In this document: positions 1 to 44,578 of the stretch, in pieces
Numbering within the stretch: position 1 is the first letter of the stretch
Layout of the letters: the number at the start of each line of letters is the position of its first letter
From: a phage
DNA length: 44,578 nucleotides
Reading direction: 5' to 3' (one strand)
Assembly: GCA_026776125.1 (NCBI GenBank)
Contig: GCA_026776125.1_4343.1
Made by a program: the position numbers and the translations under genes
The notes under the pieces: generated by a model
The model's input: only the letters and a program-made list of their open reading frames with translations
The model's database searches: none
What the model was told of the DNA's origin: nothing

Positions 1-12
1 AAAAAAAAAATA

Positions 13-30
13 AGGCCCGAAAGGGCCTTA
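13..30. terminator. GC-rich hairpin (ggccc-gaaa-gggcc) flanked by A10 and T-rich run; putative bidirectional terminator
   Basis: Inverted repeat read directly in sequence; sits at 3' end of minus-strand gene 28..999. Confidence 0.45.
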
Positions 31-999
31 TTTATGCGGAACTTTAGGCTTCACTCCGTCCCTACAAAGGGCCAAAATCTCTGGAATTATCTTAGGGTCT
101 GAGGTTAGCATCCACTCCGTGGATCCGTCGAAGCTGCCATAGCCCCACTCATTCGACGCTATTTTGTAAGTGTTATGGAAATACACTTCTAGCATTCGTA
201 TTTTTGCGCCGTTATCGTCGCGATGAATGCCAAGCACTTCGAAACCAAAGGGGGTAGCGTTACGCAGGTGACGTATCCGCTGTTTAGGCCTGTTTGATAT
301 CCCTATCTTCACGAATCGGCCGCATTCACTAAGTAACGCATAGAGGAACCCAGTTTTATTAGGGTCGTACCCGCTAGAGGCACATCCAGGACATCCTTGA
401 TTCTGATGAATGATATCTGCTATTCGCTGGCTAAACTCACCATGGATATCGCAAAGCCGCACCGCTTTGCTATACTGATTCTTATACCCTCCTTCGAAGC
501 GCAAGAACTTCCACTTATCACTCACGGCGTAAATCTGCGAGATGCGTTCCTCCTCTGAGTATGAAGGTCTTCCCGCGCAACTAGGACACCCATGTTCCTT
601 ACTAATTGCGTTAGCTATCAAAGTGTCGAACTCCCCGTGTTCGGGACAGAGCCTACGTACCTTAGAATAGGCGTTTCGATAGCCGTTAGGAAATCCTACA
701 AAACTGTATTGCGGGGCTACCTTAGCTAGTTCCTCTACTACATTGCTCTCAGGTTTTCGCTGTTTGCTTGATGAAGATTCTTTTCCACACCTAGGGCACC
801 CAATACCTTTTTTAATACTAGCGGCCGTTGCCGAGAAAGCCCCATGTTCGCGGCAAAATAGGGTTATCTTACTAAACGCACCTGTATACCCCGCACCATC
901 GTCCAACAACTCGTATTTACCGCCGTGGTTGGCTAAATCAGCTAATATCCTCTCGCGGCGCTCAGGCCATAGTATTTTCCGGCACATAATCAACCTCAA
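28..999 (-). CDS. Homing-endonuclease-like protein: three tandem zinc-ribbon repeats plus C-terminal T5orf172/GIY-YIG-like domain
   Basis: Three ~47-aa repeats each with LC.EHGEF...GCPxC pattern; C-terminal GFLYALLSECGRFVKIGISNRPKQR resembles T5orf172/GIY-YIG-type motif. Confidence 0.5.
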   Translation of the reverse strand: MRLIMCRKILWPERRERILADLANHGGKYELLDDGAGYTGAFSKITLFCREHGAFSATAASIKKGIGCPRCGKESSSSKQRKPESNVVEELAKVAPQYSFVGFPNGYRNAYSKVRRLCPEHGEFDTLIANAISKEHGCPSCAGRPSYSEEERISQIYAVSDKWKFLRFEGGYKNQYSKAVRLCDIHGEFSQRIADIIHQNQGCPGCASSGYDPNKTGFLYALLSECGRFVKIGISNRPKQRIRHLRNATPFGFEVLGIHRDDNGAKIRMLEVYFHNTYKIASNEWGYGSFDGSTEWMLTSDPKIIPEILALCRDGVKPKVPHK

Positions 1000-1132
1000 T
1001 AAAGAGTATTAACTAGTATACTATTCAACCATGGGGCCCGGGTCAACATAAACGTCGTGATGTTACGCCCCCTCCATGGTAGCATTGGCTTAAAGTTATT
1101 GCGATGGTATCCAATCTACCGGGGTTTAAATA

Positions 1133-2530
1133 ATGAGCGACTTATACTTTCCACGTAGCCTTAAGCCGGTGGTATCAAAAGGCTACTCAATGACCAGACG
1201 TAACAACGTCTGGAGTGTAGATTTAGCCGGTGGCGGGGTGCGTCAGGGCCGTGACACGTATTATGATGTGTTCCCAATAAGCGTAACCCTGATTACATCC
1301 GCAATGGGGCGGCAGGCGTTTCTGTCGTTCCTCGAGAAAGTCGATGGTGGCGCGTCAAGTTTCTGGATGGCGCACGACTTCGGCATGGGTATTGAGGATT
1401 ATCAAGTCACCATTACATCCACCGTCGCCGAGTCCACTGAAGACGGGATTAACTGGACAATTACTTTCACGGCAACCGCTGAGAAATCGCCGTTCCAGAA
1501 CCTGGAGAACCAGTGCCTGATTAACAATCTGCCAGATTTGTATGGTTGTTATGGGGATTGTCTGGGTAGTTTCCTGAAAATATACGCGAACTATGAGACA
1601 ACGTTCCCGCGCATCTGGAGCAATGAAGAGCCTGCCGGGTATCCACCGATTAACCTTCTGGCGTCGACTCTTGATAGCCGCATTGTGTATGACGCGCCGC
1701 AGGTTTATTACATCAACCGCAACGGCAATCTTGTGCAGTCCGCCGCTAATGAATGGCCTCTTACGTTTATTGATGGGGTTGCTGTTGGACGTGTTCCGCC
1801 GGAATCCGCGTCCAGTAATATCCTGATTAAATCGTCGAAATTATCTGACGCATCGTGGACTAAAACTAGAGCAACAGTGTCGGATGCAGTTGACGGATTT
1901 CTAAACGGTGGTACGTTCTCGCTAGTCCCGAACCAGACAAACGACCGCCATCTCGTATATCAATCGGTGTCTTCCGCTTTTGCGGAGGGTGATGTATACA
2001 CTCTCAGTTACGTTGCTAAGGCATATGGTTATAATTATGCGAGACTTCGCGCCGCTGATGATGCTGGGTTTATCGCGGATTGTGTTGCTAACTTATCGAC
2101 AGGGGTTATTTACGCAGGCGCCCTCGGCAGCGATATAGCAGAGCTTGGCGATGGTTGGTATCGATTTACAGAAACGGTAGCTATACGCCAGGGCGGCGCA
2201 TCTTCTCTGCTTTTAGCGTCACGGGTGTACAACAACTCCGCCGTTGGTTCATTTGTCGGTGACGGGGTTAGTGGGATATTAGTGTGCGCGATGCAAATAG
2301 AAAAATCACCTTTTGCCACGTCGCCAATAGTAACCGAATCGTCACCGGTAACCCGAACGACGGCATCGGCAAAAGTAGTAATGAACGGTGCAACAAGCAT
2401 TGATATTACATATTCAGACGGCTCTGTGGTAAACGTTCAGTCTGTTGACGGTTACGCCACCATCCCCCAAGCGAATTCTGCGTGGGGTAGTAAATATATC
2501 ACTCGTATCGACTTTAATGTGGACGGTTAA
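1133..2530 (+). CDS. Putative tail structural protein (distal tail / minor tail)
   Basis: 465-aa ORF with ATG start, first of a co-directional block that would follow the tape measure gene if window is circularly joined; no enzymatic motifs. Confidence 0.35.
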   Translation: MSDLYFPRSLKPVVSKGYSMTRRNNVWSVDLAGGGVRQGRDTYYDVFPISVTLITSAMGRQAFLSFLEKVDGGASSFWMAHDFGMGIEDYQVTITSTVAESTEDGINWTITFTATAEKSPFQNLENQCLINNLPDLYGCYGDCLGSFLKIYANYETTFPRIWSNEEPAGYPPINLLASTLDSRIVYDAPQVYYINRNGNLVQSAANEWPLTFIDGVAVGRVPPESASSNILIKSSKLSDASWTKTRATVSDAVDGFLNGGTFSLVPNQTNDRHLVYQSVSSAFAEGDVYTLSYVAKAYGYNYARLRAADDAGFIADCVANLSTGVIYAGALGSDIAELGDGWYRFTETVAIRQGGASSLLLASRVYNNSAVGSFVGDGVSGILVCAMQIEKSPFATSPIVTESSPVTRTTASAKVVMNGATSIDITYSDGSVVNVQSVDGYATIPQANSAWGSKYITRIDFNVDG

Positions 2531-2533
2531 TTT

Positions 2534-3049
2534 ATGAGTCAGGAATCAGTAGAAGCAGCCTATCGCCGTAAGCTGGCCTCAAACCCCGACGGCGAGATGG
2601 ACTACATTACGTTACAAATCAGCCACCCGTTGCTGTCGAAGACGTACTATCTTGTGCGCGGGCTACAGGAACTTACGGCAACACTGGAGACAGGCGAAAC
2701 TATCACATTCGAACCTACCCCGATGGAGGCGTCGGGGGCGGCTAACAACAGTGATATGGACCAGACGACAACATTCACTCTGCCGGATATTCTCAATCAA
2801 CTGGATGATGAGATGGATAAAATCCCGATGAGTAATACCGAGTTACCGAAGTTCATATTCCGCCGTTACGTCAGCACTGACCTGTCTTACCCGGCTGACG
2901 GCCCTGTCGTGTACGAGTTACAGGCCATTAATCAGGAGAAGGGCGAGTTCTCCGCGGATGTTGGTACACCTATGCTGAACCAGCGAAGCACTGGTATACT
3001 GATGACACCTAAAGAGATACCGTTATTACGCGGCCTGTTGACCACATGA
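2534..3049 (+). CDS. Putative minor tail protein
   Basis: 171-aa ORF tightly packed after 1133..2530; position in tail block. Confidence 0.3.
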   Translation: MSQESVEAAYRRKLASNPDGEMDYITLQISHPLLSKTYYLVRGLQELTATLETGETITFEPTPMEASGAANNSDMDQTTTFTLPDILNQLDDEMDKIPMSNTELPKFIFRRYVSTDLSYPADGPVVYELQAINQEKGEFSADVGTPMLNQRSTGILMTPKEIPLLRGLLTT

Positions 3050-3411
3050 ATATTAACGACTACACGGGCATACCTTACGACTTTCGCAAGCGCAATTGCT
3101 GGCATCACGTTCGCATTGTACGGGCCGATGCCGGGTTAGAAACCCCGGCGTTCGACGTTACAAGCCCAACGGCGATTAACGAAGCGTTCGACGAAGGCCA
3201 TCGTGACACGAAGGGGCTTACAAAAATTGATAAGCCTGAAAACTTCTGTGCGGTTCTTATGGGGTATCGCCGTGGCGGTCGTATCGTGTGGCACGCGGGA
3301 GTTTACTTCGACGGGATGGTGAGTCATTGCGAGCTTGCGTCCCGTCAGGTACGACTTGACCGGCTGGCGGACCTCAGAGACACGTACACGGAGATTGAAT
3401 TTTGGCGATAA
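3046..3411 (+). CDS. Putative minor tail protein
   Basis: 121-aa ORF with ATGA overlap to upstream gene; synteny only. Confidence 0.3.
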   Translation: MNINDYTGIPYDFRKRNCWHHVRIVRADAGLETPAFDVTSPTAINEAFDEGHRDTKGLTKIDKPENFCAVLMGYRRGGRIVWHAGVYFDGMVSHCELASRQVRLDRLADLRDTYTEIEFWR

Positions 3412-5969
3412 TCCTGCACTACACGCGAAACGCTGAAGGCGCTTTCGACCGTACAAAACACGTCGGGATGCCGATAGATTTTGTCGTTAACCATATTCCT
3501 GACGGCGTGCCTGTGCGCGTCTATCTCGGTGAGATTGGCGATGATACTGATGTTACAGACGACTTCAATGCGCTCAAAGACGAGGACGCCGTGTACCACA
3601 TTATCGAGGGTGCAGGCGGTGGTATCGGCGACGCTATCGGTAGTGTATTCAGTTTCATCCTTAAGCCAATTGCCAAATTGTTCGGGCTAGACACAGCAGC
3701 TAACGCTAATTATTCCGCTACCAACAATCAGGCTACGTCGCCTAACAACAGTCTTACTGACCGCTCGAACAAGCCACGTCCTTATGAACGTTCTTATGAC
3801 ATCTGCGGGACAGTGCAGACTATACCCAATGACCTGATGCAGACGTATAAGGTGTTTAACGCCACGGGGGCGCTTATTGAATATGCGTACTATGACGCCG
3901 GTCGAGGGTATCTGCATATTGAGGAAGACGGTGTAACTGAGGCAGATACCCGAATCAGCGAGATAACTGGCTCGTCGGCGGCGGTGTATTCCCCTTACAC
4001 TTCGCCGAATAACACCAGCACACCACAATTGCATATCGGCGGCCCTATAGACCAGAAATTGTACGTTACATTTAAAAACGCCGATGTCGATGGCGCTGTT
4101 CTTCCCGCCCCTAATGATATCGCTATAGACGTGCAGGACTACACTGTCCAGCGGCAGGGAACAACCGGCGTTGTAGTAGGCGATGACGCTGGTTTCGATG
4201 AGTTTTTGGCGGTCGGGGACCTGGCATACTTCGATAACGTATATGCAGATACAACCCCAGGGTCTTTGGGTAATGAGGTTAACCTGGACGGGAGGTACAC
4301 GGTTCTTTCTGTTAGTGAAACGACCCTTATTGTGGACGTCAGTACAAATCAATCAATATGGAACCAGCTAGGAACATCTGTATGGTTTATAGGTGAAGAG
4401 GGCAACCATCTTATAGGCCCGGCGGATACTTACGCGGCTTCCCTCTCTGGATGGGCGTACATCACCCGTGGAACCGTCGACCGTGTTGTAGCCAATGTGG
4501 CTGCCAGCAACGGCATGTACAAATACAACGGCGACTATAACCGCGCTTCAGTGACAGTCGAACTGCAATACCAGATGGTAGATGAATTGAAACAGCCTGT
4601 AGGTGACATATTTACCGTACGAGGAACCGTAACAGGCCGGAACACGGATTACACAGGGATTACTCTTTACGGAAGTTTACCAACTGCTTCCAGATTCCGC
4701 GCCCGTATGCGTCGTGTTTCGGACACCGATAAAGATTTTGAAGGTACTGTTAGCGACGAGGTTACTTTCACTAATCTATATGGGCAGTCGCTGGACACAA
4801 CCCCCCACTACGGCAACCGTACTACCGTACACTGCGCCCGTAAACAAACCCCACGTGCAGCCGAGGTGTCCGAACCGGAACTGCGCATGATTGCAACCGA
4901 GATGTGCTACAAATACTTAGGTAACGGCGTATTCGATACGGTAATGACACCGAACACTCAGGCCGTGCAGTCGCTAATCAGGCTGGCGCGCGACCCGGCG
5001 GTGGGTAATCTGGAGCTGACAACAGCAAACATGGACAAGTTACTTGCGGTGCAGGAAGAGATTGAGTCATATTTTGGCAGTGAATTAGCCGGGCAGTTCT
5101 GCTACACATTCGACGACTACGACACAACCATGCAAGACATCGTTCAGACCATCGCGGAAGCCGTGTTTTGTACGGCATACCGTAAAGGTGCTGATATTAT
5201 GCTGCGATTCGACCGTCCTGTTGCGGGGCCTGAGATGGTTTTCACCCACCGCAGCAAAACGACCGGTACGGAGAAATGGACGCGCACGTTCAACGATTCG
5301 ACAACCTACGATAGCCTGTCGTTCTCGTACATTGACCCGGATACAAACGTACAGGAGACGATTTATATCCCGGAAGAACTCGGCGCGAACACCGAGGAGT
5401 ACGAATCGAAGGGTGTACGTAACTATCAGCAAGCGTACTGGCTGGCGTGGCGTCGCTACCAGCGCAACACGTTAAGTAAAGTTGTCGTAGAGTTCGAAGC
5501 TACCGAAGAAGGCGCTCTCGCTACTCCCGGCGGCGTAATCAGTGTGGTTAAAGGCTCGCGTATCGCGCCGCAGGATGGTTATGTTGTTGCCGTCAATGGC
5601 CTTACGCTGACGCTGTCTCAGCCTGTTACGTTTACTCCTGGTGATGACCATTCCATCATTCTTAAGAAGCGCGACGGCTCTGTGCAGAGTATTTCTGTTA
5701 TCAAAGGAAGCCACGACCGCGAAGTGATTATGCTCTCCGCGCCGGAGGAGGCAATCTACACGGGGAATAGTGCGCTAAAAACTGAGTTTTCATTCGGCAA
5801 CGAAGCAAGGCATAATGCTCAGAAGATAGTTGTTTCTTCAATCGACCCCAGCGACGACCGCACGGTCAAGATTACGGGCTACAACTATGATGACGGATTC
5901 TATAAATACGACGGCGTCGCGCCATACGGCAGCGGTTTCTCCGACGGATTCAGCAATGGTTTTAATTAA
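3402..5969 (+). CDS. Putative tail tip / central tail fibre protein
   Basis: 855-aa ORF (TTG at 3402; an internal ATG about 60 nt downstream is an alternative start); large S/T/G-rich structural-looking protein. Confidence 0.35.
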   Translation: MAIILHYTRNAEGAFDRTKHVGMPIDFVVNHIPDGVPVRVYLGEIGDDTDVTDDFNALKDEDAVYHIIEGAGGGIGDAIGSVFSFILKPIAKLFGLDTAANANYSATNNQATSPNNSLTDRSNKPRPYERSYDICGTVQTIPNDLMQTYKVFNATGALIEYAYYDAGRGYLHIEEDGVTEADTRISEITGSSAAVYSPYTSPNNTSTPQLHIGGPIDQKLYVTFKNADVDGAVLPAPNDIAIDVQDYTVQRQGTTGVVVGDDAGFDEFLAVGDLAYFDNVYADTTPGSLGNEVNLDGRYTVLSVSETTLIVDVSTNQSIWNQLGTSVWFIGEEGNHLIGPADTYAASLSGWAYITRGTVDRVVANVAASNGMYKYNGDYNRASVTVELQYQMVDELKQPVGDIFTVRGTVTGRNTDYTGITLYGSLPTASRFRARMRRVSDTDKDFEGTVSDEVTFTNLYGQSLDTTPHYGNRTTVHCARKQTPRAAEVSEPELRMIATEMCYKYLGNGVFDTVMTPNTQAVQSLIRLARDPAVGNLELTTANMDKLLAVQEEIESYFGSELAGQFCYTFDDYDTTMQDIVQTIAEAVFCTAYRKGADIMLRFDRPVAGPEMVFTHRSKTTGTEKWTRTFNDSTTYDSLSFSYIDPDTNVQETIYIPEELGANTEEYESKGVRNYQQAYWLAWRRYQRNTLSKVVVEFEATEEGALATPGGVISVVKGSRIAPQDGYVVAVNGLTLTLSQPVTFTPGDDHSIILKKRDGSVQSISVIKGSHDREVIMLSAPEEAIYTGNSALKTEFSFGNEARHNAQKIVVSSIDPSDDRTVKITGYNYDDGFYKYDGVAPYGSGFSDGFSNGFN

Positions 5970-5981
5970 AGAGGACTCTAT

Positions 5982-7967
5982 ATGTCAAGCGGATGCGGTG
6001 ACGTTTTAAGCCTGGCGGATTTACAAACCGCCAAGAAACACCAAATTTTTGAAGCCGAGGTTATCACCGGTAAATCCGGCGGGGTTGCTGGTGGCGCCGA
6101 TATTGATTACGCGACCAACCCTGTTACCGGGCAGACCCAGAAGACGCTTCCTGCTGTGTTGCGTGATGCCGGTTTTTCTCCCGTATCGTGGGACTTTTCC
6201 ACCGGCGGTACGTTAACAGTTAATGACCGCGACAAAGTGGTGTATGACCCCGTAAGCAAGACGTGGTACTCATATGCGGGTACGTTGCCGGTTGTTGTTC
6301 CCGCGAGTTTTAATCCAGTCGGTAACGCTAACTGGAAGCCGCAGACAGACCCAAATTTGCGTAATGATTTGGCGTCAAGTACCGCCGGTTTAGGGGCTTC
6401 ACTGGTGTCTTTTTCCAACGGTAACACCGTTGAAACATTATCTGACGCGGAAGGTGCCAAGAACATAGGCAGTGGCGAAAGGAGTTTGCTTGCACGTAAC
6501 AATGATATTAAGCATTCTGGCGACTTTTCTACCCTTCAAGCCGCGGTAGATGCGTCGTTAACTAAAAACGACTTAATTGTTTCTCCGGGTGAGTATACAG
6601 AAGCAATCACTCTGGGTAGTAAGCAGATAAAAGGTGTAGGTGGTGCTGCAATATTAAAACCATCGGCAAACTATGCAAATACTGTACAGGTTAATTTATC
6701 CACCCCGCACTGGCAGTTTCGACACAGCGGTGGTTTTGCCGTAGATGGTACAGGTACAACTGGGGCCGTAGGTATTAGTTTTGACCCGTCAGACCAATAT
6801 TCCGGACGTCATAATTTTAGTGATTTATACATCCACAACATCAACAAGGCCATTCAGAAGCCTTCCGGGAACATCGGCAATACGTGGAGAAGTATTGGGG
6901 TATCTACGTGTGATTGGGGGTATTACGCGATTAGTGGCTCGAAGATGCATTGCGGGGCCGATACCCTCTACAATATCCACTTCGACGGCATCTCCACCTA
7001 TGCCGTCTACCTAAACGGTACTGTCGATAACGGTGGGATAGGCGGATGGTGGCTTAAAGACTCCATTATTGAGGCTTCCGGAGGCGGCGGGATATACTTA
7101 AAAAGCAAATCGGGTGACTGTCCTCCATCTCCATGCGGGGTATCCAATGTATGGATGGAAGCTATTGCAACATCATCGGCTGTTCAGGTAGATGGCGTGG
7201 CGCAAAAACCGCGAGTTCTCAAGTTGGTAGACACCGCGATATTCTTTGCTGAGTATTCTTATCTCAACAACATCGAGCTATCCAACTCCAACTTAGTAAC
7301 TTATGGTTGCCGTTTTGACAACGCTGATGGTAATCAGGATATTGTAGTGGATGCACAAAGCACCATTGTAGCCCACGATGTGTATTTAAACGGCAGTTCT
7401 GGAAAGGACGTTATTGTAGAGTCTGTCGCGTCGCAATCCGCAACGGTAGCCACTACAAACTTGTCTCTACGAGGAAATTTAACAAGGGGACGAGTGTTTA
7501 ATACGCCGACGGGGAATAAGTTAAAAGCTATCACATTTGACTCAGGTAGCCATAGTTTTTCTGGTAGCGGTACCGTTAACGGTTCGACTGTATCTGACGG
7601 ACTTCACGCCGCTACATGTACCGAATTTTCATTCCCTGGGTCCGGTTTATATGAAATGGTAGCGTCAAGAACGACACTTACATCCGGTAGATGGTACGTG
7701 TGGGGTGTCAACTCTCGCCTCCAATCAGGAACAGCAGATGTGAGTATAACGTTAGGTATTACTATGGGTAGCGTTTATACTAAGTCTGGTGAGTGGATTA
7801 GCACATTTGGGGTGGGTAAAGCTTCCGCTAACGGTATTGTAGGTCTGTACGTCTCTACTGGGGGAGGTTCAGGTGCTGTTATCAGATTTAGTGACTTCTT
7901 CATCGCTGAGTTTACGACGCAGGCTCAGGCTTTAGCTTTCGCTAACTCCCGAATGTCGTTGGCTTAA
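5982..7967 (+). CDS. Putative tail fibre / tailspike (receptor-binding) protein
   Basis: 661-aa ORF, last of tail block, Gly/Ser/Thr/Asn-rich repeats suggestive of beta-helix or fibre; followed by terminator. Confidence 0.45.
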   Translation: MSSGCGDVLSLADLQTAKKHQIFEAEVITGKSGGVAGGADIDYATNPVTGQTQKTLPAVLRDAGFSPVSWDFSTGGTLTVNDRDKVVYDPVSKTWYSYAGTLPVVVPASFNPVGNANWKPQTDPNLRNDLASSTAGLGASLVSFSNGNTVETLSDAEGAKNIGSGERSLLARNNDIKHSGDFSTLQAAVDASLTKNDLIVSPGEYTEAITLGSKQIKGVGGAAILKPSANYANTVQVNLSTPHWQFRHSGGFAVDGTGTTGAVGISFDPSDQYSGRHNFSDLYIHNINKAIQKPSGNIGNTWRSIGVSTCDWGYYAISGSKMHCGADTLYNIHFDGISTYAVYLNGTVDNGGIGGWWLKDSIIEASGGGGIYLKSKSGDCPPSPCGVSNVWMEAIATSSAVQVDGVAQKPRVLKLVDTAIFFAEYSYLNNIELSNSNLVTYGCRFDNADGNQDIVVDAQSTIVAHDVYLNGSSGKDVIVESVASQSATVATTNLSLRGNLTRGRVFNTPTGNKLKAITFDSGSHSFSGSGTVNGSTVSDGLHAATCTEFSFPGSGLYEMVASRTTLTSGRWYVWGVNSRLQSGTADVSITLGITMGSVYTKSGEWISTFGVGKASANGIVGLYVSTGGGSGAVIRFSDFFIAEFTTQAQALAFANSRMSLA

Positions 7968-7973
7968 AACTAA

Positions 7974-7996
7974 GGCCCCAAACGGGGCCTTTTCTC
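7974..7996 (+). terminator. Rho-independent terminator (ggcccc-aaac-ggggcc + TTTTCTC)
   Basis: Perfect 6-bp stem plus T-run directly after stop of 5982..7967. Confidence 0.6.
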
Positions 7997-8129
7997 TACT
8001 CTTCTGATAACTTCTCCAGTACAAACGCCAGTTGCGCATTAGCGGCGTCTCTTTGCTGACGTAGCCGCAGAACCTCTTCTTCGAGTTCCTTGATACGTTT
8101 TTGCAATGCCGGAATTGGGGCTATGATGT

Positions 8130-8615
8130 TCACGCGGTTTCTCCGTGGTTTTTATGAAATCCGTAAGCAGCTTCCGCGGCTTTACGCGCGGCAACAGCTT
8201 CTCCAAAATCATCAAACTGTCCTAGATGTATTTTTCTTCTGTCGACTTTTATCTCTGCTACCCATTTGTTTCTTCTCTTTTCCCGCCATACACCAAGAGC
8301 GCCGCTAGTATTGTTTACCCCTATCGATGCGTTGCGGCTATTTTCAGTGTTGGTAACTTTCCGCAGGTTGCATATTCGGTTATCGGTTCGAATGTGATTG
8401 ATATGGTCTATCTGTTCCTGTGGGGTAAGTGGGTTATCTGGATTGCATATGTCCCATGCTAACCGATGTGCTAGTTCTAGTTTTCCGTTTATTCGGATAC
8501 GAATGTACCCCTCCCGCGGACAAAAACATCCGGCTTTCTTTCCAACAAAACCCCTACGTTTTGTTTCGACCCATGTGAAAATACCGGTTTCAGGGTCGTA
8601 TGATACCTTGCTCAT
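8130..8615 (-). CDS. HNH homing endonuclease with AP2-like DNA-binding domain
   Basis: HNH-type region (ELAHRLAWDIC...IDHINHIRTDNRICNLR...TNTENSRN) and AP2-like segment (WVAEIKVDRRKIHLGQFDDFGEAVAARKAAEAAYG). Confidence 0.7.
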   Translation of the reverse strand: MSKVSYDPETGIFTWVETKRRGFVGKKAGCFCPREGYIRIRINGKLELAHRLAWDICNPDNPLTPQEQIDHINHIRTDNRICNLRKVTNTENSRNASIGVNNTSGALGVWREKRRNKWVAEIKVDRRKIHLGQFDDFGEAVAARKAAEAAYGFHKNHGETA

Positions 8616-10036
8616 TTCTTACTCCTACGTTTCATATAATTAAGTAGTTCGTCCTGTACAGACCTTTTCTCATCTGTACGCGTGGCGACAACTTCATCAA
8701 GAGTATCTCGGGCTATTATTTGATAAATGAATACTGACCGTTTGTACCCAGATTGCATCTGCCTTACAGGACCTATGCGTTCGATAACCTGCAGATAATG
8801 TTCCAGGTTCCACCCCTGACTCATAAAGGCCATGTGGTGCCCGCCGTGTTGTAGCGACAGCCCGTGGCCCGCGGAGGCTGGGTGTATCAGGAGCATAGGT
8901 ATTTCCCCACGGTTCCACGCTTCCATCTGCTTGTTCCCCCTAGCGCCTTTGGCGAACGCCTGTGCCTGTGGGAATCGCTTAAGGATACGCTCCAGTTCGT
9001 GTTTAAACTGATAGGCTACCAGCAACGGCGCACCCTGCAACTCCTCAACAATCGACTCGAGCGCATCCAGTTTCGTGTCGTGCACTTTCTCCCAGTCTTT
9101 GGTCGCTTCGCCATCAGGCCCAGACACATATACGGCGCCGGAAGCAATCTGCAAACACTTCGACGTCTTCGCTGCCGCGTTAGCCGCTTCAACTTCCCCG
9201 CTCTCCAGTTCCGCGAATAACTTCTCCTCCATATCGATGTACGCCTGACGCGCTTTCTTCGGCAGGTCGATTTCAACCGGCACAATAATCGGCGCTTCAC
9301 AACCGAACCACTCGGCAGGGTCGATGGTCAGGCTGATGTCTTTCATCTTCTGATGAATCTCATTATCTGCACCCGGTCGCGCATGATACTCGCGAGCCAT
9401 AGCCGATTTACCTTTCTGTACCGAGTTAAACCAGCGGTCGGTGAATGCTGTGTACGAAGAGCCGAGGCGCTCGCCAGCGTCGATAAACCAGTTCTGACCC
9501 CACAAGTCTTTGAGGCCGTTTGGTGACGGTGTGCCTGTCAGGTTGATGAAACGCTTAACCTTTCCGAACGCAACCTTGCTGAGCGCCTTTGCCCGCTTGC
9601 TACCACCCGAACGGCTGCGGAACGATTTAAGCTTCGTGCTTTCATCGGCAACGATAACCGTAAAAGGCCAGTCGTCTTTGCCGTAGTAGTCAATTAGCCA
9701 CTCGATAACTTCGTAGTTAGTGCACACCACGTTAGCGTCTGACTCCAGCGCCGCGATGCGGCGCTTCTCCGAACCGGTCGCATCGACGACACGCAGACAA
9801 GGGAAGTTCCATTTCTCTTGTTCTGCAGGCCACGTACCCGACGCAACACGCAACGGGGCGAGGATTAACACGCGGTCCTCTTCTGTAAGCTGCCCGTTGC
9901 GGAACAAGCGGTTTAACACCCACATAGTAGAGGAGGTTTTACCCCCTCCCATGCCACACCAGATATTACAGCGAGGGTGTTGCAGCATGAACGAAGTCAT
10001 GAGCTTCTGGTATTCGCGCCTTTGAAACTTACTCAT
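8612..10036 (-). CDS. SNF2-family (DEAD-like) DNA helicase
   Basis: Walker A GMGGGKT, motif II VIVADEST, SNF2 motif III LTGTPSPN. Confidence 0.75.
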   Translation of the reverse strand: MSKFQRREYQKLMTSFMLQHPRCNIWCGMGGGKTSSTMWVLNRLFRNGQLTEEDRVLILAPLRVASGTWPAEQEKWNFPCLRVVDATGSEKRRIAALESDANVVCTNYEVIEWLIDYYGKDDWPFTVIVADESTKLKSFRSRSGGSKRAKALSKVAFGKVKRFINLTGTPSPNGLKDLWGQNWFIDAGERLGSSYTAFTDRWFNSVQKGKSAMAREYHARPGADNEIHQKMKDISLTIDPAEWFGCEAPIIVPVEIDLPKKARQAYIDMEEKLFAELESGEVEAANAAAKTSKCLQIASGAVYVSGPDGEATKDWEKVHDTKLDALESIVEELQGAPLLVAYQFKHELERILKRFPQAQAFAKGARGNKQMEAWNRGEIPMLLIHPASAGHGLSLQHGGHHMAFMSQGWNLEHYLQVIERIGPVRQMQSGYKRSVFIYQIIARDTLDEVVATRTDEKRSVQDELLNYMKRRSKK

Positions 10037-10737
10037 TTACCGCCCCCATGAATGCCTTTATAAATTCAGCGGCTACTTGCGGGACGATGGCATTGCCGTA
10101 ACCGCGCAATCGTCCCACTCTGGCGGGTATCCCATTAGCCAGCGGGAATGTGCTGGGTTCAACTGGCCGGAACTTTCCATCCTTGCGTATCACTGTCACC
10201 CCGCTGCCTTTGAAGTCGTTCGCTGTCGGTGTAGGCCAATTGGTGTGCGCCAAAGAACAGTCTGTCGCGTTTGTGCGGTGCGCCGACGCTACAAGCTGGG
10301 AGTACGGCAAACCCGACGGCGTAGTCTTCTCCTTCCAGGTGAGTTTGTAAATCGCACATCCACGATTTTGCAATTGCTGGCGCAACCTGTTCCCCAAAGA
10401 GGACTGGAGGGTGGCACTCGCTGATGAGGTCGAGGAACACAGGTGCGAGGTGTCTCGGGTCGAACTGTCCGAGTTGCTTTCCTGCCGCGCTAAACGGTTG
10501 GCAAGGCGGGCTTCCCGTCCAGATAGGCGTATCTTCCGAAACTCCCGCAAGTCTGAGCGCGAGAGGCCAGCCGCCGATACCAGCGAAAAAATGACACTGG
10601 GTGAACCCGTCGAGGTCTTCTGGCTTAACTTCGGTAATGCTTCTTTCATCTACAACTCCAAAAGGTATATGACCCTGTTTTATTAGTTCACGCAGCCACG
10701 CGGCTGCGCCTTTATCCCATTCGTTGTAATAGTTCAT
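10029..10737 (-). CDS. DNA (cytosine-5)-methyltransferase, split across two reading frames (frameshift near 10240-10250)
   Basis: ORF 10159..10737 carries motif I FAGIGG, motif IV PCQPFS, motif VIII-like [10 protein letters not shown]; the +1 frame (ORF 10029..10649) carries the C-terminal motif [19 protein letters not shown]. Confidence 0.6.
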
Positions 10738-10925
10738 TTCGCCACCAGAACTAACTCTTTACGCCCGAATGCCGTAACGTTACCGGTTACATCTTCGATA
10801 ACCAGTTTACCGTTTGACTCGACGAATACCGTATCAACGGCAACAGGGCGGCGGGTCTTAACGTTGAAAATCATGTCGCCAGGTACGATGTCGCGGGCTG
10901 GTTTGCGGTCATATTCGTGTTTCAT
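10734..10925 (-). CDS. Hypothetical protein (63 aa)
   Basis: ORF with ATGA overlap to downstream MTase gene; preceded by class I promoter element. Confidence 0.4.
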   Translation of the reverse strand: MKHEYDRKPARDIVPGDMIFNVKTRRPVAVDTVFVESNGKLVIEDVTGNVTAFGRKELVLVAK

Positions 10926-10955
10926 TTCCCAATTCCTTATATTGTTGGTGTGTGA

Positions 10956-11258
10956 TTAACTATAATAGTTCGCTATTAGGTCGTCAATCTGTTTAAACGA
11001 ACCTACGACAAAAACATTTGCACCACGTCTACGCATCCGCTCATGCTCTCGTAACTGGTGCGGGTCTGGCTTCGTGTTTTCGTCTTTCTTAACCTCGACA
11101 AACCAGATTATGCCGTCGGGGAGAATTACCAGCAGGTCGGGCGCTCCGTTTCTACCCTCATACACTATCTTACGAACGAGGCCACCAATGGCCTCGAATC
11201 GGTCTTTTGCGTATTTCTGTATTTTGCCCTCAGGCGTACGCATCCACACACCCCTCAC
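10956..11258 (-). CDS. VRR-NUC domain nuclease (PD-(D/E)xK fold)
   Basis: GAPDLLVILPDG...IIWFVEVKK pattern typical of VRR-NUC. Confidence 0.6.
   Translation of the reverse strand: MRGVWMRTPEGKIQKYAKDRFEAIGGLVRKIVYEGRNGAPDLLVILPDGIIWFVEVKKDENTKPDPHQLREHERMRRRGANVFVVGSFKQIDDLIANYYS
10959..10987 (-). promoter_or_regulatory. Sigma70-like promoter, class I (TTGACG-N17-TATAGT on minus strand)
   Basis: Hexamers with 17-bp spacer read on minus strand; near-identical copies at 14527 and 17467. Confidence 0.45.
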
Positions 11259-11324
11259 GTTTCGTATGTTCAGTACCGCAGCGCGGACAGATTCGACAGT
11301 CTTCTTCGTAGAACCGGTAAATTT

Positions 11325-11456
11325 TCATTCCAGCACCCACAGATAAATTGCGATGAACATGCCCAATATGGCAACCATCATGCCGTATTGACCCTCGTGA
11401 CAGTAGACACCTGCGGCAAATCCCGCCAGTACCGCGATAATCAGTTTACTTAGCAT
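11325..11456 (-). CDS. Small hydrophobic peptide (43 aa), not in ORF track
   Basis: ATG-initiated ORF translated by hand (MLSKLIIAVLAGFAAGVYCHEGQYGMMVAILGMFIAIYLWVLE); overlaps the 3' end of the polymerase gene. Confidence 0.3.
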   Translation of the reverse strand: MLSKLIIAVLAGFAAGVYCHEGQYGMMVAILGMFIAIYLWVLE

Positions 11457-13617
11457 AGCGTTTTAACTCCTGACCTTCCGCTACAAGAGGGAACCCCTCC
11501 GCCCATTCTGGTAATTCGCACATCAATCGCTCAAGCTCTGCGACATTGTATTCCGGCGTATCTGGAGTTTCGCAGATAATCTCATCGTGGACATGAAGTA
11601 CAATTGGATAACCGTTTGCTTCAACGTTAAGTAGCGCATTAGCCAGCAAGTCACGGCACAGTGCCTGAGTGCAGTTTTCCACCAGTTTACCGGAGTAGGT
11701 GTACTGGAAGCCCCACTGCCTGGTTAACTGATTTTCACCCTGATACTTGATGCGCACGTTAGTAGAAACTTTTCCGTCTTCGTCTGTCTCTTTTGACACG
11801 CTCAACCCGACGCCCGGGTATGACATAACGCGACCTGACGGCAACGTCATGCGCAACCACCAACCAGCGACTTTGTTGCCGTTGTTGTCTGTTTCTACGT
11901 TGCGAGAAAACTTAACCCCGCGAGGGCCAGCGGTGAACTCTTTCCCCGGATTACGGATTGCTGCCATAGCTGCGTCTTCAATATCGCGCCAGAATTGGAC
12001 TATTGCAGGATTAGCTTCCCGGTACATGCGCTTTAAAGCGTCACAGGTGCGCCAAACTTTCTTATCAAGGATATATGAGGGTCGGTCATCTTTTTCACCA
12101 GGACGTGGTGGTCGCTTGGCTTCCTGAATACGCGCCCATTCGTATCCGCGTGCGGTAGCGGCCCAAATATGGTCCGGGAATGTACTGTCTAAAGTGTTAG
12201 TCATGTCATTCAAATCAAGACCTAAGTTTTTAGCAAACGTGACGAAAGCACCGACGCCCCCCGCGTAGCCGAGTCCCAGAACCATTGCTTTGGCTATTTG
12301 TCTTTGGTCCTTTGTTACGGCTTCATATGCAACATTGAACACCGTTGATGCGAGTTTCTTATACACATCAACCCCGTTTACAAATACTTCGATTAAATCG
12401 TCTTCACCCGCCAGCCACGCAAGACCGCGGCCTTCGACGTTAGAGTAATCGGCAACGACAAACTTATGCCCTGCTTCCGGTATGATGCAACTGCGAACCG
12501 TCGATGCCGTTAGCTTGGCTACGTCAAATCGGCGGTGCGCACGGCCCTTAAGTAACGCAGAAATGCCTTTATCCAGTTCATCATCATGATAGTACCCGCG
12601 CGCCAGGTTCTGCGGCTGGAAGCCTTTACCGGCAAATCGTAATGTACGCTTAGCTCCACCGTACTGGATACAACCGCGGCGTCGGTCGTCCGACGAGCGG
12701 CCTAACAGCAGCGGGTTATATTTCGTGGACGCTGTTGACGCGGCCCCGAGGCGCATTTCGATAATCATCCGGGCGTCGTCCGGTAAATCATCATCTGCCA
12801 ACAGGTCATTCAGCGTCGACTTCTGCGCGTTGTGGATTCGATGCGCAGGTGCCAGTTCACGCAGAATCGGAAGGAAGTCTTTACCAGTAAGAGAGCCGCC
12901 ATATTTGCGTTGGGCTTCTTCCTGTAACTGCGCCTTGTGTTTCTCTACGGCTTCAATCGCGGCTTCCGCCAGTGCGACGTCAACCTTAAACCCACGGTCA
13001 TTGATTAACTGGTCCAGTTCCAGTACACGGTCCTCGAACTCGGAGTTACCCCAACGCGGTAGCTTATGGAAGACTTCACGCATAGCAGTAATGTCGCTTA
13101 CGGCGTATTTGATGAACAGCGCCCACTCGTCAGGGTGAGTTTCTGCGGTGTAGCGGCGGATTTTGTAGTTCTTCGGCGCCGGTTTAGAGAAACGCTTAAT
13201 CAGAGCCTTGCCGCGTTTATCTTTCGCGTTGTCTGCAGACACGCCCAGCACTTCGCACAGCGCATCAAGAGAACCCGGCAGCGCGTGACGGAACGCCCAA
13301 ATCATAGTATCAATGGTGTTACTTACCGGAATATCAAAGCCCCAGCAGTGTTTCATGATTAGGCGATCGAAAAGTCCACCGTTGTGCCACACCATCTTGA
13401 TGCGGCTGTTGGGCTTAACAAGGCGGCGCAGTGCGCGGTGCAAATCCCCCGGCATGTCGCTGCCGTCGGTGCAATCCCATACCTGTACAGGCTCGTCATC
13501 AAAAGCATAGGTACAGATGAGCACTTCTGTAGTCGGATGCTCGGCGTAAGCATAGGAACCGACTTTCTTTAAATCGGCTTCGGAGAATGTTTCAAAGTCC
13601 AGGTATAAGTAGCTCAT
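11446..13617 (-). CDS. Family A DNA polymerase with N-terminal 3'-5' exonuclease domain
   Basis: Exo I motif LDFETFS; motif A VADYSNVEGRGLAW; motif B RQIAKAMVLGLGYAGG; motif C HVHDEI. Confidence 0.85.
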   Translation of the reverse strand: MSYLYLDFETFSEADLKKVGSYAYAEHPTTEVLICTYAFDDEPVQVWDCTDGSDMPGDLHRALRRLVKPNSRIKMVWHNGGLFDRLIMKHCWGFDIPVSNTIDTMIWAFRHALPGSLDALCEVLGVSADNAKDKRGKALIKRFSKPAPKNYKIRRYTAETHPDEWALFIKYAVSDITAMREVFHKLPRWGNSEFEDRVLELDQLINDRGFKVDVALAEAAIEAVEKHKAQLQEEAQRKYGGSLTGKDFLPILRELAPAHRIHNAQKSTLNDLLADDDLPDDARMIIEMRLGAASTASTKYNPLLLGRSSDDRRRGCIQYGGAKRTLRFAGKGFQPQNLARGYYHDDELDKGISALLKGRAHRRFDVAKLTASTVRSCIIPEAGHKFVVADYSNVEGRGLAWLAGEDDLIEVFVNGVDVYKKLASTVFNVAYEAVTKDQRQIAKAMVLGLGYAGGVGAFVTFAKNLGLDLNDMTNTLDSTFPDHIWAATARGYEWARIQEAKRPPRPGEKDDRPSYILDKKVWRTCDALKRMYREANPAIVQFWRDIEDAAMAAIRNPGKEFTAGPRGVKFSRNVETDNNGNKVAGWWLRMTLPSGRVMSYPGVGLSVSKETDEDGKVSTNVRIKYQGENQLTRQWGFQYTYSGKLVENCTQALCRDLLANALLNVEANGYPIVLHVHDEIICETPDTPEYNVAELERLMCELPEWAEGFPLVAEGQELKRYAK

Positions 13618-13778
13618 TTCTTTTTCCTTAAATCCAGTGCCTTAGTTTCGCTGAGTCTTATTTTCATACAATCACGGCAAATCCACACATGCCTGTACCC
13701 GGCACGGTACTCATCCGCGTACCACGGAAGTGACTTCATATATCGGTATACGTGCTTACAGAAAAACATCATTTTCGA
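13614..13778 (-). CDS. Small Cys-containing protein (about 54 aa), not in ORF track
   Basis: Hand-translated ORF (MMFFCKHVYRYMKSLPWYADEYRAGYRHVWICRDCMKIRLSE...) with stop overlapping the polymerase ATG (ATGA). Confidence 0.3.
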   Translation of the reverse strand, partial: SKMMFFCKHVYRYMKSLPWYADEYRAGYRHVWICRDCMKIRLSETKALDLRKKK

Positions 13779-13828
13779 CCCTTAGTAAAAAGACCCAATG
13801 AAGGGCCTTAGTTAAATTGATTCAGATA

Positions 13829-14458
13829 TTAGCGGCGGCGACGTTCGCGGCGCGGTGCTTCATCTTCTTCGTCGTCTTCCAGGTCGTCGGTGCTCGCTAC
13901 TACACTGGAGCCGCCGAAGCGTTTACCTTCGCCCATATACTTGATGCCGAGGATGGTAGCGCACAGGTTTTTCCAATCTTTGTGCCACCATAGCTCTACA
14001 GATACGTTTGCGACACATCCGCTATATACCTGCTCGCCTTCTATTTCCTTCCCGTCGATGTTGAAATCAGGCTCTGTTTGTTTTTCACCTTTAGCCGATG
14101 TCATAATCACCGGTTGGCGGTTGTTAGTAGCACGGAAATACAAACCTTCTTCAAAATCCTCAATCGGATTGTCACGCATTGCCAGGTCGCGTACGCAGCA
14201 TTTGTCTGCGTGGTGGTCTACTCCGTAGTTGGCTTTCATCCATTTTTCAGCAGCAGCGGTCCCGATTGCCTCCGTTACAACTTCCAGCGCGGTGTCGTAA
14301 AGCGCGTCGATTTGAGGGTGGTCAGGCTGCATAAGAACCGTAACCTGATATTTGCCCTTAATCAGTTTACCGGTTTTCTTGTCCTCAGAGTCGGCAGCTC
14401 GTTCGAATACGTTAACCCATGCAGTGTTTACTTTACGCAGATTCAGTTTAATACCCAT
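13829..14458 (-). CDS. Hypothetical protein with acidic C-terminal tail; possible ssDNA-binding protein
   Basis: 209-aa ORF ending DDLEDDEEDEAPRRERRRR; position in replication operon; function is inference. Confidence 0.3.
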   Translation of the reverse strand: MGIKLNLRKVNTAWVNVFERAADSEDKKTGKLIKGKYQVTVLMQPDHPQIDALYDTALEVVTEAIGTAAAEKWMKANYGVDHHADKCCVRDLAMRDNPIEDFEEGLYFRATNNRQPVIMTSAKGEKQTEPDFNIDGKEIEGEQVYSGCVANVSVELWWHKDWKNLCATILGIKYMGEGKRFGGSSVVASTDDLEDDEEDEAPRRERRRR

Positions 14459-14526
14459 CGTGATTTCTCGCTTTTCAGTTTATATTTCAAAGTTTACTCC
14501 GGGAAGCTGCCCGGCCAGTGATTAGA

Positions 14527-14555
14527 ACTATAATAGCTAACTATTCAGGTGTCAA
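14527..14555 (-). promoter_or_regulatory. Sigma70-like promoter, class I (TTGACA-N17-TATAGT)
   Basis: Near-identical to elements at 10959 and 17467; about 65 nt upstream of gene start at 14458. Confidence 0.45.
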
Positions 14556-14803
14556 CCCTTCCAGCCAGTTATTTTCTCAACTATCTCGATATATTTGTTA
14601 GGCCATTTCATGCTGTTTATGAATCGAAGCGCCTGTGTCTTCCACGATTTATCACTCAGGATGGCTTCTATGTCGCGAGTTTGCGCTATGCATACCGTAA
14701 TACACATTAAGATAAATGTTGGTAGCGTTAGGGGTAGCATAAGAACCCAGAAAACAATACACGCCACAAAACCGCCAATTACTCTGAACATTTTACGAAT
14801 CAT
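14552..14803 (-). CDS. Small membrane protein
   Basis: Hydrophobic segments (FVACIVFWVLMLPLTLPTFILMCITVCIA); ATG at 14803 forms ATGA overlap with upstream gene. Confidence 0.4.
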   Translation of the reverse strand: MIRKMFRVIGGFVACIVFWVLMLPLTLPTFILMCITVCIAQTRDIEAILSDKSWKTQALRFINSMKWPNKYIEIVEKITGWKG

Positions 14804-16041
14804 TCTAAATCCTCCTCTGTTACCTGATTCCACTCAGGACGCTTGTCGTCTGCCGTTGCAACACATGGCGCGCCGGGCTTACGAGTAATAAAGTCTTTCA
14901 GTTCTTCTTCCGGTATGACTTTAACAGCTTCGGTAGGTGACATGAGCACTTCTTTAGTCAGCTTGTCGCCGTAGAGTTCTGTTACTTTCTCCGCGTCTTT
15001 CCATGCACGATTACCCGGGCGGCCTTCAACCAACTTGTAACCAGGAACTTTCTTACCTGAATGCAACGCGGCCGCCATAGCTTTCTCAACCTTGTCGATG
15101 TGCTGGCGCAACAGCGGCAACTTCTCATACTCAGCTACGAGTTGCTCCGGCGTCAGTTCCAGCACAAAGTCGTCTTCCAGTTCTTCCGCCAGTACAGAAT
15201 TAACCGTCTTTGTACGCGCAGCGCATTGTTCAGAGAACCGGCACCACTGACAACCATCTACCGATGGCTTGAAGTCCGACGCTTTCAGGTTCTTCTTGCC
15301 ACGGAAATACGCATCAAGCGCTAACAGCGCGCGTTTCTGTGCGAACTTAGCGAACAGTTCCAGTCCTTCAACCGAGATGTCCCACTCTGTCGCGCCCCCA
15401 GCGTAAGGCTGGAAGATGACCAGACGAACGGTTGTTATGTTATAACGTCTCTTGAGTCGACGATAAACACCGAGAGCGTAAAGCATAAGCTGCTTGTTTT
15501 CTTTCGCTTCGACGCGATGCCGCCCGGTTTTCAGGTCGCCGATAATGAGCATGTGCTCGTCGGTGTTTGCCAGTTCCTGGACAGCAACGAGGTCAGCGGT
15601 TCCGAACGTCTCAACGCCTTCATACCCCGGATGCAATACCTCAGTAAGATTGACACGCATTTCCAGCTTGGCGTAAGTCGCTACGTCTATAATCGCTTTG
15701 CAGTAGTCGGTGTACTTGCGCACCTGCTCAATCATGTCCGCCGTAATCAGTACCGCGCCTTTCATCGGGCTGATTAGCGCCTTAATCTGACCTTTGCCTT
15801 CATCCAGTACGTAAGCGCCGACTTCACGCTCCAACGGCAACGCAGTGCCGCGTATATAGGCGTTGAGATGGACCTCAGCTATGGTGTGCATGGCGGTCCC
15901 CGTAACGGCAGCTTTACCTGACGTGTTAGGAATATCTTTTTCACAGGCCAGTGATGCACTGCACGTCAGCCACTTCTTAGCACCTGACGGCGACAATAAG
16001 GCGTGCACATCATTATTGCCACCGCGTTCTTTTAGAATCAT
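14800..16041 (-). CDS. PD-(D/E)xK exonuclease, Cas4/RecB-like with Cys cluster
   Basis: IGDLKTG...QLMLYA nuclease-type motifs; cysteines at N-terminus (LTCSASLAC) and C-terminus (CQWCRFSEQC) suggest an Fe-S cluster; ATG at 16041 preferred over GTG at 16056. Confidence 0.6.
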   Translation of the reverse strand: MILKERGGNNDVHALLSPSGAKKWLTCSASLACEKDIPNTSGKAAVTGTAMHTIAEVHLNAYIRGTALPLEREVGAYVLDEGKGQIKALISPMKGAVLITADMIEQVRKYTDYCKAIIDVATYAKLEMRVNLTEVLHPGYEGVETFGTADLVAVQELANTDEHMLIIGDLKTGRHRVEAKENKQLMLYALGVYRRLKRRYNITTVRLVIFQPYAGGATEWDISVEGLELFAKFAQKRALLALDAYFRGKKNLKASDFKPSVDGCQWCRFSEQCAARTKTVNSVLAEELEDDFVLELTPEQLVAEYEKLPLLRQHIDKVEKAMAAALHSGKKVPGYKLVEGRPGNRAWKDAEKVTELYGDKLTKEVLMSPTEAVKVIPEEELKDFITRKPGAPCVATADDKRPEWNQVTEEDLE

Positions 16042-16310
16042 GCTCTGTTCTCCCACTGGTCAATTAAATGTCGTGTCTTATGGTCGCAGTGCATGGCCCA
16101 CCCATACATCGACTCGAAGACATAAAAGTCAGGCTTGGCGAAAGTTGTGCGCTTAATCTGTGACACGTGACGGCCTATATCTTTAGGCCGTGGTACTTTT
16201 CCTAAGTACGCCATCTCTTCCATCTGGTGCGCACCGGACGGAGCACGCAATAGCCATAGCGCCTCTGTGTTATCCCGCCTGTCGACGGCTCGGTAGAGTT
16301 GGTAAATCAT
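16038..16310 (-). CDS. Hypothetical protein (90 aa)
   Basis: ORF in operon with ATGA coupling. Confidence 0.4.
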   Translation of the reverse strand: MIYQLYRAVDRRDNTEALWLLRAPSGAHQMEEMAYLGKVPRPKDIGRHVSQIKRTTFAKPDFYVFESMYGWAMHCDHKTRHLIDQWENRA

Positions 16311-16642
16311 TTACCCTCCTCATGCGTTCTCAAGAAGACAATCATAGCGGCGCGTAGAGGGTTTTTGCCGATAACGCATTCGTCGCCAGCGTAAATCATA
16401 CTGGTGGCGTCTCCGGTAATACCGTCAATAACCGCATTATCCGGTAAAGCAATCCATTCTGAATCGGTAGCTACAATCGAGATGTTGTTACCGGTGATAA
16501 CAGGCCATGCGTCTTCCACGCGGTTGCAATAATCAACATCACCAGAAGCTAACTCCATCTGATGCCCTCGCGAAACATTACCGTATAGTGCGCGGCTAAC
16601 CCGTGCGTTAATTTCTATGTCTGTTAGATTTTCGTAGTTCAT
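16307..16642 (-). CDS. Hypothetical protein (111 aa)
   Basis: ORF in operon, overlapping stop/start with neighbour. Confidence 0.4.
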   Translation of the reverse strand: MNYENLTDIEINARVSRALYGNVSRGHQMELASGDVDYCNRVEDAWPVITGNNISIVATDSEWIALPDNAVIDGITGDATSMIYAGDECVIGKNPLRAAMIVFLRTHEEGK

Positions 16643-16685
16643 AATTCCGACCCTCAGTTAAAGCGGCCCGAAGGCCGCGGGATAG

Positions 16686-17186
16686 TTATTCTTCTTCGAA
16701 ATACTTGTTCTTGATTGCTGTCAGGCGTTCCAGGTACTCAGCCAGGTCTTCGTCTTTAATCGCGGCAATCTTCATCTTCTTACCTGTGAACTCTTCCAGC
16801 AGTTCATCAGAATCATCGCACGCGGCATCGCTAGGACCTTCATTAATTGCATCGTCGATGGCCTGAATCTGGTCACGCAGAGACTTGTAATCGACTTCTT
16901 CTTTCTCTTCTTCCGGTTCTGGCGCAGGTTCCTCTACTTTAGCTTTACGCGGCTTGCGTTTTGGCTTCTCTTCCTCCGCCGGTTTAGTGTCAACTACGTC
17001 TTCACCTTCTACCGGGATTTCTTTTGTTGCTTCTTCAGCGCACTCAGCTACCGCTTCTTTGGTGTACGATACCGTCTCTACTTCCAGCGGCGCGGCAACC
17101 TGAACAACTTGTTTCGCACTGTTCGCGGCAATCAGTTCATGTGCAACTACGAAACGTTCCAGCAATACTAAGAATTTCTCTAACAT
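16686..17186 (-). CDS. Highly acidic hypothetical protein (166 aa)
   Basis: E/D-rich with a K/R-rich patch (EEEKPKRKPRKAKVEEPAPEPEEEKEE). Confidence 0.4.
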   Translation of the reverse strand: MLEKFLVLLERFVVAHELIAANSAKQVVQVAAPLEVETVSYTKEAVAECAEEATKEIPVEGEDVVDTKPAEEEKPKRKPRKAKVEEPAPEPEEEKEEVDYKSLRDQIQAIDDAINEGPSDAACDDSDELLEEFTGKKMKIAAIKDEDLAEYLERLTAIKNKYFEEE

Positions 17187-17210
17187 TTGTTTCTATCCTG
17201 TTTGTGTAAG

Positions 17211-17438
17211 TTACTCACCGTCGCCTTCAGTAAGGCTATCGTCTATTAGTTCAAATTTACCGTTTGAGTGTTGAATAGCTTCTTGCCCGCAATGGTCACA
17301 GACAACAAGTTTATCGAACCCATCAAACTCATCCCCTACTACGCAAGAAAGTACAAATTTATGTTTTGTGCACACTTCTTGCGGAGCGCCGAAAATTGCT
17401 CGAAAACCTTTAGCTATGGCCCCAGTGATTGTGTTCAT
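17211..17438 (-). CDS. Small Cys-containing protein, possible zinc-binding (75 aa)
   Basis: Cys pairs C..C and CDHCG; first gene downstream of promoter at 17467. Confidence 0.4.
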   Translation of the reverse strand: MNTITGAIAKGFRAIFGAPQEVCTKHKFVLSCVVGDEFDGFDKLVVCDHCGQEAIQHSNGKFELIDDSLTEGDGE

Positions 17439-17466
17439 ATCTGCCCCTCTCGTTTGGTATGGGCTA

Positions 17467-17495
17467 ACTATAATAGCGAACTATTCACATGTCAA
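17467..17495 (-). promoter_or_regulatory. Sigma70-like promoter, class I (TTGACA-N17-TATAGT)
   Basis: Hexamers and spacer nearly identical to elements at 10959 and 14527. Confidence 0.5.
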
Positions 17496-17559
17496 TGGGC
17501 TTTTCTAAAATAATTAATATGGTACTATTCACATATCAACTGACTAAGGAGTAATTGAC

Positions 17560-17775
17560 ATGCAACCATCTGAACTAGGCATCCGTGTAGAACAACGCCG
17601 CAAAGAACTCGGCATCTCCCAGCGCCGTTTGGCGGCCCTGACCGGCGTTTCCCAGGGCGCGATTAACCAACTGGCACTTGGAGTAACTCAGGACGTCCGC
17701 CCGGCAACGCTGTTCAAACTGGCGGAAGTTCTGGAAGTAGACGCCAAGTGGCTGGCGTTAGGTGAAGGGGCTTAA
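17560..17775 (+). CDS. XRE-family (Cro/CI-type) helix-turn-helix transcriptional regulator
   Basis: LGISQRRLAALTGVSQGAINQLALG HTH signature; RBS AAGGAG upstream. Confidence 0.75.
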   Translation: MQPSELGIRVEQRRKELGISQRRLAALTGVSQGAINQLALGVTQDVRPATLFKLAEVLEVDAKWLALGEGA

Positions 17776-17790
17776 AGCCCCTTTCTTTTT
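17764..17790. terminator. Hairpin terminator (aggggct-taa-agcccct + T-run), likely bidirectional
   Basis: Stem-loop plus TTTCTTTTT overlapping stop of 17560..17775 and 3' end of 17793..20051. Confidence 0.55.
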
Positions 17791-17792
17791 AC

Positions 17793-20051
17793 CTATTCCA
17801 AATCCTCCTCTGTCACCACCAGCATCTCATTTGGTTCGTATAGTGTCTTCGGCCTTAATCTATCCCCTATTCTTTCGGGTATACGATATGTTCTCGGTAC
17901 TACTTCGCCGTTAGCATCGCAACCAAGCATTAGTTCTCCATCTTTCAACATTTTATCAAGATGGGTGTTAGTCACAGAGAAGTCACCGGAACGAGCCACT
18001 ATCTGCTGCTGAGTAAAACCGCGACCTGTGTCATCTGACTGTTGCAGGTCTTCCAGTGCCGAAAGTATTGACTCCTTCCTTACTTCATCCCTGCCGCGTT
18101 TAACTTCTTCCTTTACTTTTTGCTTACCTTCTTTCGTCAACCCTTCTTCCCGCTCTTTCTCCTCGTCAGTTTTGAACGGCTCGAAACCCCACGGCATCAA
18201 CACAAGCGCCTTGTGTGGTTCAGGCAGGTCCAGGTTTACGATTGTGCCGTATTCCTCTGTGCTACCCAGGAACTCAACCGCTCGGTATTCTTTAGGCGGC
18301 GGCGCTTCACGGAACTGTACCGACTCCAGCACCATGCCAACCGTCTTCTGCTGAGGCCCGTGCTTGAATTTCGAGTGATATACGTTTATCTGACGGTCGG
18401 TTGCACGTTCGATTGTCAGTTCCACGTCAACACCCGCATACAGCGCCCCACTGCCGCGTGCTTTCTTTCCACCCTTCGGCGTATGGTGGACAACGCCTAC
18501 TGCGGCTTTAGTTGCATCGCGTACTTCTTTCAGAATGGCGATAACTTTACCCATGCCGATTGCTGTTGATGAACTGTTCTCGTCGAACTTATCAATCGTC
18601 AGGGCCAGCGTCTGGTTAAGGGTGTCGAAGGCAACCATGCCAATAGGTTCATCCCCTGCGGTTTCGCGCATCCTGCGGATTAGAGCTGGAATTTTTTTAT
18701 CACCATGCGTAGCGAGTATTTCGCCCGTATCGATGACATGTACATAATCTTTACCTTCCTCGCCATATTTAGCCGCGAGTGCATCAATACGTGTTCGTGT
18801 AGCTGCACCACCCTCGCCGTCAATATAGAAATGGTGGCAACGTTGGGTGTCAGCCCCCGCAAACCGGTACCCGGCGGCGCTCAGGTACATCATCCCCAGC
18901 GTATAGAATGATTTGTACGTGCCGGATTCCCCGACAATATCCCAGATACAATCCGACGGCATGTACCCCTCAACGACGAAATCAGCCTTTACCGGTTCTG
19001 GTAACTCGTCCTCCTCTGAGTCCTCGTCGTCTTCCAGGTCGTCGAGGCTGCATGAGACAGATTCACGCGCCCCCCAACCGATGGCCTCTGCGACTTCACT
19101 GAACGGCAGCCCGGTCGCATCGCACGCGTACTTCCACACCTCTTTCGGTGACAGGCCTTCTGTCGCCGTAATGTCTGTGTCGTGAATCATGGTTACGTTT
19201 GGCGCTTCATACCCCTCGCGCGGGAAGCACAGCAGGAAGTCGTCCGGGCGCGGTGTCGGGTCGCTGTAGTTTTCGGCATGTTCCGGTGTGGCTGGCATCT
19301 TAAGGCCGCGCGGCGTCATGACGCCGCCGTACTCAAACGCCAGTGCTTCAAACGCGTCTGTAAACGCGGTGCGCAGTTCTTCCGGTATCTGGTAATCCGA
19401 TGCGCTGCTAACGTCAACGGCTGGGATGCCTTCCAGTAACTCGTTCGGGTCGATCAGGTCGTTGCGGCGCGACCAGATAACGGTAGCGCCGACCGGCGGC
19501 AGGTACATCGGCTGCGACAGAGTGAACCCGCTGCGGTCCGCACCCATGCCTTTGAAGAAGTGCTCCAGCAACCCATGACGAACACGGATGATGTCACCAC
19601 CCTCCACCGGACGGGCCAGTGGCATTACGACGCGAAAGCGCGGTGACTCATCAGTATGTGATGCCGTGGTATAGAGGCACATGGCCCAGCGGCTGCGCTT
19701 AACCAGGCGCACCGCTTCCTGATACTCTTCCGGTGTTGTGCTGTCGAAATCCAGATAGGCCAGCGACGATTTGCTTACAGACGCATCGCAGCGGTAGAAA
19801 AAACCTTTACGCGCTTGCTTAAAGTCTCCAGTTTCCGGGTCTTTTACGGTGCTGTGCGTTGAGTCGCACGCGGCGGTGATATAACCGGGCGCGGTCTTAG
19901 GGTTAATCCCGTCGCGAACGGCATCGAGCGGCTGGATTAACTCTTTCAGGTCGTCCAGTGTTGCCGTGTGTGCGGTTCTGACATTTATATCCTTTTTTCC
20001 CGCCCGCGCGTTGCGGCGTGACCACGAGTAGGATAAAATTACATCGGACAT
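17793..20051 (-). CDS. Primase-helicase: N-terminal primase-polymerase-like region plus RecA/DnaB-like ATPase
   Basis: LAYLDFDS (DxD-type motif) in N-terminal half; Walker A GESGTYKSF and Walker B-like VGVVHHTPKGG in C-terminal half. Confidence 0.6.
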   Translation of the reverse strand: MSDVILSYSWSRRNARAGKKDINVRTAHTATLDDLKELIQPLDAVRDGINPKTAPGYITAACDSTHSTVKDPETGDFKQARKGFFYRCDASVSKSSLAYLDFDSTTPEEYQEAVRLVKRSRWAMCLYTTASHTDESPRFRVVMPLARPVEGGDIIRVRHGLLEHFFKGMGADRSGFTLSQPMYLPPVGATVIWSRRNDLIDPNELLEGIPAVDVSSASDYQIPEELRTAFTDAFEALAFEYGGVMTPRGLKMPATPEHAENYSDPTPRPDDFLLCFPREGYEAPNVTMIHDTDITATEGLSPKEVWKYACDATGLPFSEVAEAIGWGARESVSCSLDDLEDDEDSEEDELPEPVKADFVVEGYMPSDCIWDIVGESGTYKSFYTLGMMYLSAAGYRFAGADTQRCHHFYIDGEGGAATRTRIDALAAKYGEEGKDYVHVIDTGEILATHGDKKIPALIRRMRETAGDEPIGMVAFDTLNQTLALTIDKFDENSSSTAIGMGKVIAILKEVRDATKAAVGVVHHTPKGGKKARGSGALYAGVDVELTIERATDRQINVYHSKFKHGPQQKTVGMVLESVQFREAPPPKEYRAVEFLGSTEEYGTIVNLDLPEPHKALVLMPWGFEPFKTDEEKEREEGLTKEGKQKVKEEVKRGRDEVRKESILSALEDLQQSDDTGRGFTQQQIVARSGDFSVTNTHLDKMLKDGELMLGCDANGEVVPRTYRIPERIGDRLRPKTLYEPNEMLVVTEEDLE

Positions 20052-20108
20052 GTTGTATTTCCTTCAGCAAGTAATTTGGCCTCGGCGCTCTAACGCTGGG
20101 GCTTTCTT

Positions 20109-20342
20109 TTATTCCAGGTCTTCTAAAGTGGCTGTCACCCCACGAACTTCGGCAACAGCACTATATCTCCCGCCAACATTTTTCACGACACCAGATTTAA
20201 CCAGCACCTTCAACGACCCTTCAATGATGGCGGAACTATAGTACCTAAAATAACTGCGGCGCAAGTCCATAACGCTGCACGACCCTTTTTTACGTGTTAC
20301 CGAAACAACCGCCGTAAATACGCGTGACTGGAACTCGGTCAT
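20109..20342 (-). CDS. Hypothetical protein (77 aa)
   Basis: ORF with ATGA overlap to upstream HTH gene. Confidence 0.4.
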   Translation of the reverse strand: MTEFQSRVFTAVVSVTRKKGSCSVMDLRRSYFRYYSSAIIEGSLKVLVKSGVVKNVGGRYSAVAEVRGVTATLEDLE

Positions 20343-20533
20343 TTTACATTCTCCTTAATCCACGCTTCTACTTTCTCCGGGTCGAACGTACCAGGCTGCC
20401 GGCGGCCCATAATACGGATACAACAATCCGGGAACTTCCCACTCTTTAACCAGTTATTCAGCGTGCGACGAGTAACCCCGATACGCTCAGCTACCTCATT
20501 CTGTGTCATTCTCAAACCCTCATTATCAGTCAA
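20339..20533 (-). CDS. Small HTH DNA-binding protein
   Basis: VAERIGVTRRTLNNWLKSGKFP HTH-like segment; first gene of leftward operon. Confidence 0.5.
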   Translation of the reverse strand: MTDNEGLRMTQNEVAERIGVTRRTLNNWLKSGKFPDCCIRIMGRRQPGTFDPEKVEAWIKENVK

Positions 20534-20857
20534 CGAAACTTAGTATACATTGCGAATAATGGGAAATCAAACATAATCGCACCTATTGACATTATGAAAA
20601 TCTTCGTTTAAGGTGCTTTTGTATCTTAGTTACTTTGATTCCTGTTCACCTTGTAAAACCGCTTAAAACGCAGCTGCGCGCAGCGCAAGCAAAGTGTTAA
20701 GCGAAAGTTTACTGAACATAAGAATTATCGTAACTTTCCTTCCTAAGTATCTCCGGTTGCCCTGGGCAAGCTCTATTCTCATCGGCAGCATATCTCTTAA
20801 GTATCTGATTTTCTTAATGTGCCGTAGATTCGCAACCGTAAAAATGTAACGATTATT

Positions 20858-20883
20858 GGGCAGGCTTAAGCCTGCCCTTTAGT
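20858..20883. terminator. Perfect 10-bp-stem hairpin (gggcaggctt/aagcctgccc) in divergent intergenic region
   Basis: Palindrome read in sequence; weak T-run after it. Confidence 0.4.
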
Positions 20884-20949
20884 TACCAAGTAATAAGAAT
20901 AAAGGCACAACCCTCCCCGAAGAATCACAACGGCAACGTAACTATTCTC

Positions 20950-20978
20950 TTGCACACCCCAACATAATAGGTTACTAT
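20950..20978 (+). promoter_or_regulatory. Promoter-like element, class II (TTGCAC-N17-TACTAT)
   Basis: Shared with 21751(+), 32092(-), 41325(-); followed by conserved leader CGAAACGAGA and RBS before 21013. Confidence 0.45.
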
Positions 20979-21012
20979 TCACTTATCGAAACGAGACATA
21001 AGGAATTTAGAA

Positions 21013-21231
21013 ATGAACAAAGCGACCGCAAGCGTAGTTTCCGCAATCAAACAAGTTTACGGCATCGATATTTCAGAGCGCGTAATTATCGGGAACAAAC
21101 GCAACTTCTTTACGTTCGGCACCGACGGTATGGATGGAAACGATTTTAACAACGTACAACGTTTCGCTATCGGTAAGGGGCTTCGTAATGAGCCCGCGGG
21201 TTACAAGAAATTCGCTATCTACTTTAAATAA
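21013..21231 (+). CDS. Hypothetical early protein (72 aa)
   Basis: ORF with RBS AAGGAA, downstream of class II promoter. Confidence 0.45.
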   Translation: MNKATASVVSAIKQVYGIDISERVIIGNKRNFFTFGTDGMDGNDFNNVQRFAIGKGLRNEPAGYKKFAIYFK

Positions 21232-21288
21232 ACCCACGGCGCCGAATCATGGCGCCAGTGCCGACGACTCTGAGGGAGGTTGCCGTTA

Positions 21289-21444
21289 ATGAAAATTCGA
21301 ATAACTGGCCGCAGGCTTATAGATTTCGGTATCTCGGTAGGTGATGTTTTTCTGGCGTTCAGCAGCAACCATTATGGTTTTATGATTGAGTACAAAGGGT
21401 CATTATTGTTCGTGTATCGGGATGAATGCGAGGTTCTGGTATGA
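21289..21444 (+). CDS. Hypothetical small protein (51 aa), not in ORF track
   Basis: Hand-translated; strong RBS GAGGGAGG upstream of ATG. Confidence 0.35.
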   Translation: MKIRITGRRLIDFGISVGDVFLAFSSNHYGFMIEYKGSLLFVYRDECEVLV

Positions 21445-21602
21445 GAGAAGCATTCGAACGGTGGGCCGTCGTCGATGGTCTGCCGGTTAATAAGGGTTCG
21501 AAGAAAGAGTACCTGAACGTTAAGACGCGTCTTGCGTGGCGGGCGTGGAAAGCTGGTGCGCAATATCGGGCCGGTGTAACAGGCGGTGTAACAGGTCAAT
21601 AG
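21441..21602 (+). CDS. Hypothetical small protein (53 aa), not in ORF track
   Basis: Hand-translated; ATGA overlap with upstream ORF. Confidence 0.3.
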   Translation: MREAFERWAVVDGLPVNKGSKKEYLNVKTRLAWRAWKAGAQYRAGVTGGVTGQ

Positions 21603-21750
21603 GTTACTATTTGTCTTTGTGTCTTACGCTGCTACACAGCAGCGTACAACTTTAACTTAGTGTCGTCAAAAGGCGACACTTCCATAAGACACTGTTGGGG
21701 CAGGGATAAAGTGTCCCCAGTTAGCGACACTAAGCACCAATAAAATTTAC

Positions 21751-21779
21751 TTGCACACTAGGATAGAATAGACTACTAT
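21751..21779 (+). promoter_or_regulatory. Promoter-like element, class II (TTGCAC-N17-TACTAT)
   Basis: Same architecture as 20950; followed by leader CACGAACGAGAGGAG. Confidence 0.45.
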
Positions 21780-21810
21780 TCATTTACACGAACGAGAGGA
21801 GATACGGAAG

Positions 21811-21960
21811 ATGGTTACTTTGATGGTTATGGAATTCGAAAACAGCGCAGCAACTTACCGTGAGATGACTATGGCGCAGGCGTATCACCTGGCCTCAAAC
21901 GGCAACTTCTACAAGGCGCAAATAATCAACGAGTTTGGGGTAATTGACTATGAATTTTAG
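21811..21960 (+). CDS. Hypothetical small protein (49 aa), not in ORF track
   Basis: Hand-translated; RBS GAGAGGAG upstream. Confidence 0.3.
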   Translation: MVTLMVMEFENSAATYREMTMAQAYHLASNGNFYKAQIINEFGVIDYEF

Positions 21961-22222
21961 CAGCTACACCGTTACCGTTGATTTTGAGGGGCTGGAGTTG
22001 CCCCTCCCCAACAACTACAGATATGTCACGCGCGACCGTAACGGGTTTATCCAGGGGTGGCGGAACAAACCGACAGATACTGAGTTCGGGATGTCGGGCG
22101 GCGAAGAGTTGCCTATCACTTTCGGGCATCAGAGTAGCAGCGAAGAGCTTAAAACTGTGATTCGTAAGTATCGCCGCCGCGGTAACACTGGGCTTATAGC
22201 AATAACAGGTGCTGTTGAATAA
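21950..22222 (+). CDS. Hypothetical protein (about 90 aa)
   Basis: ORF track 21944..22222; ATG at 21950 preferred over TTG at 21944. Confidence 0.4.
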   Translation: MNFSSYTVTVDFEGLELPLPNNYRYVTRDRNGFIQGWRNKPTDTEFGMSGGEELPITFGHQSSSEELKTVIRKYRRRGNTGLIAITGAVE

Positions 22223-22251
22223 GCGAGAGGAGAGACAAAGGTGAAAGAGCT

Positions 22252-22455
22252 ATGACCAGCATCTTATTTATCTGGGTATTGTCGGCGGGCCAGATGCAAC
22301 TAGCGGCATCAGAAACGTTTTACTCGATGGAGGCGTGCCAGTCAGCGGCACGCGCCGCAGAAAACGCGCACTTCCTGTTTCAGGGTGACAAGCCCATCGA
22401 TTCAGAGGTACGCGCTATCTGCTCACCTAAGAGACTTGGTAAACAGGAGAAGTGA
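22252..22455 (+). CDS. Small secreted protein with N-terminal signal peptide
   Basis: MTSILFIWVLSAGQMQLAASE hydrophobic leader followed by soluble Cys-containing domain. Confidence 0.45.
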   Translation: MTSILFIWVLSAGQMQLAASETFYSMEACQSAARAAENAHFLFQGDKPIDSEVRAICSPKRLGKQEK

Positions 22456-22640
22456 TTATGGTGCAGAGATATACCTACGACCAGATATTCGGGTTTACTC
22501 CTGATGTTGAGGGCGTGTTAGTGCTTTACGAAGATTACGCGAAACTTGAAGCTGAGTTACAGAAATACAAAGACCAGTACCCTGATTACGTCGAGTGCGC
22601 GAACTGTGGGTCGGTTACACATGTGGAGGGGGTGGAGTGA
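22452..22640 (+). CDS. Hypothetical small protein (62 aa)
   Basis: ORF with ATGA overlaps on both sides; CANCGS Cys pair. Confidence 0.4.
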   Translation: MIMVQRYTYDQIFGFTPDVEGVLVLYEDYAKLEAELQKYKDQYPDYVECANCGSVTHVEGVE

Positions 22641-22933
22641 TGTCGTTAGCAACTGACATCCTGAAACGAAGCGGCCTTGCGCCGCTGTCACCGAGAGCGA
22701 AGACACGTATACACAAGCGTCGCCGTAACGTGCTGTACCCAGAGATACAAGAACGGCGTAAAGCTATCCGCGCCTGTGGATTCCAGAACGGAAAGGCCGT
22801 GAATCTAGGAGAGTTTAAAACACAGGAACGCGCGGCAATCGCTAATCGGTTATTTAATTACTGGAAATCGCTGGGATACGATGATATTCCATCGAAACCG
22901 CAGAGACGACAATACATCTGGCGTCATAAATGA
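22640..22933 (+). CDS. Hypothetical basic protein (97 aa)
   Basis: ATG at 22640 with RBS GGAGGGGG, in frame with ORF-track entry 22595..22933. Confidence 0.4.
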   Translation: MSLATDILKRSGLAPLSPRAKTRIHKRRRNVLYPEIQERRKAIRACGFQNGKAVNLGEFKTQERAAIANRLFNYWKSLGYDDIPSKPQRRQYIWRHK

Positions 22934-23008
22934 ACCGTTATTAAGATAATTCCTAACCGTGCTATCCTCCAGTTACTGCATACTTAATACGCACCTGGAG
23001 GATTCATC

Positions 23009-23317
23009 TTGGATAAATTTACTGAAACAGTGACGGGGTGGCTTCTGGCAGCCGCACTAGCTGGTGGGGTAATAGGCTTACGGCAACATAAGTCCGCTAT
23101 TTCCGGCCCTATCGACGGATTCTGCTTTATTGCAACTGGCTTCGCTTGCGCCGTATTTGGCGCGCCTCTTGCCGCTCAATGGTTCGGTATTACCGGAGAG
23201 CGCGAGATAGCTGGCCTCGGATTCATCATCGCAATTCTCTGGATGCCCATCTATTCCCGTCTCTCCGGTATCGTCGCCGGAGAATACATCGCACGTCGAG
23301 GAGGCACAGATGAATGA
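23009..23317 (+). CDS. Putative holin (membrane protein)
   Basis: Multiple hydrophobic helices and charged C-terminus; immediately upstream of lysozyme gene. Confidence 0.5.
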   Translation: MDKFTETVTGWLLAAALAGGVIGLRQHKSAISGPIDGFCFIATGFACAVFGAPLAAQWFGITGEREIAGLGFIIAILWMPIYSRLSGIVAGEYIARRGGTDE

Positions 23318-23582
23318 GTTATTCTGGTTCTGCGGTATGCTGGCAATCGGAGGCACATCGCTGTTTAATGTGTATCATCCCAGCGTTGACGACGGGCTAT
23401 TTGGCCGGGTGCTCTATATCCTGACAGCTATTGTCTGCGCCGCCGGATGTATCCACCTGTTACAGGGCAGCATGTCACCTACGCTGCCTGAGACATTAAT
23501 CACTTTAGTTGCGCTGCGCCAGATTCGTCAGGCGTGGCTGTCGTACGGAGGACATAAGCGTGTCTCGAAACATTTCAGATAA
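23310..23582 (+). CDS. Membrane protein, possible second holin/antiholin
   Basis: Two hydrophobic segments; overlaps holin end and lysozyme start. Confidence 0.35.
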   Translation: MNELFWFCGMLAIGGTSLFNVYHPSVDDGLFGRVLYILTAIVCAAGCIHLLQGSMSPTLPETLITLVALRQIRQAWLSYGGHKRVSKHFR

Positions 23583-24048
23583 TGGCATCAAATTCACCGC
23601 CGCGTTCGAGGGATTCCGCGGAACCGCGTATCGCGCTACACCGAACGAGAAGTACCTGACTATCGGGTACGGTCACTACGGGCCGGACGTTAAGGCGGGG
23701 CAAACAATCACGCCGGGACAAGGCCTCCTGTTACTTAATCGCGATATGGCTAAAGCCGTAGCTGCGGTTGATGCGGCAGCACACCATTCACTGACACAGG
23801 CACAGTTCGACGCAGTGTGCGACCTGGTGTATAACGCGGGTGCCGGTGTGATTGCCGCTACCACGGGCACAGGTAAGGCGCTGCGTTCTGGTGACATCGC
23901 GACGCTGCGGGCTAAGCTGGCGCTGTTCATCAACCAGAACGGCAAACCGTTACTAGGCCTGCGTCGTCGTACCGCCGGTCGTCTGGCGCTGTTCGACGGT
24001 AAACCGTGGCAAGAGGCTGAGGCTATTGGGCGCGCGGTGAAAGGTTGA
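23560..24048 (+). CDS. Endolysin, T4/P22-type lysozyme (glycoside hydrolase family 24)
   Basis: FEGFRGTAYRATPNE...LTIGYGHYG...FDAVCDLVYNAGAG signature; GTG at 23560 preferred start within ORF-track entry 23509..24048. Confidence 0.8.
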   Translation: MSRNISDNGIKFTAAFEGFRGTAYRATPNEKYLTIGYGHYGPDVKAGQTITPGQGLLLLNRDMAKAVAAVDAAAHHSLTQAQFDAVCDLVYNAGAGVIAATTGTGKALRSGDIATLRAKLALFINQNGKPLLGLRRRTAGRLALFDGKPWQEAEAIGRAVKG

Positions 24049-24114
24049 CACATAAGACTAATCCGACGATACTTAAATCACCTCCTGCTCCATCCCTCTA
24101 CTCTCCAGTTTTAT

Positions 24115-24144
24115 CCCGGCCCTGACCCAGCCGGGATTTTTTTT
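24115..24144 (+). terminator. Rho-independent terminator (cccggc-loop-gccggg + T9)
   Basis: Stem-loop followed by ATTTTTTTTT after the lysis genes. Confidence 0.65.
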
Positions 24145-24166
24145 ATCTATTTTCTGCAATGACTAG

Positions 24167-24195
24167 TTGACTATTATCATCGACCCTATTATATT
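24167..24195 (+). promoter_or_regulatory. Sigma70-like promoter (TTGACT-N17-TATATT)
   Basis: Hexamers with 17-bp spacer, followed by conserved leader CGACAACGAGAG and RBS before 24229. Confidence 0.45.
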
Positions 24196-24228
24196 TACTC
24201 CATCGACAACGAGAGCGGAGTAGAGAAG

Positions 24229-24378
24229 ATGAAAATCACAGATATCGAAGCATTCAAAGACGCGCAACTGATGGCGCGCATCGCCGTTAGCAACCTGAGC
24301 AGTAGCATTCCGGCGGACGCGTTCTGGTTCGCTGCGATGCAGACACTAAAAGCCGCTTATGCAGGAGAGAAGAAATGA
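24229..24378 (+). CDS. Hypothetical small protein (49 aa), not in ORF track
   Basis: Hand-translated; RBS GGAGTAGAGAAG; ATGA overlap with next gene. Confidence 0.35.
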   Translation: MKITDIEAFKDAQLMARIAVSNLSSSIPADAFWFAAMQTLKAAYAGEKK

Positions 24379-24659
24379 CAAACCAACAGTTAATTAGCGC
24401 GGGTTATAGGGTTGTGTCGCGAAAGCATAAGACACTTTCTCGCATAGACCGCGCGGACTGGAAACAGGTGTTGGCTAAACATCAATGCCCGTGGGACGCA
24501 GACGGCGAAGGGATGGAGTGGGTGCTTAATCTAGGTGAGCGCAATTCCGAAGATTATTACAGACGCTGTATAAGTAAGGATATGATAGCTGTTGATGATA
24601 TAAACGGAATCCCTAACAGCGGGAGCGCGGTAACTGGATACATAGGAGAGAAGAAATGA
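24375..24659 (+). CDS. Hypothetical protein (94 aa)
   Basis: ORF with coupled start. Confidence 0.45.
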   Translation: MTNQQLISAGYRVVSRKHKTLSRIDRADWKQVLAKHQCPWDADGEGMEWVLNLGERNSEDYYRRCISKDMIAVDDINGIPNSGSAVTGYIGEKK

Positions 24660-24817
24660 GCGAACAAGGCCAAGTAAGCCAACCATTACGCGTAGGCCGT
24701 AAGGTGAGTCACACCCCGTTCCCGACACGCGAGGAACTGATGAAACGTAACAGTTTCCCTGGGCCGGACAAGAACAAGTATCTCAACCGCATGTGGGGAG
24801 AGCGTAAAAATGACTGA
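24656..24817 (+). CDS. Hypothetical small protein (53 aa), not in ORF track
   Basis: Hand-translated; ATGA overlap with upstream ORF. Confidence 0.3.
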   Translation: MSEQGQVSQPLRVGRKVSHTPFPTREELMKRNSFPGPDKNKYLNRMWGERKND

Positions 24818-24995
24818 CCGTGAATATGAAAAGATGATGGTAGAGGCCGTTAACGGCGGCGTAGACATTAGCCACGTGATGTGCGTCCTGAATAATAAAA
24901 TCGCGGTAGCCGAGCAAATGGTGGAGTCGCTTTATGAGACGCGCCGCGAACTGATTAACCGCTTCAACCTGAACAAAGGTGACACCAATGCCTAA
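24810..24995 (+). CDS. Hypothetical protein (61 aa)
   Basis: ORF in early block. Confidence 0.4.
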   Translation: MTDREYEKMMVEAVNGGVDISHVMCVLNNKIAVAEQMVESLYETRRELINRFNLNKGDTNA

Positions 24996-25287
24996 AATCA
25001 CAATTGCATCGCTCGAGCGCCGTATTATGGTGCTTGAGTCGGAGAAACAGACGTTAGGCGGGCAACTGTCAATTAACGGTGAGTTTCAACTGGAGGCGTA
25101 TAAAGAACTTCTAGAGGCGTTTAAAGAGCTACAAGCCATCGCGTCTGACATAGAAAATATGATTGGATTGTTGCAATCCGGGGAGTGGGCCGAACACTGC
25201 ACTAAATCGGTGTTAGGAAAACGGCTTGAGACGGAGATTACTGACATGCTGAGTTGTCTTGTTGAGGCGCCAGATGAGCACGCCTGA
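24979..25287 (+). CDS. Hypothetical protein (102 aa)
   Basis: ORF in early block. Confidence 0.4.
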   Translation: MTPMPKITIASLERRIMVLESEKQTLGGQLSINGEFQLEAYKELLEAFKELQAIASDIENMIGLLQSGEWAEHCTKSVLGKRLETEITDMLSCLVEAPDEHA

Positions 25288-25456
25288 GCCGGTAGTTATC
25301 GATGGCGTCCTGTGGAAACCTTACTCGGTTAACCACATCGACGCCGATGGGAAGAAGTTCAGTTTCTACATTTTTGCGATTAGCCGTGAGCACGCTGCGT
25401 GTGTAGTAGACGATATACGAGAAACGGCGTGGCTTGGCGATGAGATAGTGGGGTGA
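25259..25456 (+). CDS. Hypothetical protein (65 aa)
   Basis: ORF in early block. Confidence 0.4.
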   Translation: MLRRQMSTPEPVVIDGVLWKPYSVNHIDADGKKFSFYIFAISREHAACVVDDIRETAWLGDEIVG

Positions 25457-25686
25457 GAGCATGAGTCTTGAGGTTGTTATAAGTCTGGTTGGTCTTAGTT
25501 ACTTCATTGGGCTATTGGTCGGTTTTCTGTGGGGTAGATACTAATGTTCAGCGACATCAACGCAGCAATCGAAGAAGCAATCTGGCGCCGTTACAACGGC
25601 GAGCAGCAACGGCACTTCTGCCTGGTGCAACGCGGCAACATGGTCGCCGTGGTGCAGGACCGCGATAACAAATATCCGAATGCGAT

Positions 25687-25947
25687 GTGGACGACGAGGA
25701 ATTTCTTAGGATGATTACCAGCATTCCTAACCTTATTAAAGAATTTGGCACGATGGCGGAGACGTGCCGACAAACAGGCCTCAACGAAATGACGATTGCT
25801 AAGTACAGTAAAGACGTTGATTGTGAGCGCCACGTAATTTATAACAATCGTCTGATGACGCACGTTAAGACTAGCCCGGTGTTATTCACGCGCCGTGGTA
25901 TCACTAAAACTGAGCAACGTATTGCTAAAGAGGAGAGTGGAGAATGA
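25687..25947 (+). CDS. Hypothetical protein (86 aa)
   Basis: ORF in early block. Confidence 0.4.
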   Translation: MDDEEFLRMITSIPNLIKEFGTMAETCRQTGLNEMTIAKYSKDVDCERHVIYNNRLMTHVKTSPVLFTRRGITKTEQRIAKEESGE

Positions 25948-26099
25948 AAAAGTTAACTATCTACTGGAAAACAGGGGCTACGTCAGAACTCGATGTTTTC
26001 AGCGTAACGCAGTGTGAAAAGTTCTGGTATGCCGAAACATTCAACGGTGAAGTGAGAATACCAATCGCACTGGTAGACGGCGGCGATATAACAGAATAA
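25944..26099 (+). CDS. Hypothetical small protein (51 aa), not in ORF track
   Basis: Hand-translated; RBS AGGAGAG; followed by terminator. Confidence 0.3.
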   Translation: MKKLTIYWKTGATSELDVFSVTQCEKFWYAETFNGEVRIPIALVDGGDITE

Positions 26100-26110
26100 C
26101 CAACCCACAA

Positions 26111-26132
26111 GCCCTCTACGGAGGGCTTTTCT
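26111..26132 (+). terminator. Rho-independent terminator (gccctc-tacg-gagggc + TTTTCTG)
   Basis: Stem-loop plus T-run at end of early block. Confidence 0.6.
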
Positions 26133-26226
26133 GTACATCCCGCCCAATACCCTTATATAATCCATTTAGACGCGTAGGGCGCGTCTGGTGCGCTCTGATG
26201 GTCAGACGCATATGCAAGGGGATTCT

Positions 26227-26772
26227 ATGAAGCTGAAACTCAAGCAGCCATCGCCAGAGGTGGTGCAAGCTGCACATGAAGAAGCTGTTAGCGCAAACCG
26301 TCGCCGTAGACGACCGCGCGGCAAACAGAGCCTTTATCAATCATCCCGTAATTCCGCCGCGTTGTGGGACCCGGACTATTGCGACGCTTTAATCGAGTTC
26401 TTCGACCGCACGTCATGGGAGCTTGTGCCTACGTCTAAGGGTGACGAACGCCCGCTGATTCAGGATAAACCACCGTCACTGGCCCGCTTCGCCTTACACA
26501 TCGGAGTCACTATCCCGATTATTAAGCTTTGGCTGCGTGAGATTCCCGCATTTGCAGAAGCCTATGAAACGGCGCAGGCGCTGGAAGAGGCGTACTTCAC
26601 CGAGACAGGGGCTGCGGGCATCTCGGCTACGTTTGCCGCGGCTAAACTGGGCCTCAGCAAAGAGAAACCGGTTGCATCCACCGAAGAACCAGCACCGACT
26701 GAGATTGTTTTCAGTGTTGCGGAGCCTGTAGGTAAAATCGTAACAACGAACATGGGTGAGGTGGAGGAATGA
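26227..26772 (+). CDS. Putative terminase small subunit
   Basis: Immediately upstream of and coupled to terminase large subunit; basic N-terminal region; ATG at 26227 with RBS AAGGGGA. Confidence 0.45.
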   Translation: MKLKLKQPSPEVVQAAHEEAVSANRRRRRPRGKQSLYQSSRNSAALWDPDYCDALIEFFDRTSWELVPTSKGDERPLIQDKPPSLARFALHIGVTIPIIKLWLREIPAFAEAYETAQALEEAYFTETGAAGISATFAAAKLGLSKEKPVASTEEPAPTEIVFSVAEPVGKIVTTNMGEVEE

Positions 26773-28019
26773 GTATTCAGCTATCCGCACCACAGGCACT
26801 GTTCCTGAATTGCGATAACAAATACAAGGCCTATGTCGGAGGCTTCGGTAGCGGCAAGACATTTGTCGGCTGTCTCGACCTGCTTACGTTCATGCTCCGG
26901 AACCCGGGTACCCGCCTGGGCTACTTCGGCCCCACCTACCCGGCTATCCGCGACATCTTCTACCCGACATTCGAGGAAGCGGCTAACCTCCTCGGCCTCG
27001 ATGTGCTGGTTAAATCTGGCGACAAAGAAGTCGTGGTCACTCGCGGTAAGACGGTGCTCGGAACTGTTATCTGCCGCTCGATGGATAACCCCGGCTCGAT
27101 AGTCGGCTTCAAAATCGCGGCTGCGGTCGTGGATGAGCTGGACGTATTGAGCCGTGAGAAAGCCGAGCTGGCGTGGAACAAAATCGTAGCCCGCATGCGT
27201 CTGGTTATCCCGGGGGTAATTAACCACATCTCCGTCACCACGACTCCGGAAGGGTTCAAGTTCGTTTACGCCAAGTTCAAGGAGAACCCGACGCCGAGTT
27301 ACTCAATGGTGCAGGCGTCCACTCACGAGAACGCCAGATTCCTGCCGCCGGATTACATTAGCTCGCTGACTGAGACTTACCCGGCGCAACTGATTAACGC
27401 GTATCTGAACGGTGAGTTTGTCAACCTGACATCCGGAAGCGTGTATTACGCATACGACCGACGCAAGCACCGCAGCAAAGAGACAATTCAACCGGGCGAC
27501 ACGCTGTACATCGGGCAGGACTTCAACGTTACGAAGAACGCCAGCGCCGTGTATGTGCAGCGTAAAGATGGATGGCACGCGGTTGCCGAACTGAAGGGCC
27601 TGTTCGATACGCCGGACACCGTGCGCGTAATTACCGAGAAGTGGAAGTCACAAGGCCACCGCATCGTCGTTTACCCCGACGCTAGCGGCAAGAACCGTAA
27701 GACAAACTCGGCGTCAATCTCTGATATTGCATTACTCCAGCAGGCGGGTTTCGATGTTCGCGCTAAATCAGCCAACCCCCCGGTTAAAGACCGCGTTTTA
27801 GCCGTGAACACCGCGCTGGAAAAAGGTAAGCTGTGGGTTAATGACCACTTATGTCCTGAGATAGCCAAGACGCTGGAACAGCAGGCATACGACGATAACG
27901 GAGAGCCGGCTAAAGACGGCGTCATTGACCATATGGCTGATGCTCTCGGCTATCCTGTAGTTTATGAGATGCCGGTGGTTAAACCAGTAATCAACATCCC
28001 GGTGACTTTCGCACTTTAA
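26769..28019 (+). CDS. Terminase large subunit
   Basis: Walker A YVGGFGSGKT near N-terminus; size and position before portal. Confidence 0.8.
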   Translation: MSIQLSAPQALFLNCDNKYKAYVGGFGSGKTFVGCLDLLTFMLRNPGTRLGYFGPTYPAIRDIFYPTFEEAANLLGLDVLVKSGDKEVVVTRGKTVLGTVICRSMDNPGSIVGFKIAAAVVDELDVLSREKAELAWNKIVARMRLVIPGVINHISVTTTPEGFKFVYAKFKENPTPSYSMVQASTHENARFLPPDYISSLTETYPAQLINAYLNGEFVNLTSGSVYYAYDRRKHRSKETIQPGDTLYIGQDFNVTKNASAVYVQRKDGWHAVAELKGLFDTPDTVRVITEKWKSQGHRIVVYPDASGKNRKTNSASISDIALLQQAGFDVRAKSANPPVKDRVLAVNTALEKGKLWVNDHLCPEIAKTLEQQAYDDNGEPAKDGVIDHMADALGYPVVYEMPVVKPVINIPVTFAL

Positions 28020-28031
28020 GAGGATTATTAA

Positions 28032-29501
28032 ATGTTAACTATGAACGGTCAGAATCAGGGTGTTAAGACAAAACACCGGGAATGGCTGCATCACTTCGAT
28101 AAATGGCAGAAGGTACGCCACGCGCTGGAAGGCGACCTTATTCGCTATCTGCGCAACGTCGGGAAGAACGAACCTGACCCGACCTACGCAGCCCAGCGCC
28201 AGGAAGAATACGAGAACGGTGCTATCTGTTACAACTTCACTAAACGTACCCTGGCGGGGATGACGGGGTCAGTGATGCGCAAAGACCCTGAGCAGATTAT
28301 CCCGCCTGAACTTGAGTACCTGTTGCACAACGCTGACGGTTCGGGTGTAGGGCTGTGGCAGCACGCGCAGGATACGTTAATGGAGATTGACTCGGTGGGT
28401 CGTGGCGGGTTGCTGGTGGACGCCCCGGAGACAGCCGCGGCAACGGCAGCCGAACAGAACGCGGGGTTACTAAACCCGGTCATTGCATTCTACACTGCTG
28501 AGAACATCATCAACTGGCGACTGACCCGCATCGGCTCAGTGAACCGTGTGACGATGGTTGTATTGCGTGAGGCATGGGAATACTCGGAACCAGGCGCTGA
28601 GTTTGAAACAAAATTCGGCGAGCAATACCGCGTCCTTGACCTGATTGACGGTCGCTACCGCCAGCGCATCTACCGCTTCGATGCCGAAGGTGGCGCACAG
28701 GATGAAGTAATCGAAATCTTCCCGGAACTCGGCGAACAGTTGCGCGGTAAAATCCCGTTCACGTTCATTGGCGCAAGCAACAACGACGCCACTATAGACG
28801 ATGCGCCTTTACTGCCGTTAGCTGAGCTAAATATAGGACACTTCAGAAATTCGGCCGATGTGGAAGAGGCCAGCTTTATAGTAGGTCAACCGACACTGTT
28901 CATTGCCCCCGGCGAGAACATGAGCATGGAGCAGTGGAAAGAAGCCAACCCACACGGCATACGCATGGGGTCGCGTTCAGGCCACAACATCGGCTCCGGC
29001 GGAAATGCGTTTCTGGTTCAGGCGGCGGAAACTAACCTCGCCAAACAGAATATGCTGGATAAAGAGAATCAGGCCATCCAGATTGGCGCGCAGCTTATCA
29101 CCCCGACGCAGCAAATCACCGCGGAATCGGCCCGCCTGCAACGCGGCGCCGACACGTCAGTCATGGCAACAATAGCACGTAATGTAAGCATGGCGTATAC
29201 CGATGCGTTGCGCTGGGTTGCGGGTATGCTTGGGCTTAGTGAAGATACTGAGATTGAATTCAAGCTGAACATGGAGTTCTTCCTGCAACCGATGACAGCT
29301 CAGGACCGCGCTCAGTGGATGGCGGACATTAACGCAGGCCTGCTACCAGCTACTGCTTACTACGCCGCGTTGCGTAAGGCTGGCGTAACCGACTGGACCG
29401 ATGAAGACATTCAGAACGCTATTGGGGACGCACCGCTGCCGTTGGGTGCGGTTGCTCAGGTAGCAGGAGAAATTCCGCAGTCCTCGCAACAACAGGAGTA
29501 A
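28032..29501 (+). CDS. Portal protein
   Basis: 489-aa ORF directly after terminase large subunit; synteny and size. Confidence 0.65.
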   Translation: MLTMNGQNQGVKTKHREWLHHFDKWQKVRHALEGDLIRYLRNVGKNEPDPTYAAQRQEEYENGAICYNFTKRTLAGMTGSVMRKDPEQIIPPELEYLLHNADGSGVGLWQHAQDTLMEIDSVGRGGLLVDAPETAAATAAEQNAGLLNPVIAFYTAENIINWRLTRIGSVNRVTMVVLREAWEYSEPGAEFETKFGEQYRVLDLIDGRYRQRIYRFDAEGGAQDEVIEIFPELGEQLRGKIPFTFIGASNNDATIDDAPLLPLAELNIGHFRNSADVEEASFIVGQPTLFIAPGENMSMEQWKEANPHGIRMGSRSGHNIGSGGNAFLVQAAETNLAKQNMLDKENQAIQIGAQLITPTQQITAESARLQRGADTSVMATIARNVSMAYTDALRWVAGMLGLSEDTEIEFKLNMEFFLQPMTAQDRAQWMADINAGLLPATAYYAALRKAGVTDWTDEDIQNAIGDAPLPLGAVAQVAGEIPQSSQQQE

Positions 29502-29506
29502 ATAGA

Positions 29507-29532
29507 AAGGCCCCGCTAGGGGCCTTAGTTTT
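29507..29532. terminator. Bidirectional hairpin terminator (aaggcccc-gcta-ggggcctt)
   Basis: 8-bp stem between convergent genes (portal + and 29531..30184 -). Confidence 0.6.
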
Positions 29533-30184
29533 AACGTATATTAGCCGCACATTTACGCACAACCCGAGGTATCGCCTCTTTCAGTTCACCCCATGTATTA
29601 ACGGCCTCCATGTCAAGAAGCGTCACCAGAGCTTTCTGGATGTCACTTCGCAACTGATTGGTCTTCGCATCCTGAGAGTCCCATGTATCGAAACCCGTTA
29701 CGTCGCGGATATCTACGGATTCCTTTACCGCTTTAGCCACCTGTATGAAGTGTCCACTGTGGCCAATTCTTCCCTCCGTGCGCTCGATCATTCGACTAAC
29801 GGCAGCGTTAAGCTCGACAAAGCTCACCGCGCCAATGTTTCGTAGTTCTACCTGCCGTTGTGTGATAAAGCGGTCGATAACGAGGAAATGGAAATAGGCG
29901 CTGTATTGCTCAGCAATATATACTGCCAGATGGAGACATGCAAAGGTGCGACCGTTTCGGCCTTTCGTCGCCCTTATGGCATTCTCGATTCCGAGTTGTT
30001 TTTCGCATTCCTCCTTGAAAATCTTGAAGCCATCCGTTGCCATGACCTGGCGAAGCTCTCTGGCCCCCATGCCGTTGTCTAAACGCCAACGGTTCATCTG
30101 GTCAACCAGCTCGTTTACGTTAATAAAGTTTTCACGGTCAAAAGTGATTTCTCCATAAGGGAACTCTAATGTTTGCAGTTTCAT
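29531..30184 (-). CDS. KilA-N-like domain protein (moron on opposite strand)
   Basis: N-terminal region ending GRTFACLHLAVYIAEQYSAYF resembles KilA-N domain signature; unknown C-terminal domain. Confidence 0.4.
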   Translation of the reverse strand: MKLQTLEFPYGEITFDRENFINVNELVDQMNRWRLDNGMGARELRQVMATDGFKIFKEECEKQLGIENAIRATKGRNGRTFACLHLAVYIAEQYSAYFHFLVIDRFITQRQVELRNIGAVSFVELNAAVSRMIERTEGRIGHSGHFIQVAKAVKESVDIRDVTGFDTWDSQDAKTNQLRSDIQKALVTLLDMEAVNTWGELKEAIPRVVRKCAANIR

Positions 30185-30210
30185 GTGTATTTCTCCTGTT
30201 TAAGTGTACG

Positions 30211-30240
30211 TTTAAATTCTACATTTGAATGTAGAATTTA
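30211..30240. promoter_or_regulatory. Perfect 13-bp inverted repeat with 4-bp spacer (TTAAATTCTACAT-TTGA-ATGTAGAATTTAA); putative operator
   Basis: Verified by reverse-complementing; lies 27-56 nt upstream of start of 29531..30184. Confidence 0.5.
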
Positions 30241-30326
30241 ATCAAGCTCTTTTTAACCTTAAATGCGTATGATTATGCCAATACGTTACCGACTGATATG
30301 ATTGTCATATCGAAACAGGAGGGTAT

Positions 30327-31370
30327 ATGAGCTTACTGACATCACTAATCAGCCACCAGATTTGGCTGCAACGCACCGCATCTGGTGAAGTGAAAGACCT
30401 AGCACCGTTCATTCAGGAGATGCGGGACGAAATAAAACGTCAGGTGCTGTTATTCGGTGACGACGGGCGAAGCACTGCCCGACTGAATAAATTGTTACGC
30501 GACCTTGAAGAAGCACTGGTGGGGCTTACGGGCGACTGGCAGACAAAGCTGACAGAAGACCTTAAGGAACTGGCGGCGTATGAGGCTGAGTGGAACGTAA
30601 AGACACTGACCGCCAACGTAGACGCGGAATTTGTTACGCCTACCGCTGAGCAGGTATGGGCCGCTGCCGAGTTTCAACCATTATCATTGAGCGACAAGCC
30701 CGTTGATTTCACCAAGCTGATGTCTGGATGGGGTGAAACGGAAGTAGCACGTCTTGTAACTGGAGTTAAGATGGGCTTTGTGCAAGGTCAAACCACACGG
30801 CAGATTGTTAAGAATGTTGTTGGCGCTGGTGGACTAGCCGACATCTCAGAACGTAACGCGACTACGGTAATCCGCACCGCGCTGTCCCACGTATCCAACG
30901 AGGCCCGTAACGAGACGTACCGCCAGAACGACGACATCATCGAGAAATATGAGTGGGTGTCAACTTTGGACAGCCGTACCAGCACGATTTGCAGGGCCAG
31001 AGACGGAATGACGTGGGAAATCGGTAAAGGTCCGATGCCACCAGCCCATCCTAATTGCCGAAGTACCACTGCACCGGTAATCAGTTCAGAGTTCGACTTC
31101 CTTGATAAAGGCGCAAAACGTGCGGCTAAGGGTGCGGACGGCGGTACTCAGGTAAGCGCAGACACCACCTATTACGAGTTCCTGAAACAACAACCAGCAT
31201 GGTTTCAGGACCAGGCGCTCGGTCCTGTTCGTGGTAAGATTTTCCGTAACAGCGGTATATCGCCGGAAGAGTTTCGCGTAAAATCTGTAGATGGTTTCGG
31301 GAATCCGCTTACGCTTAAGCAGATGGCGGAACTCGATAAACGTGTTGCTGATTATCTGAAAGGGGATTAA
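30327..31370 (+). CDS. Putative head morphogenesis / minor head protein
   Basis: 347-aa ORF following portal; assignment by synteny. Confidence 0.4.
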   Translation: MSLLTSLISHQIWLQRTASGEVKDLAPFIQEMRDEIKRQVLLFGDDGRSTARLNKLLRDLEEALVGLTGDWQTKLTEDLKELAAYEAEWNVKTLTANVDAEFVTPTAEQVWAAAEFQPLSLSDKPVDFTKLMSGWGETEVARLVTGVKMGFVQGQTTRQIVKNVVGAGGLADISERNATTVIRTALSHVSNEARNETYRQNDDIIEKYEWVSTLDSRTSTICRARDGMTWEIGKGPMPPAHPNCRSTTAPVISSEFDFLDKGAKRAAKGADGGTQVSADTTYYEFLKQQPAWFQDQALGPVRGKIFRNSGISPEEFRVKSVDGFGNPLTLKQMAELDKRVADYLKGD

Positions 31371-31831
31371 TGATGGGCTTTTTCAAAGTAACTGATGTGC
31401 CGTCACGTCGCGTAGTCCAGTACGCTCGGGTGTCTGGCTCCGGTGAGAACGTAACCTACGTTGAGGATGAAAGTGTACTAGGTACACCTGTAGACGAGAT
31501 GCCGTGCGCAGACAAGACAGGTATCGCACTCTCTGCCGCTGGTATGCTTTATGAAATTCCGTATCTGGCGGACGCTGGTGACGTGTATCTCTCTGCGCAA
31601 CCGCAGGACGCTGAACTGGCGGGCGGCAGCGCAACCATCACTGTCGAGGTTAAGGCAGGCAAAGCGCCGTATTCTTCGACCTGGTACAAAGACGGTAAGG
31701 AAGTGGTGAATGTGCCTGAGGAGTCTCTGTCTCTGACGGTTAATGCGGTCGGCGAATACTTCGTTAAAGTTACTGATGCCGATGGAGTAGAGGCGGTAAG
31801 CAAAGCGGCGAAGGTTACTAAGCCAGAATGA
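31370..31831 (+). CDS. Ig-like domain protein (possible head decoration/accessory)
   Basis: C-terminal region (ATITVEVKAGKAPYSSTWYKDGKEV...GEYFVKVTDADG) parallels Ig-like domain of 34833..35174. Confidence 0.4.
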   Translation: MMGFFKVTDVPSRRVVQYARVSGSGENVTYVEDESVLGTPVDEMPCADKTGIALSAAGMLYEIPYLADAGDVYLSAQPQDAELAGGSATITVEVKAGKAPYSSTWYKDGKEVVNVPEESLSLTVNAVGEYFVKVTDADGVEAVSKAAKVTKPE

Positions 31832-31834
31832 TAA

Positions 31835-31862
31835 AAGGCCCCATTATGGGGCCTTAGTTTTC
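31835..31862. terminator. Bidirectional hairpin terminator (aaggcccca-tta-tggggcctt)
   Basis: 9-bp stem between convergent genes. Confidence 0.55.
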
Positions 31863-32064
31863 AACGGAATCTTGTGTTTAAATCCTGCTCATGGACAACC
31901 CTCAGAACAGTGTCATAATCCCCGTATCTTCCAGGTTCAAATATATCTAATGCCTTGTAAGCAGACATTGCGTCAGGGAAAACCTGCAGAACCTTTTTAA
32001 CCCGGCACAAGTCACCGTCGAACTCTTCATCGAACTCTTGAACTACTTCGCAAATTGCATACAT
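31861..32064 (-). CDS. Hypothetical acidic protein (67 aa), opposite-strand insert
   Basis: ORF with RBS AGGAGG, driven by class II promoter element at 32092. Confidence 0.45.
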   Translation of the reverse strand: MYAICEVVQEFDEEFDGDLCRVKKVLQVFPDAMSAYKALDIFEPGRYGDYDTVLRVVHEQDLNTRFR

Positions 32065-32091
32065 TTTTCACCTCCTGTTTAAGTTAACTGA

Positions 32092-32120
32092 ATAGTACCC
32101 TATTATATTGGGGTGTGCAA
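32092..32120 (-). promoter_or_regulatory. Promoter-like element, class II (TTGCAC-N17-TACTAT on minus strand)
   Basis: Near-identical to 41325(-) and 20950(+). Confidence 0.5.
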
Positions 32121-32395
32121 ACTATTTATTTACGTATTCCAGTTATTCCTCCGAATTGTAAATGTTGGAATAAACTATTCGAATAGTTGACTTTTCACTA
32201 AAAATATGATAAGCTCCACCTGAGCTTGTGAAGTATGAACAAGCGACCGCGGCGCGGGCAGGTAACGGAGCGGGACGTAAGTCCTGAGTGTAGTTACGCT
32301 GACGCGTTCGGAAGGGCCATACTCTATTGCTTGTGTAAAAAGTAACTGGTTTACTGAGATTACGCCGTTTCTATGTTTAAATGATAAGGACTAGC

Positions 32396-32418
32396 GCCCC
32401 GCTTTATGGCGGGGCTTT
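32396..32418 (+). terminator. Rho-independent terminator (gccccgc-tttatg-gcggggc + TTT)
   Basis: 7-bp GC stem plus T-run, 20 nt before Rz start. Confidence 0.5.
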
Positions 32419-32439
32419 ACTTATCGAGAAAGGGGAAAC

Positions 32440-32826
32440 ATGAATCTTAAAGCAACTGTCGTAGCAGGAGCATGTTTCATCATCCTGGTTTACGCACACG
32501 GCATCTACCAGTATCGCAGCGGATGGAACGAAGGCCGGGCTAATCTCGTTTCGCAGCAACAGCAGAAAGCACAGACTGAGTTAGCGAAGAAAACACAACG
32601 GCAGCAGCAGGATGAATCGAAGGCCGCCGCCGCTGACAACGAAGGCAAGACGAAATCAGAGGTGATTATCCGTGAAGTCGTTAAGTACATTAAAACGCCT
32701 GGTCGCAGCGTGTGCACTTTTGACGATGCTCGCGTCCTGCTCAAGTCCCGCGCCGTCGCCAACGCCAATTCCATCCCCGGATACGACGATGATGCAGCCG
32801 CCGTGCAAGCTGGCGCCACCAAGTAG
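32440..32826 (+). CDS. i-spanin (Rz-like)
   Basis: N-terminal transmembrane segment (ATVVAGACFIILVYAHGIY) followed by Q/K/E-rich predicted coiled coil. Confidence 0.6.
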   Translation: MNLKATVVAGACFIILVYAHGIYQYRSGWNEGRANLVSQQQQKAQTELAKKTQRQQQDESKAAAADNEGKTKSEVIIREVVKYIKTPGRSVCTFDDARVLLKSRAVANANSIPGYDDDAAAVQAGATK

Positions 32827-32935
32827 TGACGCGGACGAGGATTTAGCTATCGACGTTCAGAACGCCGAATGCGTACGGCAACTGAGACTGAAAGTGTTCA
32901 TGTTGCAGGATTACGTGAGGAATATTCTGGAATAG
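32672..32935 (+). CDS. o-spanin (Rz1-like lipoprotein) overlapping Rz in +1 frame
   Basis: Signal peptide with lipobox LASC, proline-rich mature region (SPAPSPTPIPSPDT); starts inside Rz and extends past it. Confidence 0.6.
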   Translation: MKSLSTLKRLVAACALLTMLASCSSPAPSPTPIPSPDTTMMQPPCKLAPPSSDADEDLAIDVQNAECVRQLRLKVFMLQDYVRNILE

Positions 32936-33017
32936 TTGCCTTGCATGTTGGAATAATTTATTCTTGACATGTAAATCCGGGTGGCCCGGATTCCAACGTC
33001 CAGGGGACATACTGACT

Positions 33018-33719
33018 ATGAATCGTTTTTTACGTTATCCGTTCCAGGAAGAAGCTGGAGCAGAAGATAAAGCTGGTGGCGGTGACGCTCCTAAAATGTT
33101 CACCGCTGAAGAAGTTCAGGCGCTGATTGAGAAAGAAGTTGCCGGGCTTAAGGCCAATCAGGAAGCATTGCTGGCGGAGAAGAAAGAAGCCGCCCGTAAA
33201 GCAAAAGAGGCCGAAGAAGAACGGCAGCGCGCGCACCAGGAGGCGTTAAAAGCCGCTGGTAAGATGGATGAGTTCGAAAAGACGATTCGTAGCCAGTATG
33301 ACCCGGTGTTAGCCGAGAAAGACGGTCGCATCTCCAGAATGGCAGAGCGTATCCTCGGCAGCGAACGTAAAGCGGTGCTAGGCTCTTTCGCGGGTGACTT
33401 TATTACCCCAGAAGCAGTGGACATTCTTGCGCCGTTCGTTAAGACTGAGTTCGAAGGCGATGATGTGGTTACTAAGTTTGTTGGTGCAGACGGTAACGTA
33501 ATCACGACTGACCCGGAACAGTTCCGCAAATACCTGCGCGAACACAAGGCGTTTTCGCATTTGATCAAAGCAAATGCAGCTTCCGGCGGCGGGGCTTCCG
33601 GTAGCAAAGGCGGCGGGGCCGCACCAGCGTTTAAAGACATGAGTGAAGCAGAGCGTTTAGCCCTGTATAAATCGAACCCTGCCGAATTTGAACGGCAACT
33701 TAAAGCCCTGAGGAAATAA
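33018..33719 (+). CDS. Putative scaffolding protein
   Basis: Charged, alanine-rich coiled-coil-like sequence directly upstream of major capsid gene; ATG at 33018 preferred over ORF-track start 32964. Confidence 0.55.
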   Translation: MNRFLRYPFQEEAGAEDKAGGGDAPKMFTAEEVQALIEKEVAGLKANQEALLAEKKEAARKAKEAEEERQRAHQEALKAAGKMDEFEKTIRSQYDPVLAEKDGRISRMAERILGSERKAVLGSFAGDFITPEAVDILAPFVKTEFEGDDVVTKFVGADGNVITTDPEQFRKYLREHKAFSHLIKANAASGGGASGSKGGGAAPAFKDMSEAERLALYKSNPAEFERQLKALRK

Positions 33720-33721
33720 TA

Positions 33722-34771
33722 ATGGCAATTACCACTATCGGCGATATCGTAACTGGCAACATCCCGGTCCTGGCGTCTTATATGACCGAGGACCCGGTAG
33801 AAAAAACCGCGTTCTTCCAGTCTGGTATTCTCACCCCGACCCCATACGCCGCCGAGATTGCCCGCGGCCCGTCCAACGTCGCTAATATTCCTTTCTGGAA
33901 AGCGATTGATACCTCTATCGAGCCGAACTACTCGAACGACGTATACCAGGACATCGCCACCCCGCGTAACGTGCAGACCGGCGAGATGATGGCGCGCGTT
34001 GCGTACCTGAACGAAGGTTTCGGTCAGGCGGATTTGACCGTTGAACTGACCAGCCAGAACCCGCTGCAATCCGTAGCGTCACGTCTGGATAACTTCTGGC
34101 AGCGTCAGGCACAACGCCGTCTGATTGCTACCGCGCTCGGGCTGTACAATGACAACGTAGCCGCTACCGACGCATACCACAAGCAGAATGACATGGTAAT
34201 CGACGTGTCTGCTACTCTGGGCTTCGATGCGGGCGCGTTCATCGACGCTACCCAGACTATGGGTGATGCGCTGATGGGCAACGGCGGTGAAGTGCTGGGG
34301 GCTATCGCGATGCATAGCTTCGTTTATGCGCAGGCACGTAAGCAGCAGCTTATCGACTTCATCCGTGACGCGGACAACAACACCATGTTCGCCACCTACC
34401 AGGGCTACCGCGTGATTGTTGACGACAGCATGACCGTAGTCAGCACTGGCCCGACCCGTAAGTTCATCTCCATCATCTTCGGCAACGGCGCTATCGGTTA
34501 CGGTGAAGGTTCTCCGTCCAACCCGCTGGAATACGAGCGCGAAGCGTCCCGCGGCAACGGCGGCGGCGTTGAAACCCTGTGGACCCGTAAGACCTGGTTG
34601 CTACATCCGTTTGGTTACAGCTTCACCAGTGCAGTAATCACTGGCAACGGCACCGAGACTACCCCGCGCTCTGCTTCCTGGCAGGACCTGGCGAACGCCT
34701 CCAACTGGAACCGTGTGGTTGACCGCAAGCACGTACCGATTGCCTTCCTGGTAACTGGTGTCGGTGCTTAA
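33722..34771 (+). CDS. Major capsid protein
   Basis: 349-aa ORF following scaffold and followed by terminator; synteny and size. Confidence 0.65.
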   Translation: MAITTIGDIVTGNIPVLASYMTEDPVEKTAFFQSGILTPTPYAAEIARGPSNVANIPFWKAIDTSIEPNYSNDVYQDIATPRNVQTGEMMARVAYLNEGFGQADLTVELTSQNPLQSVASRLDNFWQRQAQRRLIATALGLYNDNVAATDAYHKQNDMVIDVSATLGFDAGAFIDATQTMGDALMGNGGEVLGAIAMHSFVYAQARKQQLIDFIRDADNNTMFATYQGYRVIVDDSMTVVSTGPTRKFISIIFGNGAIGYGEGSPSNPLEYEREASRGNGGGVETLWTRKTWLLHPFGYSFTSAVITGNGTETTPRSASWQDLANASNWNRVVDRKHVPIAFLVTGVGA

Positions 34772-34787
34772 GGTTAAGCTATAATCG

Positions 34788-34811
34788 AGAGGGACTTCGG
34801 TCCCTCTTTTC
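34788..34811 (+). terminator. Rho-independent terminator (agagggac-ttcg-gtccctct + TTTTCATTT)
   Basis: Perfect 8-bp stem plus T-run after capsid gene. Confidence 0.65.
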
Positions 34812-34832
34812 ATTTACTAAGAGGATTCCTAA

Positions 34833-35174
34833 ATGGTAGACGTATTGAAGCGACGTATCACCGGCGTCTCCGCTGACGCCCCGGGCGCTAAGATTGACAT
34901 GGCGACTATTTCTCCTGCGTCTTTCTCTTCCGCGCTGGCGGCTACTACCGCAGTGACCACAGGTGAAACTATGACGCTGACCGTAACGGTAGCCGGTGGT
35001 CTGGAGCCATATTCTTACCAGTGGTATAAGAATAACAACGCCATCGCCGGGGCTACCGCAGCTACCTATGCTAAAGCATCGACCACTGCCGCCGACTCCG
35101 GTACGTATAAAGTGGTTGTTCACGATGCGTATGGTAATATTATCTCCAGCAGCACTGTAGCAACTGTGTCTTAA
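34833..35174 (+). CDS. Ig-like domain protein (putative capsid decoration)
   Basis: TMTLTVTVAGGLEPYSYQWYKNNNAIAG...GTYKVVVHDAYG Ig-like pattern. Confidence 0.45.
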   Translation: MVDVLKRRITGVSADAPGAKIDMATISPASFSSALAATTAVTTGETMTLTVTVAGGLEPYSYQWYKNNNAIAGATAATYAKASTTAADSGTYKVVVHDAYGNIISSSTVATVS

Positions 35175-35210
35175 TACAGCGGCCCTTCGGGGCCGTAATA
35201 AGGAAAGGTC

Positions 35211-35390
35211 ATGGCAGATAATTATGTAATCCGCGAAAAGTACACCCACGTTGATATTGTAGACGGTCAGGTGATGCCTGTTCGCGGTGTGGTAGAAGCG
35301 GATGAACTGGTTGCGACTCAACCGGACAACGAAGAAGCGCACAACAACGGCGGTGGTGCTAAGCGTCGTCGCCGTAAATCAGAGGAATAA
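35211..35390 (+). CDS. Hypothetical small protein with basic C-terminus (59 aa), not in ORF track
   Basis: Hand-translated; RBS AAGGAAAGG; ends GGGAKRRRRKSEE. Confidence 0.35.
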   Translation: MADNYVIREKYTHVDIVDGQVMPVRGVVEADELVATQPDNEEAHNNGGGAKRRRRKSEE

Positions 35391-35393
35391 TTT

Positions 35394-35906
35394 ATGCCGC
35401 TAATCGTGGAAGACGGGTCGATAGTACCTAACGCCGACAGTTACATTAGTCTGGCTGACGCCCGCGCGTTAGCGGCTAATTACGGTCTTGAGTTACCCGC
35501 AGACGATACTGCCGCAGAGGTGGCACTGCGCAACGGTGCTACCTATGTCGGGCTTGCAGAACCTCAGATGTGTGGTCACCGCGTATCCGCCGAGCAGTCC
35601 CTGGCGTACCCACGTACGGGAACAACACTAAACGGCTTCACCGTAGCTGATAATGTTATCCCACCGCAGTTAATCCGGGCGCAGGTAATCGCCGCTGTTA
35701 CGTATGGAGCGGGCACTGATGTTCGGGCTAACTCCGATGGACGTTCCGTGCAGACCGAGCGTGTAGAGGGTGCGGTAACAGTTACCTACTTCAACAACGG
35801 CAACAGCGGGGCCACAACCGCGATTACCGCCGCTGACGACGCCTTACGCCCGTTACTGTGTGGTGGTCTTAACAACGGCTTCTCATTTAATGTGTACCGG
35901 GGTTAA
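35394..35906 (+). CDS. Putative head-tail connector/adaptor protein
   Basis: Position between capsid and tail genes; synteny only. Confidence 0.35.
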   Translation: MPLIVEDGSIVPNADSYISLADARALAANYGLELPADDTAAEVALRNGATYVGLAEPQMCGHRVSAEQSLAYPRTGTTLNGFTVADNVIPPQLIRAQVIAAVTYGAGTDVRANSDGRSVQTERVEGAVTVTYFNNGNSGATTAITAADDALRPLLCGGLNNGFSFNVYRG

Positions 35907-35908
35907 AA

Positions 35909-36523
35909 ATGGCGAAGACTAAATCAGAGATGTTTACTCTTATCGGCGCAAACCTCCCCGATAACACTACCGGGCTTATTACCCCAGCACCGTTGCGCGA
36001 GGTAATGACACAGATGGCTGACTCACCTATTTACGCCACTCCAGGTGTTAAAGAGGTTGAAGTTCTCCGTGCCGCGTCTAAGGAAACCCAAGCGCCTACC
36101 GCGGTAGATACGGCATTGCAGTTAACTTTCGGTGCAGCTCAGGGTAGTGCATCCGACCCGGTAATGATTAATGCTGCGGGGCTGGTTACATTCAACACCG
36201 CCGGTAACTACGCCGTTCGCATCAAGTTACAGGCAGGCCGCACAGGTGCCAGCGGAACGTCTATCCTGTTATCACGCATTCTTCTGAACGGTGCTCAGTA
36301 CGGCTCACCTGCCGCCACGAAACTGGTAAGCGCGGACACCACAATCACGATTGAATCTCGCGTTGTTATTAACCCAACAGCAGGCCAGACGTTTGCCGTT
36401 CAGATTATGCGGGATAGCGTCGGAACTAACTTCGGTGGTGTATACCCGCAAGTAGCTACCGTAACCGCATGGGGTACAGCACCCTCTGCGCTACTGGTTA
36501 TTTCGAGACTGGAGGCCGCCTGA
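35909..36523 (+). CDS. Putative head-tail joining protein
   Basis: Synteny only. Confidence 0.3.
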   Translation: MAKTKSEMFTLIGANLPDNTTGLITPAPLREVMTQMADSPIYATPGVKEVEVLRAASKETQAPTAVDTALQLTFGAAQGSASDPVMINAAGLVTFNTAGNYAVRIKLQAGRTGASGTSILLSRILLNGAQYGSPAATKLVSADTTITIESRVVINPTAGQTFAVQIMRDSVGTNFGGVYPQVATVTAWGTAPSALLVISRLEAA

Positions 36524-36882
36524 TGAGCACAGCTTTCAGTAAACGTATGCAAGGCGTAGGTACACGCCTGTTAACCAAATTCGGTAGTACGGTATCTCTG
36601 ATTCGCGCTGGCTCGAAAGTGTGGGATGAAGTTCTCGGTGAGTACGTCTGGTCTGCGGACGAAGTGTTGCCGTTGAAGGCCGTTCCGGTTCCTGTTAATG
36701 CGGGTCTGGTGAACGGTACGACGATTCAGGCTGGTGACATGATTGTTAAAGCCGATTACAGCGTCGTTCCTAAGATGGAAGACAAAGTGCAATTCGGCGG
36801 CGAGCAATGGTCCGTCGTAGCCATTGAGAAGAAGGTGGTTAACGATGATGTTGTGGCCTACTTTATTCAGGTGAGAAAATGA
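36523..36882 (+). CDS. Putative head closure / neck protein
   Basis: ATG at 36523 (TGATG overlap) within ORF-track entry 36469..36882; synteny. Confidence 0.3.
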   Translation: MSTAFSKRMQGVGTRLLTKFGSTVSLIRAGSKVWDEVLGEYVWSADEVLPLKAVPVPVNAGLVNGTTIQAGDMIVKADYSVVPKMEDKVQFGGEQWSVVAIEKKVVNDDVVAYFIQVRK

Positions 36883-37274
36883 GTTTCGCGCTTGATGTGT
36901 CTAAGTTCGTGGAAAAGGCGAAGAAGAACCCTGAGACGGTGATGCGTCAGGTGTCTATCAAACTGTTTTCCGCTATTATAAAGGCGAGTCCGGTAGATAC
37001 AGGCCGCTTTCGCATGAACTGGATGCCATCTGGCGGTACTCCTGATTCCGGGGTTACAGATGCTACAGATAAATCGGGAAACACGGCAACCGGAAACGCT
37101 ACGAGTTTCGTACTGAAAGCCACAGACTGGCGCGAGTTCACGCTGACAAATAATCTGCCGTATGCTCAACGGCTGGAATATGGCTGGTCGCAACAGGCCC
37201 CCGCCGGGATGGTCAGGACTAACGTATCCCGCTTTCAGCAACTCATTAACGAAGAAGCCAACAAGGTGAAATGA
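36879..37274 (+). CDS. Putative tail completion / neck protein
   Basis: Synteny; ATGA coupling. Confidence 0.3.
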   Translation: MSFALDVSKFVEKAKKNPETVMRQVSIKLFSAIIKASPVDTGRFRMNWMPSGGTPDSGVTDATDKSGNTATGNATSFVLKATDWREFTLTNNLPYAQRLEYGWSQQAPAGMVRTNVSRFQQLINEEANKVK

Positions 37275-37687
37275 TGGGCTACTTTGAGGACTTAACAAAA
37301 GCGTTTGATGTGCCGCTGGTAGCCTTCGGAACCGCCAACGGCATCAAGGTCGCGCTTGAAAACATCGACGCGCCGACGTCAACCGATACGCCGTATCTGG
37401 CGAGTTACATGCTACTAGCGGATACCGAGCAGGCTGATTTGTTCTTTACGGAACAACGCTCTGGTATTTATCAGGTCGACATTAACTACGCATCGGCGAA
37501 AGGTAGCGCGGAAATCAATAAAATGGCAGACTTACTTAACACGGCGTTTAAAGCAGGTAAGTCATTTTCACGTAACGACATCTGCGCCGAGGTTCAATCG
37601 GTTAGCCTGGGGCCGCTGATTGTAGAAAACGTATGGGCCAAACGGCCATTGTCAATTAACTTTATAGCATTCACCAAGAGGCTGTGA
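37271..37687 (+). CDS. Putative tail terminator protein
   Basis: Synteny, immediately before major tail protein. Confidence 0.3.
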   Translation: MMGYFEDLTKAFDVPLVAFGTANGIKVALENIDAPTSTDTPYLASYMLLADTEQADLFFTEQRSGIYQVDINYASAKGSAEINKMADLLNTAFKAGKSFSRNDICAEVQSVSLGPLIVENVWAKRPLSINFIAFTKRL

Positions 37688-37689
37688 AT

Positions 37690-38856
37690 ATGGCTACAAC
37701 TCCTTTTAAGGGCGCGAATACCGCGCAATTCTATGTGGCGGAAGTGACCCCGGGCGTAACACCGGCTAACCCGGTATGGTCGCCGTTGCGCAACACGGGC
37801 GGCGTTCCTGCCATTACCCGCGACACGCTGACCTCCAACGAACTCGACGGCAGCCGTGAAACTACATCCATCCGCACCGGTAACAAACAGGTTAGCGGTG
37901 AATACGCAATTGAGCTTAGCTCTAAAAGCCAGGATGACTGGTTGGCAGGTGCTTTAGGCTCTACGTGGCAATCCGGTGTTTCTCTGTCAGGACTATCGAT
38001 CACCGTCGCACCCGCGGGCAAGACGTTCACACGCGCTACCGGCAGTTTTATCACTGACGGAGTTGGGGTAGGCGACCTGATTGCGTTTACCGACTTAACA
38101 GGCGATAACGCAAAACCATTTATTGTTACCGCAGTAACGGCTACGGTTGTTACTGGTGCGGGCATCCAACACACCCTGACCACCGAGACAAAAACTAGTA
38201 AGGCTAAAACTGGCGACACGTTGGAAACCGGTAACACGTGTAAGACGTTCTCTATCCTTACCTGGTACAAAGGCCAGTGCGGCGGTACTGACGCGTACAC
38301 GTTAACCAAAGGCGTGGAAGTTTCTGGTTTTACCATCGAACAGGCTGTTAACGCGATGGTAACTGGCAGCTTCCCATTCATCGGTCGCAGTCAGGAGATT
38401 CTCACTACGCCGCCGACCGGTTCCAACTTCTCATCTGTTACTTTTGGTGATGAGCCGTTCTCTTCGGTTGACGTTTCCGTGTTCGACGGCTCTACGCCGT
38501 TGCGTTGCGACAGTCTGACTATCACCAACGATAACAGCGCGTCCGCGCAGTTTGAACTTGGTAACACTAACGTAGCGTTTGTGGAGCGTAGCCGTGCAGC
38601 TAACACCTTCTCCATCTCCGGTAAGCTGTATGACATGGCGATGATTCAGAAGTTTATCAACGAGCAGCAGGTAGAGATTAACTCTATTCTGGCAGGGGTA
38701 AACGGGGCTATGTCTTTCAGTTTGAAACGTGCAGAGCTTACGGCGGTTACACCTGAGATTGGTGGGCCTGAGTCAATCACTCAGTCCATTGAAGGCCAGG
38801 CTACCGGCAATCAGTACCAGTCGTCTATCGTAATTCAACGTATCACCTACGCATAA
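37690..38856 (+). CDS. Putative major tail protein
   Basis: 389-aa ORF preceding the chaperone and tape measure genes; RBS AAGAGG; followed by strong terminator. Confidence 0.5.
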   Translation: MATTPFKGANTAQFYVAEVTPGVTPANPVWSPLRNTGGVPAITRDTLTSNELDGSRETTSIRTGNKQVSGEYAIELSSKSQDDWLAGALGSTWQSGVSLSGLSITVAPAGKTFTRATGSFITDGVGVGDLIAFTDLTGDNAKPFIVTAVTATVVTGAGIQHTLTTETKTSKAKTGDTLETGNTCKTFSILTWYKGQCGGTDAYTLTKGVEVSGFTIEQAVNAMVTGSFPFIGRSQEILTTPPTGSNFSSVTFGDEPFSSVDVSVFDGSTPLRCDSLTITNDNSASAQFELGNTNVAFVERSRAANTFSISGKLYDMAMIQKFINEQQVEINSILAGVNGAMSFSLKRAELTAVTPEIGGPESITQSIEGQATGNQYQSSIVIQRITYA

Positions 38857-38860
38857 AACT

Positions 38861-38886
38861 AAGGCCCCTTTCGGGGCCTTTTTCTT
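38861..38886. terminator. Bidirectional hairpin terminator (aaggcccc-tttc-ggggcctt + TTTTCTT)
   Basis: 8-bp stem between convergent major tail gene and minus-strand cassette. Confidence 0.65.
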
Positions 38887-39439
38887 ACAAACCTAATTTT
38901 AAAGCAATGTCTATAACGTTCGATTTAACGTCACCCGGTATGATGTAGGTGTCGTAATCTTTTACACCACTAACATCGTACAGATAGCCACGGCTATCGC
39001 AGATGAACGTATAGCCGTCACGATGGAGGCGGACGATTCGCACGTCATGCCCCGCGGCGACGATAGGGGCAACTTCACTGGCGAATCCACCGTCGGACAC
39101 TACAAAAACTTCGTCGCCGTCAGGCAAGTTTTCAGCAAGATACTTACCGAAATAATCATCGCCGAATACCGGTTTAATGAATTGCTCAGAAATGGCAATC
39201 ATTAACCGGCGGCGGGACAACCCATTAAGAAAACCCTCGGGTTTTTCTTTCCGCGCCCGGTCGTCGTAGCCGTCGAGAAATTCGTGGTAAGCATCCTGGC
39301 CTAACGCTGCCAAAGCAATATTGAACATTGGGTTCTTGAAACTGGTAGTTCCTTTCGCAAAGCCCATTTCTACCAGCGCCATAGCAAGCGTGTCTTTCCC
39401 GCAACCCGCAGGGCCATTAAGAATAATTACCTTAGCCAT
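38885..39439 (-). CDS. P-loop nucleotide kinase, dNMP-kinase-like
   Basis: Walker A GPAGCGKDT at N-terminus; overall resemblance to phage deoxynucleoside monophosphate kinases (by eye, unverified). Confidence 0.55.
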   Translation of the reverse strand: MAKVIILNGPAGCGKDTLAMALVEMGFAKGTTSFKNPMFNIALAALGQDAYHEFLDGYDDRARKEKPEGFLNGLSRRRLMIAISEQFIKPVFGDDYFGKYLAENLPDGDEVFVVSDGGFASEVAPIVAAGHDVRIVRLHRDGYTFICDSRGYLYDVSGVKDYDTYIIPGDVKSNVIDIALKLGL

Positions 39440-39927
39440 TATTTATTGCTCCCGTGTGGTTTTAAGTGTGTAGAGTTCCCGTTACAGTCGTATTCGGTAA
39501 CTGCGTGTGCGGTTATGCCGAGGTCACGGAAATGCTTTATTACCGCTGGGGAGTCGTCGAACGCACACAAGATTCTTTCCAGTCCGAAAGCACGCAACAC
39601 CTCTTCTTTAATTACGATGTCTTTTCTGTTGTCGTGTTTGCTGCGCATGATTAGCGTGTCAAACCTAACGTTATTCTCTCGTAACCATTCGCGAGTCTCC
39701 TCCTCAGCGTCATCACTTCGCCCGGTAAGGATAATTATAGTAAGTCCGGAATGCCACAGTACGCTACACAAATGGATATTGTCGTATATCGGAGCGTCAT
39801 CTTTGCAGGCCATGTTAAATGGCTTCCACGCCCACGTTTCTCCGTAGTTATCTTTTGGTAACAGGTGTAAGCGATGGGTACCGTCGGCCAATGTCCCGTC
39901 TAAATCGAAAATTACAATATCTTTCAT
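39439..39927 (-). CDS. HAD-superfamily phosphatase, resembling the 3'-phosphatase domain of polynucleotide kinase-phosphatase
   Basis: HAD motif I IFDLDGTLA at N-terminus; further motifs TGR and RKDIVIKEEVL...FDDSP. Confidence 0.55.
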   Translation of the reverse strand: MKDIVIFDLDGTLADGTHRLHLLPKDNYGETWAWKPFNMACKDDAPIYDNIHLCSVLWHSGLTIIILTGRSDDAEEETREWLRENNVRFDTLIMRSKHDNRKDIVIKEEVLRAFGLERILCAFDDSPAVIKHFRDLGITAHAVTEYDCNGNSTHLKPHGSNK

Positions 39928-41054
39928 CCCAGCATCTCCGGTGAAATAGTTAAACGTGCGACCTCGCCATATTCGGCGCTATAAGTAATTACATTTGCAC
40001 TGCGGCCCGACATCCATCCGCCGTGAGAGGCGTAGGCGTCTTTAGCCGCTAAGGTGCGGTGTTGCTCAACAATCATGTTACGGCTTTCTACAATCTTCTG
40101 GTGGTGCAGATGGCCTACGTGGGCGTAGCTGTAAACACTCTCGCCGAACGCTTTACGGAACTTGGCAATCATAACCGGTTCGATAGCGTCGAATCGTGCT
40201 TTATGCCCGTGATGGAAGAACAGCGTCGTTTTGCCGTGTTGCACCATCTTGTAAACATCCGGCGACGTATCAACAATCACTCGGCTGTCGTTTGAGTATA
40301 AAACCGTGAACATTTCGGCAAGCCATACGGAGCCAACAGGGTCGTGGTTACCTTGAACGATTAAAAGTTTTACTGTGTGATGCTTAACCAGCGCCATATC
40401 AACAACACGGCGGACCATACGAATCATGTAACGTACCAGTTTCTGATAGCGAGTATCCGCATCTAATACATGGCGCGACTCGGGGGTAACGGCATCAAGA
40501 CTATCGAAGTGTGCGAAGTCCCCAAGCAGGTTAATAACTCCTGTTCCTGCATCCGGTGCTTTCTGAAACGCCGCGTCGAACCACCGAGAGAACAGGTCTT
40601 CTGCAATCTTCATGTCCCAGTCGTCGCCGCTCTCATCGGCCCATGCCAGCATACCGAGATGGAAATCAGATACAGTGTAAAGATTGAGTAGCTTGTCGTC
40701 ACGTTTGGCGCGCGCCGCTTTAACAGGCGCAACGGGCGTAATCTCTGACTTCATGCCCTCTATTACGGCTTTCATCAATTCAACCTGACGTTCGGCGTCG
40801 GTATCAGTCTTAACCCATTGCAACTTAGTGTTGCCGAACTCGTCCACAAGTGACGACGTTCCTTTAATCTTGTAGCCGTCTGGCACAAGGTGGCTAACGT
40901 CGCGCCCGTGGCCCACGCCTTTCTTAGCCAGCTTCGCTTTACGGATACGAATTACGCGGTCTGAGATGCCGTATTTACGGGCGATATCTACATTCTTCAT
41001 ACCGGCGTTCAATTCTTCCTGCAACTGTTCGTCGGTTATTTTCTTCCGGGCCAT
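39924..41054 (-). CDS. Calcineurin-like metallophosphoesterase with N-terminal HTH domain
   Basis: HTH-like N-terminus (VDIARKYGISDRVIRIRK); phosphoesterase motifs SDFHLG, GDFAHFD, GNHD, HHGH, GHLHH (Mre11/SbcD-like pattern). Confidence 0.55.
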   Translation of the reverse strand: MARKKITDEQLQEELNAGMKNVDIARKYGISDRVIRIRKAKLAKKGVGHGRDVSHLVPDGYKIKGTSSLVDEFGNTKLQWVKTDTDAERQVELMKAVIEGMKSEITPVAPVKAARAKRDDKLLNLYTVSDFHLGMLAWADESGDDWDMKIAEDLFSRWFDAAFQKAPDAGTGVINLLGDFAHFDSLDAVTPESRHVLDADTRYQKLVRYMIRMVRRVVDMALVKHHTVKLLIVQGNHDPVGSVWLAEMFTVLYSNDSRVIVDTSPDVYKMVQHGKTTLFFHHGHKARFDAIEPVMIAKFRKAFGESVYSYAHVGHLHHQKIVESRNMIVEQHRTLAAKDAYASHGGWMSGRSANVITYSAEYGEVARLTISPEMLG

Positions 41055-41091
41055 GTTTATTCCTCGTGCTTAGGATTTGTCCTATACTAGC

Positions 41092-41283
41092 TCACTTCTC
41101 TTTGACATTCGAGTTGCAAGCCCAGATTAAAATAAATACCCACGGCAGCAGAACCCATCCAAGAAACAGATTAGCCATGAATATCGCTAATTTCGCTTTA
41201 TGGTCGCGCATATGCGCCACGAGAAATGGAGTAAAATAAACTAAAACGATAATGATTAAGAAGAACATAGTAATACCCGTCAT
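41092..41283 (-). CDS. Small membrane protein (63 aa)
   Basis: ATG at 41283 with RBS AGGAG; two hydrophobic helices (ITMFFLIIIVLVYFTPFLV and FLGWVLLPWVFILIWA); ORF-track entry 41092..41421 starts too far upstream. Confidence 0.45.
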   Translation of the reverse strand: MTGITMFFLIIIVLVYFTPFLVAHMRDHKAKLAIFMANLFLGWVLLPWVFILIWACNSNVKEK

Positions 41284-41324
41284 GGTGTAGCTCCTGTTTG
41301 GGATAACATCGTTGGTGTAAGTGA

Positions 41325-41353
41325 ATAGTACACTATTATATTGGGGTGTGCAA
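41325..41353 (-). promoter_or_regulatory. Promoter-like element, class II (TTGCAC-N17-TACTAT on minus strand)
   Basis: Near-identical to 32092 copy; about 40 nt upstream of 41283 start. Confidence 0.5.
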
Positions 41354-41460
41354 GTAATGTGATAGAATAATTTTGCGCCTAGTGTCGCACACGAAAAGCG
41401 GGTGGTTCCCGTCTGGCGCATTAACCTTAACCCGTAACCTCTTAACCAAAGGATTAAAGA

Positions 41461-41877
41461 ATGAAACTTTCTGATTTTTATTACGAAGCTGAGGCAGAAA
41501 AAGGCGCCCGTATGCCGATCCCACTGAAAGACGGCACCGATTCAGGGGAGTGGCTGAACGTTGTTTCACCGGAGGCAGACGTTGCGGTTAAAGCCATGCG
41601 TGCATTTACCCTGGCGTACCGCGCGTCGTTAGGTAAACTGAAGCCGCTTCGTGATAAATGCGAGGAACTGAAAGATTTCTCGGAATATAACATTAAGATG
41701 GAAGACGCCGCGACGGACCTTAACCGCCAGTTAGCACTTGAACTGGTTAACGGTTGGAGTCTCGACGATGAATTTAATAAAGAGAACCTGAATACTCTTT
41801 TTTCACAATATAAACGCCTCGCTGAACACGTTGTTGTTTTCCACAACGAACAGCTTCACCAATTGCAGGAAAAGTAG
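41461..41877 (+). CDS. Tail assembly chaperone (G-like)
   Basis: 138-aa ORF immediately before a -1 frame ORF and the tape measure gene. Confidence 0.5.
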   Translation: MKLSDFYYEAEAEKGARMPIPLKDGTDSGEWLNVVSPEADVAVKAMRAFTLAYRASLGKLKPLRDKCEELKDFSEYNIKMEDAATDLNRQLALELVNGWSLDDEFNKENLNTLFSQYKRLAEHVVVFHNEQLHQLQEK

Positions 41878-42242
41878 ACGCGTTGCTCCAGTTTGCCCGT
41901 TGGAACTTCATAGCCCGCCACAAACGGCGGGAGTTTGACAGTATTGCCGACGGGCATAAAGCCGCGCTAATTGCTATGGGGGTTATGCAAGATGCGCCGG
42001 AAGCAACGCAGGACACCGGGCCGGAATGCCCCCCTGAACTATTAACCACCTTCGAGAAGTACCGGGAAATCAAATTTACCCGCCGAGTGGATGACGATGG
42101 CATCAAGATGTACCCGCGCGAACAGTTAAGATGGTCGGATTTAGTGGCATACAGCACCGTTTCAGGCCAGAATATAGGCATGTTTGAATCTGACATCATC
42201 ATGAGCTTAGACGCTATTTTCGAGGGTAGAAACGATGGCTGA
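41826..42242 (+). CDS. Tail assembly chaperone frameshift extension (T-like), expressed via putative -1 frameshift
   Basis: -1 frame open from 41826; overlaps end of 41461..41877; ends with ATGA-type overlap at tape measure start. Confidence 0.4.
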   Translation, partial: TRCCFPQRTASPIAGKVDALLQFARWNFIARHKRREFDSIADGHKAALIAMGVMQDAPEATQDTGPECPPELLTTFEKYREIKFTRRVDDDGIKMYPREQLRWSDLVAYSTVSGQNIGMFESDIIMSLDAIFEGRNDG

Positions 42243-44574
42243 TGTAGCTAGTTTAGTTGTAAAAGTATCAGAGCAAGGCGCGAAAGCTACATCAGACCGT
42301 CTTGATAACCTTTCCAAGTCTGCAAAGGTAGCCGGAGCTGCGGTAGCTGGCCTTGCTTCCATCGTCGCCGCTACCGCGTACAAGGCCGCACAGGAACTGG
42401 TAGACTCCCAACGGCAACTGGACAAGATGTCCGCCAGCCTGAAAACACTAACCGGAAGCACGCAGGGTGCAAGACAGGCGTTAAGCATCCTGCAAGACTT
42501 CGCGCGCGACACCCCGTATGGTCTTGAACAGGCGGTAGAGGGATTCCGTAAACTGGTGGCTCTCGGCCTTACACCGTCAGAAGAAGCGTTGCGCTCCTAT
42601 GGCAACACTGCCGCTGCTATGGGTAAAGACCTTAATCAGATGATTGAGGCTGTTGCGGATGCAAGTACGTTTGAATTTGAGCGCCTTAAAGAATTCGGCA
42701 TCAAGGCTAAGCAGAACAAAGACGATGTTGAATTTACATTCCAGGGCACTACTACGGTGGTTAAGAAGAGCGCTGCCGATATCGAGCAATACCTGCTCAA
42801 CATTGGTAACGTAAACTTCGCTGGGGCTATGGCGGACCAGGCTAACACACTTAACGGGGCCATAGCCAGTGCCAGCGACTCATGGTCGCAGTTAAAAATG
42901 ACACTGGCTACCAGTCTTGATGTTGGTGCGCTCGCCGAACCTATCCGATACATCGATGATTTAATCCAGGAACTTAACGCACAGGTTGCATCCGGTGAAC
43001 TTGCCGCAGAGATGCGTATGTGGGGTGACATCGCGTCGGAAGTAGGAAGCGCGATAGAGATGTCGTTCGACGCGGCATTTGGTTTTGTAGGTGACGCGAT
43101 AAATGGACTGAATGAACTTTGGGATTTTAGCAGTAAAAGTATCACCGACAGCGGCGAACAAACGGCGACAACCATCGCGGAATCAGCAGCCGATGCGCTC
43201 GATTTCATCGCGGAAGAATTTACCGCGATGGAGCGCTTCTTTGAAGATATGGTTAAAGGGGCGCAGGACGCTGGCCGGTTGGTGAAAGCAGCCTTCACAC
43301 CAGGGGAATCTGTAGACGTAGCAAAAAACATTAACTTCCAGCTAGGGATGGCACTGGATACTCAGCGCGATGTTGCGGACCTGACCCGTAAAAGTTTCCG
43401 CGAACAGGTGGAGGCTCAGCAAAATATCGTCGCGCTTAAACGCGCGGCATATGACATCGACAAAGAAGCCGCTAAGGAAGAAGGGCTTAGTAAATTTAAG
43501 GTAACTGGTACTGGTGGCGGGTCCGAAGATGATAATGCTGGTGCAAAAGCCGCCAAGAAAGCTGCGGACGCGTTCGAGCGCCAGAAGAAAGCGGCGGAAG
43601 ACTTCTACTATCAGTCAATCCATCTTAATGATGACGTATTTCAGAAAATAGAAGCTAACCAGGAAGAGCAACTATCTAAGTTGCAGGATTTCTATAGCAA
43701 TAAGCTTCTTAGCGACCAGCAATACGAAAACGCCAAGACGCAGATTATGCTCTCTGCCGAACAGGCCCGCCAGGAAGAACTGGATAAGAAAAGGAAGGAG
43801 GCCCAGGAGAAGCAACAGAAAGGTGATGATTTCATGGCTCAGATTATGGGCCAGAACGCTACTGAGCTTGAGCTTCTCGACATCCAGGAACAGCAGAAAC
43901 TGGCGGTAGCCGATAAGTACCGTGAGCAGGGTCTTATTAGTGAGAAGCAGTATCAGGCCGCGCTTAACGCCATCAATGATCAATACGCAACCAAGCGTGC
44001 CGACGCAACGGCAACCGCCTTCGGTAACATGGCCTCAAACATCGGGTCTGCGTTGGGCGAGGCCTCTGGTGCGTATAAGGCATTCGCTATCGTACAGGCC
44101 ACCATAGCCACTTACACCGCGGCTATCGAGGCGTACAAGTCCACGGCGGCTATCCCTGTAGTTGGCCCATTCCTGGCTCCTGTAGCTGCTGCCGCTGCCG
44201 TTGGGGCGGGTATGGCTCAGGTTTCCGCTATCAGGTCAGCACGTGAACAGGGCGGTCAGTTATCAGCGGGACAGGCTTCCACCATCGCCGAGCGCGGAAA
44301 ACCAGAAGTTATCATGCCTGCGGGTGCATCGCGTGTGCGCACCGCGCAGCAGATGAAAGAAATTATGGGGCAAAACGGCGGCAGTACCGGACCAGCCAAT
44401 ATCAGCATTATAAATAACACCAGTGCACAAATTGGCAACACCAGCGTTGAACAGGACGAAGAAGGCCGCCTACGTATCATCATCGAAGAACAGGTAGCCG
44501 CCTCTTTGCAGAATAGCAACAGCAAAATATCGAAAGCGAGGAAGGCTACAAGAAACGCACCGGGCTTTAAGTAG
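42235..44574 (+). CDS. Tail tape measure protein
   Basis: 779-aa alanine/glutamine-rich largely helical protein after G/T chaperone pair. Confidence 0.75.
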   Translation: MADVASLVVKVSEQGAKATSDRLDNLSKSAKVAGAAVAGLASIVAATAYKAAQELVDSQRQLDKMSASLKTLTGSTQGARQALSILQDFARDTPYGLEQAVEGFRKLVALGLTPSEEALRSYGNTAAAMGKDLNQMIEAVADASTFEFERLKEFGIKAKQNKDDVEFTFQGTTTVVKKSAADIEQYLLNIGNVNFAGAMADQANTLNGAIASASDSWSQLKMTLATSLDVGALAEPIRYIDDLIQELNAQVASGELAAEMRMWGDIASEVGSAIEMSFDAAFGFVGDAINGLNELWDFSSKSITDSGEQTATTIAESAADALDFIAEEFTAMERFFEDMVKGAQDAGRLVKAAFTPGESVDVAKNINFQLGMALDTQRDVADLTRKSFREQVEAQQNIVALKRAAYDIDKEAAKEEGLSKFKVTGTGGGSEDDNAGAKAAKKAADAFERQKKAAEDFYYQSIHLNDDVFQKIEANQEEQLSKLQDFYSNKLLSDQQYENAKTQIMLSAEQARQEELDKKRKEAQEKQQKGDDFMAQIMGQNATELELLDIQEQQKLAVADKYREQGLISEKQYQAALNAINDQYATKRADATATAFGNMASNIGSALGEASGAYKAFAIVQATIATYTAAIEAYKSTAAIPVVGPFLAPVAAAAAVGAGMAQVSAIRSAREQGGQLSAGQASTIAERGKPEVIMPAGASRVRTAQQMKEIMGQNGGSTGPANISIINNTSAQIGNTSVEQDEEGRLRIIIEEQVAASLQNSNSKISKARKATRNAPGFK

Positions 44575-44578
44575 TAAC

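Follow-up and report, generated by a model that had tools for sequence, protein, structure and literature searches.

We found that the minus-strand gene near the start of this 44,578-nucleotide stretch of phage DNA (hereafter, the window) is likely to be a freestanding mobile gene for a homing endonuclease from the T5orf172 family, within the GIY-YIG superfamily, and that it is carried in a cassette at the junction between the tape-measure and tail genes of a Kagunavirus. A sequence-only reading of the same DNA had suggested a freestanding mobile endonuclease here, and that suggestion is supported by the nuclease domain of the encoded protein, by relatives in which the site is empty, and by a near-identical cassette in another phage contig (L008).

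The gene and its genomic setting

The sequence is the genome, in circularly permuted form, of a Kagunavirus (Guernseyvirinae), a siphophage of E. coli. The two ends of the window are contiguous, as two related contigs pass directly from the sequence at position 44578 into that at positions 1-3. Because of this contiguity, the gene sits between the tape-measure protein (TMP) gene upstream (42235..44574, plus strand, Pfam TMP_3) and the first distal-tail gene downstream (1133..2530, plus strand, PHROG 11600/384/5939), the latter being annotated in relatives as tail tip protein M or as a minor tail protein. The earlier placement of the gene at the tape-measure/tail junction is therefore right once the window is read as a circle. 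It had also been called the sole minus-strand gene of its block, and we agree that it is the only credible one from about 41461 to 8130, across the join of the window's end and start. Two other minus-strand ORFs, at 29531-30184 and 38885-41421, were checked as further endonuclease genes and are not.

The minus-strand ORF at 28..999 is present as described, and translation from the TTG at 999 would give the 323 aa originally assigned to it; the likely start, however, is the ATG at 987, which gives 319 aa. We take 28..987 (minus strand, stop codon at 28-30) as the span that encodes the putative freestanding homing endonuclease, because a GAGG sits 8 nt upstream of the ATG at 987 and because the gene call for a 94%-identical homologue (P0001) is also 319 aa long. 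The assignment draws on the ORF list and on a match to PHROG 681. The ORF is full length and free of frameshifts, with no Zn ligand and no catalytic position lost.

A tandem array of zinc fingers

The N-terminal part of the protein contains three tandem repeats bearing the strings CPRCG, CPSCAG and CPGCAS, exactly as claimed from the sequence. The repeat unit of about 47 aa that was proposed along with them fits the conserved core only, and the actual period is 65-69 aa. The motif CxxHG is found at aa 45, 114 and 179 and GCPxC at aa 63, 133 and 198, and pairwise local alignments among the three repeats gave z = 12, 18 and 27 relative to shuffled controls, with the highest of these values obtained for repeat 2 against repeat 3. 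Repeat 1 (aa ~9-68; 784..963, minus strand) has the ligands C45, H48, C64 and C67, and is placed by Pfam CapR/DUF723 and by alignments with z = 12-18. Repeat 2 (aa ~79-139; 571..753, minus strand) has C114, H117, C134 and C137, and repeat 3 (aa ~144-204; 376..558, minus strand) has C179, H182, C199 and C202; both are placed by Pfam together with the repeat alignments. The Cys columns of repeat 3 are invariant in the family alignment.

Each repeat has the ligand set C-x2-H...C-x2-C, and all 12 ligand positions are present. Three Pfam families scored above their cutoffs: CapR (46.9 bits, in three stretches), DUF723 (35.5 bits) and DUF4379 (25.6 bits), with the top stretch at aa 98-144, in repeat 2. 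The Pfam description of DUF4379 is "probable treble clef zinc finger." The repeats had been labelled zinc ribbons, which we do not retain, as their C-H-C-C ligands are of the treble-clef-type CapR/DUF723/DUF4379 kind rather than those of the classical CxxC...CxxC zinc ribbon.

The idea that these repeats make up a modular DNA-binding array fared better. Arrays of the same kind are also joined to other C-terminal domains, for example MTES_1575 (PF18741), and are found as well in proteins named very-short-patch-repair endonuclease by their source, both kinds occurring among cellular and metagenomic proteins. In addition, the protein matches PHROG 559, "HNH endonuclease," only over aa 16-209, which is the zinc-finger array. 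Because that match is confined to the array, it suggests a DNA-binding module in common with proteins called "HNH," and the two observations together support modularity. An HNH enzyme is ruled out as the identity of the protein itself, in which no Pfam match to the HNH family was found and in which the PHROG 559 match covers the finger array only. DNA binding has been shown for CapR, where Cys-to-Ser mutations abolish it (PMC8096241).

A C-terminal T5orf172/MUG113 domain

The T5orf172/GIY-YIG-like motif that had been noticed after the repeats was recovered by profile search, in which the C-terminal part of the protein scored 22.5 bits against MUG113 (barely passing the Pfam cutoff of 22.3 bits), 19.7 bits against T5orf172 (just missing the cutoff of 20 bits), and 1.5e-66 against PHROG 681, "endonuclease." An HMM search had been named as a check on the sequence-only reading, with a lack of nuclease-domain similarity as the result that would count against it; such similarity was found. 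From profiles and predicted fold, we place the domain at aa ~212-310 (58..354, minus strand).

Its key residues are Y216, K227-I-G229, R237, E267, H271 and T290-E291. K227, G229, R237, E267, G288, T290 and E291 are invariant in the family alignments, and R237 and E267 are invariant in both a 14-sequence and a 7-sequence alignment. When the domain was aligned to Odn (Gp88) of phage ICP1, E267 paired with Odn E180 and R237 with the conserved Arg of Odn. DNA is cut by Odn in vitro, and nuclease activity is lost in the E180A mutant (PMC8263062).

With residues 200-319 as the query, an exhaustive HMMER search recovered 476 relatives, 244 of which were at E<=1e-10. A word-indexed search with the C-terminal 120 aa came back empty, which, given the 476 HMMER relatives, we read as a limit of the prefilter and not as absence. 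Among ten sampled relatives, the MUG113 cutoff was passed by nine and the T5orf172 cutoff by eight, and all nine of the MUG113-passing proteins also have CapR/DUF723/DUF4379 finger matches.

When the C-terminal domain was modelled alone, a structure search showed that its predicted fold, of the alpha/beta type, fits that of GIY-YIG nucleases. The full-length AF2 model (pTM 0.40), that of a flexible chain with several domains, gave only noise when compared with the PDB using Foldseek, the best hit having an E of 0.03 and a TM of about 0.1. Nothing meaningful was found when the full protein was compared with PDB sequences using phmmer, the hit of record being DNA polymerase mu at an E of 0.46. 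From the alignments and the predicted fold, we infer that the domain looks catalytically competent.

The cassette and its boundaries

In the nearest relative, 22664BS2, nothing separates the two neighbouring genes: the TMP stop codon and the ATG of the tail gene overlap as TAATG, within an empty junction that includes ...AAGAAATGCGCCGGGGTTTAAATAATGAGCGACTTATATTTCCC.... The window exceeds this empty site by 1,137 bases, which gives an endonuclease cassette of ~1.14 kb. The insert is bounded by an imperfect 17-nt direct repeat whose copies are identical at 14 of 17 positions. Alignment to the empty site places the upstream copy, ACCGGGCTTTAAGTAGT, at 44559..44575 (plus strand), where it covers the last TMP codons and the stop; the downstream copy, ACCGGGGTTTAAATAAT, aligns at 1118..1134 (plus strand), in the ribosome-binding region of the tail gene. 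Both copies align to identical bases of the empty site (L001 3501-3514), and the duplication keeps the TMP C-terminus as well as the translation-initiation region of the tail gene.

Between the start of the endonuclease gene and that of the tail gene is an intergenic region that is borne by the cassette (988..1132, by sequence comparison). Its identity is 100% to L008 and 95% to a second contig, L004, and it can also be aligned with the cassette of phages DUEC01 and fFiEco02, which encodes a two-repeat endonuclease, despite a protein identity of just 43%. Prompted by repeats in the sequence, we asked whether 1047-1118 contains a degenerate duplicate of the 5' end of the tail gene or of the 3' end of TMP that might serve as a pseudo-target or operator. 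We rejected this idea, since the local alignments were no better than those of shuffled sequences, with a fraction of 0.15-0.45 of the shuffles scoring at least as high.

The sequence-only reading also placed a hairpin at 13-30. A hairpin is indeed found there, but it is larger, with an 11-bp stem that extends over 8..33 (minus strand), a GAAA/UUUC loop and a run of 10 U, and it is predicted to act as an intrinsic terminator (fold -16.3 kcal/mol, z = -3.9). It overlaps the endonuclease stop codon and lies between the convergent TMP and endonuclease genes. The hairpin occurs in every occupied site that we examined, including those occupied by an HNH gene, and it is missing from the empty site of 22664BS2. 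An Rfam scan of 1-1400 found no structured-RNA family and no group I intron; its only two hits were both below their gathering scores and both on the terminator.

On the other side of the gene, a promoter scan predicted a sigma-70-like promoter, TTGACC-17-TAGTAT, at 1018..1046 (minus strand). It is plausible that this site drives the endonuclease gene. We go no further than plausible because this single match, the only promoter-like one in 1-1300, is within chance expectation, 1.7 matches being expected by chance. As we read the alignment, the corresponding position has TTGCCA-17-TAGCAT in DUEC01 and TTGACC...TAGTAT in L004. In the same scan, no plus-strand sigma-70 promoter that could restart the tail operon downstream of the hairpin passed.

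Empty and occupied junctions among relatives

If the gene had been universally present at this position, with conserved flanks, mobility would have been hard to argue. This outcome is excluded: when the 22664BS2 junction was used as a query, the junction was contiguous, and the site thus empty, in 55 of the 60 best-matching phage records. The remaining five rows come from four phages in which the junction is split by an insert.

The inserts are of more than one kind. DUEC01 and fFiEco02 (the latter homologue having come from a protein search) encode a 248-aa, two-repeat T5orf172 homologue, 43% identical to the window protein, at the exact same junction and on the same strand. At this junction, XY1 and SHAK7693 encode an unrelated 216-aa HNH endonuclease (PHROG 953, 8.9e-65) with a weak AP2 domain, and VIPECOTH07 has an insert of similar size that is annotated as an HNH endonuclease. 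The HNH(-AP2) gene of XY1 and SHAK7693 shares its insertion point and minus-strand orientation with the window gene, together with the same GGCCC-GAAA-GGGCC hairpin after the TMP stop; it differs in being carried by a cassette of ~730 bp, in encoding an unrelated protein, and in recoding the tail gene over its first ~10 codons.

The three-repeat allele is found at the same site in L008 (an IMG/VR contig) and in L004 (a Logan contig). The L004 endonuclease is 94% identical at the amino acid level, and the TMP and tail gene that flank it are of different types. More distantly, Bas80, an unrelated siphophage, encodes a 31%-identical homologue in an analogous gap between TMP and tail gene. At the nucleotide level, a search of INPHARED with the cassette matched only the 31-nt hairpin, the allele itself being absent from that collection.

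Signatures of transfer and selection

Over 44182..1257 (~1.65 kb), one substitution and a change in poly-A length are all that separates the window from L008; this tract takes in the last ~400 nt of the TMP gene (44182-44578), the cassette, and the tail gene over its first ~125 nt. Within it, the endonuclease gene differs at 1 of 960 nt. Outside this tract, the two are ~90% identical, with adjacent 200-nt windows at 88-93%. Identity peaks centred on the cassette are also seen when DUEC01 is compared with fFiEco02 and SHAK7693 with XY1; in the first of these pairs, identity is 98.5-99.5% over the gene and 85-93% in the adjacent flanks. A tract of identity centred on the cassette fits a recent transfer with co-conversion of the flanks. 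Ordinary mosaic recombination could yield such a tract without any endonuclease, however, because the window and L008 share a second, 100%-identical tract inside the TMP gene, at 42979-43778.

A comparison of the window and L004 alleles gave a dN/dS of 0.20 for the whole gene; the nuclease domain alone gave 0.13 and the finger array 0.26. These values indicate that the endonuclease ORF is under purifying selection, and that this selection is strongest in the nuclease domain.

Comparison with known systems

Barth, Dunham and Seed (2023) reported that 87% of 229 T5orf172 endonuclease genes have zinc fingers of the CapR, DUF723 or DUF4379 type (PMC10448857). In that survey the fingers are often repeated, as "beads on a string," with recombination altering the repeat number, and the genes cluster beside essential genes, including TMP, with cognate sites that hold homologues or endonucleases of other classes (PMC10448857). 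The window protein has the same order of domains, an N-terminal finger array followed by a C-terminal T5orf172 domain, as ICP1 gp174, gp165, gp121, gp53, gp130 and their relatives (PMC10448857; PMC8096241). Like those genes, the window gene is freestanding, adjoins essential structural genes, TMP among them, and is sporadic in its distribution, with a variable number of modules. There are also differences. The window protein is only ~23% identical to ICP1 gp121 over the C-terminal domain, its fingers are C-x2-H...C-x2-C as opposed to the CxxC...CxC reported for CapR, and its host lineage, the Kagunaviruses of E. coli, is absent from PMC10448857, as are the Guernseyvirinae. The architecture, the repeat variability and the placement next to TMP have thus already been published, and what is new here is this allele in a Kagunavirus; we count the allele as new because Kagunaviruses are absent from that study and because INPHARED holds no nucleotide match to it.

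Odn has its T5orf172 catalytic domain in common with the window protein, and work on Odn shows directly, by biochemistry, that such a domain cleaves double-stranded DNA (PMC8263062). Within the T5orf172 family, it is the one protein for which the literature cited here reports nuclease activity (PMC8263062; PMC10448857). Its remaining features are different: Odn has a RepA_N DNA-binding domain and no zinc-finger array, is directed at the replication origin of a satellite, and is not regarded as a homing enzyme. CapR, the capsid operon repressor of PLE, is related to the window protein through its other half, by way of a homologous zinc-finger domain, and gave its name to Pfam PF21817. CapR matches only the N-terminal fingers of these endonucleases, whereas the window protein keeps a conserved nuclease domain. 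It has been described as domesticated from such an endonuclease, and acts as a transcriptional repressor (PMC8096241).

The relation to the classical GIY-YIG endonucleases (I-TevI, I-BmoI and T4 SegA-G) is at the superfamily level only. The nuclease domain is N-terminal in I-TevI and C-terminal in the window protein, and the second motif is K-I-G in the window protein in place of the classical Y-I-G. A Pfam search with the window protein gave no match to PF01541 (GIY-YIG) at E<=1, and no DNA-binding module of the I-TevI type was detected in it. The His/Tyr of helix 1 in canonical GIY-YIG domains is reported to be missing from T5orf172 (PMC8263062).

A model for the cassette and its alternatives

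If the gene is a homing endonuclease gene, we propose that it would be transcribed from its own sigma-70-like promoter, with transcription ending at the hairpin terminator. The three fingers, strung like beads, would bind an extended site spanning the TMP stop and the tail-gene start in a co-infecting phage that is without the cassette, and the T5orf172 domain would cut near the bound junction. Repair of the break by recombination from the carrier genome would then introduce the cassette and, with it, a few hundred bp of flanking sequence. The carrier would be protected by the 1.14-kb insertion, which splits the target in two. This self-immunity through target disruption is an assumption on our part, because the junction is still whole on its tail-gene side, thanks to the 17-nt copy downstream.

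An alternative is that the protein is a weapon directed at other genomes, which cuts the DNA of competitors, whether phage or satellite, resulting in marker exclusion or anti-satellite defence, and so benefits its carrier but does not copy itself into the cut. This is how Odn, the sole biochemically characterised T5orf172 nuclease, acts, and the family is known to shuffle DNA-binding modules in conflicts between phages and satellites (PMC10448857). Nevertheless, we regard this reading as unlikely. Site-specific homing predicts that homologues, and even the unrelated HNH gene, would be found at exactly the same junction, as they are, and the 31%-identical homologue in Bas80 lies at an analogous one. 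Furthermore, the window protein matched none of the PADLOC defence models at E<=0.01, and a nucleotide search of E. coli genomes found no relative of the cassette DNA. The two roles are not mutually exclusive. It is also possible to imagine that the protein is now a domesticated DNA-binding regulator, working in the manner of CapR or of I-TevI as an autorepressor to tune the tail operon or its own promoter, with a nuclease domain that no longer drives mobility. The homology of its fingers to CapR, which is proven to repress by binding a promoter and which stems from such endonucleases, would agree with this, as would the location of the gene inside the late tail operon, adjoining a conserved intergenic region, and Barth et al. 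warn that sequence alone cannot establish homing (PMC10448857). We nonetheless think a regulator quite improbable, since the T5orf172 domain is present with an invariant catalytic Arg and Glu, and since purifying selection within the gene is strongest there (omega 0.13). Most close relatives are without the gene, which argues against a core regulatory role, and the identity peak centred on the cassette recurs in three independent phage pairs.

Finally, the gene could be the decaying, inactive remnant of a homing endonuclease, locally fixed and carried along by ordinary recombination. Homing endonuclease genes often degenerate after they have invaded a site, and the nuclease domain scores only marginally in Pfam. 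Yet the intact reading frame, with its full set of Zn ligands and catalytic positions, the dN/dS of 0.20, and the single difference in 960 nt beside flanks that differ by ~7-10% make a remnant very improbable indeed.

As a mobile homing endonuclease gene, the window gene would be a clean natural case of a recently described class that is biochemically almost unexplored, in a phage genus, the Kagunaviruses of E. coli, that is well sampled and easily handled. That a single junction comes in empty, two-repeat, three-repeat and HNH-occupied versions makes it a convenient system for biochemistry, and isolates without the cassette exist (22664BS2 and the BASEL phages Bas70-76). Kagunaviruses could thus be used to test homing, the position of the cut, and the effect of finger number on target specificity. 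Otherwise, the gene adds an accessory selfish gene to phage annotation and leaves current understanding unchanged; it is a clear but ordinary example.

A more speculative extension, which we consider doubtful, is that the three ~65-aa fingers make up a modular and recombinable DNA-recognition code in which each finger reads its own sub-site of the TMP/tail junction. The two- and three-repeat alleles and the fast-evolving repeat 1 would then reflect retargeting through the gain, loss or exchange of modules, and the junction with its shared hairpin would be a landing pad at which T5orf172 and HNH genes replace one another. Were this true, and were the specificity of each module deciphered, the array could become a new programmable DNA-binding scaffold. 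Of the 19 amino acid differences that separate the window protein from the L004 allele, 10 lie within aa 8-57, in repeat 1 with its N-terminal edge. In 149 proteins homologous to the C-terminal domain, the number of matches to a strict Zn-motif pattern ranges from 0 to 5, with a mode of 3.

Endonuclease homologues in the tape-measure/tail gap

Escherichia phage Bas80, which belongs to a different siphophage lineage, encodes a 291-aa homologue of the T5orf172 putative homing endonuclease (L013 2507-3382; 31% identity) that is annotated as "endonuclease". This gene lies on the opposite strand and fills the gap that separates the tape-measure gene from the tail gene after it. Because the Bas80 homologue occupies this position, we conclude that the gap between the tape-measure gene (TMP) and the distal-tail genes is a recurrent landing site for the T5orf172 endonuclease family. 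When the window's protein was compared with the 94% identical allele on the Logan contig (L004), 10 of the 19 amino-acid differences were found at residues 8-57, that is, within and just ahead of repeat 1 (window 784-963). Judged by this alignment, finger module 1 is the fastest-evolving module of the endonuclease.

A terminator hairpin of the form GGCCC-loop-GGGCC (window 8-33) is common to all of the occupied junctions, among them those of the window, the IMG/VR contig L008, the Logan contig, DUEC01 (L002), fFiEco02 (L003) and SHAK7693 (L005). It is carried by two unrelated cassette types, T5orf172 and HNH. In the window, L008 and SHAK7693 the loop sequence is GAAA, but in the Logan contig, DUEC01 and fFiEco02 it is TTTC; the hairpin therefore occurs in both orientations.

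Possible sequence exchange around the junction

When the TMP gene is compared with those of DUEC01 and the Logan contig, similarity begins abruptly at one and the same coordinate, window 43768, approximately 800 nt upstream of the cassette; for fFiEco02 it begins at window 43711. Upstream of these onsets, identity in the TMP is only ~50-70%. The boundary could mark a recombination breakpoint that these sequences share, or else the point where a conserved C-terminal domain of the TMP begins or ends.

On the other side of the cassette, the first distal-tail gene (window 1133-2530) exists in two forms, one of 465 aa (the window, the empty-site phage 22664BS2 and DUEC01) and one of 166 aa (fFiEco02 and the Logan contig), with similarity between them limited to the initial ~450 nt. 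The extra ~300 aa of the longer form match PHROG 11600 (function unknown) and may therefore be a C-terminal module for decoration or receptor binding that can be exchanged.

Behind the HNH cassette that fills this junction in SHAK7693 and XY1, the first ~10 codons of the tail gene are recoded (L005 2216-2290 and L006, compared with window 1133-1163), so that the N-terminus reads MSSLKFPAS... and not MSDLYFPRS... as in the window, and similarity to the window returns only from window 1163. This recoded start could represent target-site immunity or a co-converted foreign flank.

The GenBank record of SHAK7693 (OR594180.1, vB_EcoM_SHAK7693) gives the taxonomy as Autographiviridae/Kayfunavirus and carries "EcoM" in the name. 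The taxonomy line looks wrong, since the TMP-tail region is ~89-91% identical to the Kagunavirus of the window.

Other minus-strand genes and genome ends

A conserved minus-strand block (window 38885-41421) is flanked on one side by a plus-strand gene (37684..38856) and on the other by the genes for the tail assembly chaperones. Its products are a small protein that weakly matches a P-loop family (AAA_18), a protein with a PNKP phosphatase domain of the HAD type (3.3e-20), a calcineurin-like metallophosphoesterase and a protein for superinfection immunity; the block may be a nucleic-acid end-repair module. A lone minus-strand gene (window 29531-30184), situated between the portal and head-morphogenesis genes, matches PHROG 6095 "amidase" (9e-121) and, weakly, KilA-N; it is not an endonuclease gene.

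The window is an apparently complete, circularly permuted Kagunavirus genome, and the related contigs L008 and L004 run unbroken through its join (44578 to 1). Just after the TMP stop comes a poly-A run (window 1-10), which has 10 A in the window versus 8 A in L008.

Follow-up and report, generated by a model that had tools for sequence, protein, structure and literature searches.

A phage C5-cytosine methyltransferase locus most likely disrupted by a deletion, and the two-frame gene of its intact relatives

The phage contig GCA_026776125.1_4343.1 (assembly GCA_026776125.1; 44,578 nt, the whole of which is referred to here as the window) carries the hallmarks of a C5-cytosine methyltransferase (C5-MTase) spread over two overlapping reading frames, which raises the question of what became of this gene. 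A sequence-only reading of the same DNA had offered an inactivated gene, a sequencing indel or recoding as explanations. Both ORFs that it described, with their motifs, are present where it placed them (Table 1). We conclude that the locus is very probably the remnant of a dual-coding phage C5-MTase whose frames were fused by a deletion, leaving an enzyme that is most likely non-functional. This conclusion draws on the ORFs, the deletion, and the conservation and selection visible in both frames, from which we infer the heterodimeric function and the loss of activity.

Table 1. Features of the methyltransferase locus and its neighbours, in window coordinates (alpha, catalytic frame; beta, +1 frame)
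Feature	Position	Strand	Remark
Truncated alpha ORF	10159..10737	-	192 aa; C5-MTase large-domain part
Motif I (FAGIGG), truncated alpha	10570-10587	-	
Motif IV (PCQ), truncated alpha	10498-10506	-	
VI-like segment (GEQV), truncated alpha	10384-10395	-	
Motif VIII, truncated alpha	10249-10278	-	
Chimeric ORF	10029..10649	-	206 aa; +1 frame relative to truncated alpha
First beta-frame segment, chimeric ORF	10395-10424	-	10 residues
Beta-frame segment, chimeric ORF	10311-10352	-	14 residues
Single WPTP module, chimeric ORF	10200-10241	-	14 residues
Motif X, chimeric ORF	10059-10103	-	15 residues; C-terminal part
Stranded beta C-terminus	10073..10180	-	Third frame; 35-aa ORF
Motif-IX-like segment, stranded ORF	10115-10162	-	16 residues
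Beta start	10647..10659	-	SD GGAG 10656-10659, 6-nt spacer, ATG 10647-10649
Deletion junction	10177..10182	-	GGATGG microhomology; DNA alignments to K1G, ZCEC5, SCS92 and L086
Upstream 63-aa ORF	10734..10925	-	TGA overlaps alpha ATG (ATGA), as in K1G
Downstream SNF2-family helicase	8612..10036	-	Start overlaps methyltransferase gene end by 8 nt, as in K1G

The truncated alpha ORF matched Pfam PF00145, of the PF00145/TIGR00675 superfamily of C5-MTases, with 60.5 bits (cut-off 22) over profile positions 64-162 of 324 only, and it contains both motif I (FxGxG) and the catalytic Pro-Cys of motif IV. In searches with PHROG profiles this part of alpha corresponded to positions 10-229 of 327 in phrog_363 (1.4e-65). 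Past the junction the ORF reads KVPAS and then stops, and motif X is absent from it. The second ORF had been taken for the other half of the same methyltransferase. Junction mapping instead assigned its residues 1-158 to the N-terminal part of beta, the +1-frame protein, and residues 159-206 (the last ~48) to the alpha C-terminus, from KFRPVEP to motif X. The PHROG profiles likewise identified residues 3-150 as phrog_1008 (1.7e-39) and the C-terminal part as positions 238-317 of phrog_363 (1.3e-10), so that the idea of two halves holds for the C-terminal part but the ORF as a whole is chimeric. Its WPTP module had been read as the next part of the methyltransferase, which led to the frame switch being placed at 10240-10250. 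In fact the module is part of a distinct protein in an overlapping frame, one that is complete in intact relatives. The start signal of beta lies within the alpha codons G-V-V-D-E, directly after a +1-frame TAG. The stranded 35-aa sequence is the end of intact beta in K1G, SCS92 and L086; no usable SD was found upstream of this ORF, and stops closely precede it. Because the downstream helicase overlaps the gene end just as it does in K1G, the 3' end of the methyltransferase gene is in its native register.

The window genome is a Kagunavirus (K1G-like), and alignment to intact relatives placed the break at the GGATGG microhomology, ~60-70 nt downstream of the frame switch proposed earlier for 10240-10250. 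By DNA alignment, 116 nt of K1G are missing from the window, or 251 nt when the comparison is with L086, the closest intact relative; both lengths are 2 mod 3, and a gap of this size is not the single-base indel that had been suspected. Intact relatives carry two copies of GGATGG 116-251 nt apart; read in the beta frame the left one forms part of ..RKDGK.., and read in the alpha frame the right one forms part of ..CRDGK... Recombined at two such GGATGG(A/G)AAG repeats, one in beta-frame and one in alpha-frame codons, the window has lost the intervening 116-251 nt by deletion. Among the sequences missing from the window are the conserved segments FWSDADWLGC of alpha and ..ITASGQMLTGSDAG of beta. 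It had been remarked earlier that joining the two ORFs would give a product nearly devoid of a target-recognition region; this was correct, and that region is what the deletion took out. More than 95% of close relatives retain both ORFs intact, and in the 90% protein cluster to which the 206-aa ORF of the window belongs, the 12 other proteins have 275 aa. Motifs I-VIII and motif X stand on one chain in K1G, in L086 and in 84 related loci, but not in the window.

As a result alpha has lost motif X, beta has lost its last modules together with its motif-IX-like segment and is fused to the alpha tail, and that segment is left in a third frame. Because the deletion removes alpha motif X, splits beta and strands motif IX, the enzyme is most likely non-functional. 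Of the explanations first offered, the inactivated gene is thus the one that stands, most likely and in a modified form: the lesion is a microhomology-flanked deletion and not a point frameshift. The DNA of this phage is accordingly predicted to lack phage-encoded m5C.

Since C5-MTases can remain active when split, whether naturally or artificially (M.EcoHK31I, M.AquI, split M.HhaI and M.SssI), and motifs I-X are all still encoded somewhere in 10029-10737, the rearranged locus could instead work as a three-piece split enzyme, perhaps with altered specificity. It would consist of the alpha N-terminal part (motifs I-VIII), the fusion of beta N-terminus and alpha C-terminus, which carries motif X and a single WPTP module, and the 35-aa peptide bearing the motif-IX-like segment. 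We consider this improbable: the two deleted segments are conserved across the family, the 35-aa ORF lacks an SD and has stops close before it, and close relatives nearly always keep both ORFs.

In Escherichia phage K1G the intact gene is annotated as two ORFs, ORF31 ('putative C-specific methylase', 274 aa; 62.8 bits against PF00145) and ORF30 ('putative Mte8-like protein', 230 aa). Alpha in intact relatives has 264-369 aa. Its AdoMet-binding and catalytic motifs I-VIII are followed by a linker of low conservation, then by the conserved segment W.DADW..CRDGK.RPVEPG and finally by motif X. Beta, with 220-350 aa, lies in the +1 frame and begins at its own SD-ATG ~30 codons into alpha; in most loci a conserved GGAG or AGGAG precedes the ATG by 6-9 nt. 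It consists of an N-terminus of ~100 residues without constraint at the protein level, a conserved helix and hairpin (SSASAALQSSL..RL...GSTLY.LTWK..TPSGR..L.AS.RRT), W-[PAST]-T-P-x-A-x-D modules that vary in number from 1 to >10 in tandem, and a C-terminal 16-residue motif-IX-like segment. The two frames have separate PHROGs families, phrog_363 for alpha and phrog_1008 for beta.

We compared 84 related loci with a GC content of 0.50-0.71; for those taken from IMG/VR (L004-L083) alpha identity is 46-82%. All 84 have the +1 ORF, which covers 76-100% of alpha, whereas in the +2 frame just ~20% is open and no comparable excess of length is seen. When alpha codons were shuffled synonymously, the observed +1 length was attained in 276 of 16,800 trials (1.6%). 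Over motifs I-IV and X, variability peaks at the alpha wobble position; motifs VI-VIII give a flat or dual pattern; and in the WPTP modules and an 11-residue stretch it is the beta wobble position that varies most, so that the beta-frame signature appears exactly where alpha is unconstrained. Beta varies in length in a modular way, by whole WxTP units in the beta frame only. Judged from these sequence patterns, the gene of the intact relatives encodes two proteins in overlapping frames.

The lack of a recognised domain in beta, its mostly low-confidence AlphaFold models and its unconstrained N-terminal ~100 residues would suit a different account, in which the +1 ORF is a non-functional by-product of alpha throughout the family and the window holds an ordinary single-gene methyltransferase broken by a deletion. 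A by-product is nevertheless an unlikely source of a +1 frame that is open in every locus, far beyond the shuffled expectation and with no +2 counterpart. Nor would it explain the precise position of the beta-frame wobble signature, the conserved SD-ATG or the restriction of length variation to whole WxTP units. In some phages, moreover, beta forms an in-frame fusion with a Dam or nuclease domain. We therefore give this account little credence and retain the dual-coding one.

A further concern is that the real phage gene is intact and the junction is a sequencing or assembly artefact, as the window is known only as a consensus sequence and its short direct repeats (WPTP modules, GGATGG) could mislead assemblers. 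Neither IMG/VR nor any record of the phage collection contains this exact junction, which thus rests on one sample. However, an independently built Logan assembly of SRR22543867 (contig SRR22543867_81) is identical to the window (100%) over 4,621 nt, junction included, although the two assemblies may go back to one set of reads. A difference of 116-251 nt is no homopolymer slip or base-calling error, and the clean microhomology at the junction is typical of a real deletion. An artefact, including the sequencing indel first suggested, is in our judgement quite improbable.

Least credible of all is a programmed +1 ribosomal frameshift near 10240-10250 that would connect RLFFGAH with TNWPTPTA in a compact, functional methyltransferase; the ~490-nt overlap of the frames makes a shift sterically possible and the order VIII, WPTP, X resembles that of a plausible methyltransferase, but the site has the same sequence in intact relatives, shows no stop, hungry codon or prfB-like motif, and would give a product that still lacks motif IX and the deleted conserved segments. 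Recoding is in any case unsupported because each frame of the intact relatives is a complete, independent ORF that needs no frameshift, and because the +1 ORF, open from ~30 codons into alpha, has its own SD-ATG, which a frameshift product would not require.

If the intact gene encodes two chains, alpha and beta would assemble into one enzyme, as has been shown experimentally for M.EcoHK31I, with beta supplying motif IX and probably the target-recognition modules. A motif IX between the target-recognition domain (TRD) and motif X of the catalytic chain was found neither in the relatives, where the motif-IX-like segment lies in the +1 frame, nor in the window, where that segment lies in the third frame. 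We compared the 16-residue segment of beta with motif IX of E. coli Dcm, RRLTPRECARLMGFE. A profile that joins beta motif IX to alpha motif X was colinear with Dcm residues 400-450 (hhalign P=0.0097), a short match of modest significance. It scored better than shuffled sequences with p~0.003 for Dcm and, provisionally, p~0.001 for M.HhaI, while a profile of the alpha C-terminus alone aligned only motif X to Dcm (p~0.05-0.1).

Other searches gave no further assignment for beta. There was no match to beta among Pfam, NCBIfam or PDB sequences, and Pfam searches with beta, with C-terminal fragments or with an artificial chimera of alpha N-terminus, beta C-terminus and alpha motif X returned no extra C-terminal PF00145 match, the chimera scoring 64.8 bits compared with 62.8 for alpha. 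With phmmer and hmmsearch against PDB sequences, nothing relevant was retrieved by beta, the joined IX-X profile or the alpha C-terminal profile. AlphaFold models of beta alone had a mean pLDDT of 52 (shallow alignment) or 64 (diverse alignment) and were confident only for a helix (76-94), a hairpin (101-123) and a second helix (204-211); the best Foldseek match in the PDB, at an E-value of 0.22, is meaningless. We found no single-chain relative with the catalytic motifs and WPTP/motif IX in one frame among the 10 longest beta hits and 146 representatives. One marginal PF00145 match (E=8.5e-4) appeared in that search.

The broken gene of the window is ordinary, and the interest of the locus lies in the breadth of the dual coding. 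K1G beta matched 3,453 protein clusters at 90% identity, the beta profile matched 15,303 cluster representatives at 50% identity, and beta matches occur in 254 phage records; the layout was identical in 4/4 distant phages checked. The family spans Kagunavirus, N15-like phage-plasmids, P2-like phages, Casjensviridae and the T4-like Krischvirus. By these counts of matches, the two-frame design is conserved across thousands of phages. We lean slightly towards the broader view that this orphan phage C5-MTase family is obligatorily dual-coding, with beta supplying motif IX and an exchangeable, possibly multispecific WxTP target-recognition array.

In databases beta is mostly a 'hypothetical protein' or is mislabelled as the methyltransferase. 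The locus hints that what determines specificity in many phage C5-methyltransferases may be a protein that annotations miss. Gene callers choose one frame or the other, and in SCS92 and L084 beta alone is called. Such one-frame calling affects methylome predictions and the number of 'hypothetical proteins' in phage genomes. For the window itself, the appropriate annotation of the locus is a disrupted methyltransferase (pseudogene), in place of two separate genes or of recoding. The predicted absence of m5C bears on the sensitivity of the phage to host restriction; conversely, its loss could help the phage on McrBC-positive hosts. The locus also brings to light conserved dual coding over a long stretch of one strand, with selection alternating between the frames, a rare situation suited to studies of overlapping-gene evolution. 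Our literature search found no paper describing a +1-frame beta subunit architecture for phage enzymes, and a search for 'Mte8', which may be the UniProt mnemonic MTE8_ECOLX, returned annotation mentions only.

The direct intact counterpart of the locus is ORF31/ORF30 of K1G, with 94% DNA identity in both flanks and the same neighbours, a 63-aa ORF upstream and the SNF2 helicase downstream; it is 116 nt longer than the window copy, and neither its alpha (274 aa) nor its beta (230 aa) is interrupted. M.AquI and the artificially split M.HhaI and M.SssI are active as two polypeptides divided in or near the variable region, but their parts are consecutive or engineered, whereas phage alpha and beta are nested in overlapping frames. 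M.SPRI and M.Phi3TI of Bacillus phages are multispecific orphan C5-MTases with several tandem recognition modules in the variable region. The 1 to >10 tandem WxTP modules of phage beta, with their putative role in recognition, resemble this arrangement, although the TRDs of the Bacillus enzymes share the chain and frame of the catalytic motifs, unlike those modules.

The known precedent, by description and not by sequence, is M.EcoHK31I of E. coli HK31 (Lee, Kam & Shaw 1995, as described in PMC2836561), also a two-chain C5-MTase with a nested beta gene. Its beta gene lies wholly within that of alpha in a different frame, motif IX is on the beta chain, and activity requires both polypeptides (PMC2836561). 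The subunit sizes of ~38 and ~23 kDa, as implied by the plasmid names pET3a-M38 and pET3a-C23, fit phage alpha and beta. The plasmid hits included no record of E. coli HK31. M.EcoHK31I differs in being part of a restriction-modification system, the phage enzyme being an orphan, and in that its TRD is assigned to alpha and not beta (PMC2836561), whereas the selected modular region of the phage family lies in beta. The nested beta-in-alpha arrangement is present in the intact relatives; in the window copy, unlike M.EcoHK31I, it is disrupted by the deletion. If our view of the family is right, M.EcoHK31I would no longer be the curiosity it has long seemed but one example of a widespread architecture.

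[quoted passage not shown] That element is a mobile insertion and not a conserved enzyme subunit, as is proposed for beta. HNH/EndoVII-like sequence was also seen in the beta frame of L009 and P0227.

The window carries two overlapping minus-strand reading frames with the C5-methyltransferase motifs distributed between them, as the sequence-only reading had described; the 192-aa frame matches PF00145 at 60.5 bits (cut-off, 22 bits). K1G-like Escherichia phages (Kagunavirus, Guernseyvirinae) match the region at 93-95% identity, and the neighbouring genes are those of phage K1G: DNA polymerase, a Holliday-junction resolvase/VRR-NUC-like gene, a 63-aa ORF, the methyltransferase and an SNF2 helicase. 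The gene junctions flanking the methyltransferase are tightly coupled. As in K1G, the stop of the 63-aa ORF overlaps the methyltransferase start (ATGA, 10734-10737), and the helicase start overlaps the 3' end of the methyltransferase gene by 8 nt (10029-10036). The intact K1G locus encodes an unbroken 274-aa methyltransferase, ORF31 (alpha), and the 230-aa ORF30 (beta, annotated as a 'putative Mte8-like protein'), which lies wholly within ORF31 in the +1 frame.

Features of the methyltransferase locus in the window
Feature	Position	Strand	Remarks
Alpha-N ORF, 192 aa	10737->10159	minus	C5-methyltransferase motifs I, IV, VI-like, VIII
Motif I, FAGIGG	10570-10587	minus	alpha-N ORF
Motif IV, PCQ	10498-10506	minus	alpha-N ORF
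VI-like, GEQV	10384-10395	minus	alpha-N ORF
Motif VIII	10249-10278	minus	alpha-N ORF
Chimeric ORF, 206 aa, +1 frame	10649->10029	minus	overlaps 192-aa ORF
Beta start: SD GGAG; ATG	10656-10659; 10647-10649	minus	
WPTP-type beta stretch	10200-10241	minus	206-aa ORF
Motif X	10059-10103	minus	C-terminal end of 206-aa ORF
Leftover beta C-terminus, 35-aa ORF, third frame	10180->10073	minus	
Deletion junction GGATGG	10177-10182		DNA alignment

Alignment to intact relatives indicates that the window most likely holds an ordinary gene inactivation, caused by a deletion. The locus is 116 nt shorter than in K1G and 251 nt shorter than in L086, which on the left flank is the nearest intact relative and is identical there as far as the junction; both differences are 2 mod 3. 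Within the phage collection, the nearest genomes reach only ~91-93% identity over ~80% of 24 kb, and all relatives align as two pieces with 77-236 additional bases in between. Intact phages have two GGATGG copies, the left one, AAGGATGGGAAGGAC, in the beta frame (..RKDGKDRTF..) and the right one, GGGATGGAAAGTTCC, read in the alpha frame. All three window ORFs can be accounted for by recombination or slippage involving these two copies. Alpha is cut after ...DSDTQGW and ends in KVPAS-stop, while the 206-aa ORF joins beta residues 1-158 seamlessly to the last 48 residues of alpha. PHROG profiles bear out that this ORF is a beta/alpha chimera: phrog_1008 (residues 3-150) and phrog_363 (methyltransferase family, profile positions 238-317) both match it.

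A deletion of more than 100 nt flanked by microhomology is not a base-calling error. The identical 206-aa product is recorded in the Logan assembly of SRR22543867, whose contig matches the window at 100% identity across 4,621 nt, junction included, and the two assemblies may share the same reads. The remaining 12 members of the product's 90% cluster are 275 aa long, and the junction sequence had no other occurrence in IMG/VR or the phage collection. A point frameshift or recoding at 10240-10250, where the frame switch had been placed, finds no support. That position is off by 60-70 nt from the GGATGG junction, and was chosen because the WPTP-type beta stretch resembles a natural continuation past motif VIII. 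Disruption of the locus is not confined to the window, since a few other kagunavirus-like betas are also truncated or internally deleted (P0082, P0110 and P0115); P0115 lacks TTPSG...RT and P0082 lacks motif IX.

The two-frame design itself is native and widespread. We collected 80 viral loci with an alpha 46-82% identical to that of K1G, plus several others, and analysed 84. In all 84 (GC 0.50-0.71) the +1 frame was open across 76-100% of alpha (220-349 codons); only ~20% of alpha was open in the +2 frame. When synonymous codons were shuffled with the alpha protein and codon usage kept, the longest +1 ORF averaged 43% of the gene, versus 89% observed, and the observed length was reached in only 276 of 16,800 shuffles; the +2 frame showed no excess over these shuffles. 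Codon-position entropies reveal that selection alternates between the frames along the gene. The alpha wobble position was by far the most variable in motifs I-IV and X, constraint was about equal at the three positions across alpha residues ~112-176 (motifs VI-VIII; beta GSTLY.LTWK..TPSGR..L.AS.RRT), and the beta wobble (alpha codon position 1) was the most variable in the W-P-T-P modules and one further beta segment. These entropies revealed no protein-level constraint on the first ~100 beta residues, where the frame nonetheless stays open.

In most loci the first beta ATG has GGAG or AGGAG 6-9 nt upstream, made of alpha codons, for instance GGA-GTT (G-V) or AGG-AGC (R-S), within the conserved VDERS/RSI.DV region. 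It is often the Arg-Ser of the ERSI motif, written AGG-AGC (e.g. in loci L051, L066 and L072). E. coli seldom uses AGG for Arg, and this codon choice apparently serves initiation in the beta frame.

The middle of the gene varies in length, and only in the beta frame does it consist of whole repeat units. Each beta has from one to more than 10 W-[PAST]-T-P-x-A-x-D modules, which read as a low-complexity linker in the alpha frame, and beta also carries a conserved element, LNP..S.WLMG.P..W. The beta end, closing in [YFL]-P-x-E-W, resembles C5-methyltransferase motif IX (Dcm, RRLTPRECARLMGFE; M.HhaI, RKLHPRECARVMGYPDSY). A joint profile of beta motif IX and alpha motif X was colinear with Dcm residues 400-450 (hhalign P=0.0097); alpha's own C-terminal profile aligned at motif X alone. 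Tested against 3,000 shuffles, this joint profile gave p~0.003 for Dcm and p~0.001 for M.HhaI, and the alpha-only profile p~0.05-0.1, which is consistent with, and modestly supports, a motif IX in beta. Searches of Pfam, NCBIfam and PDB sequences with beta returned no match, nor did Foldseek with its model against the PDB. Modelled alone by AlphaFold, beta was confident just in a helix and hairpin spanning residues 76-123 and in its motif-IX helix; this would be compatible with a subunit folding upon its partner, though it is no proof.

[quoted passage not shown] Plasmid names put these chains at ~38 and ~23 kDa, which fits alpha and beta here. Literature searches found no paper on phage orphan methyltransferases with nested alpha/beta architecture; a related oddity is the actinophage methylase gene that harbours an out-of-frame HNH (PMC11855218). 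We propose that intact relatives translate both chains independently from one mRNA, alpha supplying the catalytic large domain and motif X and beta supplying motif IX and WxTP recognition modules, and that these assemble into one m5C methyltransferase modifying phage DNA. The window deletion removes alpha's conserved FWSDADWLGC and beta's ...ITASGQMLTGSDAG, parts motif X from motifs I-VIII, and leaves motif IX out of frame with no ribosome-binding site; the enzyme has most likely lost its activity.

The wider interest lies in a conserved, very widespread and largely unannotated nested frame, a putative second subunit, in phage C5-methyltransferase genes. K1G beta matches 3,453 clusters of proteins grouped at 90% identity, and the beta profile matches 15,303 representatives of 50%-identity clusters, most of them unnamed; matches occur in 254 phage records. 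The same layout is found in Rhodobacter phage RcMcDreamy, EBPR podovirus 2, Salmonella phage SEN4 and the T4-like Krischvirus Delraymugoa, where annotation covers alpha only. Gene callers called beta alone in SCS92, NTEC3 and locus L084. In SCS92 (ON548432, 1652-2314) and L084 (3001-3621) the called beta is named 'methyltransferase', and the catalytic alpha is intact in the same DNA and unannotated. Some beta-frame ORFs continue in frame into other domains, namely a Dam N6-adenine methyltransferase (P0141), a DUF2800/PD-(D/E)XK nuclease (P0145) and an EndoVII/HNH-like domain (L009, 1568-2917), and P0227 has a Cys-rich insertion in the N-terminal region of beta; these are either real fusions or merged gene calls. 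In ZCEC5 (MK542015) a GAA->TAA change at 2449-2451 stops alpha early, removing the final ~15 residues kept in other kagunaviruses. Directly 3' of the window's SNF2 helicase lies a 161-aa HNH_3 (PF13392) gene (8130-8615, minus strand), probably a homing-endonuclease insertion, which is also present in the twin contig L085 and is replaced by two small ORFs in L086.

Follow-up and report, generated by a model that had tools for sequence, protein, structure and literature searches.

Cro, SinR, the C-proteins of restriction-modification systems and P22 c2 are all dimeric proteins that bind palindromes, and the operators of phage 434 are 14 bp long, their outer arms conserved and their center variable. 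P1 C1 and mycobacteriophage L5 gp71 have many dispersed short sites, many of them overlapping the promoters of separate operons. The C-proteins C.AhdI and C.BclI, small dimeric XRE proteins, have two adjacent unequal palindromes before their own gene, which leads to delayed, self-limiting expression.

The phage DNA analyzed here (“the window”: the whole stretch of 44,578 nucleotides, contig GCA_026776125.1_4343.1) has points in common with each of these. As in phages 434, lambda and P22, with their Cro and cI proteins, there is a small Cro/C1-type protein, whose 71 aa are the length of 434 Cro; a palindromic site of 14 bp whose outer arms are conserved and whose 4-bp center varies, like the 434 operators; sites that overlap sigma70 promoters at their -10 and -35 hexamers, as in OR and OL; and, between the regulator gene and a promoter divergent from it, two sites that differ in quality. 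Unlike those phages, this one is virulent, without an integrase or a cI partner; it has at least nine scattered putative operator copies rather than two tripartite clusters; and the recognition helix and arm (SQGAINQ, AATAG) differ from those of 434 (QQSIQ, ACAA), binding here being a prediction. One candidate repressor and many genome-wide copies of a short site recall P1 C1 and L5 gp71, but there the sites are asymmetric and the proteins unrelated and lysogeny-maintaining, whereas this phage is lytic and its site symmetric. The modeled fold of the Cro-like protein also matches C.AhdI and C.BclI; C-proteins, however, act at their own operon only, whereas the site described here recurs in many other promoters.

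This virulent E. coli phage has three predicted strong promoters of host type inside its replication genes (sites 1–3, Table 1), with the common layout TTGAC(A/G), 17-bp spacer, TATAGT (TTGAC-N18-TATAGT). All three, as given in a preliminary description of this DNA, are exact: a pattern search of the window returned three exact matches, which are these sites, and one match with one mismatch, while shuffles gave 0.52 (up to one mismatch). In a generic sigma70 scan of positions 8000–27000 they are among four candidates scoring 10–11/12 with an acceptable hexamer pair, sites 2 and 3 having the top scores. “Near-identical” describes sites 2 and 3 well (26/29) but not site 1 (22/29 against site 2, 20/29 against site 3), and the spacer core first proposed, ..TGAATAGTT.GCTAT, likewise fits sites 2 and 3 but not site 1; the motif common to all three is TTGAC-N5-AATAG-N4-CTATTATAGT. 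Predicted transcription starts are at about 10952–10953, 14520–14523 and 17460. From the last -10 base to the next minus-strand ATG there are 34 nt at site 1 (ATG 10925), 69 nt at site 2 (ATG 14458) and 29 nt at site 3 (ATG 17438), close to the 30–65 nt originally claimed, and each site has a Shine-Dalgarno sequence and ATG downstream. This is the anatomy of strong sigma70 promoters, from which we infer that they are active.

Table 1. Predicted promoters, palindromes and candidate regulator genes, with their positions in the window.
Feature	Position	Strand	Sequence or comment
Class A promoter, site 1	10959..10987	-	TTGACG, 17-bp spacer, TATAGT; TTGACGACCTAATAGCGAACTATTATAGT (10987-10959, read from minus strand)
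Site 1 palindrome	10964-10977		TAATAG-CGAA-CTATTA
Class A promoter, site 2	14527..14555	-	TTGACA, 17-bp spacer, TATAGT; TTGACACCTGAATAGTTAGCTATTATAGT (14555-14527, read from minus strand)
Site 2 palindrome	14532-14545		AATAG-TTAG-CTATT
Class A promoter, site 3	17467..17495	-	TTGACA, 17-bp spacer, TATAGT; TTGACATGTGAATAGTTCGCTATTATAGT (17495-17467, read from minus strand)
Site 3 palindrome	17472-17485		AATAG-TTCG-CTATT
Degenerate second palindrome copy	17510..17539		One mismatch, AATAT-GGTA-CTATT on + (17516-17529); adjoins regulator gene
Cro/C1-type helix-turn-helix gene, 71 aa	17560..17775	+	Best candidate palindrome binder
Small HTH_17 (excisionase/MerR-like) gene	20339..20533	-	Alternative candidate binder
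Class B promoter	20950..20978	+	TTGCAC-N17-TACTAT; palindrome 20966-20979 at -19..-6; precedes ORF 21013-21231 (+)
Class B promoter	21751..21779	+	TTGCAC-N17-TACTAT; palindrome 21767-21780; precedes ORF 21811-21960 (+, DUF7170)
Third-register promoter	24162..24195	+	TTGACT-N17-TATATT (24167-24195); -35 overlapped by one-mismatch palindrome ACTAG-TTGA-CTATT (24162-24175)
Class B promoter	32092..32120	-	TTGCAC-N17-TACTAT; palindrome 32091-32104; precedes ORF 31861-32064 (-)
Promoter-like element, third register	32182..32214	+	TTGACT-N17-TAAGCT, TGa before -10 hexamer; -35 overlapped by one-mismatch palindrome AATAG-TTGA-CTTTT (32182-32195); upstream of spanin and head genes; HP1 in fBC-Eco01 table
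Class B promoter	41325..41353	-	TTGCAC-N17-TACTAT; palindrome 41324-41337; precedes superinfection-immunity-like ORF (ATG 41283, -) and phosphoesterase gene

Upstream genes terminate within or right at the three sites, which would therefore act as promoters within an unbroken series of leftward genes: site 1 is inside the 3′ end (last 12 codons) of the VRR-NUC ORF 10956–11258, and the -35 hexamer of site 2 holds the stop codon of ORF 14552–14833. Downstream are ORF 10734–10925 and the C5-methylase and helicase genes (site 1), a DUF2815/Gp2.5-like ssDNA-binding gene (13829–14458) and DNA polymerase I (site 2), and ORFs 17211–17438 and 16686–17186 followed by an exonuclease gene (site 3). A single “leftward replication operon”, as initially suggested, does not fit this arrangement: the helicase-primase unit has its own promoter, lacking the palindrome, and the convergent regulator gene (17560–17775, plus strand) stands between that unit and site 3.

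The conserved spacer core of sites 1–3 is a 14-bp inverted repeat, AATAG-N4-CTATT, in one register in all three; its nearly invariant arms and freely variable center bear out the earlier suggestion that the spacer is conserved beyond the needs of sigma70, in the manner of a regulator site. The window holds 12 copies of the palindrome (up to one mismatch; 1.10 expected, and 12 reached in 0/100 shuffles). Nine of the 12 copies overlap predicted core promoters, in three registers: at -25 to -12, lying in the spacer and reaching one base into the -10 hexamer, in class A (sites 1–3); at -19 to -6 in the four class B promoters, whose orientation follows from CTTGCAC and TACTAT, both invariant, and from a downstream leader with Shine-Dalgarno sequence and ATG; and over the -35 hexamer in the two TTGACT promoters. 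Rather than forming a class of their own, sites 1–3 belong to a genome-wide family of at least nine palindrome-bearing promoters on both strands. Three registers are more readily explained by an independent operator than by a recognition element for RNA polymerase and, each of them overlapping the core promoter, they fit a steric repressor. The right arm plus -10 hexamer, CTATTATAKT, also occurs without the left arm, in the promoter at 24167, and right-arm conservation may therefore partly be a promoter feature.

Sites 1–3 are kept at orthologous positions in relatives from two genera, Kagunavirus and Jerseyvirus, where they were located through flanking anchors independent of the palindrome. 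Among the orthologs of site 2 (28 distinct sequences), 23 have perfect arms and 27 at most one mismatch, and the arms are perfect in 22 of 24 true orthologs of site 3; the 4-bp center takes 5–10 forms per site, and the DNA upstream of the site 2 -35 hexamer is almost unalignable. At site 1 the arms are coding DNA, and their rare codons CTA and ATA are kept with zero synonymous changes, while the amino acid of the center codon varies among N, S, D, G, H and R. The composite TTGAC-N5-AATAG-N4-CTATTAT is rarely seen outside this phage family (72 stretches in 2.9 million viral contigs, 67 of them relatives of the window), and the palindrome recurs in most of the family's other predicted promoters.

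The likeliest candidate for binding the palindrome is the 71-aa Cro-like protein. It matches Pfam HTH_3 (E 3.9e-13); its nearest solved relatives are 434 Cro (E 8.5e-6, full length) and 434 repressor, and its AF2 model matches 434 Cro, SinR-N, C-proteins and P22 c2. The gene is syntenic in 41/41 related loci, divergent from and adjacent to site 3, and its stop codon sits in the loop of a terminator hairpin (17764–17784). The 120 bp separating it from site 3 contain two palindrome copies. The degenerate copy contains TACTAT (17523–17528, plus strand), probably the -10 hexamer of the promoter that serves the regulator gene itself; TTCACA-16-TAAAAT at 17484–17511, on the same strand, is another candidate promoter.

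The 14-base repeat is most simply read as a candidate binding site for a small phage repressor, and the best explanation, one that we hold to be somewhat better than an even bet, is that sigma70 promoters carrying a 14-bp operator are shut down by such a repressor, with the Cro-like protein as its likeliest identity. Host sigma70 RNA polymerase would use sites 1–3, each starting a sub-unit of the leftward replication/recombination array; a phage-encoded dimeric DNA-binding protein would occupy the operator (AATAG-N4-CTATT, at -25 to -12 in class A) and block the polymerase, its probable effect being repression, and as it accumulated sites 1–3 would be turned down. The weakened operator copy in the regulator's promoter would mean that the Cro-like protein represses itself last. 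The sites are found in nearly every promoter, two of them before late genes, which is awkward for a repressor unless site strength grades the response.

Another possibility, appreciably less probable though worth keeping in view, is that the palindrome is a repressor operator whose binder is instead the HTH_17 protein or the product of the neighboring 77-aa ORF77 (20109–20342). HTH_17 is 84–88% identical between the two genera that share the operator arms, with an identical recognition helix, whereas for the Cro-like protein only 48% of residues agree between Kagunavirus and Jerseyvirus, and 4/7 positions of its recognition helix differ (SQGAINQ vs. SQSLITH) while the operator arms are the same. 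Presence of the palindrome tracks HTH_17 and ORF77 at least as well as it does the Cro-like protein: a more distant relative, Salmonella phage St162, keeps the orthologous promoters and the Cro-like gene (41% identity) and lacks the palindrome, HTH_17 and ORF77. Domains of the HTH_17/excisionase type this small generally work as monomers or bind to direct repeats, and no dimerization module is visible in the 56–64 residues of HTH_17 (translation probably begins at the ATG near 20509); it has no significant match among solved structures, and ORF77 matches no known families. Both would be expressed early, from a promoter without the palindrome (TTGATT-17-TATACT, 20542–20570, minus strand), and an RNA-seq time course of a Kagunavirus showed only four early genes, among them one with an HTH domain (PMC12645636), by gene order probably HTH_17. 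The absence of the palindrome near its own promoter argues against HTH_17 as binder, and early repression of consensus replication promoters would make little biological sense.

It is improbable that no trans-acting factor is involved, the pattern arising from common descent or gene conversion of a cassette, a sigma70 spacer preference, or hairpin formation by DNA or RNA. Class A and class B elements also resemble each other in their flanks (TTGAyA-TG-TGAATAG, CTATTCACaT), suggesting one ancestral cassette, and the right arm and the -10 hexamer share one base, the hexamer's first. On the other hand, the arms are invariant across two genera while centers and flanks diverge, and gene conversion would homogenize the centers too; the left arm (-25 to -21) is not among known sigma70 contacts; and a palindrome copy at 21598, outside any promoter and so an internal control, has decayed in the relatives. 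The opposite arm has no compensating change in arm mutants L021, L030 and L032, and the hairpin from the arms is marginal (only -1.2 to -1.5 kcal/mol), making a protein site likelier than a nucleic-acid structure.

Slightly less probable still is the “phage-specific promoter class” of the preliminary description, in which a phage RNA polymerase, sigma-like factor or polymerase-modifying protein reads AATAG-N4-CTATTATAGT. This is how the motif is already known: PHIRE returns it as the main repeated 20-mer and two genome papers label it a phage promoter, seven copies being called “phage RNAP promoters” in fBC-Eco01 (consensus tgAATAGTa-ccTATTat-T; PMC9825357) and seven listed in Golestan Table S4, including the site 3 element and the copy beside the regulator gene (PMC7203180). 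Orthologs of sites 1, 2 and 3 are likewise annotated as promoters (phiSITE-predicted) in the RefSeq record of Jerseyvirus PVP-SE2 (NC_073186.1), and CTATTATAKT stands beside the -10 hexamer in seven sites. These listings for kagunaviruses and PVP-SE2 concern the same element and sites, as software output only. One of the reports credits the motif to a phage RNA polymerase; such a gene was not found here, the window's ORFs above 300 aa all being explained by other functions, and neither an RNA polymerase nor a sigma gene is annotated among the 83–85 genes of two well-annotated relatives. Moreover, the palindrome is found in three registers when measured from good -35 and -10 hexamers, class A sites come close to the sigma70 consensus as they stand, and the orthologous promoters of St162 lack the motif.

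A loading site for a Q/AlpA-type antiterminator, letting polymerase resist downstream terminators, is very unlikely: class A palindromes are indeed placed like the elements of lambda Q and P. aeruginosa AlpA, between the -35 and -10 hexamers (PMC9371919), and hairpins follow some promoters (e.g., 14499–14514, right after site 2), but the AlpA element is an asymmetric 6-bp sequence read by one protomer of a larger protein, which has DNA-contact residues numbered up to 142 and also grips the RNA exit channel (PMC9371919), whereas this phage has a symmetric 14-mer, its candidate binders are helix-turn-helix domains of just 56–77 aa, the palindrome covers -10 or -35 hexamers in other promoter types, and inspection found no clear -10-like pause element after the predicted starts of sites 1–3.

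What is new here, beyond the motif known as PHIRE “phage promoters”, is the palindrome, its registers and a candidate binder. Repressor control of sigma70 promoters is an ordinary, known kind of control; with the operator in the core of most other non-structural-gene promoters, the repressor favored here would act as a genome-wide shut-off or feedback repressor.

A preliminary description of this DNA had proposed three near-identical minus-strand promoters of the form TTGAC(A/G)-N17-TATAGT, here called class A sites 1, 2, and 3. A search of the window for TTGAC-N18-TATAGT returned exactly these three perfect matches plus one with a single mismatch, where 0.52 would be expected. Each consists of TTGACA or TTGACG, a 17-bp spacer, and TATAGT, agreeing with the sigma70 consensus at 10-11 of 12 positions; “near-identical” is apt for sites 2 and 3 (26/29 positions), but too strong for site 1 (20-22/29 against the others). 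The location claimed for them, just upstream of minus-strand gene starts, was borne out by an ATG 29-69 nt downstream of each. Site 1 falls in the final 12 codons of the VRR-NUC gene and, as the upstream genes stop within or right at all three sites, these would be internal promoters of one contiguous array. In hexamers, spacing, gene placement, and conservation, the three have the properties of predicted sigma70-dependent promoters (a -35 near TTGACA, a -10 near TATAAT with A at position 2 and T at position 6, and a spacing of 17 ± 1 bp). A generic sigma70 scan of 8000-27000 gave 17 promoter-like sites vs. 17.9 in shuffled sequence, i.e., no excess; its two top scorers (11 of 12) belong to sites 1-3.

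At 44.6 kb, the window amounts to an almost complete phage genome. It comes from a virulent siphovirus that infects E. coli and is of Kagunavirus type (subfamily Guernseyvirinae), and its gene order agrees with that of the annotated relatives Bas70 and Schulenburg. Small genes and those for lysis, packaging, head, and tail make up its rightward part; a leftward block from ~20500 down to 8130 encodes helicase-primase, exonuclease, a Gp2.5/DUF2815-type ssDNA-binding protein, DNA polymerase I, a VRR-NUC nuclease, a C5-methylase, and a helicase. Over 8 kb surrounding the promoters, identity to vB_Ec_DUEC01, Bas70, and similar phages is ~91%, and this region matches 475 phage records, the majority from Salmonella jerseyviruses and Escherichia kagunaviruses.

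Shared in register by sites 1-3 is TTGAC-N5-AATAG-N4-CTATTATAGT, within which lies a 14-bp inverted repeat, AATAG-N4-CTATT (two five-base arms and a four-base centre). With at most one mismatch, this palindrome has 12 copies in the window vs. 1.10 expected, a count reached in 0/100 shuffles, and a weight-matrix scan sets seven top sites apart from the remainder. Rather than a special trio, sites 1-3 are thus the visible part of a family-wide palindrome set. Nine of the 12 copies overlap a core promoter, at -25 to -12 (class A), at -19 to -6 (class B), or across the -35 hexamer; the single perfect copy outside promoters (21598) is not conserved in relatives. Three registers, with the core promoter always overlapped, suggest an operator acting by occlusion, hardly an element read by RNA polymerase. 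The composite pattern is present in 72 stretches from a set of 2.9 million viral contigs, and 67 of these belong to relatives of the window phage. By-eye comparison with host regulator sites (CRP, ArgR, IHF, sigma54, and the sigmaS consensus) gave a half-site fit at most, and the window has no Rfam families at gathering thresholds.

Predicted promoters, palindrome-site DNA, leader blocks, and the putative regulator gene in the window
Feature	Coordinates	Strand	Sequence	Context
Site 1	10987-10959	-	TTGACGACCTAATAGCGAACTATTATAGT	
Site 2	14555-14527	-	TTGACACCTGAATAGTTAGCTATTATAGT	
Site 3	17495-17467	-	TTGACATGTGAATAGTTCGCTATTATAGT	
Palindrome-site DNA			TGAATAGTTAGCTATTAT	putative target of a Cro-like dimer or of HTH_17
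Class B promoter	palindrome 20966			precedes ORF 21013 (+)
Class B promoter	palindrome 21767			precedes ORF 21811 (+)
Class B promoter	palindrome 32091			precedes ORF 31861-32064 (-)
Class B promoter	palindrome 41324			precedes superinfection-immunity-like gene (ATG 41283, -)
Leader block	17440-17458	-	A(C/T)ACCAA / AACGAGAGGAG-type	
Leader block	20990-21005	+	A(C/T)ACCAA / AACGAGAGGAG-type	
Leader block	21788-21803	+	A(C/T)ACCAA / AACGAGAGGAG-type	
Leader block	24200-24215	+	A(C/T)ACCAA / AACGAGAGGAG-type	
Cro-like gene (71 aa)	17560-17775	+		between helicase-primase gene and site 3, opposite strand

Comparison with 41 related loci around the helicase-primase gene gives good support for the proposed extra regulator site in the spacer; the class A set would be one visible part of a family-wide operator regulon. 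Kagunaviruses have all three sites at orthologous places; jerseyviruses, with helicases 63-64% identical, have sites 1 and 2, and site 3 with one arm mismatch. With orthologues placed via flanking anchors rather than the palindrome itself, to avoid circularity, the arms are perfect in 23 of the 28 distinct site 2 sequences (27/28 with at most one mismatch) and in 22/24 site 3 orthologues, while the four centre bases take 5-10 forms per site and the DNA directly upstream of the site 2 -35 hexamer is nearly random. At site 1, the arms include the rare codons CTA and ATA, for which synonymous change is never seen among relatives, and the centre codon shows repeated amino-acid replacement. A hairpin or cruciform was rejected for its marginal stability (-1.2 to -1.5 kcal/mol for the arms alone) and for the absence of any compensating change on the opposite arm in arm-mutated relatives. 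Arms that do not vary, a centre that does, and a lack of covariation are the mark of DNA recognised by a symmetric protein dimer, not of a folded nucleic acid.

The four other perfect promoter palindromes (class B) have longer flanks in common: an invariant TTGCAC exactly 17 bp from an invariant TACTAT, the latter formed by the final two centre bases and the CTAT of the arm, and ~12 nt beyond it a ACGAGAGG-type ribosome site, followed by ATG on the same strand. In jerseyviruses, the class B -35 hexamer is TTGACG or TTGGCA. An orientation like that of class A, making these sites (20961-81, 21762-82, 32089-109, 41322-42) -35-less late promoters followed by GGGGTGTGCAAG, was considered and dropped because the opposite strand shows TTGCAC-17 bp-TACTAT, leader, Shine-Dalgarno sequence, and ATG. 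The third register is represented by two one-mismatch copies at promoters 24167-24195 and 32186-32214; as their centre is TTGA, centre and arm together make a -35 hexamer, TTGACT. The 24167-type site reads ACTAG-TTGA-CTATT in kagunaviruses vs. AATAG-TTGA-CTAGT in jerseyviruses: always exactly one mismatch, in opposite arms between the two genera.

Which protein might read these sites? Family, geometry, and location make the Cro-like protein the leading candidate. It matches Pfam HTH_3 (E 3.9e-13), aligns end to end with its best solved relatives, 434 Cro (E 8.5e-6) and 434 repressor, and is annotated as Cro or transcriptional repressor in related phages. Its AF2 model (pLDDT 77.5) has a five-helix Cro/C1 fold, with TM 0.73-0.81 and 39-40% identity to 434 Cro; other structural matches are SinR-N, restriction-modification controller proteins, HipB, and P22 c2. 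All of these, 434 Cro included, bind palindromes as dimers. In 434 operators, which are 14 bp long, the outer bases are conserved and the centre varies. AATAG-N4-CTATT shares this geometry and likewise agrees with Cro/C1 operators in general (~14-18 bp, half-sites about one helical turn apart, variable centre). Two copies lie in the 120 bp that separate the Cro-like gene from ORF 17211-17438. One is the perfect palindrome of site 3; the other, with one mismatch (17516-17529), covers the Cro-like gene's own likely -10 hexamer and has a TACTAT-TCACAT arrangement, as in class B, pointing at that gene. By analogy, autoregulated repressors typically show such a layout. Synteny of the gene holds in 41/41 related loci. 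Weighing against this candidate, the protein is only 48% identical between Kagunavirus and Jerseyvirus, with recognition helices SQGAINQ vs. SQSLITH, while the palindrome arms are the same.

A real alternative is that the palindrome binder is HTH_17 (20339-20533), a small protein of DNA-binding type that is 84-88% identical between genera with an identical recognition helix, or else the adjoining 77-aa product, ORF77. The HTH_17 ORF probably starts at an internal ATG (~20509) and not at the TTG of position 20533. Directly upstream of the HTH_17/ORF77/helicase-primase unit is a conserved promoter that has no palindrome (TTGATT-17-TATACT, 20542-20570, -); the record of Jerseyvirus PVP-SE2 marks the orthologue of this element as a promoter. 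The more distant Salmonella phage St162 keeps the Cro-like gene and has no palindrome family, HTH_17, or ORF77; its orthologous promoters persist without the palindrome, e.g., TTGACA-CTGAATTATTAAACTAT-TATCTT ahead of the ssDNA-binding gene. As a natural knockout it displays the loss of the palindrome, but does not separate the two candidate binders. A word-indexed protein search for homologues of either in other genomic contexts gave close relatives only.

The St162 Cro-like control region (9685-9760 of that locus, L044) has elements of its own: CTCACC(C)GG is present twice in inverted orientation, ~60 bp apart, and a 10-bp palindrome, GAGTATACTC, covers the -10 hexamer. The intergenic DNA of St162 has these elements nowhere else, and they may serve as local operators for a Cro-like protein of different specificity.

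Several other features of the window were noted. A GC-rich stem-loop, CCGGG-CAGCTT-CCCGG (14499-14514, -), ~7-9 nt past the predicted site 2 start and so at the predicted extreme 5' end of the ssDNA-binding-protein mRNA, is kept in kagunaviruses, jerseyviruses, and even palindrome-less St162; it may stabilise the 5' end or act as a translational operator. Many 5' leaders have an A(C/T)ACCAA or AACGAGAGGAG-type block between predicted start and ATG, which may reflect no more than a favoured context for strong ribosome binding. The terminator hairpin that follows from the Cro-like gene (17764-17784), its loop containing the stop codon TAA, sits between this gene (+) and the convergent helicase-primase gene (-); as it has no T-run on the minus strand, read-through from helicase-primase toward site 3 is possible. 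The segment 21560-21750 (+) has a direct repeat, GGTGTAACAGG, twice at the end of ORF 21426-21602, followed by the palindrome copy that is not conserved and three successive hairpins, in 150 bp of non-coding DNA ahead of the 21751 promoter. Candidate late promoters are 41360-41368 (+), an extended -10 (TGaTAGAAT) before the tail chaperone gene, and 32186-32214 (+), TTGACT-N17-(TGa)TAAGCT, before spanin and head genes; a further possible promoter element for late tail and head operons is the conserved TTGGGGTGTGCAAG block adjoining class B sites. A 323-aa ORF (28-999, -) flanked by the tape-measure gene and the tail gene after it, with CapR, DUF723/zinc-ribbon, and T5orf172/MUG113 domains and a palindrome-like site beside it (1007-1027), looks like an inserted mobile or accessory gene; none is annotated at its place in Bas70 or Schulenburg.

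From the observed sequence features we infer promoter activity, protein binding, and the sign of regulation, as follows. Host sigma70 polymerase would start at sites 1-3 upon entry of the DNA into the cell; the palindrome binder would build up and occupy the region between and over the hexamers, lowering class A and class B promoters; and its own promoter, bearing a weaker site, would be lowered last. Overall, this would be a Cro-like early shut-off distributed across many operators.

It is unlikely, though worth describing, that the palindrome is instead the pivot of a bidirectional promoter cassette timing the whole infection, with a genome-wide early-to-late switch effected by one phage protein on the central palindrome or by competition of two overlapping polymerase sites. 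In the divergent intergenic regions at ~20966, 32091, and 41324, the TTGCAC-N17-TACTAT promoter faces early or accessory genes, and the opposite strand has, in class A register, TAT(A/G)TT followed by GGGG, facing the helicase side, head genes, and tail genes; it is only here that a class A-like orientation of class B sites survives. At 21767, with genes on one side only, the second hexamer is degenerate (TCTATC). These opposite-strand hexamers are without a good -35. If true, this would be a design that is not known to have been described for virulent siphoviruses.

Distinctly improbable is that pure ancestry, spacer preference, or a hairpin accounts for the similarity, as this leaves unexplained both the fixed arms amid drifting centres and flanks and the decay of the non-promoter copy. 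The possibility raised in the preliminary description, that the spacer block marks a phage-specific promoter class, is very unlikely. The fBC-Eco01 paper called seven copies of a PHIRE-derived motif (consensus tgAATAGTa-ccTATTat-T) phage-RNAP promoters (PMC9825357), but this label (Table S2) is apparently a default PHIRE reading, since no such gene is annotated in kagunaviruses. No phage RNA polymerase or sigma factor was found among window ORFs of at least 90 aa, many small genes having no assigned function, and the annotations of Bas70 and Schulenburg (83-85 genes) include none either; the palindrome register also differs among promoters. Least credible of all is a Q/AlpA-type antiterminator loading site. 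The analogy is weak: both elements lie between -35 and -10 (AlpA's at -25 to -20, the class A palindrome at -25 to -12), but AlpA's is asymmetric, spans 6 bp, and is recognised by a larger protein that also has a domain for the RNA exit channel (PMC9371919), whereas the candidate proteins here are bare helix-turn-helix domains of 56-77 aa. By inspection, +1 to +25 of sites 1-3 has no TAnnnT of good consensus, and the sole faint, sub-threshold Pfam Antiterm match (E 0.022) is in ORF 28-999, which is missing at that place in palindrome-bearing relatives.

Parts of this pattern had been detected by software. Seven copies appear in PHIRE output for phage Golestan, among them the site 3 element and one adjoining the regulator gene (Table S4 of PMC7203180), and in the RefSeq record of PVP-SE2 the orthologues of all three class A sites are annotated as promoters predicted by phiSITE; the palindrome, its registers, and a binder are mentioned in neither of these nor in the fBC-Eco01 paper. 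Start-site mapping or binding studies for the Kagunavirus/Jerseyvirus family were not found in the literature. The single Kagunavirus RNA-seq time course places replication genes in a “middle” class and one HTH gene in an “early” class (PMC12645636), classes too coarse to date sites 1-3.

Repressor-operator control here would be of a well-known kind, and software annotations had foreshadowed part of it. That a repressor occludes sigma70 promoters is textbook biology, and general concepts would be unchanged even if this reading is true. Kagunaviruses and jerseyviruses are among the commonest isolates for therapy or food biocontrol against E. coli and Salmonella, and to our knowledge their transcription programme is unstudied. 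If distributed repression through the palindrome is true, the published label “phage RNA polymerase promoters” would be corrected, and the “repressor” gene that regularly prompts safety questions in these strictly lytic phages would gain a rational meaning. It would also offer an engineering handle, e.g., for timed payload expression or de-repressed mutants: one small repressor and one 14-bp site would govern most non-structural promoters across the subfamily.

Follow-up and report, generated by a model that had tools for sequence, protein, structure and literature searches.

The window, by which we mean the whole stretch of phage DNA analysed here (44,578 nucleotides), carries on its minus strand a set of genes that we consider, with a probability of about 0.7, to be the standard replication-recombination module of Guernseyvirinae-type siphophages, a gene set shared by many unrelated phages. 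The phage is a Kagunavirus-type E. coli siphophage; its DNA is ~90% identical to that of published phages over the window and 86-91% identical to that of published Kagunavirus/Jerseyvirus phages between positions 10900 and 16100. The module is already known, widely conserved, and ordinary: it has been described before, both as the Enc34 replication module and under the name duf2800-gp2.5-polA, a module that no separate ssb gene accompanies (PMC8093625). Discovery value is accordingly small, the gene products being 83-99% identical to proteins of published phages, and solved structures exist in the families of two of the three proteins considered in most detail below. The general interest lies in DUF2800 homologues being widespread (1513 of 50,697 phage genome records, ~3%), with SSB and polymerase genes nearly always following them in the related loci examined, and in one DUF2800 member having recently been identified as a retron defence trigger. 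Kagunavirus phages, which are small and tractable E. coli phages, offer a convenient system for studying the module.

Gene content and order of the module

The three ORFs on which the original prediction was centered (exonuclease, SSB, and VRR-NUC) are all present on the minus strand, at or no more than 15 nt from the predicted coordinates, and the family matches of each are far stronger than chance would give. The profile searches then proposed for nuclease families gave strong matches in Pfam, PHROG, and the PDB, and the window has the order exonuclease-SSB-PolA-VRR-NUC, so that the two nuclease genes flank the DNA polymerase as had been claimed. The SNF2 helicase placed in the same replication operon is likewise confirmed by Pfam and PHROG, as a 474-aa protein (8612..10036, minus strand; SNF2-rel_dom 7.3e-13, phrog_62 6e-166) with which the conserved part of the module ends. 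The polymerase is a family A enzyme of 723 aa (11446..13617, minus strand; Pfam DNA_pol_A 1.9e-22, phrog_17 2.2e-136) with an N-terminal 3'-5' exonuclease-like region (DNA_pol_A_exo1 3e-4), in which Pfam detected no 5' nuclease domain. A replicative primase-helicase of 752 aa (17793..20051, minus strand; phrog_3228 4.9e-297, Pfam AAA_25 1.1e-19) is encoded upstream of the module. None of the NCBIfam models covers the exonuclease, SSB, VRR-NUC, or primase-helicase. Two small minus-strand ORFs, taken from the ORF list, lie between the larger genes. One (14552..14803) encodes a small predicted membrane protein of 83 aa, counted from the ATG at 14803, that is without a family match in the Pfam and PHROG scans; its start overlaps the exonuclease stop codon (ATGA), and relatives have a 204-nt hypothetical gene at this position. 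The other (13614..13772, 52 aa) lies between the SSB and polymerase genes and shares 4 nt with the start of PolA; it has a weak match to phrog_7696 (6e-4) and is annotated as hypothetical in relatives.

Related loci were found with an alignment of 13 exonuclease sequences. Among the 79 IMG/VR loci with a DUF2800 homologue, 76 encode an SSB, 71 a PolA, 66 a VRR-NUC, and 62 an SNF2 protein. SSB and PolA lie downstream of the exonuclease on the same strand, and SNF2 is found downstream of VRR-NUC in 60 loci and upstream in two more. The complete order exonuclease-SSB-PolA-VRR-NUC-SNF2 occurs in 55 of the 79 viral loci, among exonucleases that are only ~30% identical; when all five genes are detected, their order is almost always identical and they are on one strand, with a median exonuclease-SSB gap of 16 nt. 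The module is also present in many temperate Streptococcus and Staphylococcus phages and in prophage-like contigs.

A promoter-like element of 30 nt that contains a palindrome occurs three times along the gene string, always on the minus strand, where none is expected by chance. The first copy (17466..17495), upstream of the genes that end with the exonuclease, faces a divergent HTH regulator gene (17560-17775, plus strand). Another (14526..14555), just upstream of the SSB gene, matches the sigma-70 consensus at 11/12 positions and has the pattern TTGACA-N4-AATAG-N4-CTATT-ATAGTT. The third (10958..10987) overlaps the 3' end of the VRR-NUC gene and precedes the genes for a 63-aa protein, a methyltransferase, and SNF2. 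These elements are conserved at syntenic sites in relatives. Since promoter-like sites overall were no more numerous than in shuffled sequence (12 versus 11.3), we treat only the three sites with the extended 30-nt motif as meaningful.

A DUF2800 nuclease with four invariant cysteines

The exonuclease gene (14800..16041, minus strand), whose ATG overlaps the stop codon of the upstream gene in ATGA and which is likewise annotated as a 1242-nt CDS in relatives, encodes a DUF2800 PD-(D/E)XK nuclease of 413 aa of the RecB/AdnA/Cas4-like “iron-staple” type. Its residues 18-407 span positions 1-368 of the 368 in the Pfam DUF2800 profile (PF10926; 2.2e-68, 231.6 bits against a cutoff of 21), and it also matches PDDEXK_1 (2.2e-09) and phrog_69 “exonuclease” (2e-122). 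The catalytic residues E127, D150, D169, K171, Q184, and Y188, of which all but E127 make up the D, DxK (D169-L-K171), and QxxxY motifs of the PD-(D/E)XK core, are invariant in 146/146 and 74/74 homologues with ~30-60% identity. All of the 120 matches listed in a protein homologue search were >95% identical to the exonuclease and therefore unfit for a test of cysteine conservation, for which we used instead 146 representatives of 50%-identity clusters together with 74 IMG/VR homologues. The N- and C-terminal cysteines highlighted in the original prediction proved to be a real feature of the family: C27, C264, C267, and C273 (C-Xn-CX2CX5C) are invariant in all 146 representatives and all 74 IMG/VR proteins, and the remaining three of the seven cysteines (C33, C114, and C393) are not conserved. 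Both the nuclease-family assignment and the conservation of these cysteines, the two points on which that prediction could have failed, have thus held.

Comparison of the single exonuclease or SSB sequence with PDB sequences gave nothing useful, and profiles built from diverse homologues were required. The DUF2800 profile matched AdnA (E=4.2e-05) and ACE1 (E=4.6e-04), both known to bind Fe-S clusters (PMC8789073; PMC12094033). Its N-terminal Cys and CxxCxxxxxC motif align with the cysteine positions of AdnA, and the CX2CX5C motif of the exonuclease aligns with cysteines of both AdnA and ACE1. The confident predicted model of the exonuclease shares its fold with solved iron-staple RecB-family nucleases, so that family profile and model together match the Fe-S nucleases AdnA, Dna2, ACE1, and Cas4. 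On these sequence alignments, C27, C264, C267, and C273 are the putative ligands of an Fe-S cluster that probably staples the N- and C-terminal segments of the protein.

The C-terminal ~120 residues (approximately 295-413) form an additional domain whose conservation equals that of the nuclease core (K336, R345, W347, D399, and R401 are nearly invariant) and which is modelled with pLDDT values mostly above 90. This domain had no match in the PDB.

A gp2.5-type SSB and a probable VRR-NUC junction resolvase

The possible SSB of the original prediction is a 209-aa protein (13829..14458, minus strand) of the DUF2815/Enc34 ORF6/T7 gp2.5 type, with matches to Pfam Enc34_ssDNA-bd (PF10991; 1.8e-11, 44.5 bits against a cutoff of 26) and phrog_112 (2.4e-32). 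A profile of 46 homologues found 4JG2 (5.8e-43), 4KLK (4.4e-37), and Enc34 ORF6 (5ODJ, 6.3e-34) in the PDB. The aromatic and lysine ssDNA contacts described for Enc34 ORF6 (PMC5686142) have counterparts here: W157 aligns with the ssDNA-contacting W150 in a column that is W, F, or Y in all 46 homologues, and K36 with the cleft lysine K46 in a column that is K or R in 34 of them; the equivalents of Enc34 N154 and R112 (D161 and T111) are not conserved. Aspartate or glutamate makes up 10 of the last 20 residues of the tail, and the acidic run is followed by the terminus RRERRRR. T7 gp2.5 anneals complementary DNA strands and, by this analogy, the SSB probably coats ssDNA and anneals complementary strands, which makes it a candidate annealing protein. 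ssDNA binding has been demonstrated for Enc34 ORF6 (PMC5686142), and the Enc34 ORF6/gp2.5-type family has been grouped with the single-strand annealing proteins (PMC8093625). This fits the earlier guess that the 209-aa acidic-tail protein takes the place of the missing annealing protein. No annealing protein had been recognised, and our Pfam and PHROG scans of the submitted minus-strand ORFs between 8130 and 20533 gave no match to RecT/Redbeta, Erf, Rad52/Sak, Sak3, or Sak4; no classical phage annealing protein is annotated either in the closely related phage Bas74.

The VRR-NUC nuclease (10956..11243, minus strand) has 95 aa when read from the ATG at 11243. The prediction of a VRR-NUC protein at 10956..11258 stands as to nuclease family and ORF, since a 100-aa frame does exist from the GTG at 11258, but not as to its start: the ATG is the likelier one because it has GAGGGG 7 nt upstream, because phage DUEC01 is annotated with a 288-nt gene, and because the crystallised orthologue aligns from there. 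Pfam VRR_NUC (PF08774) stayed below its cutoff (18.2 versus 23.8 bits), and clear matches came from phrog_93 (1e-32), phrog_5702 “Holliday junction resolvase” (5e-20), and the crystallised VRR-NUC proteins 4QBN (1.2e-50) and 4QBO (1.1e-08). Of 67 homologues, 64-67 retain its catalytic residues E5, P35-D36, E50-V-K52, and Q63. Over 92 residues it is 83% identical to saNUC (4QBN), with sixteen substitutions and no gaps. saNUC, like stNUC and psNUC, is a homodimer that cleaves four-way junctions symmetrically, although in vitro it is weak and poorly structure-selective and shows non-specific nuclease activity at high concentration (PMC4103454). Given this identity to a Holliday-junction-cleaving enzyme, we assign the protein by homology as a putative dimeric Holliday-junction resolvase, and the “DNA-end processing” label originally attached to it was wrong.

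Proposed mechanism and alternative functions

A pathway of recombination-dependent replication or host-DNA degradation had been suggested, and the mechanism proposed here is likewise an inference. The DUF2800 RecB-family nuclease most likely acts by threading and cutting DNA that is single-stranded or 5'-tailed, a presumed polarity, with its termini held together by the putative cysteine-ligated Fe-S cluster as in AddB, AdnA, Dna2, and Cas4. The gp2.5-type SSB would coat the exposed strand and, from its likeness to gp2.5, probably anneal it to a complementary one. Cutting by the nuclease and annealing by the SSB would let the two work together as an exonuclease and its annealase, much as gp6 and gp2.5 of T7 or Exo and Beta of lambda do. 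Copying of the DNA would fall to the family A polymerase together with the primase-helicase, the SNF2 ATPase probably acts as a remodeller of forks or branches, and the presumably dimeric VRR-NUC would cut four-way junctions and other branches, so that, as we propose, concatemers can be packaged. The module would in this way have a role in both concatemer formation and concatemer resolution. More speculatively, the C-terminal domain of the exonuclease might be an adaptor dedicated to docking the putative Fe-S nuclease onto the neighbouring gp2.5-type SSB or the polymerase, with the Arg-rich end of the SSB serving as a self-masking switch. We regard this idea as doubtful; if true, it would give this widespread module a resection-annealing machine of its own that works without a helicase.

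An unlikely alternative to the exonuclease/annealase reading is that the DUF2800 nuclease is mainly a replicative, Dna2-like flap or primer-removal nuclease, recombination being secondary. Trimming of 5' flaps on the lagging strand suggests itself because the phage polymerase, with only polymerase and 3'-5' exonuclease-like regions, lacks a 5' nuclease domain; moreover, the annotation of Bas74 lists neither a FEN nor an RNase H gene, and the exonuclease gene is tightly placed in the replication block. However, Bas14 phages stay viable when their DUF2800 gene carries truncating mutations (bioRxiv 10.64898/2026.07.14.737667), as expected for an accessory recombination nuclease and unexpected for an essential replication step, although host Pol I could compensate. 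The adjacency of the gp2.5-type SSB, with its median gap of 16 nt, is just as compatible with an exonuclease/annealase pair.

Still less probable is that both nucleases mainly degrade host DNA, providing nucleotides and shutting down the host like T7 gp3 and gp6, an exonuclease (gp6) and a junction/branch endonuclease (gp3) that degrade host DNA and to which the exonuclease-type nuclease and the junction/branch endonuclease found here are parallel. The non-specific activity of saNUC at high concentration (PMC4103454) agrees with such a role, and the nuclease of Bas14 was expressed alone in toxicity assays, but its toxicity required the presence of the retron (bioRxiv 10.64898/2026.07.14.737667). 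Wholesale destruction of host DNA is, moreover, unlikely as a conserved role in the temperate Streptococcus and Staphylococcus phages and prophage-like contigs that also carry the module.

Finally, that the exonuclease is a true Cas4, captured by the phage against CRISPR spacer acquisition, is so improbable that we reject it, as “Cas4-like”, the term of the original prediction, holds for the cofactor motif and the fold only, whereas Pfam found DUF2800 and PDDEXK_1 but no Cas4 model (PF01930) at E<=0.01, the closest structures are AdnA and Dna2 and not Cas4, the protein has an extra C-terminal domain of 120 aa, its conserved neighbours are replication genes, and no cas gene or CRISPR array is found nearby, nor any cas gene annotated in the complete Bas74 genome.

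Comparison with known systems

The Escherichia phages vB_Ec_DUEC01, SonjaBuckley_Bas74, VerenaMeyer_Bas76, and K1ind1 and the Salmonella phage SETP3 have the same replication genes in the same order, annotated in relatives as exonuclease, ssDNA binding and annealing protein, DNA polymerase, and Holliday junction resolvase; the Bas74 exonuclease is 99.5% identical to the one described here. Only accessory content differs from these Kagunavirus/Jerseyvirus relatives: here an HNH gene follows SNF2 and the methyltransferase gene has a 116-nt deletion, whereas the endonuclease VII gene that Bas74 has beside PolA is absent from the window. saNUC, from Salmonella Enteritidis typing phage 3 (PDB 4QBN; Pennell et al. 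2014, PMC4103454), shares the E...PD...ExK...Q active site with the VRR-NUC protein, for which orthology predicts an Hjc-like fold, a homodimeric state, and symmetric cleavage of four-way junctions.

Enc34 ORF6 and other DUF2815 SSBs (5ODJ/5ODK/5ODL, 4JG2, 4KLK) have in common with the SSB their Pfam family, the aromatic stacking residue, and the cleft lysine, as well as an acidic C-terminal segment, DUF2800 nuclease and PolA neighbours, and the lack of any other ssb gene (PMC8093625), despite a pairwise identity of only ~18% between Enc34 ORF6 and the SSB. The basic RRERRRR end is shared with its closer relatives, whereas most homologues and gp2.5 have a hydrophobic or aromatic end.

The exonuclease differs from the iron-staple RecB-family domains of AdnA, AddB, Dna2, Cas4, ACE1, and EXO5 in being a stand-alone protein without a helicase motor and in having the conserved ~120-aa C-terminal domain without PDB match. 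Homologues ~47% identical to it are carried by other E. coli siphophages. The only DUF2800 member with biochemistry is B14T (Bas14_0045), the nuclease of the Dhillonvirus phage TheodorHerzl that triggers a type IX retron; it cleaves DNA (msDNA) in a DxK-dependent manner, endonucleolytically at the base of a stem-loop and not by processive resection (bioRxiv 10.64898/2026.07.14.737667). Both nucleases belong to the same Pfam family and have the DxK motif, at D177/K179 in B14T and D169/K171 here, but the C-terminal region called disordered in B14T (bioRxiv 10.64898/2026.07.14.737667) corresponds here to the confidently modelled C-terminal domain.

Gene content and conservation of the replication module

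A nucleotide comparison of the 5.2-kb region retrieved 447 phage records, the best matches being the E. coli Kagunavirus phages vB_Ec_DUEC01 and EF2-1 and the BASEL phages Bas72-76, with 86-91% nucleotide identity over 90-95% of the region. Genes in the matching records are named exonuclease or PD-(D/E)XK nuclease, ssDNA binding (and annealing) protein, DNA polymerase I, and VRR-NUC or Holliday junction resolvase. These Kagunavirus matches and shared annotations imply that the window is a Guernseyvirinae-type siphophage genome. The module is of a textbook type already described, and the phage is nearly identical to published ones. Every ORF of the original prediction was found on the minus strand, including the SNF2 helicase (8612-10036), which Pfam and PHROG scans place in the block together with a family A DNA polymerase (PolA, 11446-13617) and a primase-helicase (17793-20051), both also on the minus strand.

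With a 13-sequence DUF2800 alignment we fetched 79 IMG/VR loci (exonuclease identity from 97% down to 29%), called their ORFs, and searched these with iterated profiles of the window proteins. [quoted passage not shown] The full order exonuclease-SSB-PolA-VRR-NUC-SNF2 on one strand occurs in 55/79, many of the loci with incomplete order being short or truncated contigs, and a median of 16 nt separates the exonuclease and SSB genes. A tblastn search found an exonuclease homologue in 1513 of 50,697 phage records, whose hosts include Salmonella, Escherichia, Streptococcus, Staphylococcus, Bacteroides, Achromobacter, Paenibacillus, Corynebacterium, and others.

After the SNF2 gene lies an HNH endonuclease with an AP2-like domain (8130-8615, minus strand; PF13392, 5.7e-11; phrog_99, 8.9e-64), at a site where no more than small hypothetical ORFs are present in Bas76 and DUEC01; in Bas74 an 'endonuclease VII' gene adjoins PolA instead. 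This variation implies that mobile nuclease genes are gained and lost within the module.

A DUF2800 nuclease with four invariant cysteines

The 413-aa protein encoded at 14800-16041 (minus strand), for which a PD-(D/E)XK exonuclease had been proposed, matches Pfam DUF2800 end to end (2.2e-68), PDDEXK_1 (2.2e-09), and phrog_69 'exonuclease' (2e-122). The start that gives 413 aa is the usual one in phage records; one database protein record begins later (402 aa). A search against 50%-identity cluster representatives gave 11,753 matches at E<=1e-3. When the query was aligned with 145 full-length representatives (31-61% identical), C27, C264, C267, and C273 were kept in 146/146 sequences, and C33, C114, and C393 in just 1-7%. 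The same four cysteines are present in 74/74 distinct sequences of an independent set, composed of the query and homologues from IMG/VR contigs, so the predicted N- and C-terminal Fe-S-type cysteines proved invariant. Their pattern, C-X(236)-C-X2-C-X5-C, follows the scheme by which Cas4-family proteins and the nuclease domains of AddAB and AdnAB coordinate an Fe-S cluster, with one N-terminal cysteine and three C-terminal ones (PMC12094033). Invariance is just as complete for the catalytic residues E127, D150, D169-x-K171, Q184, and Y188.

A profile of 95 DUF2800 family members matches the nuclease domain of AdnA (6PPU, E=4.2e-05), which has an Fe-S cluster subdomain (PMC8789073), and ACE1 (9IAC, 4.6e-04; 9IAB, 0.0099), an Argonaute-associated Cas4-family nuclease whose four conserved cysteines hold an Fe4S4 cluster (PMC12094033). 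In the profile alignments, the N-terminal 'SPS...W..CP' of the family corresponds to AdnA 'SPS...LTDCP', and 'CrwCkakakC' to AdnA 'CANCPVRSSC' and ACE1 'CRYCPFTSIC'. AlphaFold2 predicted the structure from the 95-sequence alignment with good confidence (pLDDT 93.3, pTM 0.85). The model includes, also at high confidence, a further domain (residues ~295-413) that gave no match in a structural search, equals the nuclease core in conservation (median identity 35% vs 34%), and contains the near-invariant K336, R345, W347, D399, and R401. The 'Cas4-like' label is apt for the cofactor motif and fold but not as a family assignment: the Pfam scan gave no match to the Cas4 model and there is no CRISPR context, and we rejected membership in the Cas4 family proper.

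In homologues from Salmonella Jerseyvirus phages, the same 413 query residues are spread over ~1390-1425 nt, pointing to an inserted segment of some 50-60 aa; the 542-aa homologue of phage fmb-p1 is named 'putative intein containing helicase'.

A gp2.5-type single-stranded DNA-binding protein

The predicted SSB of the module is the 209-aa protein at 13829-14458 (minus strand), which matches Pfam Enc34_ssDNA-bd (formerly DUF2815) over the cutoff (1.8e-11) and phrog_112 (2.4e-32), labelled 'Gp2.5-like ssDNA binding protein and ssDNA annealing protein'. The genes after DUF2800 in related loci supplied 46 homologues, whose profile matches two DUF2815 structural-genomics entries (4JG2, 5.8e-43; 4KLK, 4.4e-37) and Enc34 ORF6 (5ODJ, 6.3e-34), an OB-fold SSB structurally homologous to T7 gp2.5 with an acidic unstructured C-terminus (PMC5686142). 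W157 aligns with the ssDNA-stacking Enc34 W150, in a column aromatic in 46/46 homologues, and K36 with the Enc34 cleft lysine K46. DUF2815 is counted within the Gp2.5 family of single-strand annealing proteins, and phages infecting Gram-positive and Gram-negative hosts are already known to carry a 'duf2800-gp2.5-polA module' that lacks a separate ssb gene (PMC8093625). This protein had been singled out as the candidate annealing protein, a choice that its family supports, as does the absence of RecT, Erf, Rad52/Sak, and Sak4 matches among the replication-region ORFs scanned (8130-20533). Within this comparison, gp2.5 is the only protein with demonstrated annealing activity.

At the C-terminus (13829-13903), the proteins of this phage and its closer relatives (loci L002-L019) have an acidic tail and, after it, a strongly basic end (…DDLEDDEEDEAPRRERRRR). 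In most other homologues the final stretch is acidic and the very last residue hydrophobic, while a third group finishes in …INPITGLPM.

A predicted VRR-NUC junction resolvase

Although its Pfam score is under the cutoff (18.2 vs 23.8 bits), the VRR-NUC ORF is unambiguous by phrog_93 (1e-32) and PDB 4QBN (1.2e-50). The family had been correctly recognized; the start, placed at GTG 11258, seems better placed at ATG 11243 (10956-11243, minus strand), since GAGGGG lies 7 nt upstream, DUEC01 annotates 288 nt, and the crystallised orthologue aligns from there. That orthologue, 4QBN chain A, 83% identical without gaps (76/92), is saNUC of Salmonella Enteritidis typing phage 3 (PMC4103454), a Jerseyvirus of the same subfamily as the window phage (PMC11990801). 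For saNUC, stNUC, and psNUC alike, an Hjc-like fold, dimerisation in solution, and symmetric cutting of four-way junctions were shown, although the activity of saNUC itself was weak (PMC4103454). As E5, P35-D36, E50, K52, and Q63 are also kept in 64-67 of 67 homologues, the gene is predicted to encode a junction or branch resolvase. 'DNA-end processing' consequently does not suit VRR-NUC, whereas the recombination pathway suggested with it fits a resolvase.

Between PolA and VRR-NUC are two tiny minus-strand ORFs joined via ATGA overlaps: one (11325-11456) encodes a hydrophobic 43-aa peptide and overlaps the PolA stop, the other (11230-11328) a 32-aa peptide with a CxxCxxC…C pattern and overlaps the VRR-NUC start. 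Relatives have small hypothetical genes annotated there.

Probable transcription units and accessory genes

In a 30-nt element, TTGAC(A/G)-N4-AATAG-N4-CTATTATAGTT, a palindrome lies within the spacer of a near-consensus sigma-70 promoter. The window contains exactly three copies (chance expectation 0), always on the minus strand: at 17495-17466, ahead of the gene string ending with the exonuclease; at 14555-14526, ahead of SSB, PolA, and VRR-NUC; and at 10987-10958, across the 3' end of VRR-NUC and upstream of the methyltransferase and SNF2 genes. Since relatives keep it at syntenic sites, the 'replication operon' probably comprises three co-regulated units instead of one. The element probably serves as the operator of a phage regulator, for which the product of the divergent HTH gene (17560-17775) is a candidate.

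The C5-cytosine methyltransferase gene (10029-10737, minus strand) is divided between two ORFs (10159-10737 and 10029-10649) that overlap and are read in different frames. It lacks 116 nt of the variable middle relative to K1ind1 (825-nt CDS) and 215 aligned nt relative to ZCEC5. In relatives, the missing piece is flanked by an imperfect direct repeat (GGAYGGRAAGG / GGATGGAAA), so that the gap looks like a slipped deletion inactivating the gene. The motifs of relatives, too, lie in different frames, including cases annotated as one long ORF (K1ind1, locus L082, 301-1125; Bas76, locus L001, 5041-5838). Motifs I-VIII and motif X (GNAIVPQ) share one frame, motif IX 'LMGYP(P/Q)EWDD' is in another in the window and Bas76, and 'NWPTPTAND(F/Y)KGSG' is off the motif I-VIII frame in the window. 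K1ind1 has a nested alternative-frame ORF annotated inside the gene (FDH14_gp33), which would carry both of the latter motifs. Compensating frameshifts in a decaying gene, or recoding, could produce such a split.

A second nuclease and end-healing islet (38885-41421, minus strand) lies within the tail-gene block. Alongside a superinfection-immunity protein, it encodes a calcineurin-like metallophosphoesterase (376 aa; phrog_704 'DNA repair exonuclease', 5.9e-162), a polynucleotide-kinase-type HAD phosphatase (162 aa; PF25109, 3.3e-20), and a P-loop kinase (184 aa; phrog_139, 3e-44). The kinase and phosphatase, which have no ligase nearby, resemble T4 Pnkp split in two; this pair is missing from Bas74, although the phosphoesterase is present there.

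Proposed mechanism

With the families, fold, conserved adjacency, and invariant active-site and cysteine residues of the module established, a three-step mechanism may be proposed. By analogy with AdnA and ACE1, which thread and cut 5' or single-stranded tails (PMC12094033), the putatively Fe-S-stapled nuclease would do the same and leave 3' single strands. The gp2.5-type SSB would coat and anneal these, circularising or concatenating the genome and priming recombination-dependent synthesis by PolA and the primase-helicase. Finally, a VRR-NUC dimer would clear junctions ahead of packaging, with branch remodelling by the SNF2 ATPase. The sole DUF2800 biochemistry, a July 2026 preprint, concerns B14T (Bas14_0045) of the Dhillonvirus Bas14, which triggers retron IX and cuts retron msDNA at the stem-loop base in a DxK-dependent manner; escaper phages with truncated B14T are viable (bioRxiv 10.64898/2026.07.14.737667). 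Because B14T is dispensable, an accessory recombination role would suit the DUF2800 nuclease better than an essential replicative one, and as its cuts are endonucleolytic, simple processive exonuclease action should not be taken for granted.

Apart from the VRR-NUC label, the original prediction was essentially right in observation and interpretation. The lack of a 5' nuclease domain in PolA makes it plausible that the DUF2800 nuclease mainly removes flaps, as Dna2 does, but we regard this as unlikely. T7-style degradation of host DNA as the main task of both nucleases seems somewhat less probable still, and a genuine Cas4 role for the exonuclease is highly improbable. The recombination module that we favor resembles, in its gene set, the established T7 set of gp4, gp5, gp2.5, gp6, and gp3.

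Follow-up and report, generated by a model that had tools for sequence, protein, structure and literature searches.

A palindromic promoter box and a Cro-like protein without a CI partner: a candidate regulatory network in a virulent Kagunavirus

A 14-bp palindrome, AATAG-N4-CTATT, recurs over promoters throughout the genome of a virulent siphovirus, and one copy covers the predicted promoter of xre, a small gene whose product resembles the Cro protein of phage 434. The reading preferred here, at a probability of roughly 0.4 and drawn from sequence comparison, is that XRE is a Cro analogue lacking a CI, and that it would bind the boxes, turn down early and middle promoters and regulate its own synthesis. 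The window, the whole stretch of 44,578 nucleotides that was analysed (NCBI GenBank assembly GCA_026776125.1, contig GCA_026776125.1_4343.1), is essentially the complete genome of an E. coli phage of the genus Kagunavirus (Guernseyvirinae). A promoter-associated palindromic box is an ordinary kind of element, and its function here is only predicted.

Twelve matches to the box core, eight of them perfect, are present in the window against 1.10 expected, and this count was reached in none of 100 shuffles. AATAG-N4-CTATT is the top gapped palindrome in the window and in Jersey as well. Nearly all copies overlap promoters of the sigma-70 type, and each promoter-associated copy lies on the -35, spacer or -10. 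Two minus-strand promoters, TTGACA-17-TATAGT and TTGACG-17-TATAGT, carry boxes at 14532..14545, upstream of the SSB and DNA polymerase genes (orthologous sites are at 32930 in Jersey L044 and 31191 in K1G), and at 10964..10977 respectively. Promoters of the form TTGCAC-17-TACTAT carry others: on the plus strand those with boxes at 20966..20979, upstream of gene 21013, and 21767..21780, and on the minus strand those with boxes at 32091..32104, upstream of a 67-aa ORF (31861-32064), and 41324..41337, upstream of a superinfection-immunity-like gene. A further perfect box, at 21598..21611, is at the 3′ end of a small ORF and has no recognisable promoter. Across 35 Kagunavirus sequences and K1G the arms of the boxes are invariant and the centres variable. 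The 5+4+5 geometry (14 bp, with half-sites 9 bp apart) is consistent with 434-type operators such as those of 434 OR and OL. No description of the box family was found in the literature searched.

Upstream of xre the initial annotation had described tandem elements, and the repeat is real (17471-17495 and 17515-17539, 44 bp apart, are identical at 21 of 25 positions), though it is not peculiar to xre, its two boxes being members of the genome-wide family with about 10 other sites elsewhere. ACTATTCACAT occurs exactly at 17480-17490 and 17524-17534 with no third exact copy. The exact identity of this 11-mer is partly coincidence because the CACAT tail of copy 1 is hypervariable; at 0.49 divergence per site, including a 1-nt indel, among 35 related sequences it is the most variable spot of the region. 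The conserved repeated unit is the palindrome plus CA.

Box copy 1, AATAGCGAACTATT (17472..17485), has perfect palindrome arms and lies inside the spacer and -10 of a leftward promoter, P_L (17467..17495, minus strand), which confirms the earlier proposal that this copy overlaps a minus-strand promoter: TTGACA (17495-17490) and TATAGT (17472-17467) are separated by 17 bp and match at 11 of 12 positions. In the 35 relatives the arms of copy 1 diverge by 0-0.003 and its N4 centre by 0.12, and the -35 of P_L is invariant (n=35). P_L, a predicted promoter close to consensus, would drive the gene at 17211-17438 and the recombination/replication operon. It has sister promoters at 14555-14527 and 10987-10959, and orthologous promoters in Jersey (TTGCAT-17-TATAGT) and in SE1.

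Box copy 2, AATATGGTACTATT (17516..17529), has one mismatch, diverges by only 0.002 per site in relatives, and covers the -10 of the predicted xre promoter. The core of that promoter is likely the extended -10 TGgTACTAT at 17520..17528 on the plus strand, with transcription probably starting near 17535. Its TACTAT has the geometry of the TTGCAC-17-TACTAT promoters at 20950, 21751, 32120 (minus strand) and 41353 (minus strand), Jersey has TTGCGT-17-TACTAT in the corresponding place, and the sole variable base in this -10 region is the ‘n’ of TGnTACTAT. An alternative candidate for the xre promoter, TTCACA-16-TAAAAT (17484..17511, plus strand), matches at 10 of 12 positions; the final two positions of its -35 are hypervariable and include an indel. 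Alternatively, its A/T block could serve P_L as an UP-like element; TAAAATAATT recurs upstream of the leftward promoter of SE1. The xre upstream region as a whole diverges by 0.028 per site in comparison with 0.21 at synonymous sites of xre.

It is quite unlikely that the boxes need no dedicated binder at all and simply belong to a promoter cassette (A/T-rich spacer, shared leader and TATAAT/ATTATA symmetry like that of a -10) that was duplicated around the genome, is read by host RNA polymerase only and has nothing to do with XRE. The flanks of the box are indeed -10-like hexamers (TATAAT-AG...CT-ATTATAGT), the copies have some 21 bp and the leader AACGAGAGGAG in common, and copy 2 resembles a degenerate duplicate of P_L (TTGATA-18-AATTAT, 9/12). 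However, the arm distal to the -10 is invariant though it is at -25..-21 in one promoter class and at -19..-15 in the other, and both arms stay unchanged where the N4 centre drifts freely. The orthologous promoters of SE1 have lost the other arm even though their -35, -10 and CTATT-TAT part remain. From one promoter class to the other the box shifts by 6 bp with respect to the hexamers, and so it is not itself an element for RNA polymerase.

Two direct repeats 44 bp apart, in an A/T-rich gap with replication genes alongside, also bring to mind iterons or the DnaA-type boxes of an origin beside the helicase-primase gene, especially as CTATTCACA matches 8 of the 9 positions of the DnaA box consensus, TTWTNCACA. 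This origin reading was rejected and its chance is very slight: the element is at about 12 promoters throughout the genome, the CACA part is kept neither in copy 1 nor in Jersey, and the cumulative GC skew reaches its minimum near 21 kb, away from the xre locus.

The gene xre (17560..17775, plus strand) starts with ATG and has the ribosome-binding site AAGGAG (17547..17552, plus strand) 7 nt further 5′; AACTAAGGAG, from this region, is kept in Kagunavirus, Jersey and SE1. The 71-aa helix-turn-helix ORF noted earlier is a genuine gene, intact in 38 of 38 relatives with pN/pS of about 0.09, and its product is a single-domain protein matching HTH_3 (Pfam PF01381) over residues 11-65 with 49.7 bits against a cutoff of 23 (E=3.9e-13). 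Its closest solved relatives in the PDB are 434 Cro, of which it is a homologue, and the N-terminal domain of 434 repressor (E about 1e-5, 39% identity over about 60 residues). A single-sequence AF2 model (pLDDT 81; helices 5-17, 21-28, 32-39 and 48-68) predicts a compact all-helical, 434-Cro-like fold, with Foldseek TM values of 0.58-0.69 to HipB, 434 Cro and repressor, C-proteins, SinR and P22 c2. Identity is 93-100% within Kagunavirus, about 48% to Jerseyvirus and about 40% to SE1-like phages. The gene is without annotation in the K1G RefSeq record and in Bas73. Orthologues in Guernseyvirinae are called ‘transcriptional repressor’, ‘Cro’, ‘DicA’ or ‘DNA-binding protein’, and these names are homology labels only; a literature search for binding, start-site mapping or mutant experiments on them found none for any member of the group. 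RNA-seq of vB_Eco_K1B4 has the xre orthologue (gene _004) as ‘middle’ and another HTH gene (_008) as ‘early’, a classification from a coarse time course whose strand-specificity is not stated in the passages on it (PMC12645636); the expression table is absent from the supplements. On essentiality, the genome-reduction paper found (PMC9825161) concerns a Skatevirus, outside the group considered here.

The neighbours of XRE in sequence and structure also take in the HipB and HigA antitoxins, and xre is monocistronic with its own terminator in the manner of a moron. Both features would suit a protein that acts mainly on the host or on competitors, either as an antitoxin-like decoy against an abortive-infection toxin or as a repressor of resident prophages or superinfecting phages. 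Such a role is improbable, as xre is universally conserved in a fixed place in the core replication region in three genera, has no toxin gene adjacent to it or co-transcribed with it (neither neighbour is co-directional), encodes a protein whose greatest similarity is to 434 Cro and repressor, and has the box over its own promoter.

As first described, xre is a lone plus-strand gene, with minus-strand genes at 17211-17438 and 17793-20051 on either side. The former is the first gene of the leftward operon; its 75-aa product has no Pfam match, belongs to a PHROG of unknown function and has no HTH; this divergent neighbour is not a repressor. Other genes take its place in many relatives, as the left end of the alignment shows. 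The latter encodes the replicative helicase-primase (AAA_25 domain; so annotated in Bas73 and K1G) and is convergent with xre. Only in the SE1-like clade is xre the first gene of the helicase-primase operon and divergent from the recombination operon, which is the position of Cro. In the window it heads no polycistronic replication operon and is directly followed by an intrinsic terminator (17764..17792, plus strand), whose stem, GAAGGGGCT/AGCCCCTTT, precedes a T-run and which overlaps the stop codon of xre and reaches to 1 nt before that of the helicase-primase gene. This terminator had been taken as bidirectional. Its hairpin (17764-17784) does fold on both strands (-19.4 and -17.9 kcal/mol for 51-nt segments), yet the T-run CTTTTTAC is 3′ of it on the plus strand only, the minus strand reading CACCTAACG, and so the terminator is not bidirectional. 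It is annotated in phage Shashou, and Jersey has the same layout. Rho-dependent antisense termination within xre was considered and rejected (the C/G ratio of the antisense RNA is 1.05, with no rut-like bias), and a search for known RNA elements and tRNAs found none.

Which protein would read the box has been approached by comparison of three clades, Kagunavirus, Jerseyvirus and SE1-like phages, these being all that IMG/VR gave. The class-A combination of promoter and box is found in IMG/VR only in contigs of Guernseyvirinae size, and therefore a phage-encoded binder is favoured. A host transcription factor was accordingly rejected as binder, the pattern being restricted to this group, and we know of no E. 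coli or Salmonella operator that fits the box; the sites of OxyR, MntR, TrpR, NrdR and DnaA depart from it in their spacing or at key bases. For XRE itself the comparative evidence looks mixed. Its recognition helix, SQGAINQL, is invariant within Kagunavirus, where the boxes are identical, and the weaker box at its own promoter is the usual design of an autoregulated repressor. In Jerseyvirus, however, XRE is 48% identical and differs at four of the positions in helix 3 that usually set specificity (SQSLITHL in place of SQGAINQL), and despite this Jersey has the same AATAG-N4-CTATT box at orthologous promoters. The SE1-like helix, TQSAISHL, is Jersey-like, and SE1-like phages have none of the box family, the orthologous SSB promoter included. 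An operator private to xre and common to the three clades was sought by an inverted-repeat scan of their upstream regions, which have nothing in common beyond the box, promoter hexamers and ribosome-binding site, and no alternative palindrome family is enriched in SE1.

What the presence of the box does track is a module of HTH_17, hyp77 and a helicase-primase of the K/J type. The HTH_17 protein (20339..20509, minus strand; 56 aa, excisionase/MerR-like, Pfam HTH_17, PHROG 66) is encoded by the first gene of the helicase-primase operon, and the label ‘excisionase’ that goes with it is a PHROG family name only. The boxes might then be operators of another phage protein, most likely this one, with xre merely one member of the regulon and XRE having a different target, be it an operator close to its gene, some other site of the phage or DNA of the host. 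Its identity between Kagunavirus and Jerseyvirus is 83-89%, in keeping with the identical box, the SE1-like clade lacks both this protein and the box, and the XRE recognition helix does not follow box presence in this way. It is also the ‘early’ gene _008 of K1B4, and its own promoter, TTGATT(20570)-17-TATACT, has no box. Set against this, its putative recognition helix varies strongly within Kagunavirus (TRRTLNNW, TRQTINNW and, in K1G, SPMTLNRW) with the boxes unchanged, it would be an awkward design to repress the DNA polymerase and SSB promoters with a protein that is made early, and the phylogenetic contrast is again one of three clades only. Furthermore, lone winged-helix proteins of the excisionase/MerR-like type are known to bind direct repeats, or to work as monomers or filaments, and not on perfect 14-bp dyads. 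On balance it is unlikely that HTH_17 or another such protein is the reader.

A KilA-N protein encoded at 29531-30184 was rejected as binder since it is absent from K1G and most Kagunaviruses while the boxes are still there; among Escherichia-phage records only three have it. The palindrome at 30211-30240 had been suggested as a binding site for XRE, and this finds no support: the palindrome, placed at 30214-30239 in this analysis, is single-copy and no half-sites are near xre. It overlaps the promoter of the KilA-N gene and covaries between genera, yet with no link to XRE.

The suggestion that the locus resembles a genetic switch does not hold up, as a partner repressor is lacking and the two repeats belong to a set of about 12 promoter-associated copies and are not a private operator set. 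The companion statement, that no integrase or CI-like repressor is seen, was borne out by a scan of about 38 ORFs for integrase, recombinase and S24/CI domains, and neither is annotated in Jersey or K1G. With integrase and CI absent, the circuit is not a bistable switch. A regulator of the lytic cycle, as was also suggested, is the most reasonable reading of a Cro/XRE-type protein in a virulent genome, and its K1B4 orthologue is reported as ‘middle’.

If XRE is the reader of the boxes, it would bind DNA as a dimer in the manner of 434 Cro, in a phage that is strictly virulent. Operator 1, perfect, would occupy the spacer and -10 of the strong leftward P_L of the recombination/replication operon, and operator 2, with its mismatch, the -10 (TGnTACTAT) of xre’s own weak rightward promoter; no fewer than seven other promoters, belonging to non-structural operons, have the same box over their core. 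Synthesis of XRE would start after infection begins, the perfect boxes would be filled first, turning down the promoters used by host RNA polymerase, a role that Cro has at PL and PR of lambdoid phages, and at a higher concentration its own imperfect box would be occupied, giving negative autoregulation. Lacking a CI partner, the circuit would be a one-way damper or timer. The plus-strand terminator would stop xre transcripts from running antisense into the helicase-primase gene. Leftward transcripts of the early, box-less helicase-primase operon would meet no U-tract and may cross xre in antisense, delaying its expression. Binding of XRE to the box, repression by it, the transcription start positions and the antisense effect are what we infer.

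The closest parallel is 434, whose Cro is likewise a 71-aa protein with a single HTH_3 domain, whose operators are, as is the candidate box, 14-bp dyads, and in which operator copies overlap divergent early promoters. In contrast, the present phage has no CI partner, integrase or tripartite OR, its candidate operator is unrelated in sequence (AATAG-N4-CTATT and not ACAA-N6-TTGT) and is at about 12 promoters and not in two regions, and in Kagunavirus xre is monocistronic and convergent with the next operon. Lambda Cro and Mu Ner are negative regulators of early transcription in the lytic cycle. They resemble the proposal made here, of a small repressor expressed from an early or middle promoter that would damp divergent early promoters and itself, and SE1-like xre, at the head of a replication-gene operon, is in this respect like lambda cro. 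Unlike XRE, lambda Cro does not have the HTH_3 fold, and the two proteins come from phages that are temperate or transposing and encode a competing repressor, whereas the present phage is strictly virulent. The C proteins of restriction-modification systems (C.AhdI, C.BclI and C.Esp1396I) are of the same fold class and size (Foldseek TM about 0.6), and XRE may be likened to them as concentration-dependent timers working through paired dyad operators at their own promoter. However, there is no restriction endonuclease gene beside xre, its neighbours being replication genes, and the boxes are unlike C-boxes, are 44 bp apart and have many more copies.

A more far-reaching form of the proposal, tentative and doubtful at this stage, is that XRE is the master repressor of an operator network of about 12 promoters in two or three fixed registers in strictly virulent Guernseyvirinae. 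It would be a ‘Cro without CI’ that shuts down all early and middle operons, timed by a weak autoregulated promoter and by antisense read-through out of the single early operon that has no box, with the XREs of Kagunavirus and Jerseyvirus using different helices for one operator. If that last point is true, it would be a useful case for HTH_3 specificity. Few phages are isolated more often for therapy and biocontrol of E. coli and Salmonella than Kagunaviruses and Jerseyviruses, and it is regularly asked whether a gene labelled ‘repressor’ or ‘Cro’ betrays a hidden temperate potential. As xre is a conserved core gene without a CI or integrase partner, it is not a sign of lysogeny. One 14-bp candidate operator on about a dozen promoters of host polymerase would amount to a simple regulatory code, which would give synthetic biology a co-regulated promoter set and would explain the order of transcription in a small virulent siphovirus that has no polymerase of its own.

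The window amounts to the essentially complete genome of a virulent E. coli siphovirus, a member of Kagunavirus (Guernseyvirinae). A 4-kb query around the xre locus matches 445 phage records, with Escherichia phages Bas73 and XY1 the best at 94% identity. A search of the window for tRNAs and Rfam families found none. As the initial annotation had it, xre (17560-17775; 71 aa) is a lone plus-strand gene. AAGGAG lies upstream of it, and its neighbours are minus-strand replication and recombination genes, among them those for helicase-primase (AAA_25), a DUF2800/PD-(D/E)XK exonuclease and an Enc34-type SSB. Its product, XRE, has an HTH_3 domain (49.7 bits), and among solved structures 434 Cro and the DNA-binding domain of the 434 repressor are closest to it (E about 1e-5). 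Modelled by AlphaFold from the single sequence (pLDDT 81), it can be superposed with TM 0.6-0.7 on HipB, 434 Cro, C-proteins, SinR and P22 c2. Because the ORF is intact in 38/38 related loci, with pS 0.21, pN 0.019 and a ratio of 0.09, xre is a real gene under strong selection. Orthologue identity is 93-100% in Kagunavirus, about 48% in Jerseyvirus and about 40% in SE1-like Salmonella phages, and database labels are 'repressor', 'Cro' or 'DicA', by homology. The gene is intact yet unannotated in the K1G RefSeq record (33428-33640) and in Bas73 (6922-7137), where the ORF is identical to that of the window but what has been annotated within it is a minus-strand ORF of 31 aa. By domain and fold XRE belongs to the HTH_3 Cro/CI family, and the gene is an ordinary new member of it.

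The tandem elements reported before xre are a direct repeat, 17471-17495 and 17515-17539, with 21/25 positions identical and a spacing of 44 bp. There are just two exact occurrences of the 11-mer ACTATTCACAT, starting at 17480 and at 17524, but this exact match is partly coincidence, since the bases after CTATTCA are hypervariable and the conserved unit is a palindrome plus CA. Nor is the repeat specific to the locus. The core of both copies is the 14-bp palindrome AATAG-N4-CTATT, found 12 times in the window at one mismatch or fewer (8 perfect) against 1.10 expected, a count that 0/100 shuffles reached, and it is the top over-represented 5-N-5 palindrome here, as likewise in phage Jersey. Across 35 distinct Kagunavirus sequences divergence per site is 0-0.003 in the box arms, 0 in the -35 of the leftward promoter P_L and 0.002 in copy 2, against 0.12 in the N4 centre of copy 1 (six variants), 0.49 in the two bases 3′ of CTATTCA (a 1-nt indel included), 0.028 over the whole xre upstream region and 0.21 at synonymous sites of xre. 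K1G has boxes at every orthologous site, with different centres, and Jersey likewise at orthologous promoters. The base outside one box arm depends on the genus (TG-AATAG, with G at -1, in 7/9 Kagunavirus boxes; T at -1 in all Jersey boxes), possibly a genus-specific fine tuning of the putative operator.

Sequence context, with the -10 hexamer counted as -12 to -7, separates the boxes into classes. Class A boxes (10964, 14532 and 17472, minus strand) have the form TTGAC(A/G)-4 nt-box-ATAGT, i.e. TTGACA-17-TATAGT, and lie at about -25 to -12, while class B boxes (20966 and 21767, plus; 32091 and 41324, minus) have TTGCAC-10 nt-box, i.e. TTGCAC-17-TACTAT, at about -19 to -6. Two more promoters have a near-box, at 1012 and at 24162, across their -10 or -35. 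The one at 1012-1025 contains the -10 of a minus-strand promoter, TTGACC-17-TAGTAT, serving a 323-aa homing-endonuclease-like protein (28-999, minus) with CapR and T5orf172/MUG113 domains. The stretch 21570-21611 has a tandem GGTGTAACAGG repeat and after it, at 21598, a perfect box, AATAGGTTACTATT, the same 14-mer as at 20966; this box has no recognisable promoter and sits where a small ORF ends. Because the two registers relative to the RNA polymerase hexamers are 6 bp apart, the box is a separate element overlapping core promoters, and repressor operators are classically placed in this way. That the repeats are origin iterons is scarcely credible. Of 2.9 million IMG/VR contigs scanned, the only ones with the class A promoter and box pattern were 40-45-kb contigs of this phage group. 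A leader and RBS module, (A)AACGAGAGGAG, is common after many box promoters (17447-17460, 20990-21005, 21790-21800 and others), suggesting duplication of whole promoter-operator-leader cassettes; that the box is merely intrinsic to such cassettes, with no binder, is unlikely.

Copy 1 (17472-17485) is the operator-like box of P_L (17467-17495, minus), promoter for 17211-17438 and the operon beyond; its overlap with a minus-strand promoter was correctly noted (TTGACA-17-TATAGT, 11/12 positions). Copy 2 (17516-17529), AATATGGTACTATT, has class B geometry: TACTAT at 17523-17528 lines up with the class B -10, a TG at 17520-17521 makes an extended -10, and a similar leader follows. In Jersey this TACTAT has TTGCGT 17 bp before it, SE1 has TTGTAC-18-TATATT, and the sole variable base of the TGnTACTAT block among relatives is its n. 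From this alignment, these counterparts and near-invariance we infer that TGnTACTAT is the xre promoter, P_xre, with a start near 17535. The alternative from a promoter scan, TTCACA-16-TAAAAT, has a hypervariable -35, and its A/T block, which SE1 has too, looks like an UP element for P_L. Read on the minus strand, copy 2 resembles a decayed P_L duplicate (TTGATA-18-AATTAT, 9/12). Downstream there is indeed a hairpin at 17764-17784, though not a canonical bidirectional terminator as proposed; its minus-strand stem is followed by CACCTAACG and, with a T-run only 3′ of the plus-strand stem, it is the xre terminator. Near-identical terminator-like sequences (AAAACTAAGGCCCC...) recur at 7966, 13803, 29519, 31848 and 38855, each where a transcription unit ends.

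Three phage DNA-binding proteins were weighed as binder of the box: XRE, HTH_17 and the KilA-N protein. For XRE, a dimer of the 434 type would fit the 14-bp 5+4+5 dyad, a weaker box copy lies on its own promoter, its recognition helix is invariant across Kagunavirus, and in SE1-like phages xre is in the Cro position, heading the helicase-primase operon and divergent from the recombination operon. Against it, Jersey XRE differs at four helix-3 specificity positions (SQSLITHL vs SQGAINQL) with the same box, and SE1-like phages keep XRE with the box family absent even at the orthologous SSB promoter. In that clade the helicase-primase, 27-28% identical, is directly downstream of xre on the same strand, HTH_17 and hyp77 are missing, and in comparison with Kagunavirus and Jerseyvirus the whole module has been exchanged for another and turned round. 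The phylogenetic profile comprises the three clades present in the collections searched.

Binding by another phage protein, chiefly HTH_17 (56 aa, 20339-20509, minus), is rather unlikely, although this protein is conserved to 83-89% between the two genera with boxes, missing from SE1-like phages and encoded first in the only non-structural operon with a box-less promoter. RNA-seq of K1B4 classed it 'early' and the xre orthologue 'middle' (PMC12645636). Its putative recognition helix, however, varies sharply in Kagunavirus (TRRTLNNW, TRQTINNW, SPMTLNRW) while the boxes are unchanged. Perfect dyads are also not typical targets of lone excisionase-like winged helices. Between its operon and a rightward small-gene cluster, 20534-21012 is a divergent 480-bp stretch without genes. 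Several GC-rich hairpins lie in it, as does the minimum of the cumulative GC skew, which makes it a candidate origin or control region.

The KilA-N protein (29531-30184, minus; PHROG label 'amidase') was rejected, as K1G and all but 3 Escherichia-phage records lack it and the phages without it have the boxes. With 335 records in Salmonella Jersey-like phages, it is a Jersey-type accessory gene rare in the window's own genus. Across its minus-strand promoter, TTGATT-18-TAGAAT, lies a perfect 26-30-bp palindrome (30214-30239), AAATTCTACATT-tg-AATGTAGAATTT, and Jersey has a perfect palindrome of other sequence in the same place (5565-5590), AAATGGTATATAt-ag-aTATATACCATTT; together they look like a covarying single-copy candidate operator.

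The initial annotation was largely right in what it observed and wrong in reading a switch. XRE is no component of a CI/Cro immunity switch: integrase, recombinase and S24/CI domains are absent from the roughly 38 ORFs scanned, the Jersey and K1G annotations list no integrase, recombinase or CI, and in this genus xre does not lead an operon. The neighbours required of a restriction-modification controller or a toxin-antitoxin antitoxin are also absent, so XRE is neither, and a host-directed or antitoxin-like role is quite improbable. The nearest working likeness may be 434 Cro, lambda Cro or Mu Ner. On the preferred Cro-like reading, to which we give a probability of about 0.4, XRE dimers would bind the boxes, P_L and the other box promoters would be turned down as XRE accumulates, and P_xre would be repressed through the imperfect copy 2. 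The plus-strand terminator would shield helicase-primase from antisense xre transcripts, while leftward early-operon transcripts, meeting a hairpin with no U-tract, may run through xre in antisense and so hold back its expression; a rut-like C bias suggestive of Rho termination was sought in this antisense RNA and not found. With no CI the circuit would be a one-way damper or timer rather than a switch.

The literature searched has no experimental work on the XRE protein or the box, and one recent Kagunavirus paper says that a repressor gene is absent. The proposed regulatory network is plausible, and it is undescribed in that literature. The tandem elements are members of a genome-wide, promoter-overlapping, operator-like family, and this is the more interesting result.

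Follow-up and report, generated by a model that had tools for sequence, protein, structure and literature searches.

A predicted structured RNA unit within the divergent control region of a Kagunavirus phage genome

What is the role of a half-kilobase stretch of phage DNA that separates leftward replication genes from rightward early genes and carries no sizeable open reading frame? The stretch lies in a window of 44,578 nucleotides (the whole stretch of DNA analysed; GenBank assembly GCA_026776125.1, contig GCA_026776125.1_4343.1). The original prediction described it as a divergent control region with promoter-like hexamers, a perfect hairpin and short direct repeats, which might encode a small RNA of about 250 nt, be a replication origin or act as a regulator-binding hub. 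Judged by its database matches, the window is a Kagunavirus genome (Guernseyvirinae): with a 1-kb stretch round the gap as megablast query, 346 phage records matched, and the best matches were all Kagunavirus. Kagunavirus phages are siphoviruses that infect E. coli and are closely related to the Salmonella genus Jerseyvirus.

Borders of the gap and the promoters at its ends

In annotated relatives the gap is flanked on the left by a leftward operon, with a 171-bp 'HTH / excisionase-like' gene, a gene for a 77-aa 'replication protein' and one for a 750-aa helicase-primase, and on the right by a row of small early genes that read rightward. The left border had been set at 20534, giving an ORF-free region of about 480 bp that ends at 21012. 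Since the HTH gene starts at the ATG at 20509, as relatives annotate it (171 bp), the true gap is 20510–21012 (503 bp). The ORF-free part of the claim stood, as no listed open reading frame there reaches 60 aa. The gap does contain small ORFs, three in number (42, 51 and 38 aa); each is broken by stops or frameshifts in close relatives, and a small protein-coding gene was rejected on these grounds. The gap was empty or filled only with spurious small ORFs in every annotated relative inspected.

We took 44 related loci from IMG/VR by way of the HTH protein and aligned their gaps. Most measure 455–505 bp; those of L004 and L013 are ~140 bp longer, and about ten Jerseyvirus-type loci also have an apparently longer gap. 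Both ends are conserved in all fetched relatives, and the ~370 bp between them come in several allele types. Some Kagunavirus genomes have type A, the allele of the window; Jerseyvirus has it as well, at 75–80% identity. A consensus scan returned 2 promoter-like sites against 3.2 expected, so promoter hexamers taken from the sequence alone do not exceed chance. Hairpins resembling terminators are more frequent than chance predicts (10 against 3.1). Conservation among relatives, the lack of which the original prediction had named as a refutation, gave a clearer answer: the TTGACA promoter, the hairpin and the second of two TAAGTATCT copies are kept across more than 40 relatives and hence are non-random. 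The earlier coordinates of these features proved to be off by 1–3 bp.

The description as a divergent control region is borne out by two promoters, P_L and P_R, which sit at opposite ends of the gap and are conserved in all relatives. P_L (20542–20570, minus strand, read from 20570 to 20542; TTGATT-N17-TATACT), the predicted promoter of the HTH/replication operon, was found by the consensus scan, and its hexamers (AGTATA and AATCAA/AGCAA) are kept in all allele types. P_R (20950–20979, plus strand; TTGCAC-N17-TACTAT), the predicted promoter of the rightward early genes, is overlapped by an operator-like palindrome, AATAG-GTTA-CTATT, and flanked by GTAACTATTC and GTTACTATTC. Upstream of it lies a conserved spacer (20887–20949, plus strand) containing GAATCACAACGGCAACGTAACTAT, with 78–97% identity across genera; its last ~30 bp (from ~20920) are kept in type B alleles too. 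The P_R module recurs at 21750 (plus), 32120 (minus) and 41353 (minus), and the palindrome also recurs over the -10 element of four minus-strand promoters. Promoter and palindrome are therefore a general, putative promoter and operator of the phage. The notion of a regulator-binding hub thus fits the P_R end, whose AATAG-N4-CTATT palindrome is found at about eight promoters in the genome, and does not extend to the rest of the gap.

A predicted folded RNA between promoter and terminator

Between P_L and P_R lies a third promoter, P_X (20586–20614, plus strand), which would drive an embedded RNA unit. The TTGACA-N17-TAAGGT of the original prediction is present here, with TTGACA at 20586–20591, a 17-nt spacer and TAAGGT at 20609–20614. 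P_X is a candidate sigma-70-type promoter with a perfect -35 element (6/6 matches) and a weak -10 element (3/6, with A2 and T6 kept), and falls below the cut-off of the consensus scan. Its TTGACA does not vary within type A or Jerseyvirus. The -10 element takes the form TAAGNT: TAAGGT or TAAGTT across type A and Jerseyvirus, TAAGTT being the Jerseyvirus version, and TAAGCT in type B and at a second locus described below. Three allele types keep this form, to which types B, K and S add an extended -10 TG. TTGAC-N17-19-TAAGNT occurs at only 2 sites in 44.6 kb (0.35 expected), each of which heads an RNA unit.

The predicted transcript, RNA X1 (20621–20886, plus strand), is a non-coding RNA of ~265 nt with a minimum free energy of -78.2 kcal/mol (z = -4.4; opposite strand, z = -3.7). 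It begins with domain 1 (20628–20736), a long irregular hairpin of 109 nt whose base, AGUUAC/GUAACU, is invariant and whose asymmetric CCUU internal loop is conserved. When folded one by one, 24 of 24 distinct variants gave a common fold, and they include a compensatory base-pair insertion. The tip is hypervariable in both sequence and length and is always paired. In the window it carries CTGCGCGCAG, a palindrome that had been reported at 20677–20686; it is present, at 20674–20683, and it is not conserved as sequence, since it belongs to this tip of an otherwise conserved hairpin.

Domain 1 is followed by the highly conserved middle part (20737–20845), which holds a CU-rich tract, two hairpins, a helix and two boxes. 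The tract, at 20734–20744, is single-stranded in the predicted fold. The hairpin UUGCC-CUG-GGCAA (20757–20769) is followed by the GCUCUAUUC box (20770–20778), whose similarity to what we take to be boxA (GCUCUUUA) is a lead only. The helix CGGCA/UGCCG pairs 20783–20787 with 20819–20823; a second hairpin, UUAAG/CUUAA, bears the second TAAGTATCT copy, and the remaining box is AGAUUCGC. The two TAAGTATCT copies lie within 1 bp of where they had been noticed (20744–20752 and 20798–20806), and a repeat search extended them to a 12-nt pair, TCCTAAGTATCT and TCTTAAGTATCT, spaced 54 bp apart.

RNA X1 ends in t_X (20846–20886, plus strand), an intrinsic-terminator-like element formed by an outer helix (GUAAC/GUUAC), a stem-loop and a UUUAGUU tail. 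The hairpin of the original prediction is its core, a perfect 20-nt palindrome, GGGCAGGCTTAAGCCTGCCC, at 20858–20877 that is followed by TTTAGTT. In the terminator scan this stem-loop, GGGCAGGC-UUAA-GCCUGCCC, has the features of an intrinsic (Rho-independent) terminator, namely an 8-bp stem with 7 GC pairs, a loop of 4 and a U-rich tail on the plus strand only. The U-tract is interrupted (TTTAGTT).

The predicted helices are supported by covariation. MAFFT could not hold the hairpin tip and the Jerseyvirus lower stem in register, and a covariance model was therefore used for domain 1, aligning 22 Kagunavirus and Jerseyvirus copies. Domain 1 has 28 pairs, with 96.4% of the alignment cells paired (25–44% with slid partners); two-sided (compensatory) changes occur in 10 of the 28 pairs (50 cells), and the covariation score was reached by none of 500 shuffles. 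An alignment fitted to the model leans towards structure; both controls, slid and shuffled, are consistent with the domain 1 model, as are the folds computed for each sequence independently. For the whole of RNA X1, aligned with plain MAFFT (17 sequences), 99.1% of the cells in 48 pairs are paired, against 29–47% with slid partners. Compensatory changes fall in 3 of these 48 pairs; in four sequences, for example, a C-G pair of the terminator stem has become U-A. Covariation in the 3' half amounts to few independent events, mostly in one Jerseyvirus lineage. RNA X1 combines compensatory pairs with the lack of a conserved reading frame, as expected of a structured non-coding RNA.

Domain 1 does not tell which strand is transcribed: of 24 variants, 15 fold more stably as the plus strand, and in several from Jerseyvirus the minus strand folds better. 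Since it folds about equally well on either strand, domain 1 alone is compatible with a DNA hairpin or an antisense RNA. The rest of the unit is more informative. Four helices of RNA X1 bear A-U to G.U changes (four in all), which a minus-strand RNA would show as A.C mismatches; in helices 4, 7 and 8 the substitutions are G.U-only, and the terminator tails of both units are U-rich on the plus strand only. Because promoter, terminator tail and G.U changes all point the same way, we assign RNA X1 to the plus strand.

Constraint is strongest in the 3' half of RNA X1 (20738–20890), which is 89–96% identical between Kagunavirus and Jerseyvirus; the middle part is 89–90% identical. The corresponding values are 87–88% for the HTH gene, 68–71% for the 77-aa gene and 63–70%, with compensation, for domain 1. 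The 3' half of RNA X1 is at least as conserved as the genes that flank the gap.

The original prediction had suggested a covariance-model search against RNA families. Rfam 15 gave no match to the whole window at the gathering threshold, and at E ≤ 10 the best hits to 20400–21100 and 32050–32460 reached 15–22 bits, against thresholds of 35–70. A tRNA/tmRNA search found neither. E. coli genomes hold no homologue of RNA X1, which is hence no mimic of a host RNA. Over 298 fetched loci, nhmmer found true members in Guernseyvirinae-like contigs only, and a metagenome scan with a type A 23-mer returned 13 contigs, the full-length ones of ~38–45 kb and Kagunavirus-like, with no new variants. The Guernseyvirinae literature that we searched, mostly titles and abstracts, does not mention the region, and published Kagunavirus RNA-seq gives gene-level counts only. 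On the strength of these searches RNA X1 is a previously undescribed, phage-specific structured RNA unit. Two further leads were discarded. A 14-base family motif gave mostly chance matches in viral and genome collections. Resemblance to CRISPR repeats, in the form of scattered 6–7-mers like the I-F repeat and a K-type terminator stem like the I-E repeat stem, was judged by eye to be coincidence because the pieces are not contiguous.

Allele exchange and a second unit before the late genes

The promoter-to-hairpin layout outlives the sequence that carries it. Types B1 and B2 have only the last ~90 bp in common with type A, and type B alleles, unrelated in sequence, carry TTGACT-N17-TAAGCT at the place equivalent to P_X. 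The same layout is found in alleles that have no alignable sequence. At the position equivalent to t_X there is a hairpin with a U-rich tail in types A and B1, and a strong hairpin without a good U-tract in B2 and SETP3-type alleles. Short homologies connect the types: A and B2 have a 44-nt block in common (z = 7.9), and a short box, AGAUUCGC..CGUA..AUGUWWAC, is common to type A and the SETP3 version. Chimeras join an A-type 5' part to a B-type 3' part (L005, L015) or another 5' module to the A 3' part (L018, L025).

These cassettes are exchanged together with neighbouring genes. In locus L043 the helicase-primase and the first rightward gene match those of the window at 96% and 100% identity, respectively; the locus swaps the 77-aa gene, the HTH gene (71% at the nucleotide level) and the 5' part of the RNA (type B) together. 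Linkage alone could account for this joint exchange. Variants of the HTH protein track the allele of the adjacent region, and its recognition helix differs by allele type (TRRTL versus TRQTI).

A second unit, RNA X2 (32187–32426, plus strand; ~240 bp), precedes the late genes. It consists of TTGACT-N17-TAAGCT with an extended -10 TG, a ~200-nt leader and a terminator, GCCCCGC-UUUAU-GGCGGGGC-UUUACUUAU, which leaves ~13 nt to the start codon of Rz (32440). The unit is preceded by a bidirectional terminator and a leftward gene; between its terminator and the Rz start only a ribosome-binding site was seen, and no promoter was found there. Because the terminator abuts the Rz ribosome-binding site and no promoter was found before Rz, Rz/Rz1, scaffold and capsid genes would need read-through of the RNA X2 hairpin. 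RNA X2 is thus physically a leader, since the late genes would be transcribed only by polymerases that pass its hairpin.

At both loci TTGAC(A/T)-N17-TAAGNT precedes a same-strand U-tract hairpin by 200–265 nt. RNA X2 shows clear homology to type B alleles at the 20510–21012 locus (local alignment z = 37). Type A and RNA X2 show no significant alignment (z about 1), their link running through the chimeric type B2 alleles. RNA X2 itself comes in two forms, one 95–100% identical in 181 records and a diverged one 93–100% identical in nearly all of 269 records, which together cover about every Guernseyvirinae genome in the collection. Per-sequence folds of both forms and of the type B alleles give the same helices from different sequences. 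Taken as a whole, the comparison indicates that RNA X1 and RNA X2 are a modular RNA family specific to Guernseyvirinae.

Among the options in the original prediction, the comparison favours a small RNA of about 250 nt: a co-directional promoter and terminator lie ~265 nt apart, their layout is conserved and recurs in non-homologous alleles and at the second locus, and the stems covary. The promoter-to-terminator architecture, the folded structure and the non-coding nature of RNA X1 as predicted here are supported by comparison.

A candidate leader and its alternatives

How might such an RNA act? The RNA unit probably helps to control how far transcription proceeds. More specifically, we consider it about an even chance that the gap is a three-promoter control region in which the embedded folded RNA is a cis-acting leader gating read-through. 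P_L would fire leftward into the HTH/replication operon, and P_R rightward into the early genes by way of an operator palindrome common to other phage promoters. P_X would drive the structured RNA of ~265 nt, with its long 5' hairpin, near-invariant middle and U-tract hairpin t_X. Polymerases from P_X would then either stop at t_X, with accumulation of a stable small RNA, or read into the rightward operon, in which further intrinsic terminators lie. The choice would be set by the folded leader, alone or with the small HTH protein and/or the 77-aa protein, in a mechanism of the attenuation or processive antitermination class. Since the hairpin of SETP3-type alleles lacks a U-tract, their RNA must run on into the early genes if it is made. 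The early genes are not strictly dependent on read-through from P_X because P_R lies downstream of t_X.

The HTH protein (and/or the 77-aa protein) is a candidate partner, as it would be inherited with the RNA as a cassette. Its gene (20339–20509, minus strand; start ATG at 20509), the first of the leftward operon, encodes a 56-aa MerR/Xis-like HTH_17 protein (Pfam HTH_17, E = 2e-7; PHROG 'excisionase and transcriptional regulator'). It has no PDB sequence match with E < 0.45 and no match to Pfam Phage_AlpA at E ≤ 0.01. A Foldseek search with a single-sequence AlphaFold model (pLDDT 76) gave RacA, Xis and BldC as fold matches, none of them significant (E > 0.03). As modelled, the protein has only a generic MerR/Xis-like fold and no AlpA-specific similarity.

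Much of this evidence could also describe a stand-alone small RNA, made early from P_X and ended at t_X, that acts in trans as a base-pairing regulator, sponge or decoy of host or phage mRNAs or proteins, any effect on downstream genes being incidental. RNA X1 has both its promoter and its terminator, and the genes beyond it are provided with P_R; a near-invariant 3' half is what a sequence-specific interaction surface would present, and the CU-rich tract is single-stranded. When the conserved middle was compared with 115 phage translation-initiation regions, however, the duplexes were no better than those of shuffled queries (the energies looked inflated). The sister unit at 32187, physically a leader, and the SETP3-type alleles without a terminator also speak against action in trans, which we regard as possible but somewhat unlikely. 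A replication origin is improbable. Here the P_X transcript would prime DNA synthesis, as at the T7 primary origin or with ColE1 RNA II, or an extruded hairpin would load the helicase-primase. The helicase-primase gene and one annotated 'replication protein' do adjoin the gap, the phage has replication proteins of T7-like type, and domain 1 folds on both strands; its hypervariable tip recalls the specificity loops that are a feature of ColE1 RNA II. GC content drops to 0.33–0.45 and the cumulative GC-skew minimum lies near 21000, but the fall to 0.33 sits over promoters, and the skew minimum is uninformative because it coincides with the switch in gene direction. Nor does the region have the parts of a theta-type origin: it holds one DnaA box with 1 mismatch, the genome-wide count being that of chance, and its short repeats are two-copy only, with no iteron array of three or more direct repeats. 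Moreover, the middle is swapped for unrelated sequence in phages whose helicase-primase is kept (96% identical), a homologous unit stands before Rz in the late region, and a single-stranded, plus-strand RNA accords with the asymmetric CCUU loop and the G.U-only substitutions.

Least probable, and to our minds very much so, is the reading that dispenses with a functional RNA, in which the conserved blocks and the GTWAC and TAAGTATCT motifs are DNA sites for regulators such as the Xis/BldC-like HTH protein and the hairpins arise as a side effect of operators being palindromic. GTWACTWT has 4 copies within 350 bp and 15 in the whole window (5.6 expected), the pair GTAACTATTC and GTTACTATTC stands on either side of P_R, and P_R has the genome-wide operator palindrome; proteins related to the MerR/Xis-like fold of the HTH protein bind direct repeats. 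Most GTAAC/GTTAC copies nevertheless form opposite sides of helices, those of domain 1 and the outer helix of the terminator. Compensatory changes, the compensatory base-pair insertion and an always-paired hypervariable tip are unlike protein operators, and the conserved polarity from promoter to terminator needs a transcript.

The known systems that come closest to the RNA units are the following. The late leader of lambda has a constitutive sigma-70 promoter, a short terminated RNA and a terminator before the lysis and structural genes: from P_R', a 194-nt '6S' RNA extends to t_R', which is read through under Q. The unit at 32187 before Rz has the same layout. The phage here differs from lambda in that no Q-like gene or other antiterminator is recognisable among the five neighbouring proteins scanned or in the annotations of one well-annotated relative. 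Its leader has, moreover, a strong fold and is conserved as RNA, features that are not needed for Q to act, and the X1 copy heads early genes, with a second promoter (P_R) coming after it. The put elements of HK022 are cis-acting, RNA-only processive antiterminators of ~65–70 nt with two stem-loops. They are alike in being two related folded RNAs per genome, each just 3' of a host-type promoter that heads a terminator-containing operon; the RNAs here are 200–265 nt long and of another architecture, a distinction drawn from the description of put. Resemblance to the T7 primary origin and ColE1 RNA II lies in a promoter-driven structured transcript, an AT-richer gap by T7-like replication genes and a hypervariable tip; the element here differs in being swapped without change of the helicase-primase and in having a paralogue in the late region.

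Two systems in which a small protein takes part are also relevant. AlpA of P. aeruginosa is a small winged-helix, Q-like antiterminator with two target promoters, each with an intrinsic terminator just before the first gene (PMC7969949). A small winged-helix protein encoded nearby and a terminator before the first gene at two loci are alike in the phage, whose HTH protein differs in having no Pfam Phage_AlpA match and in its folds (RacA, Xis, BldC). We saw by eye no motif common to the spacers of P_X and the second-locus promoter. A link to AlpA was set aside, having neither sequence support nor specific fold support. The conAn system of Gram-positive conjugative plasmids consists of a protein, ConAn1, and a 260–600-nt RNA region, conAn2 (PMC8191782). 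It is similar in its long, poorly conserved structured leader, its small co-encoded protein and its modular divergence (PMC8191782), and differs in host range, element type and protein family, the function here being only inferred. According to the same paper, the known RNA antiterminators are put, EAR and conAn2 only (PMC8191782).

A bolder extension, which we think quite unlikely, is that RNA X1 and RNA X2 form a new class of RNA-based processive antitermination, possibly with the MerR/Xis-like protein, through which host polymerase would ignore the rightward terminators. The passage from early to late expression in a virulent coliphage subfamily would be driven in this way, with the allele cassettes as specificity types. 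If the family acts in cis on termination, it would be a fourth RNA-based processive antiterminator beside the three known. The Guernseyvirinae (Kagunavirus and Jerseyvirus) are common therapy and biocontrol phages with ~450 genomes in GenBank, and their regulation is essentially unstudied. A structured RNA heading both early and late rightward genes would offer a handle on how expression is timed with host polymerase only, and the modular alleles are natural swap experiments. For phage engineers, the element should not be used as free insertion space.

A repeated promoter module and its palindrome

The promoter P_R, which faces the rightward early genes, belongs to a module, TTGCACACCCCAAYATAATAG-NN-TACTATTCA, that is repeated genome-wide (20950 and 21750 on the plus strand; 32120 and 41353 on the minus strand). 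Within it the palindrome AATAG-N4-CTATT overlies the -10 element, and the same palindrome is present in four minus-strand TTGACA-N17-TATAGT promoters (10958, 14526, 17466 and 17515). A phage regulator, such as the Cro/CI-like protein encoded at 17560–17775, probably uses this palindrome as its operator.

Surroundings of the second RNA unit

A P_R-type promoter also drives a leftward gene of 67 aa (31861–32064, minus strand; PHROG 27256, unknown function), which has the head genes on one side and the second RNA unit (RNA X2) on the other. SETP3 has no such PHROG 27256 gene at the corresponding place. Immediately 5′ of the -35 element of RNA X2 lies a conserved inverted repeat, TATTCCAGTTATTCC ... 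GGAATA (32136–32172; 1690–1730 in the related locus L090), which is retained in both the Kagunavirus and SETP3 versions despite their differing promoters. Through this repeat an activator or a repressor might act on the late promoter.

Near-identical hairpins, AAAGGCCCC-loop-GGGGCCTTAGTTTT, form a family positioned at the borders of gene blocks (7964–7993, 13783–13815, 29501–29534, 31831–31861 and 38851–38886). Some fall within the rightward late block, implying that late transcription has to cope with them.

Variation of the gap among relatives

The gap that holds RNA X1 varies in length. In two relatives, L004 and L013, about 140 bp are added between the HTH gene and P_L, as the first ~140 bases to the right of the HTH start; this insertion is apparently a small leftward ORF. 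Two GTAACTGA boxes are present, one midway along the RNA and the other ahead of P_R, and the SETP3-type alleles (L003, L016, L017, L033 and L040) look like the products of a deletion between them, by which the terminator would have been lost. In two other Jerseyvirus loci (L022 and L028) both parts are present and the gap is much longer, with no ORF of at least 45 aa in it.

Inside the RNA unit of the type B2 alleles at this locus (L023, L026, L027, L032, L035 and L044) there is a (CTCA)n microsatellite whose copy number varies. The first rightward gene (MFKKGQL...) has a ribosome-binding region, GGAGTGAG, to which this microsatellite is complementary.

Comparison of the related locus L043 with window positions 19000–21231 reveals that a cassette has been swapped. 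Identity is 96% for the helicase-primase and 100% for the first rightward gene, whereas the HTH gene has been replaced together with the 77-aa gene and the 5′ part of the RNA. The swap resembles that of an immunity or specificity module, here in a virulent phage.
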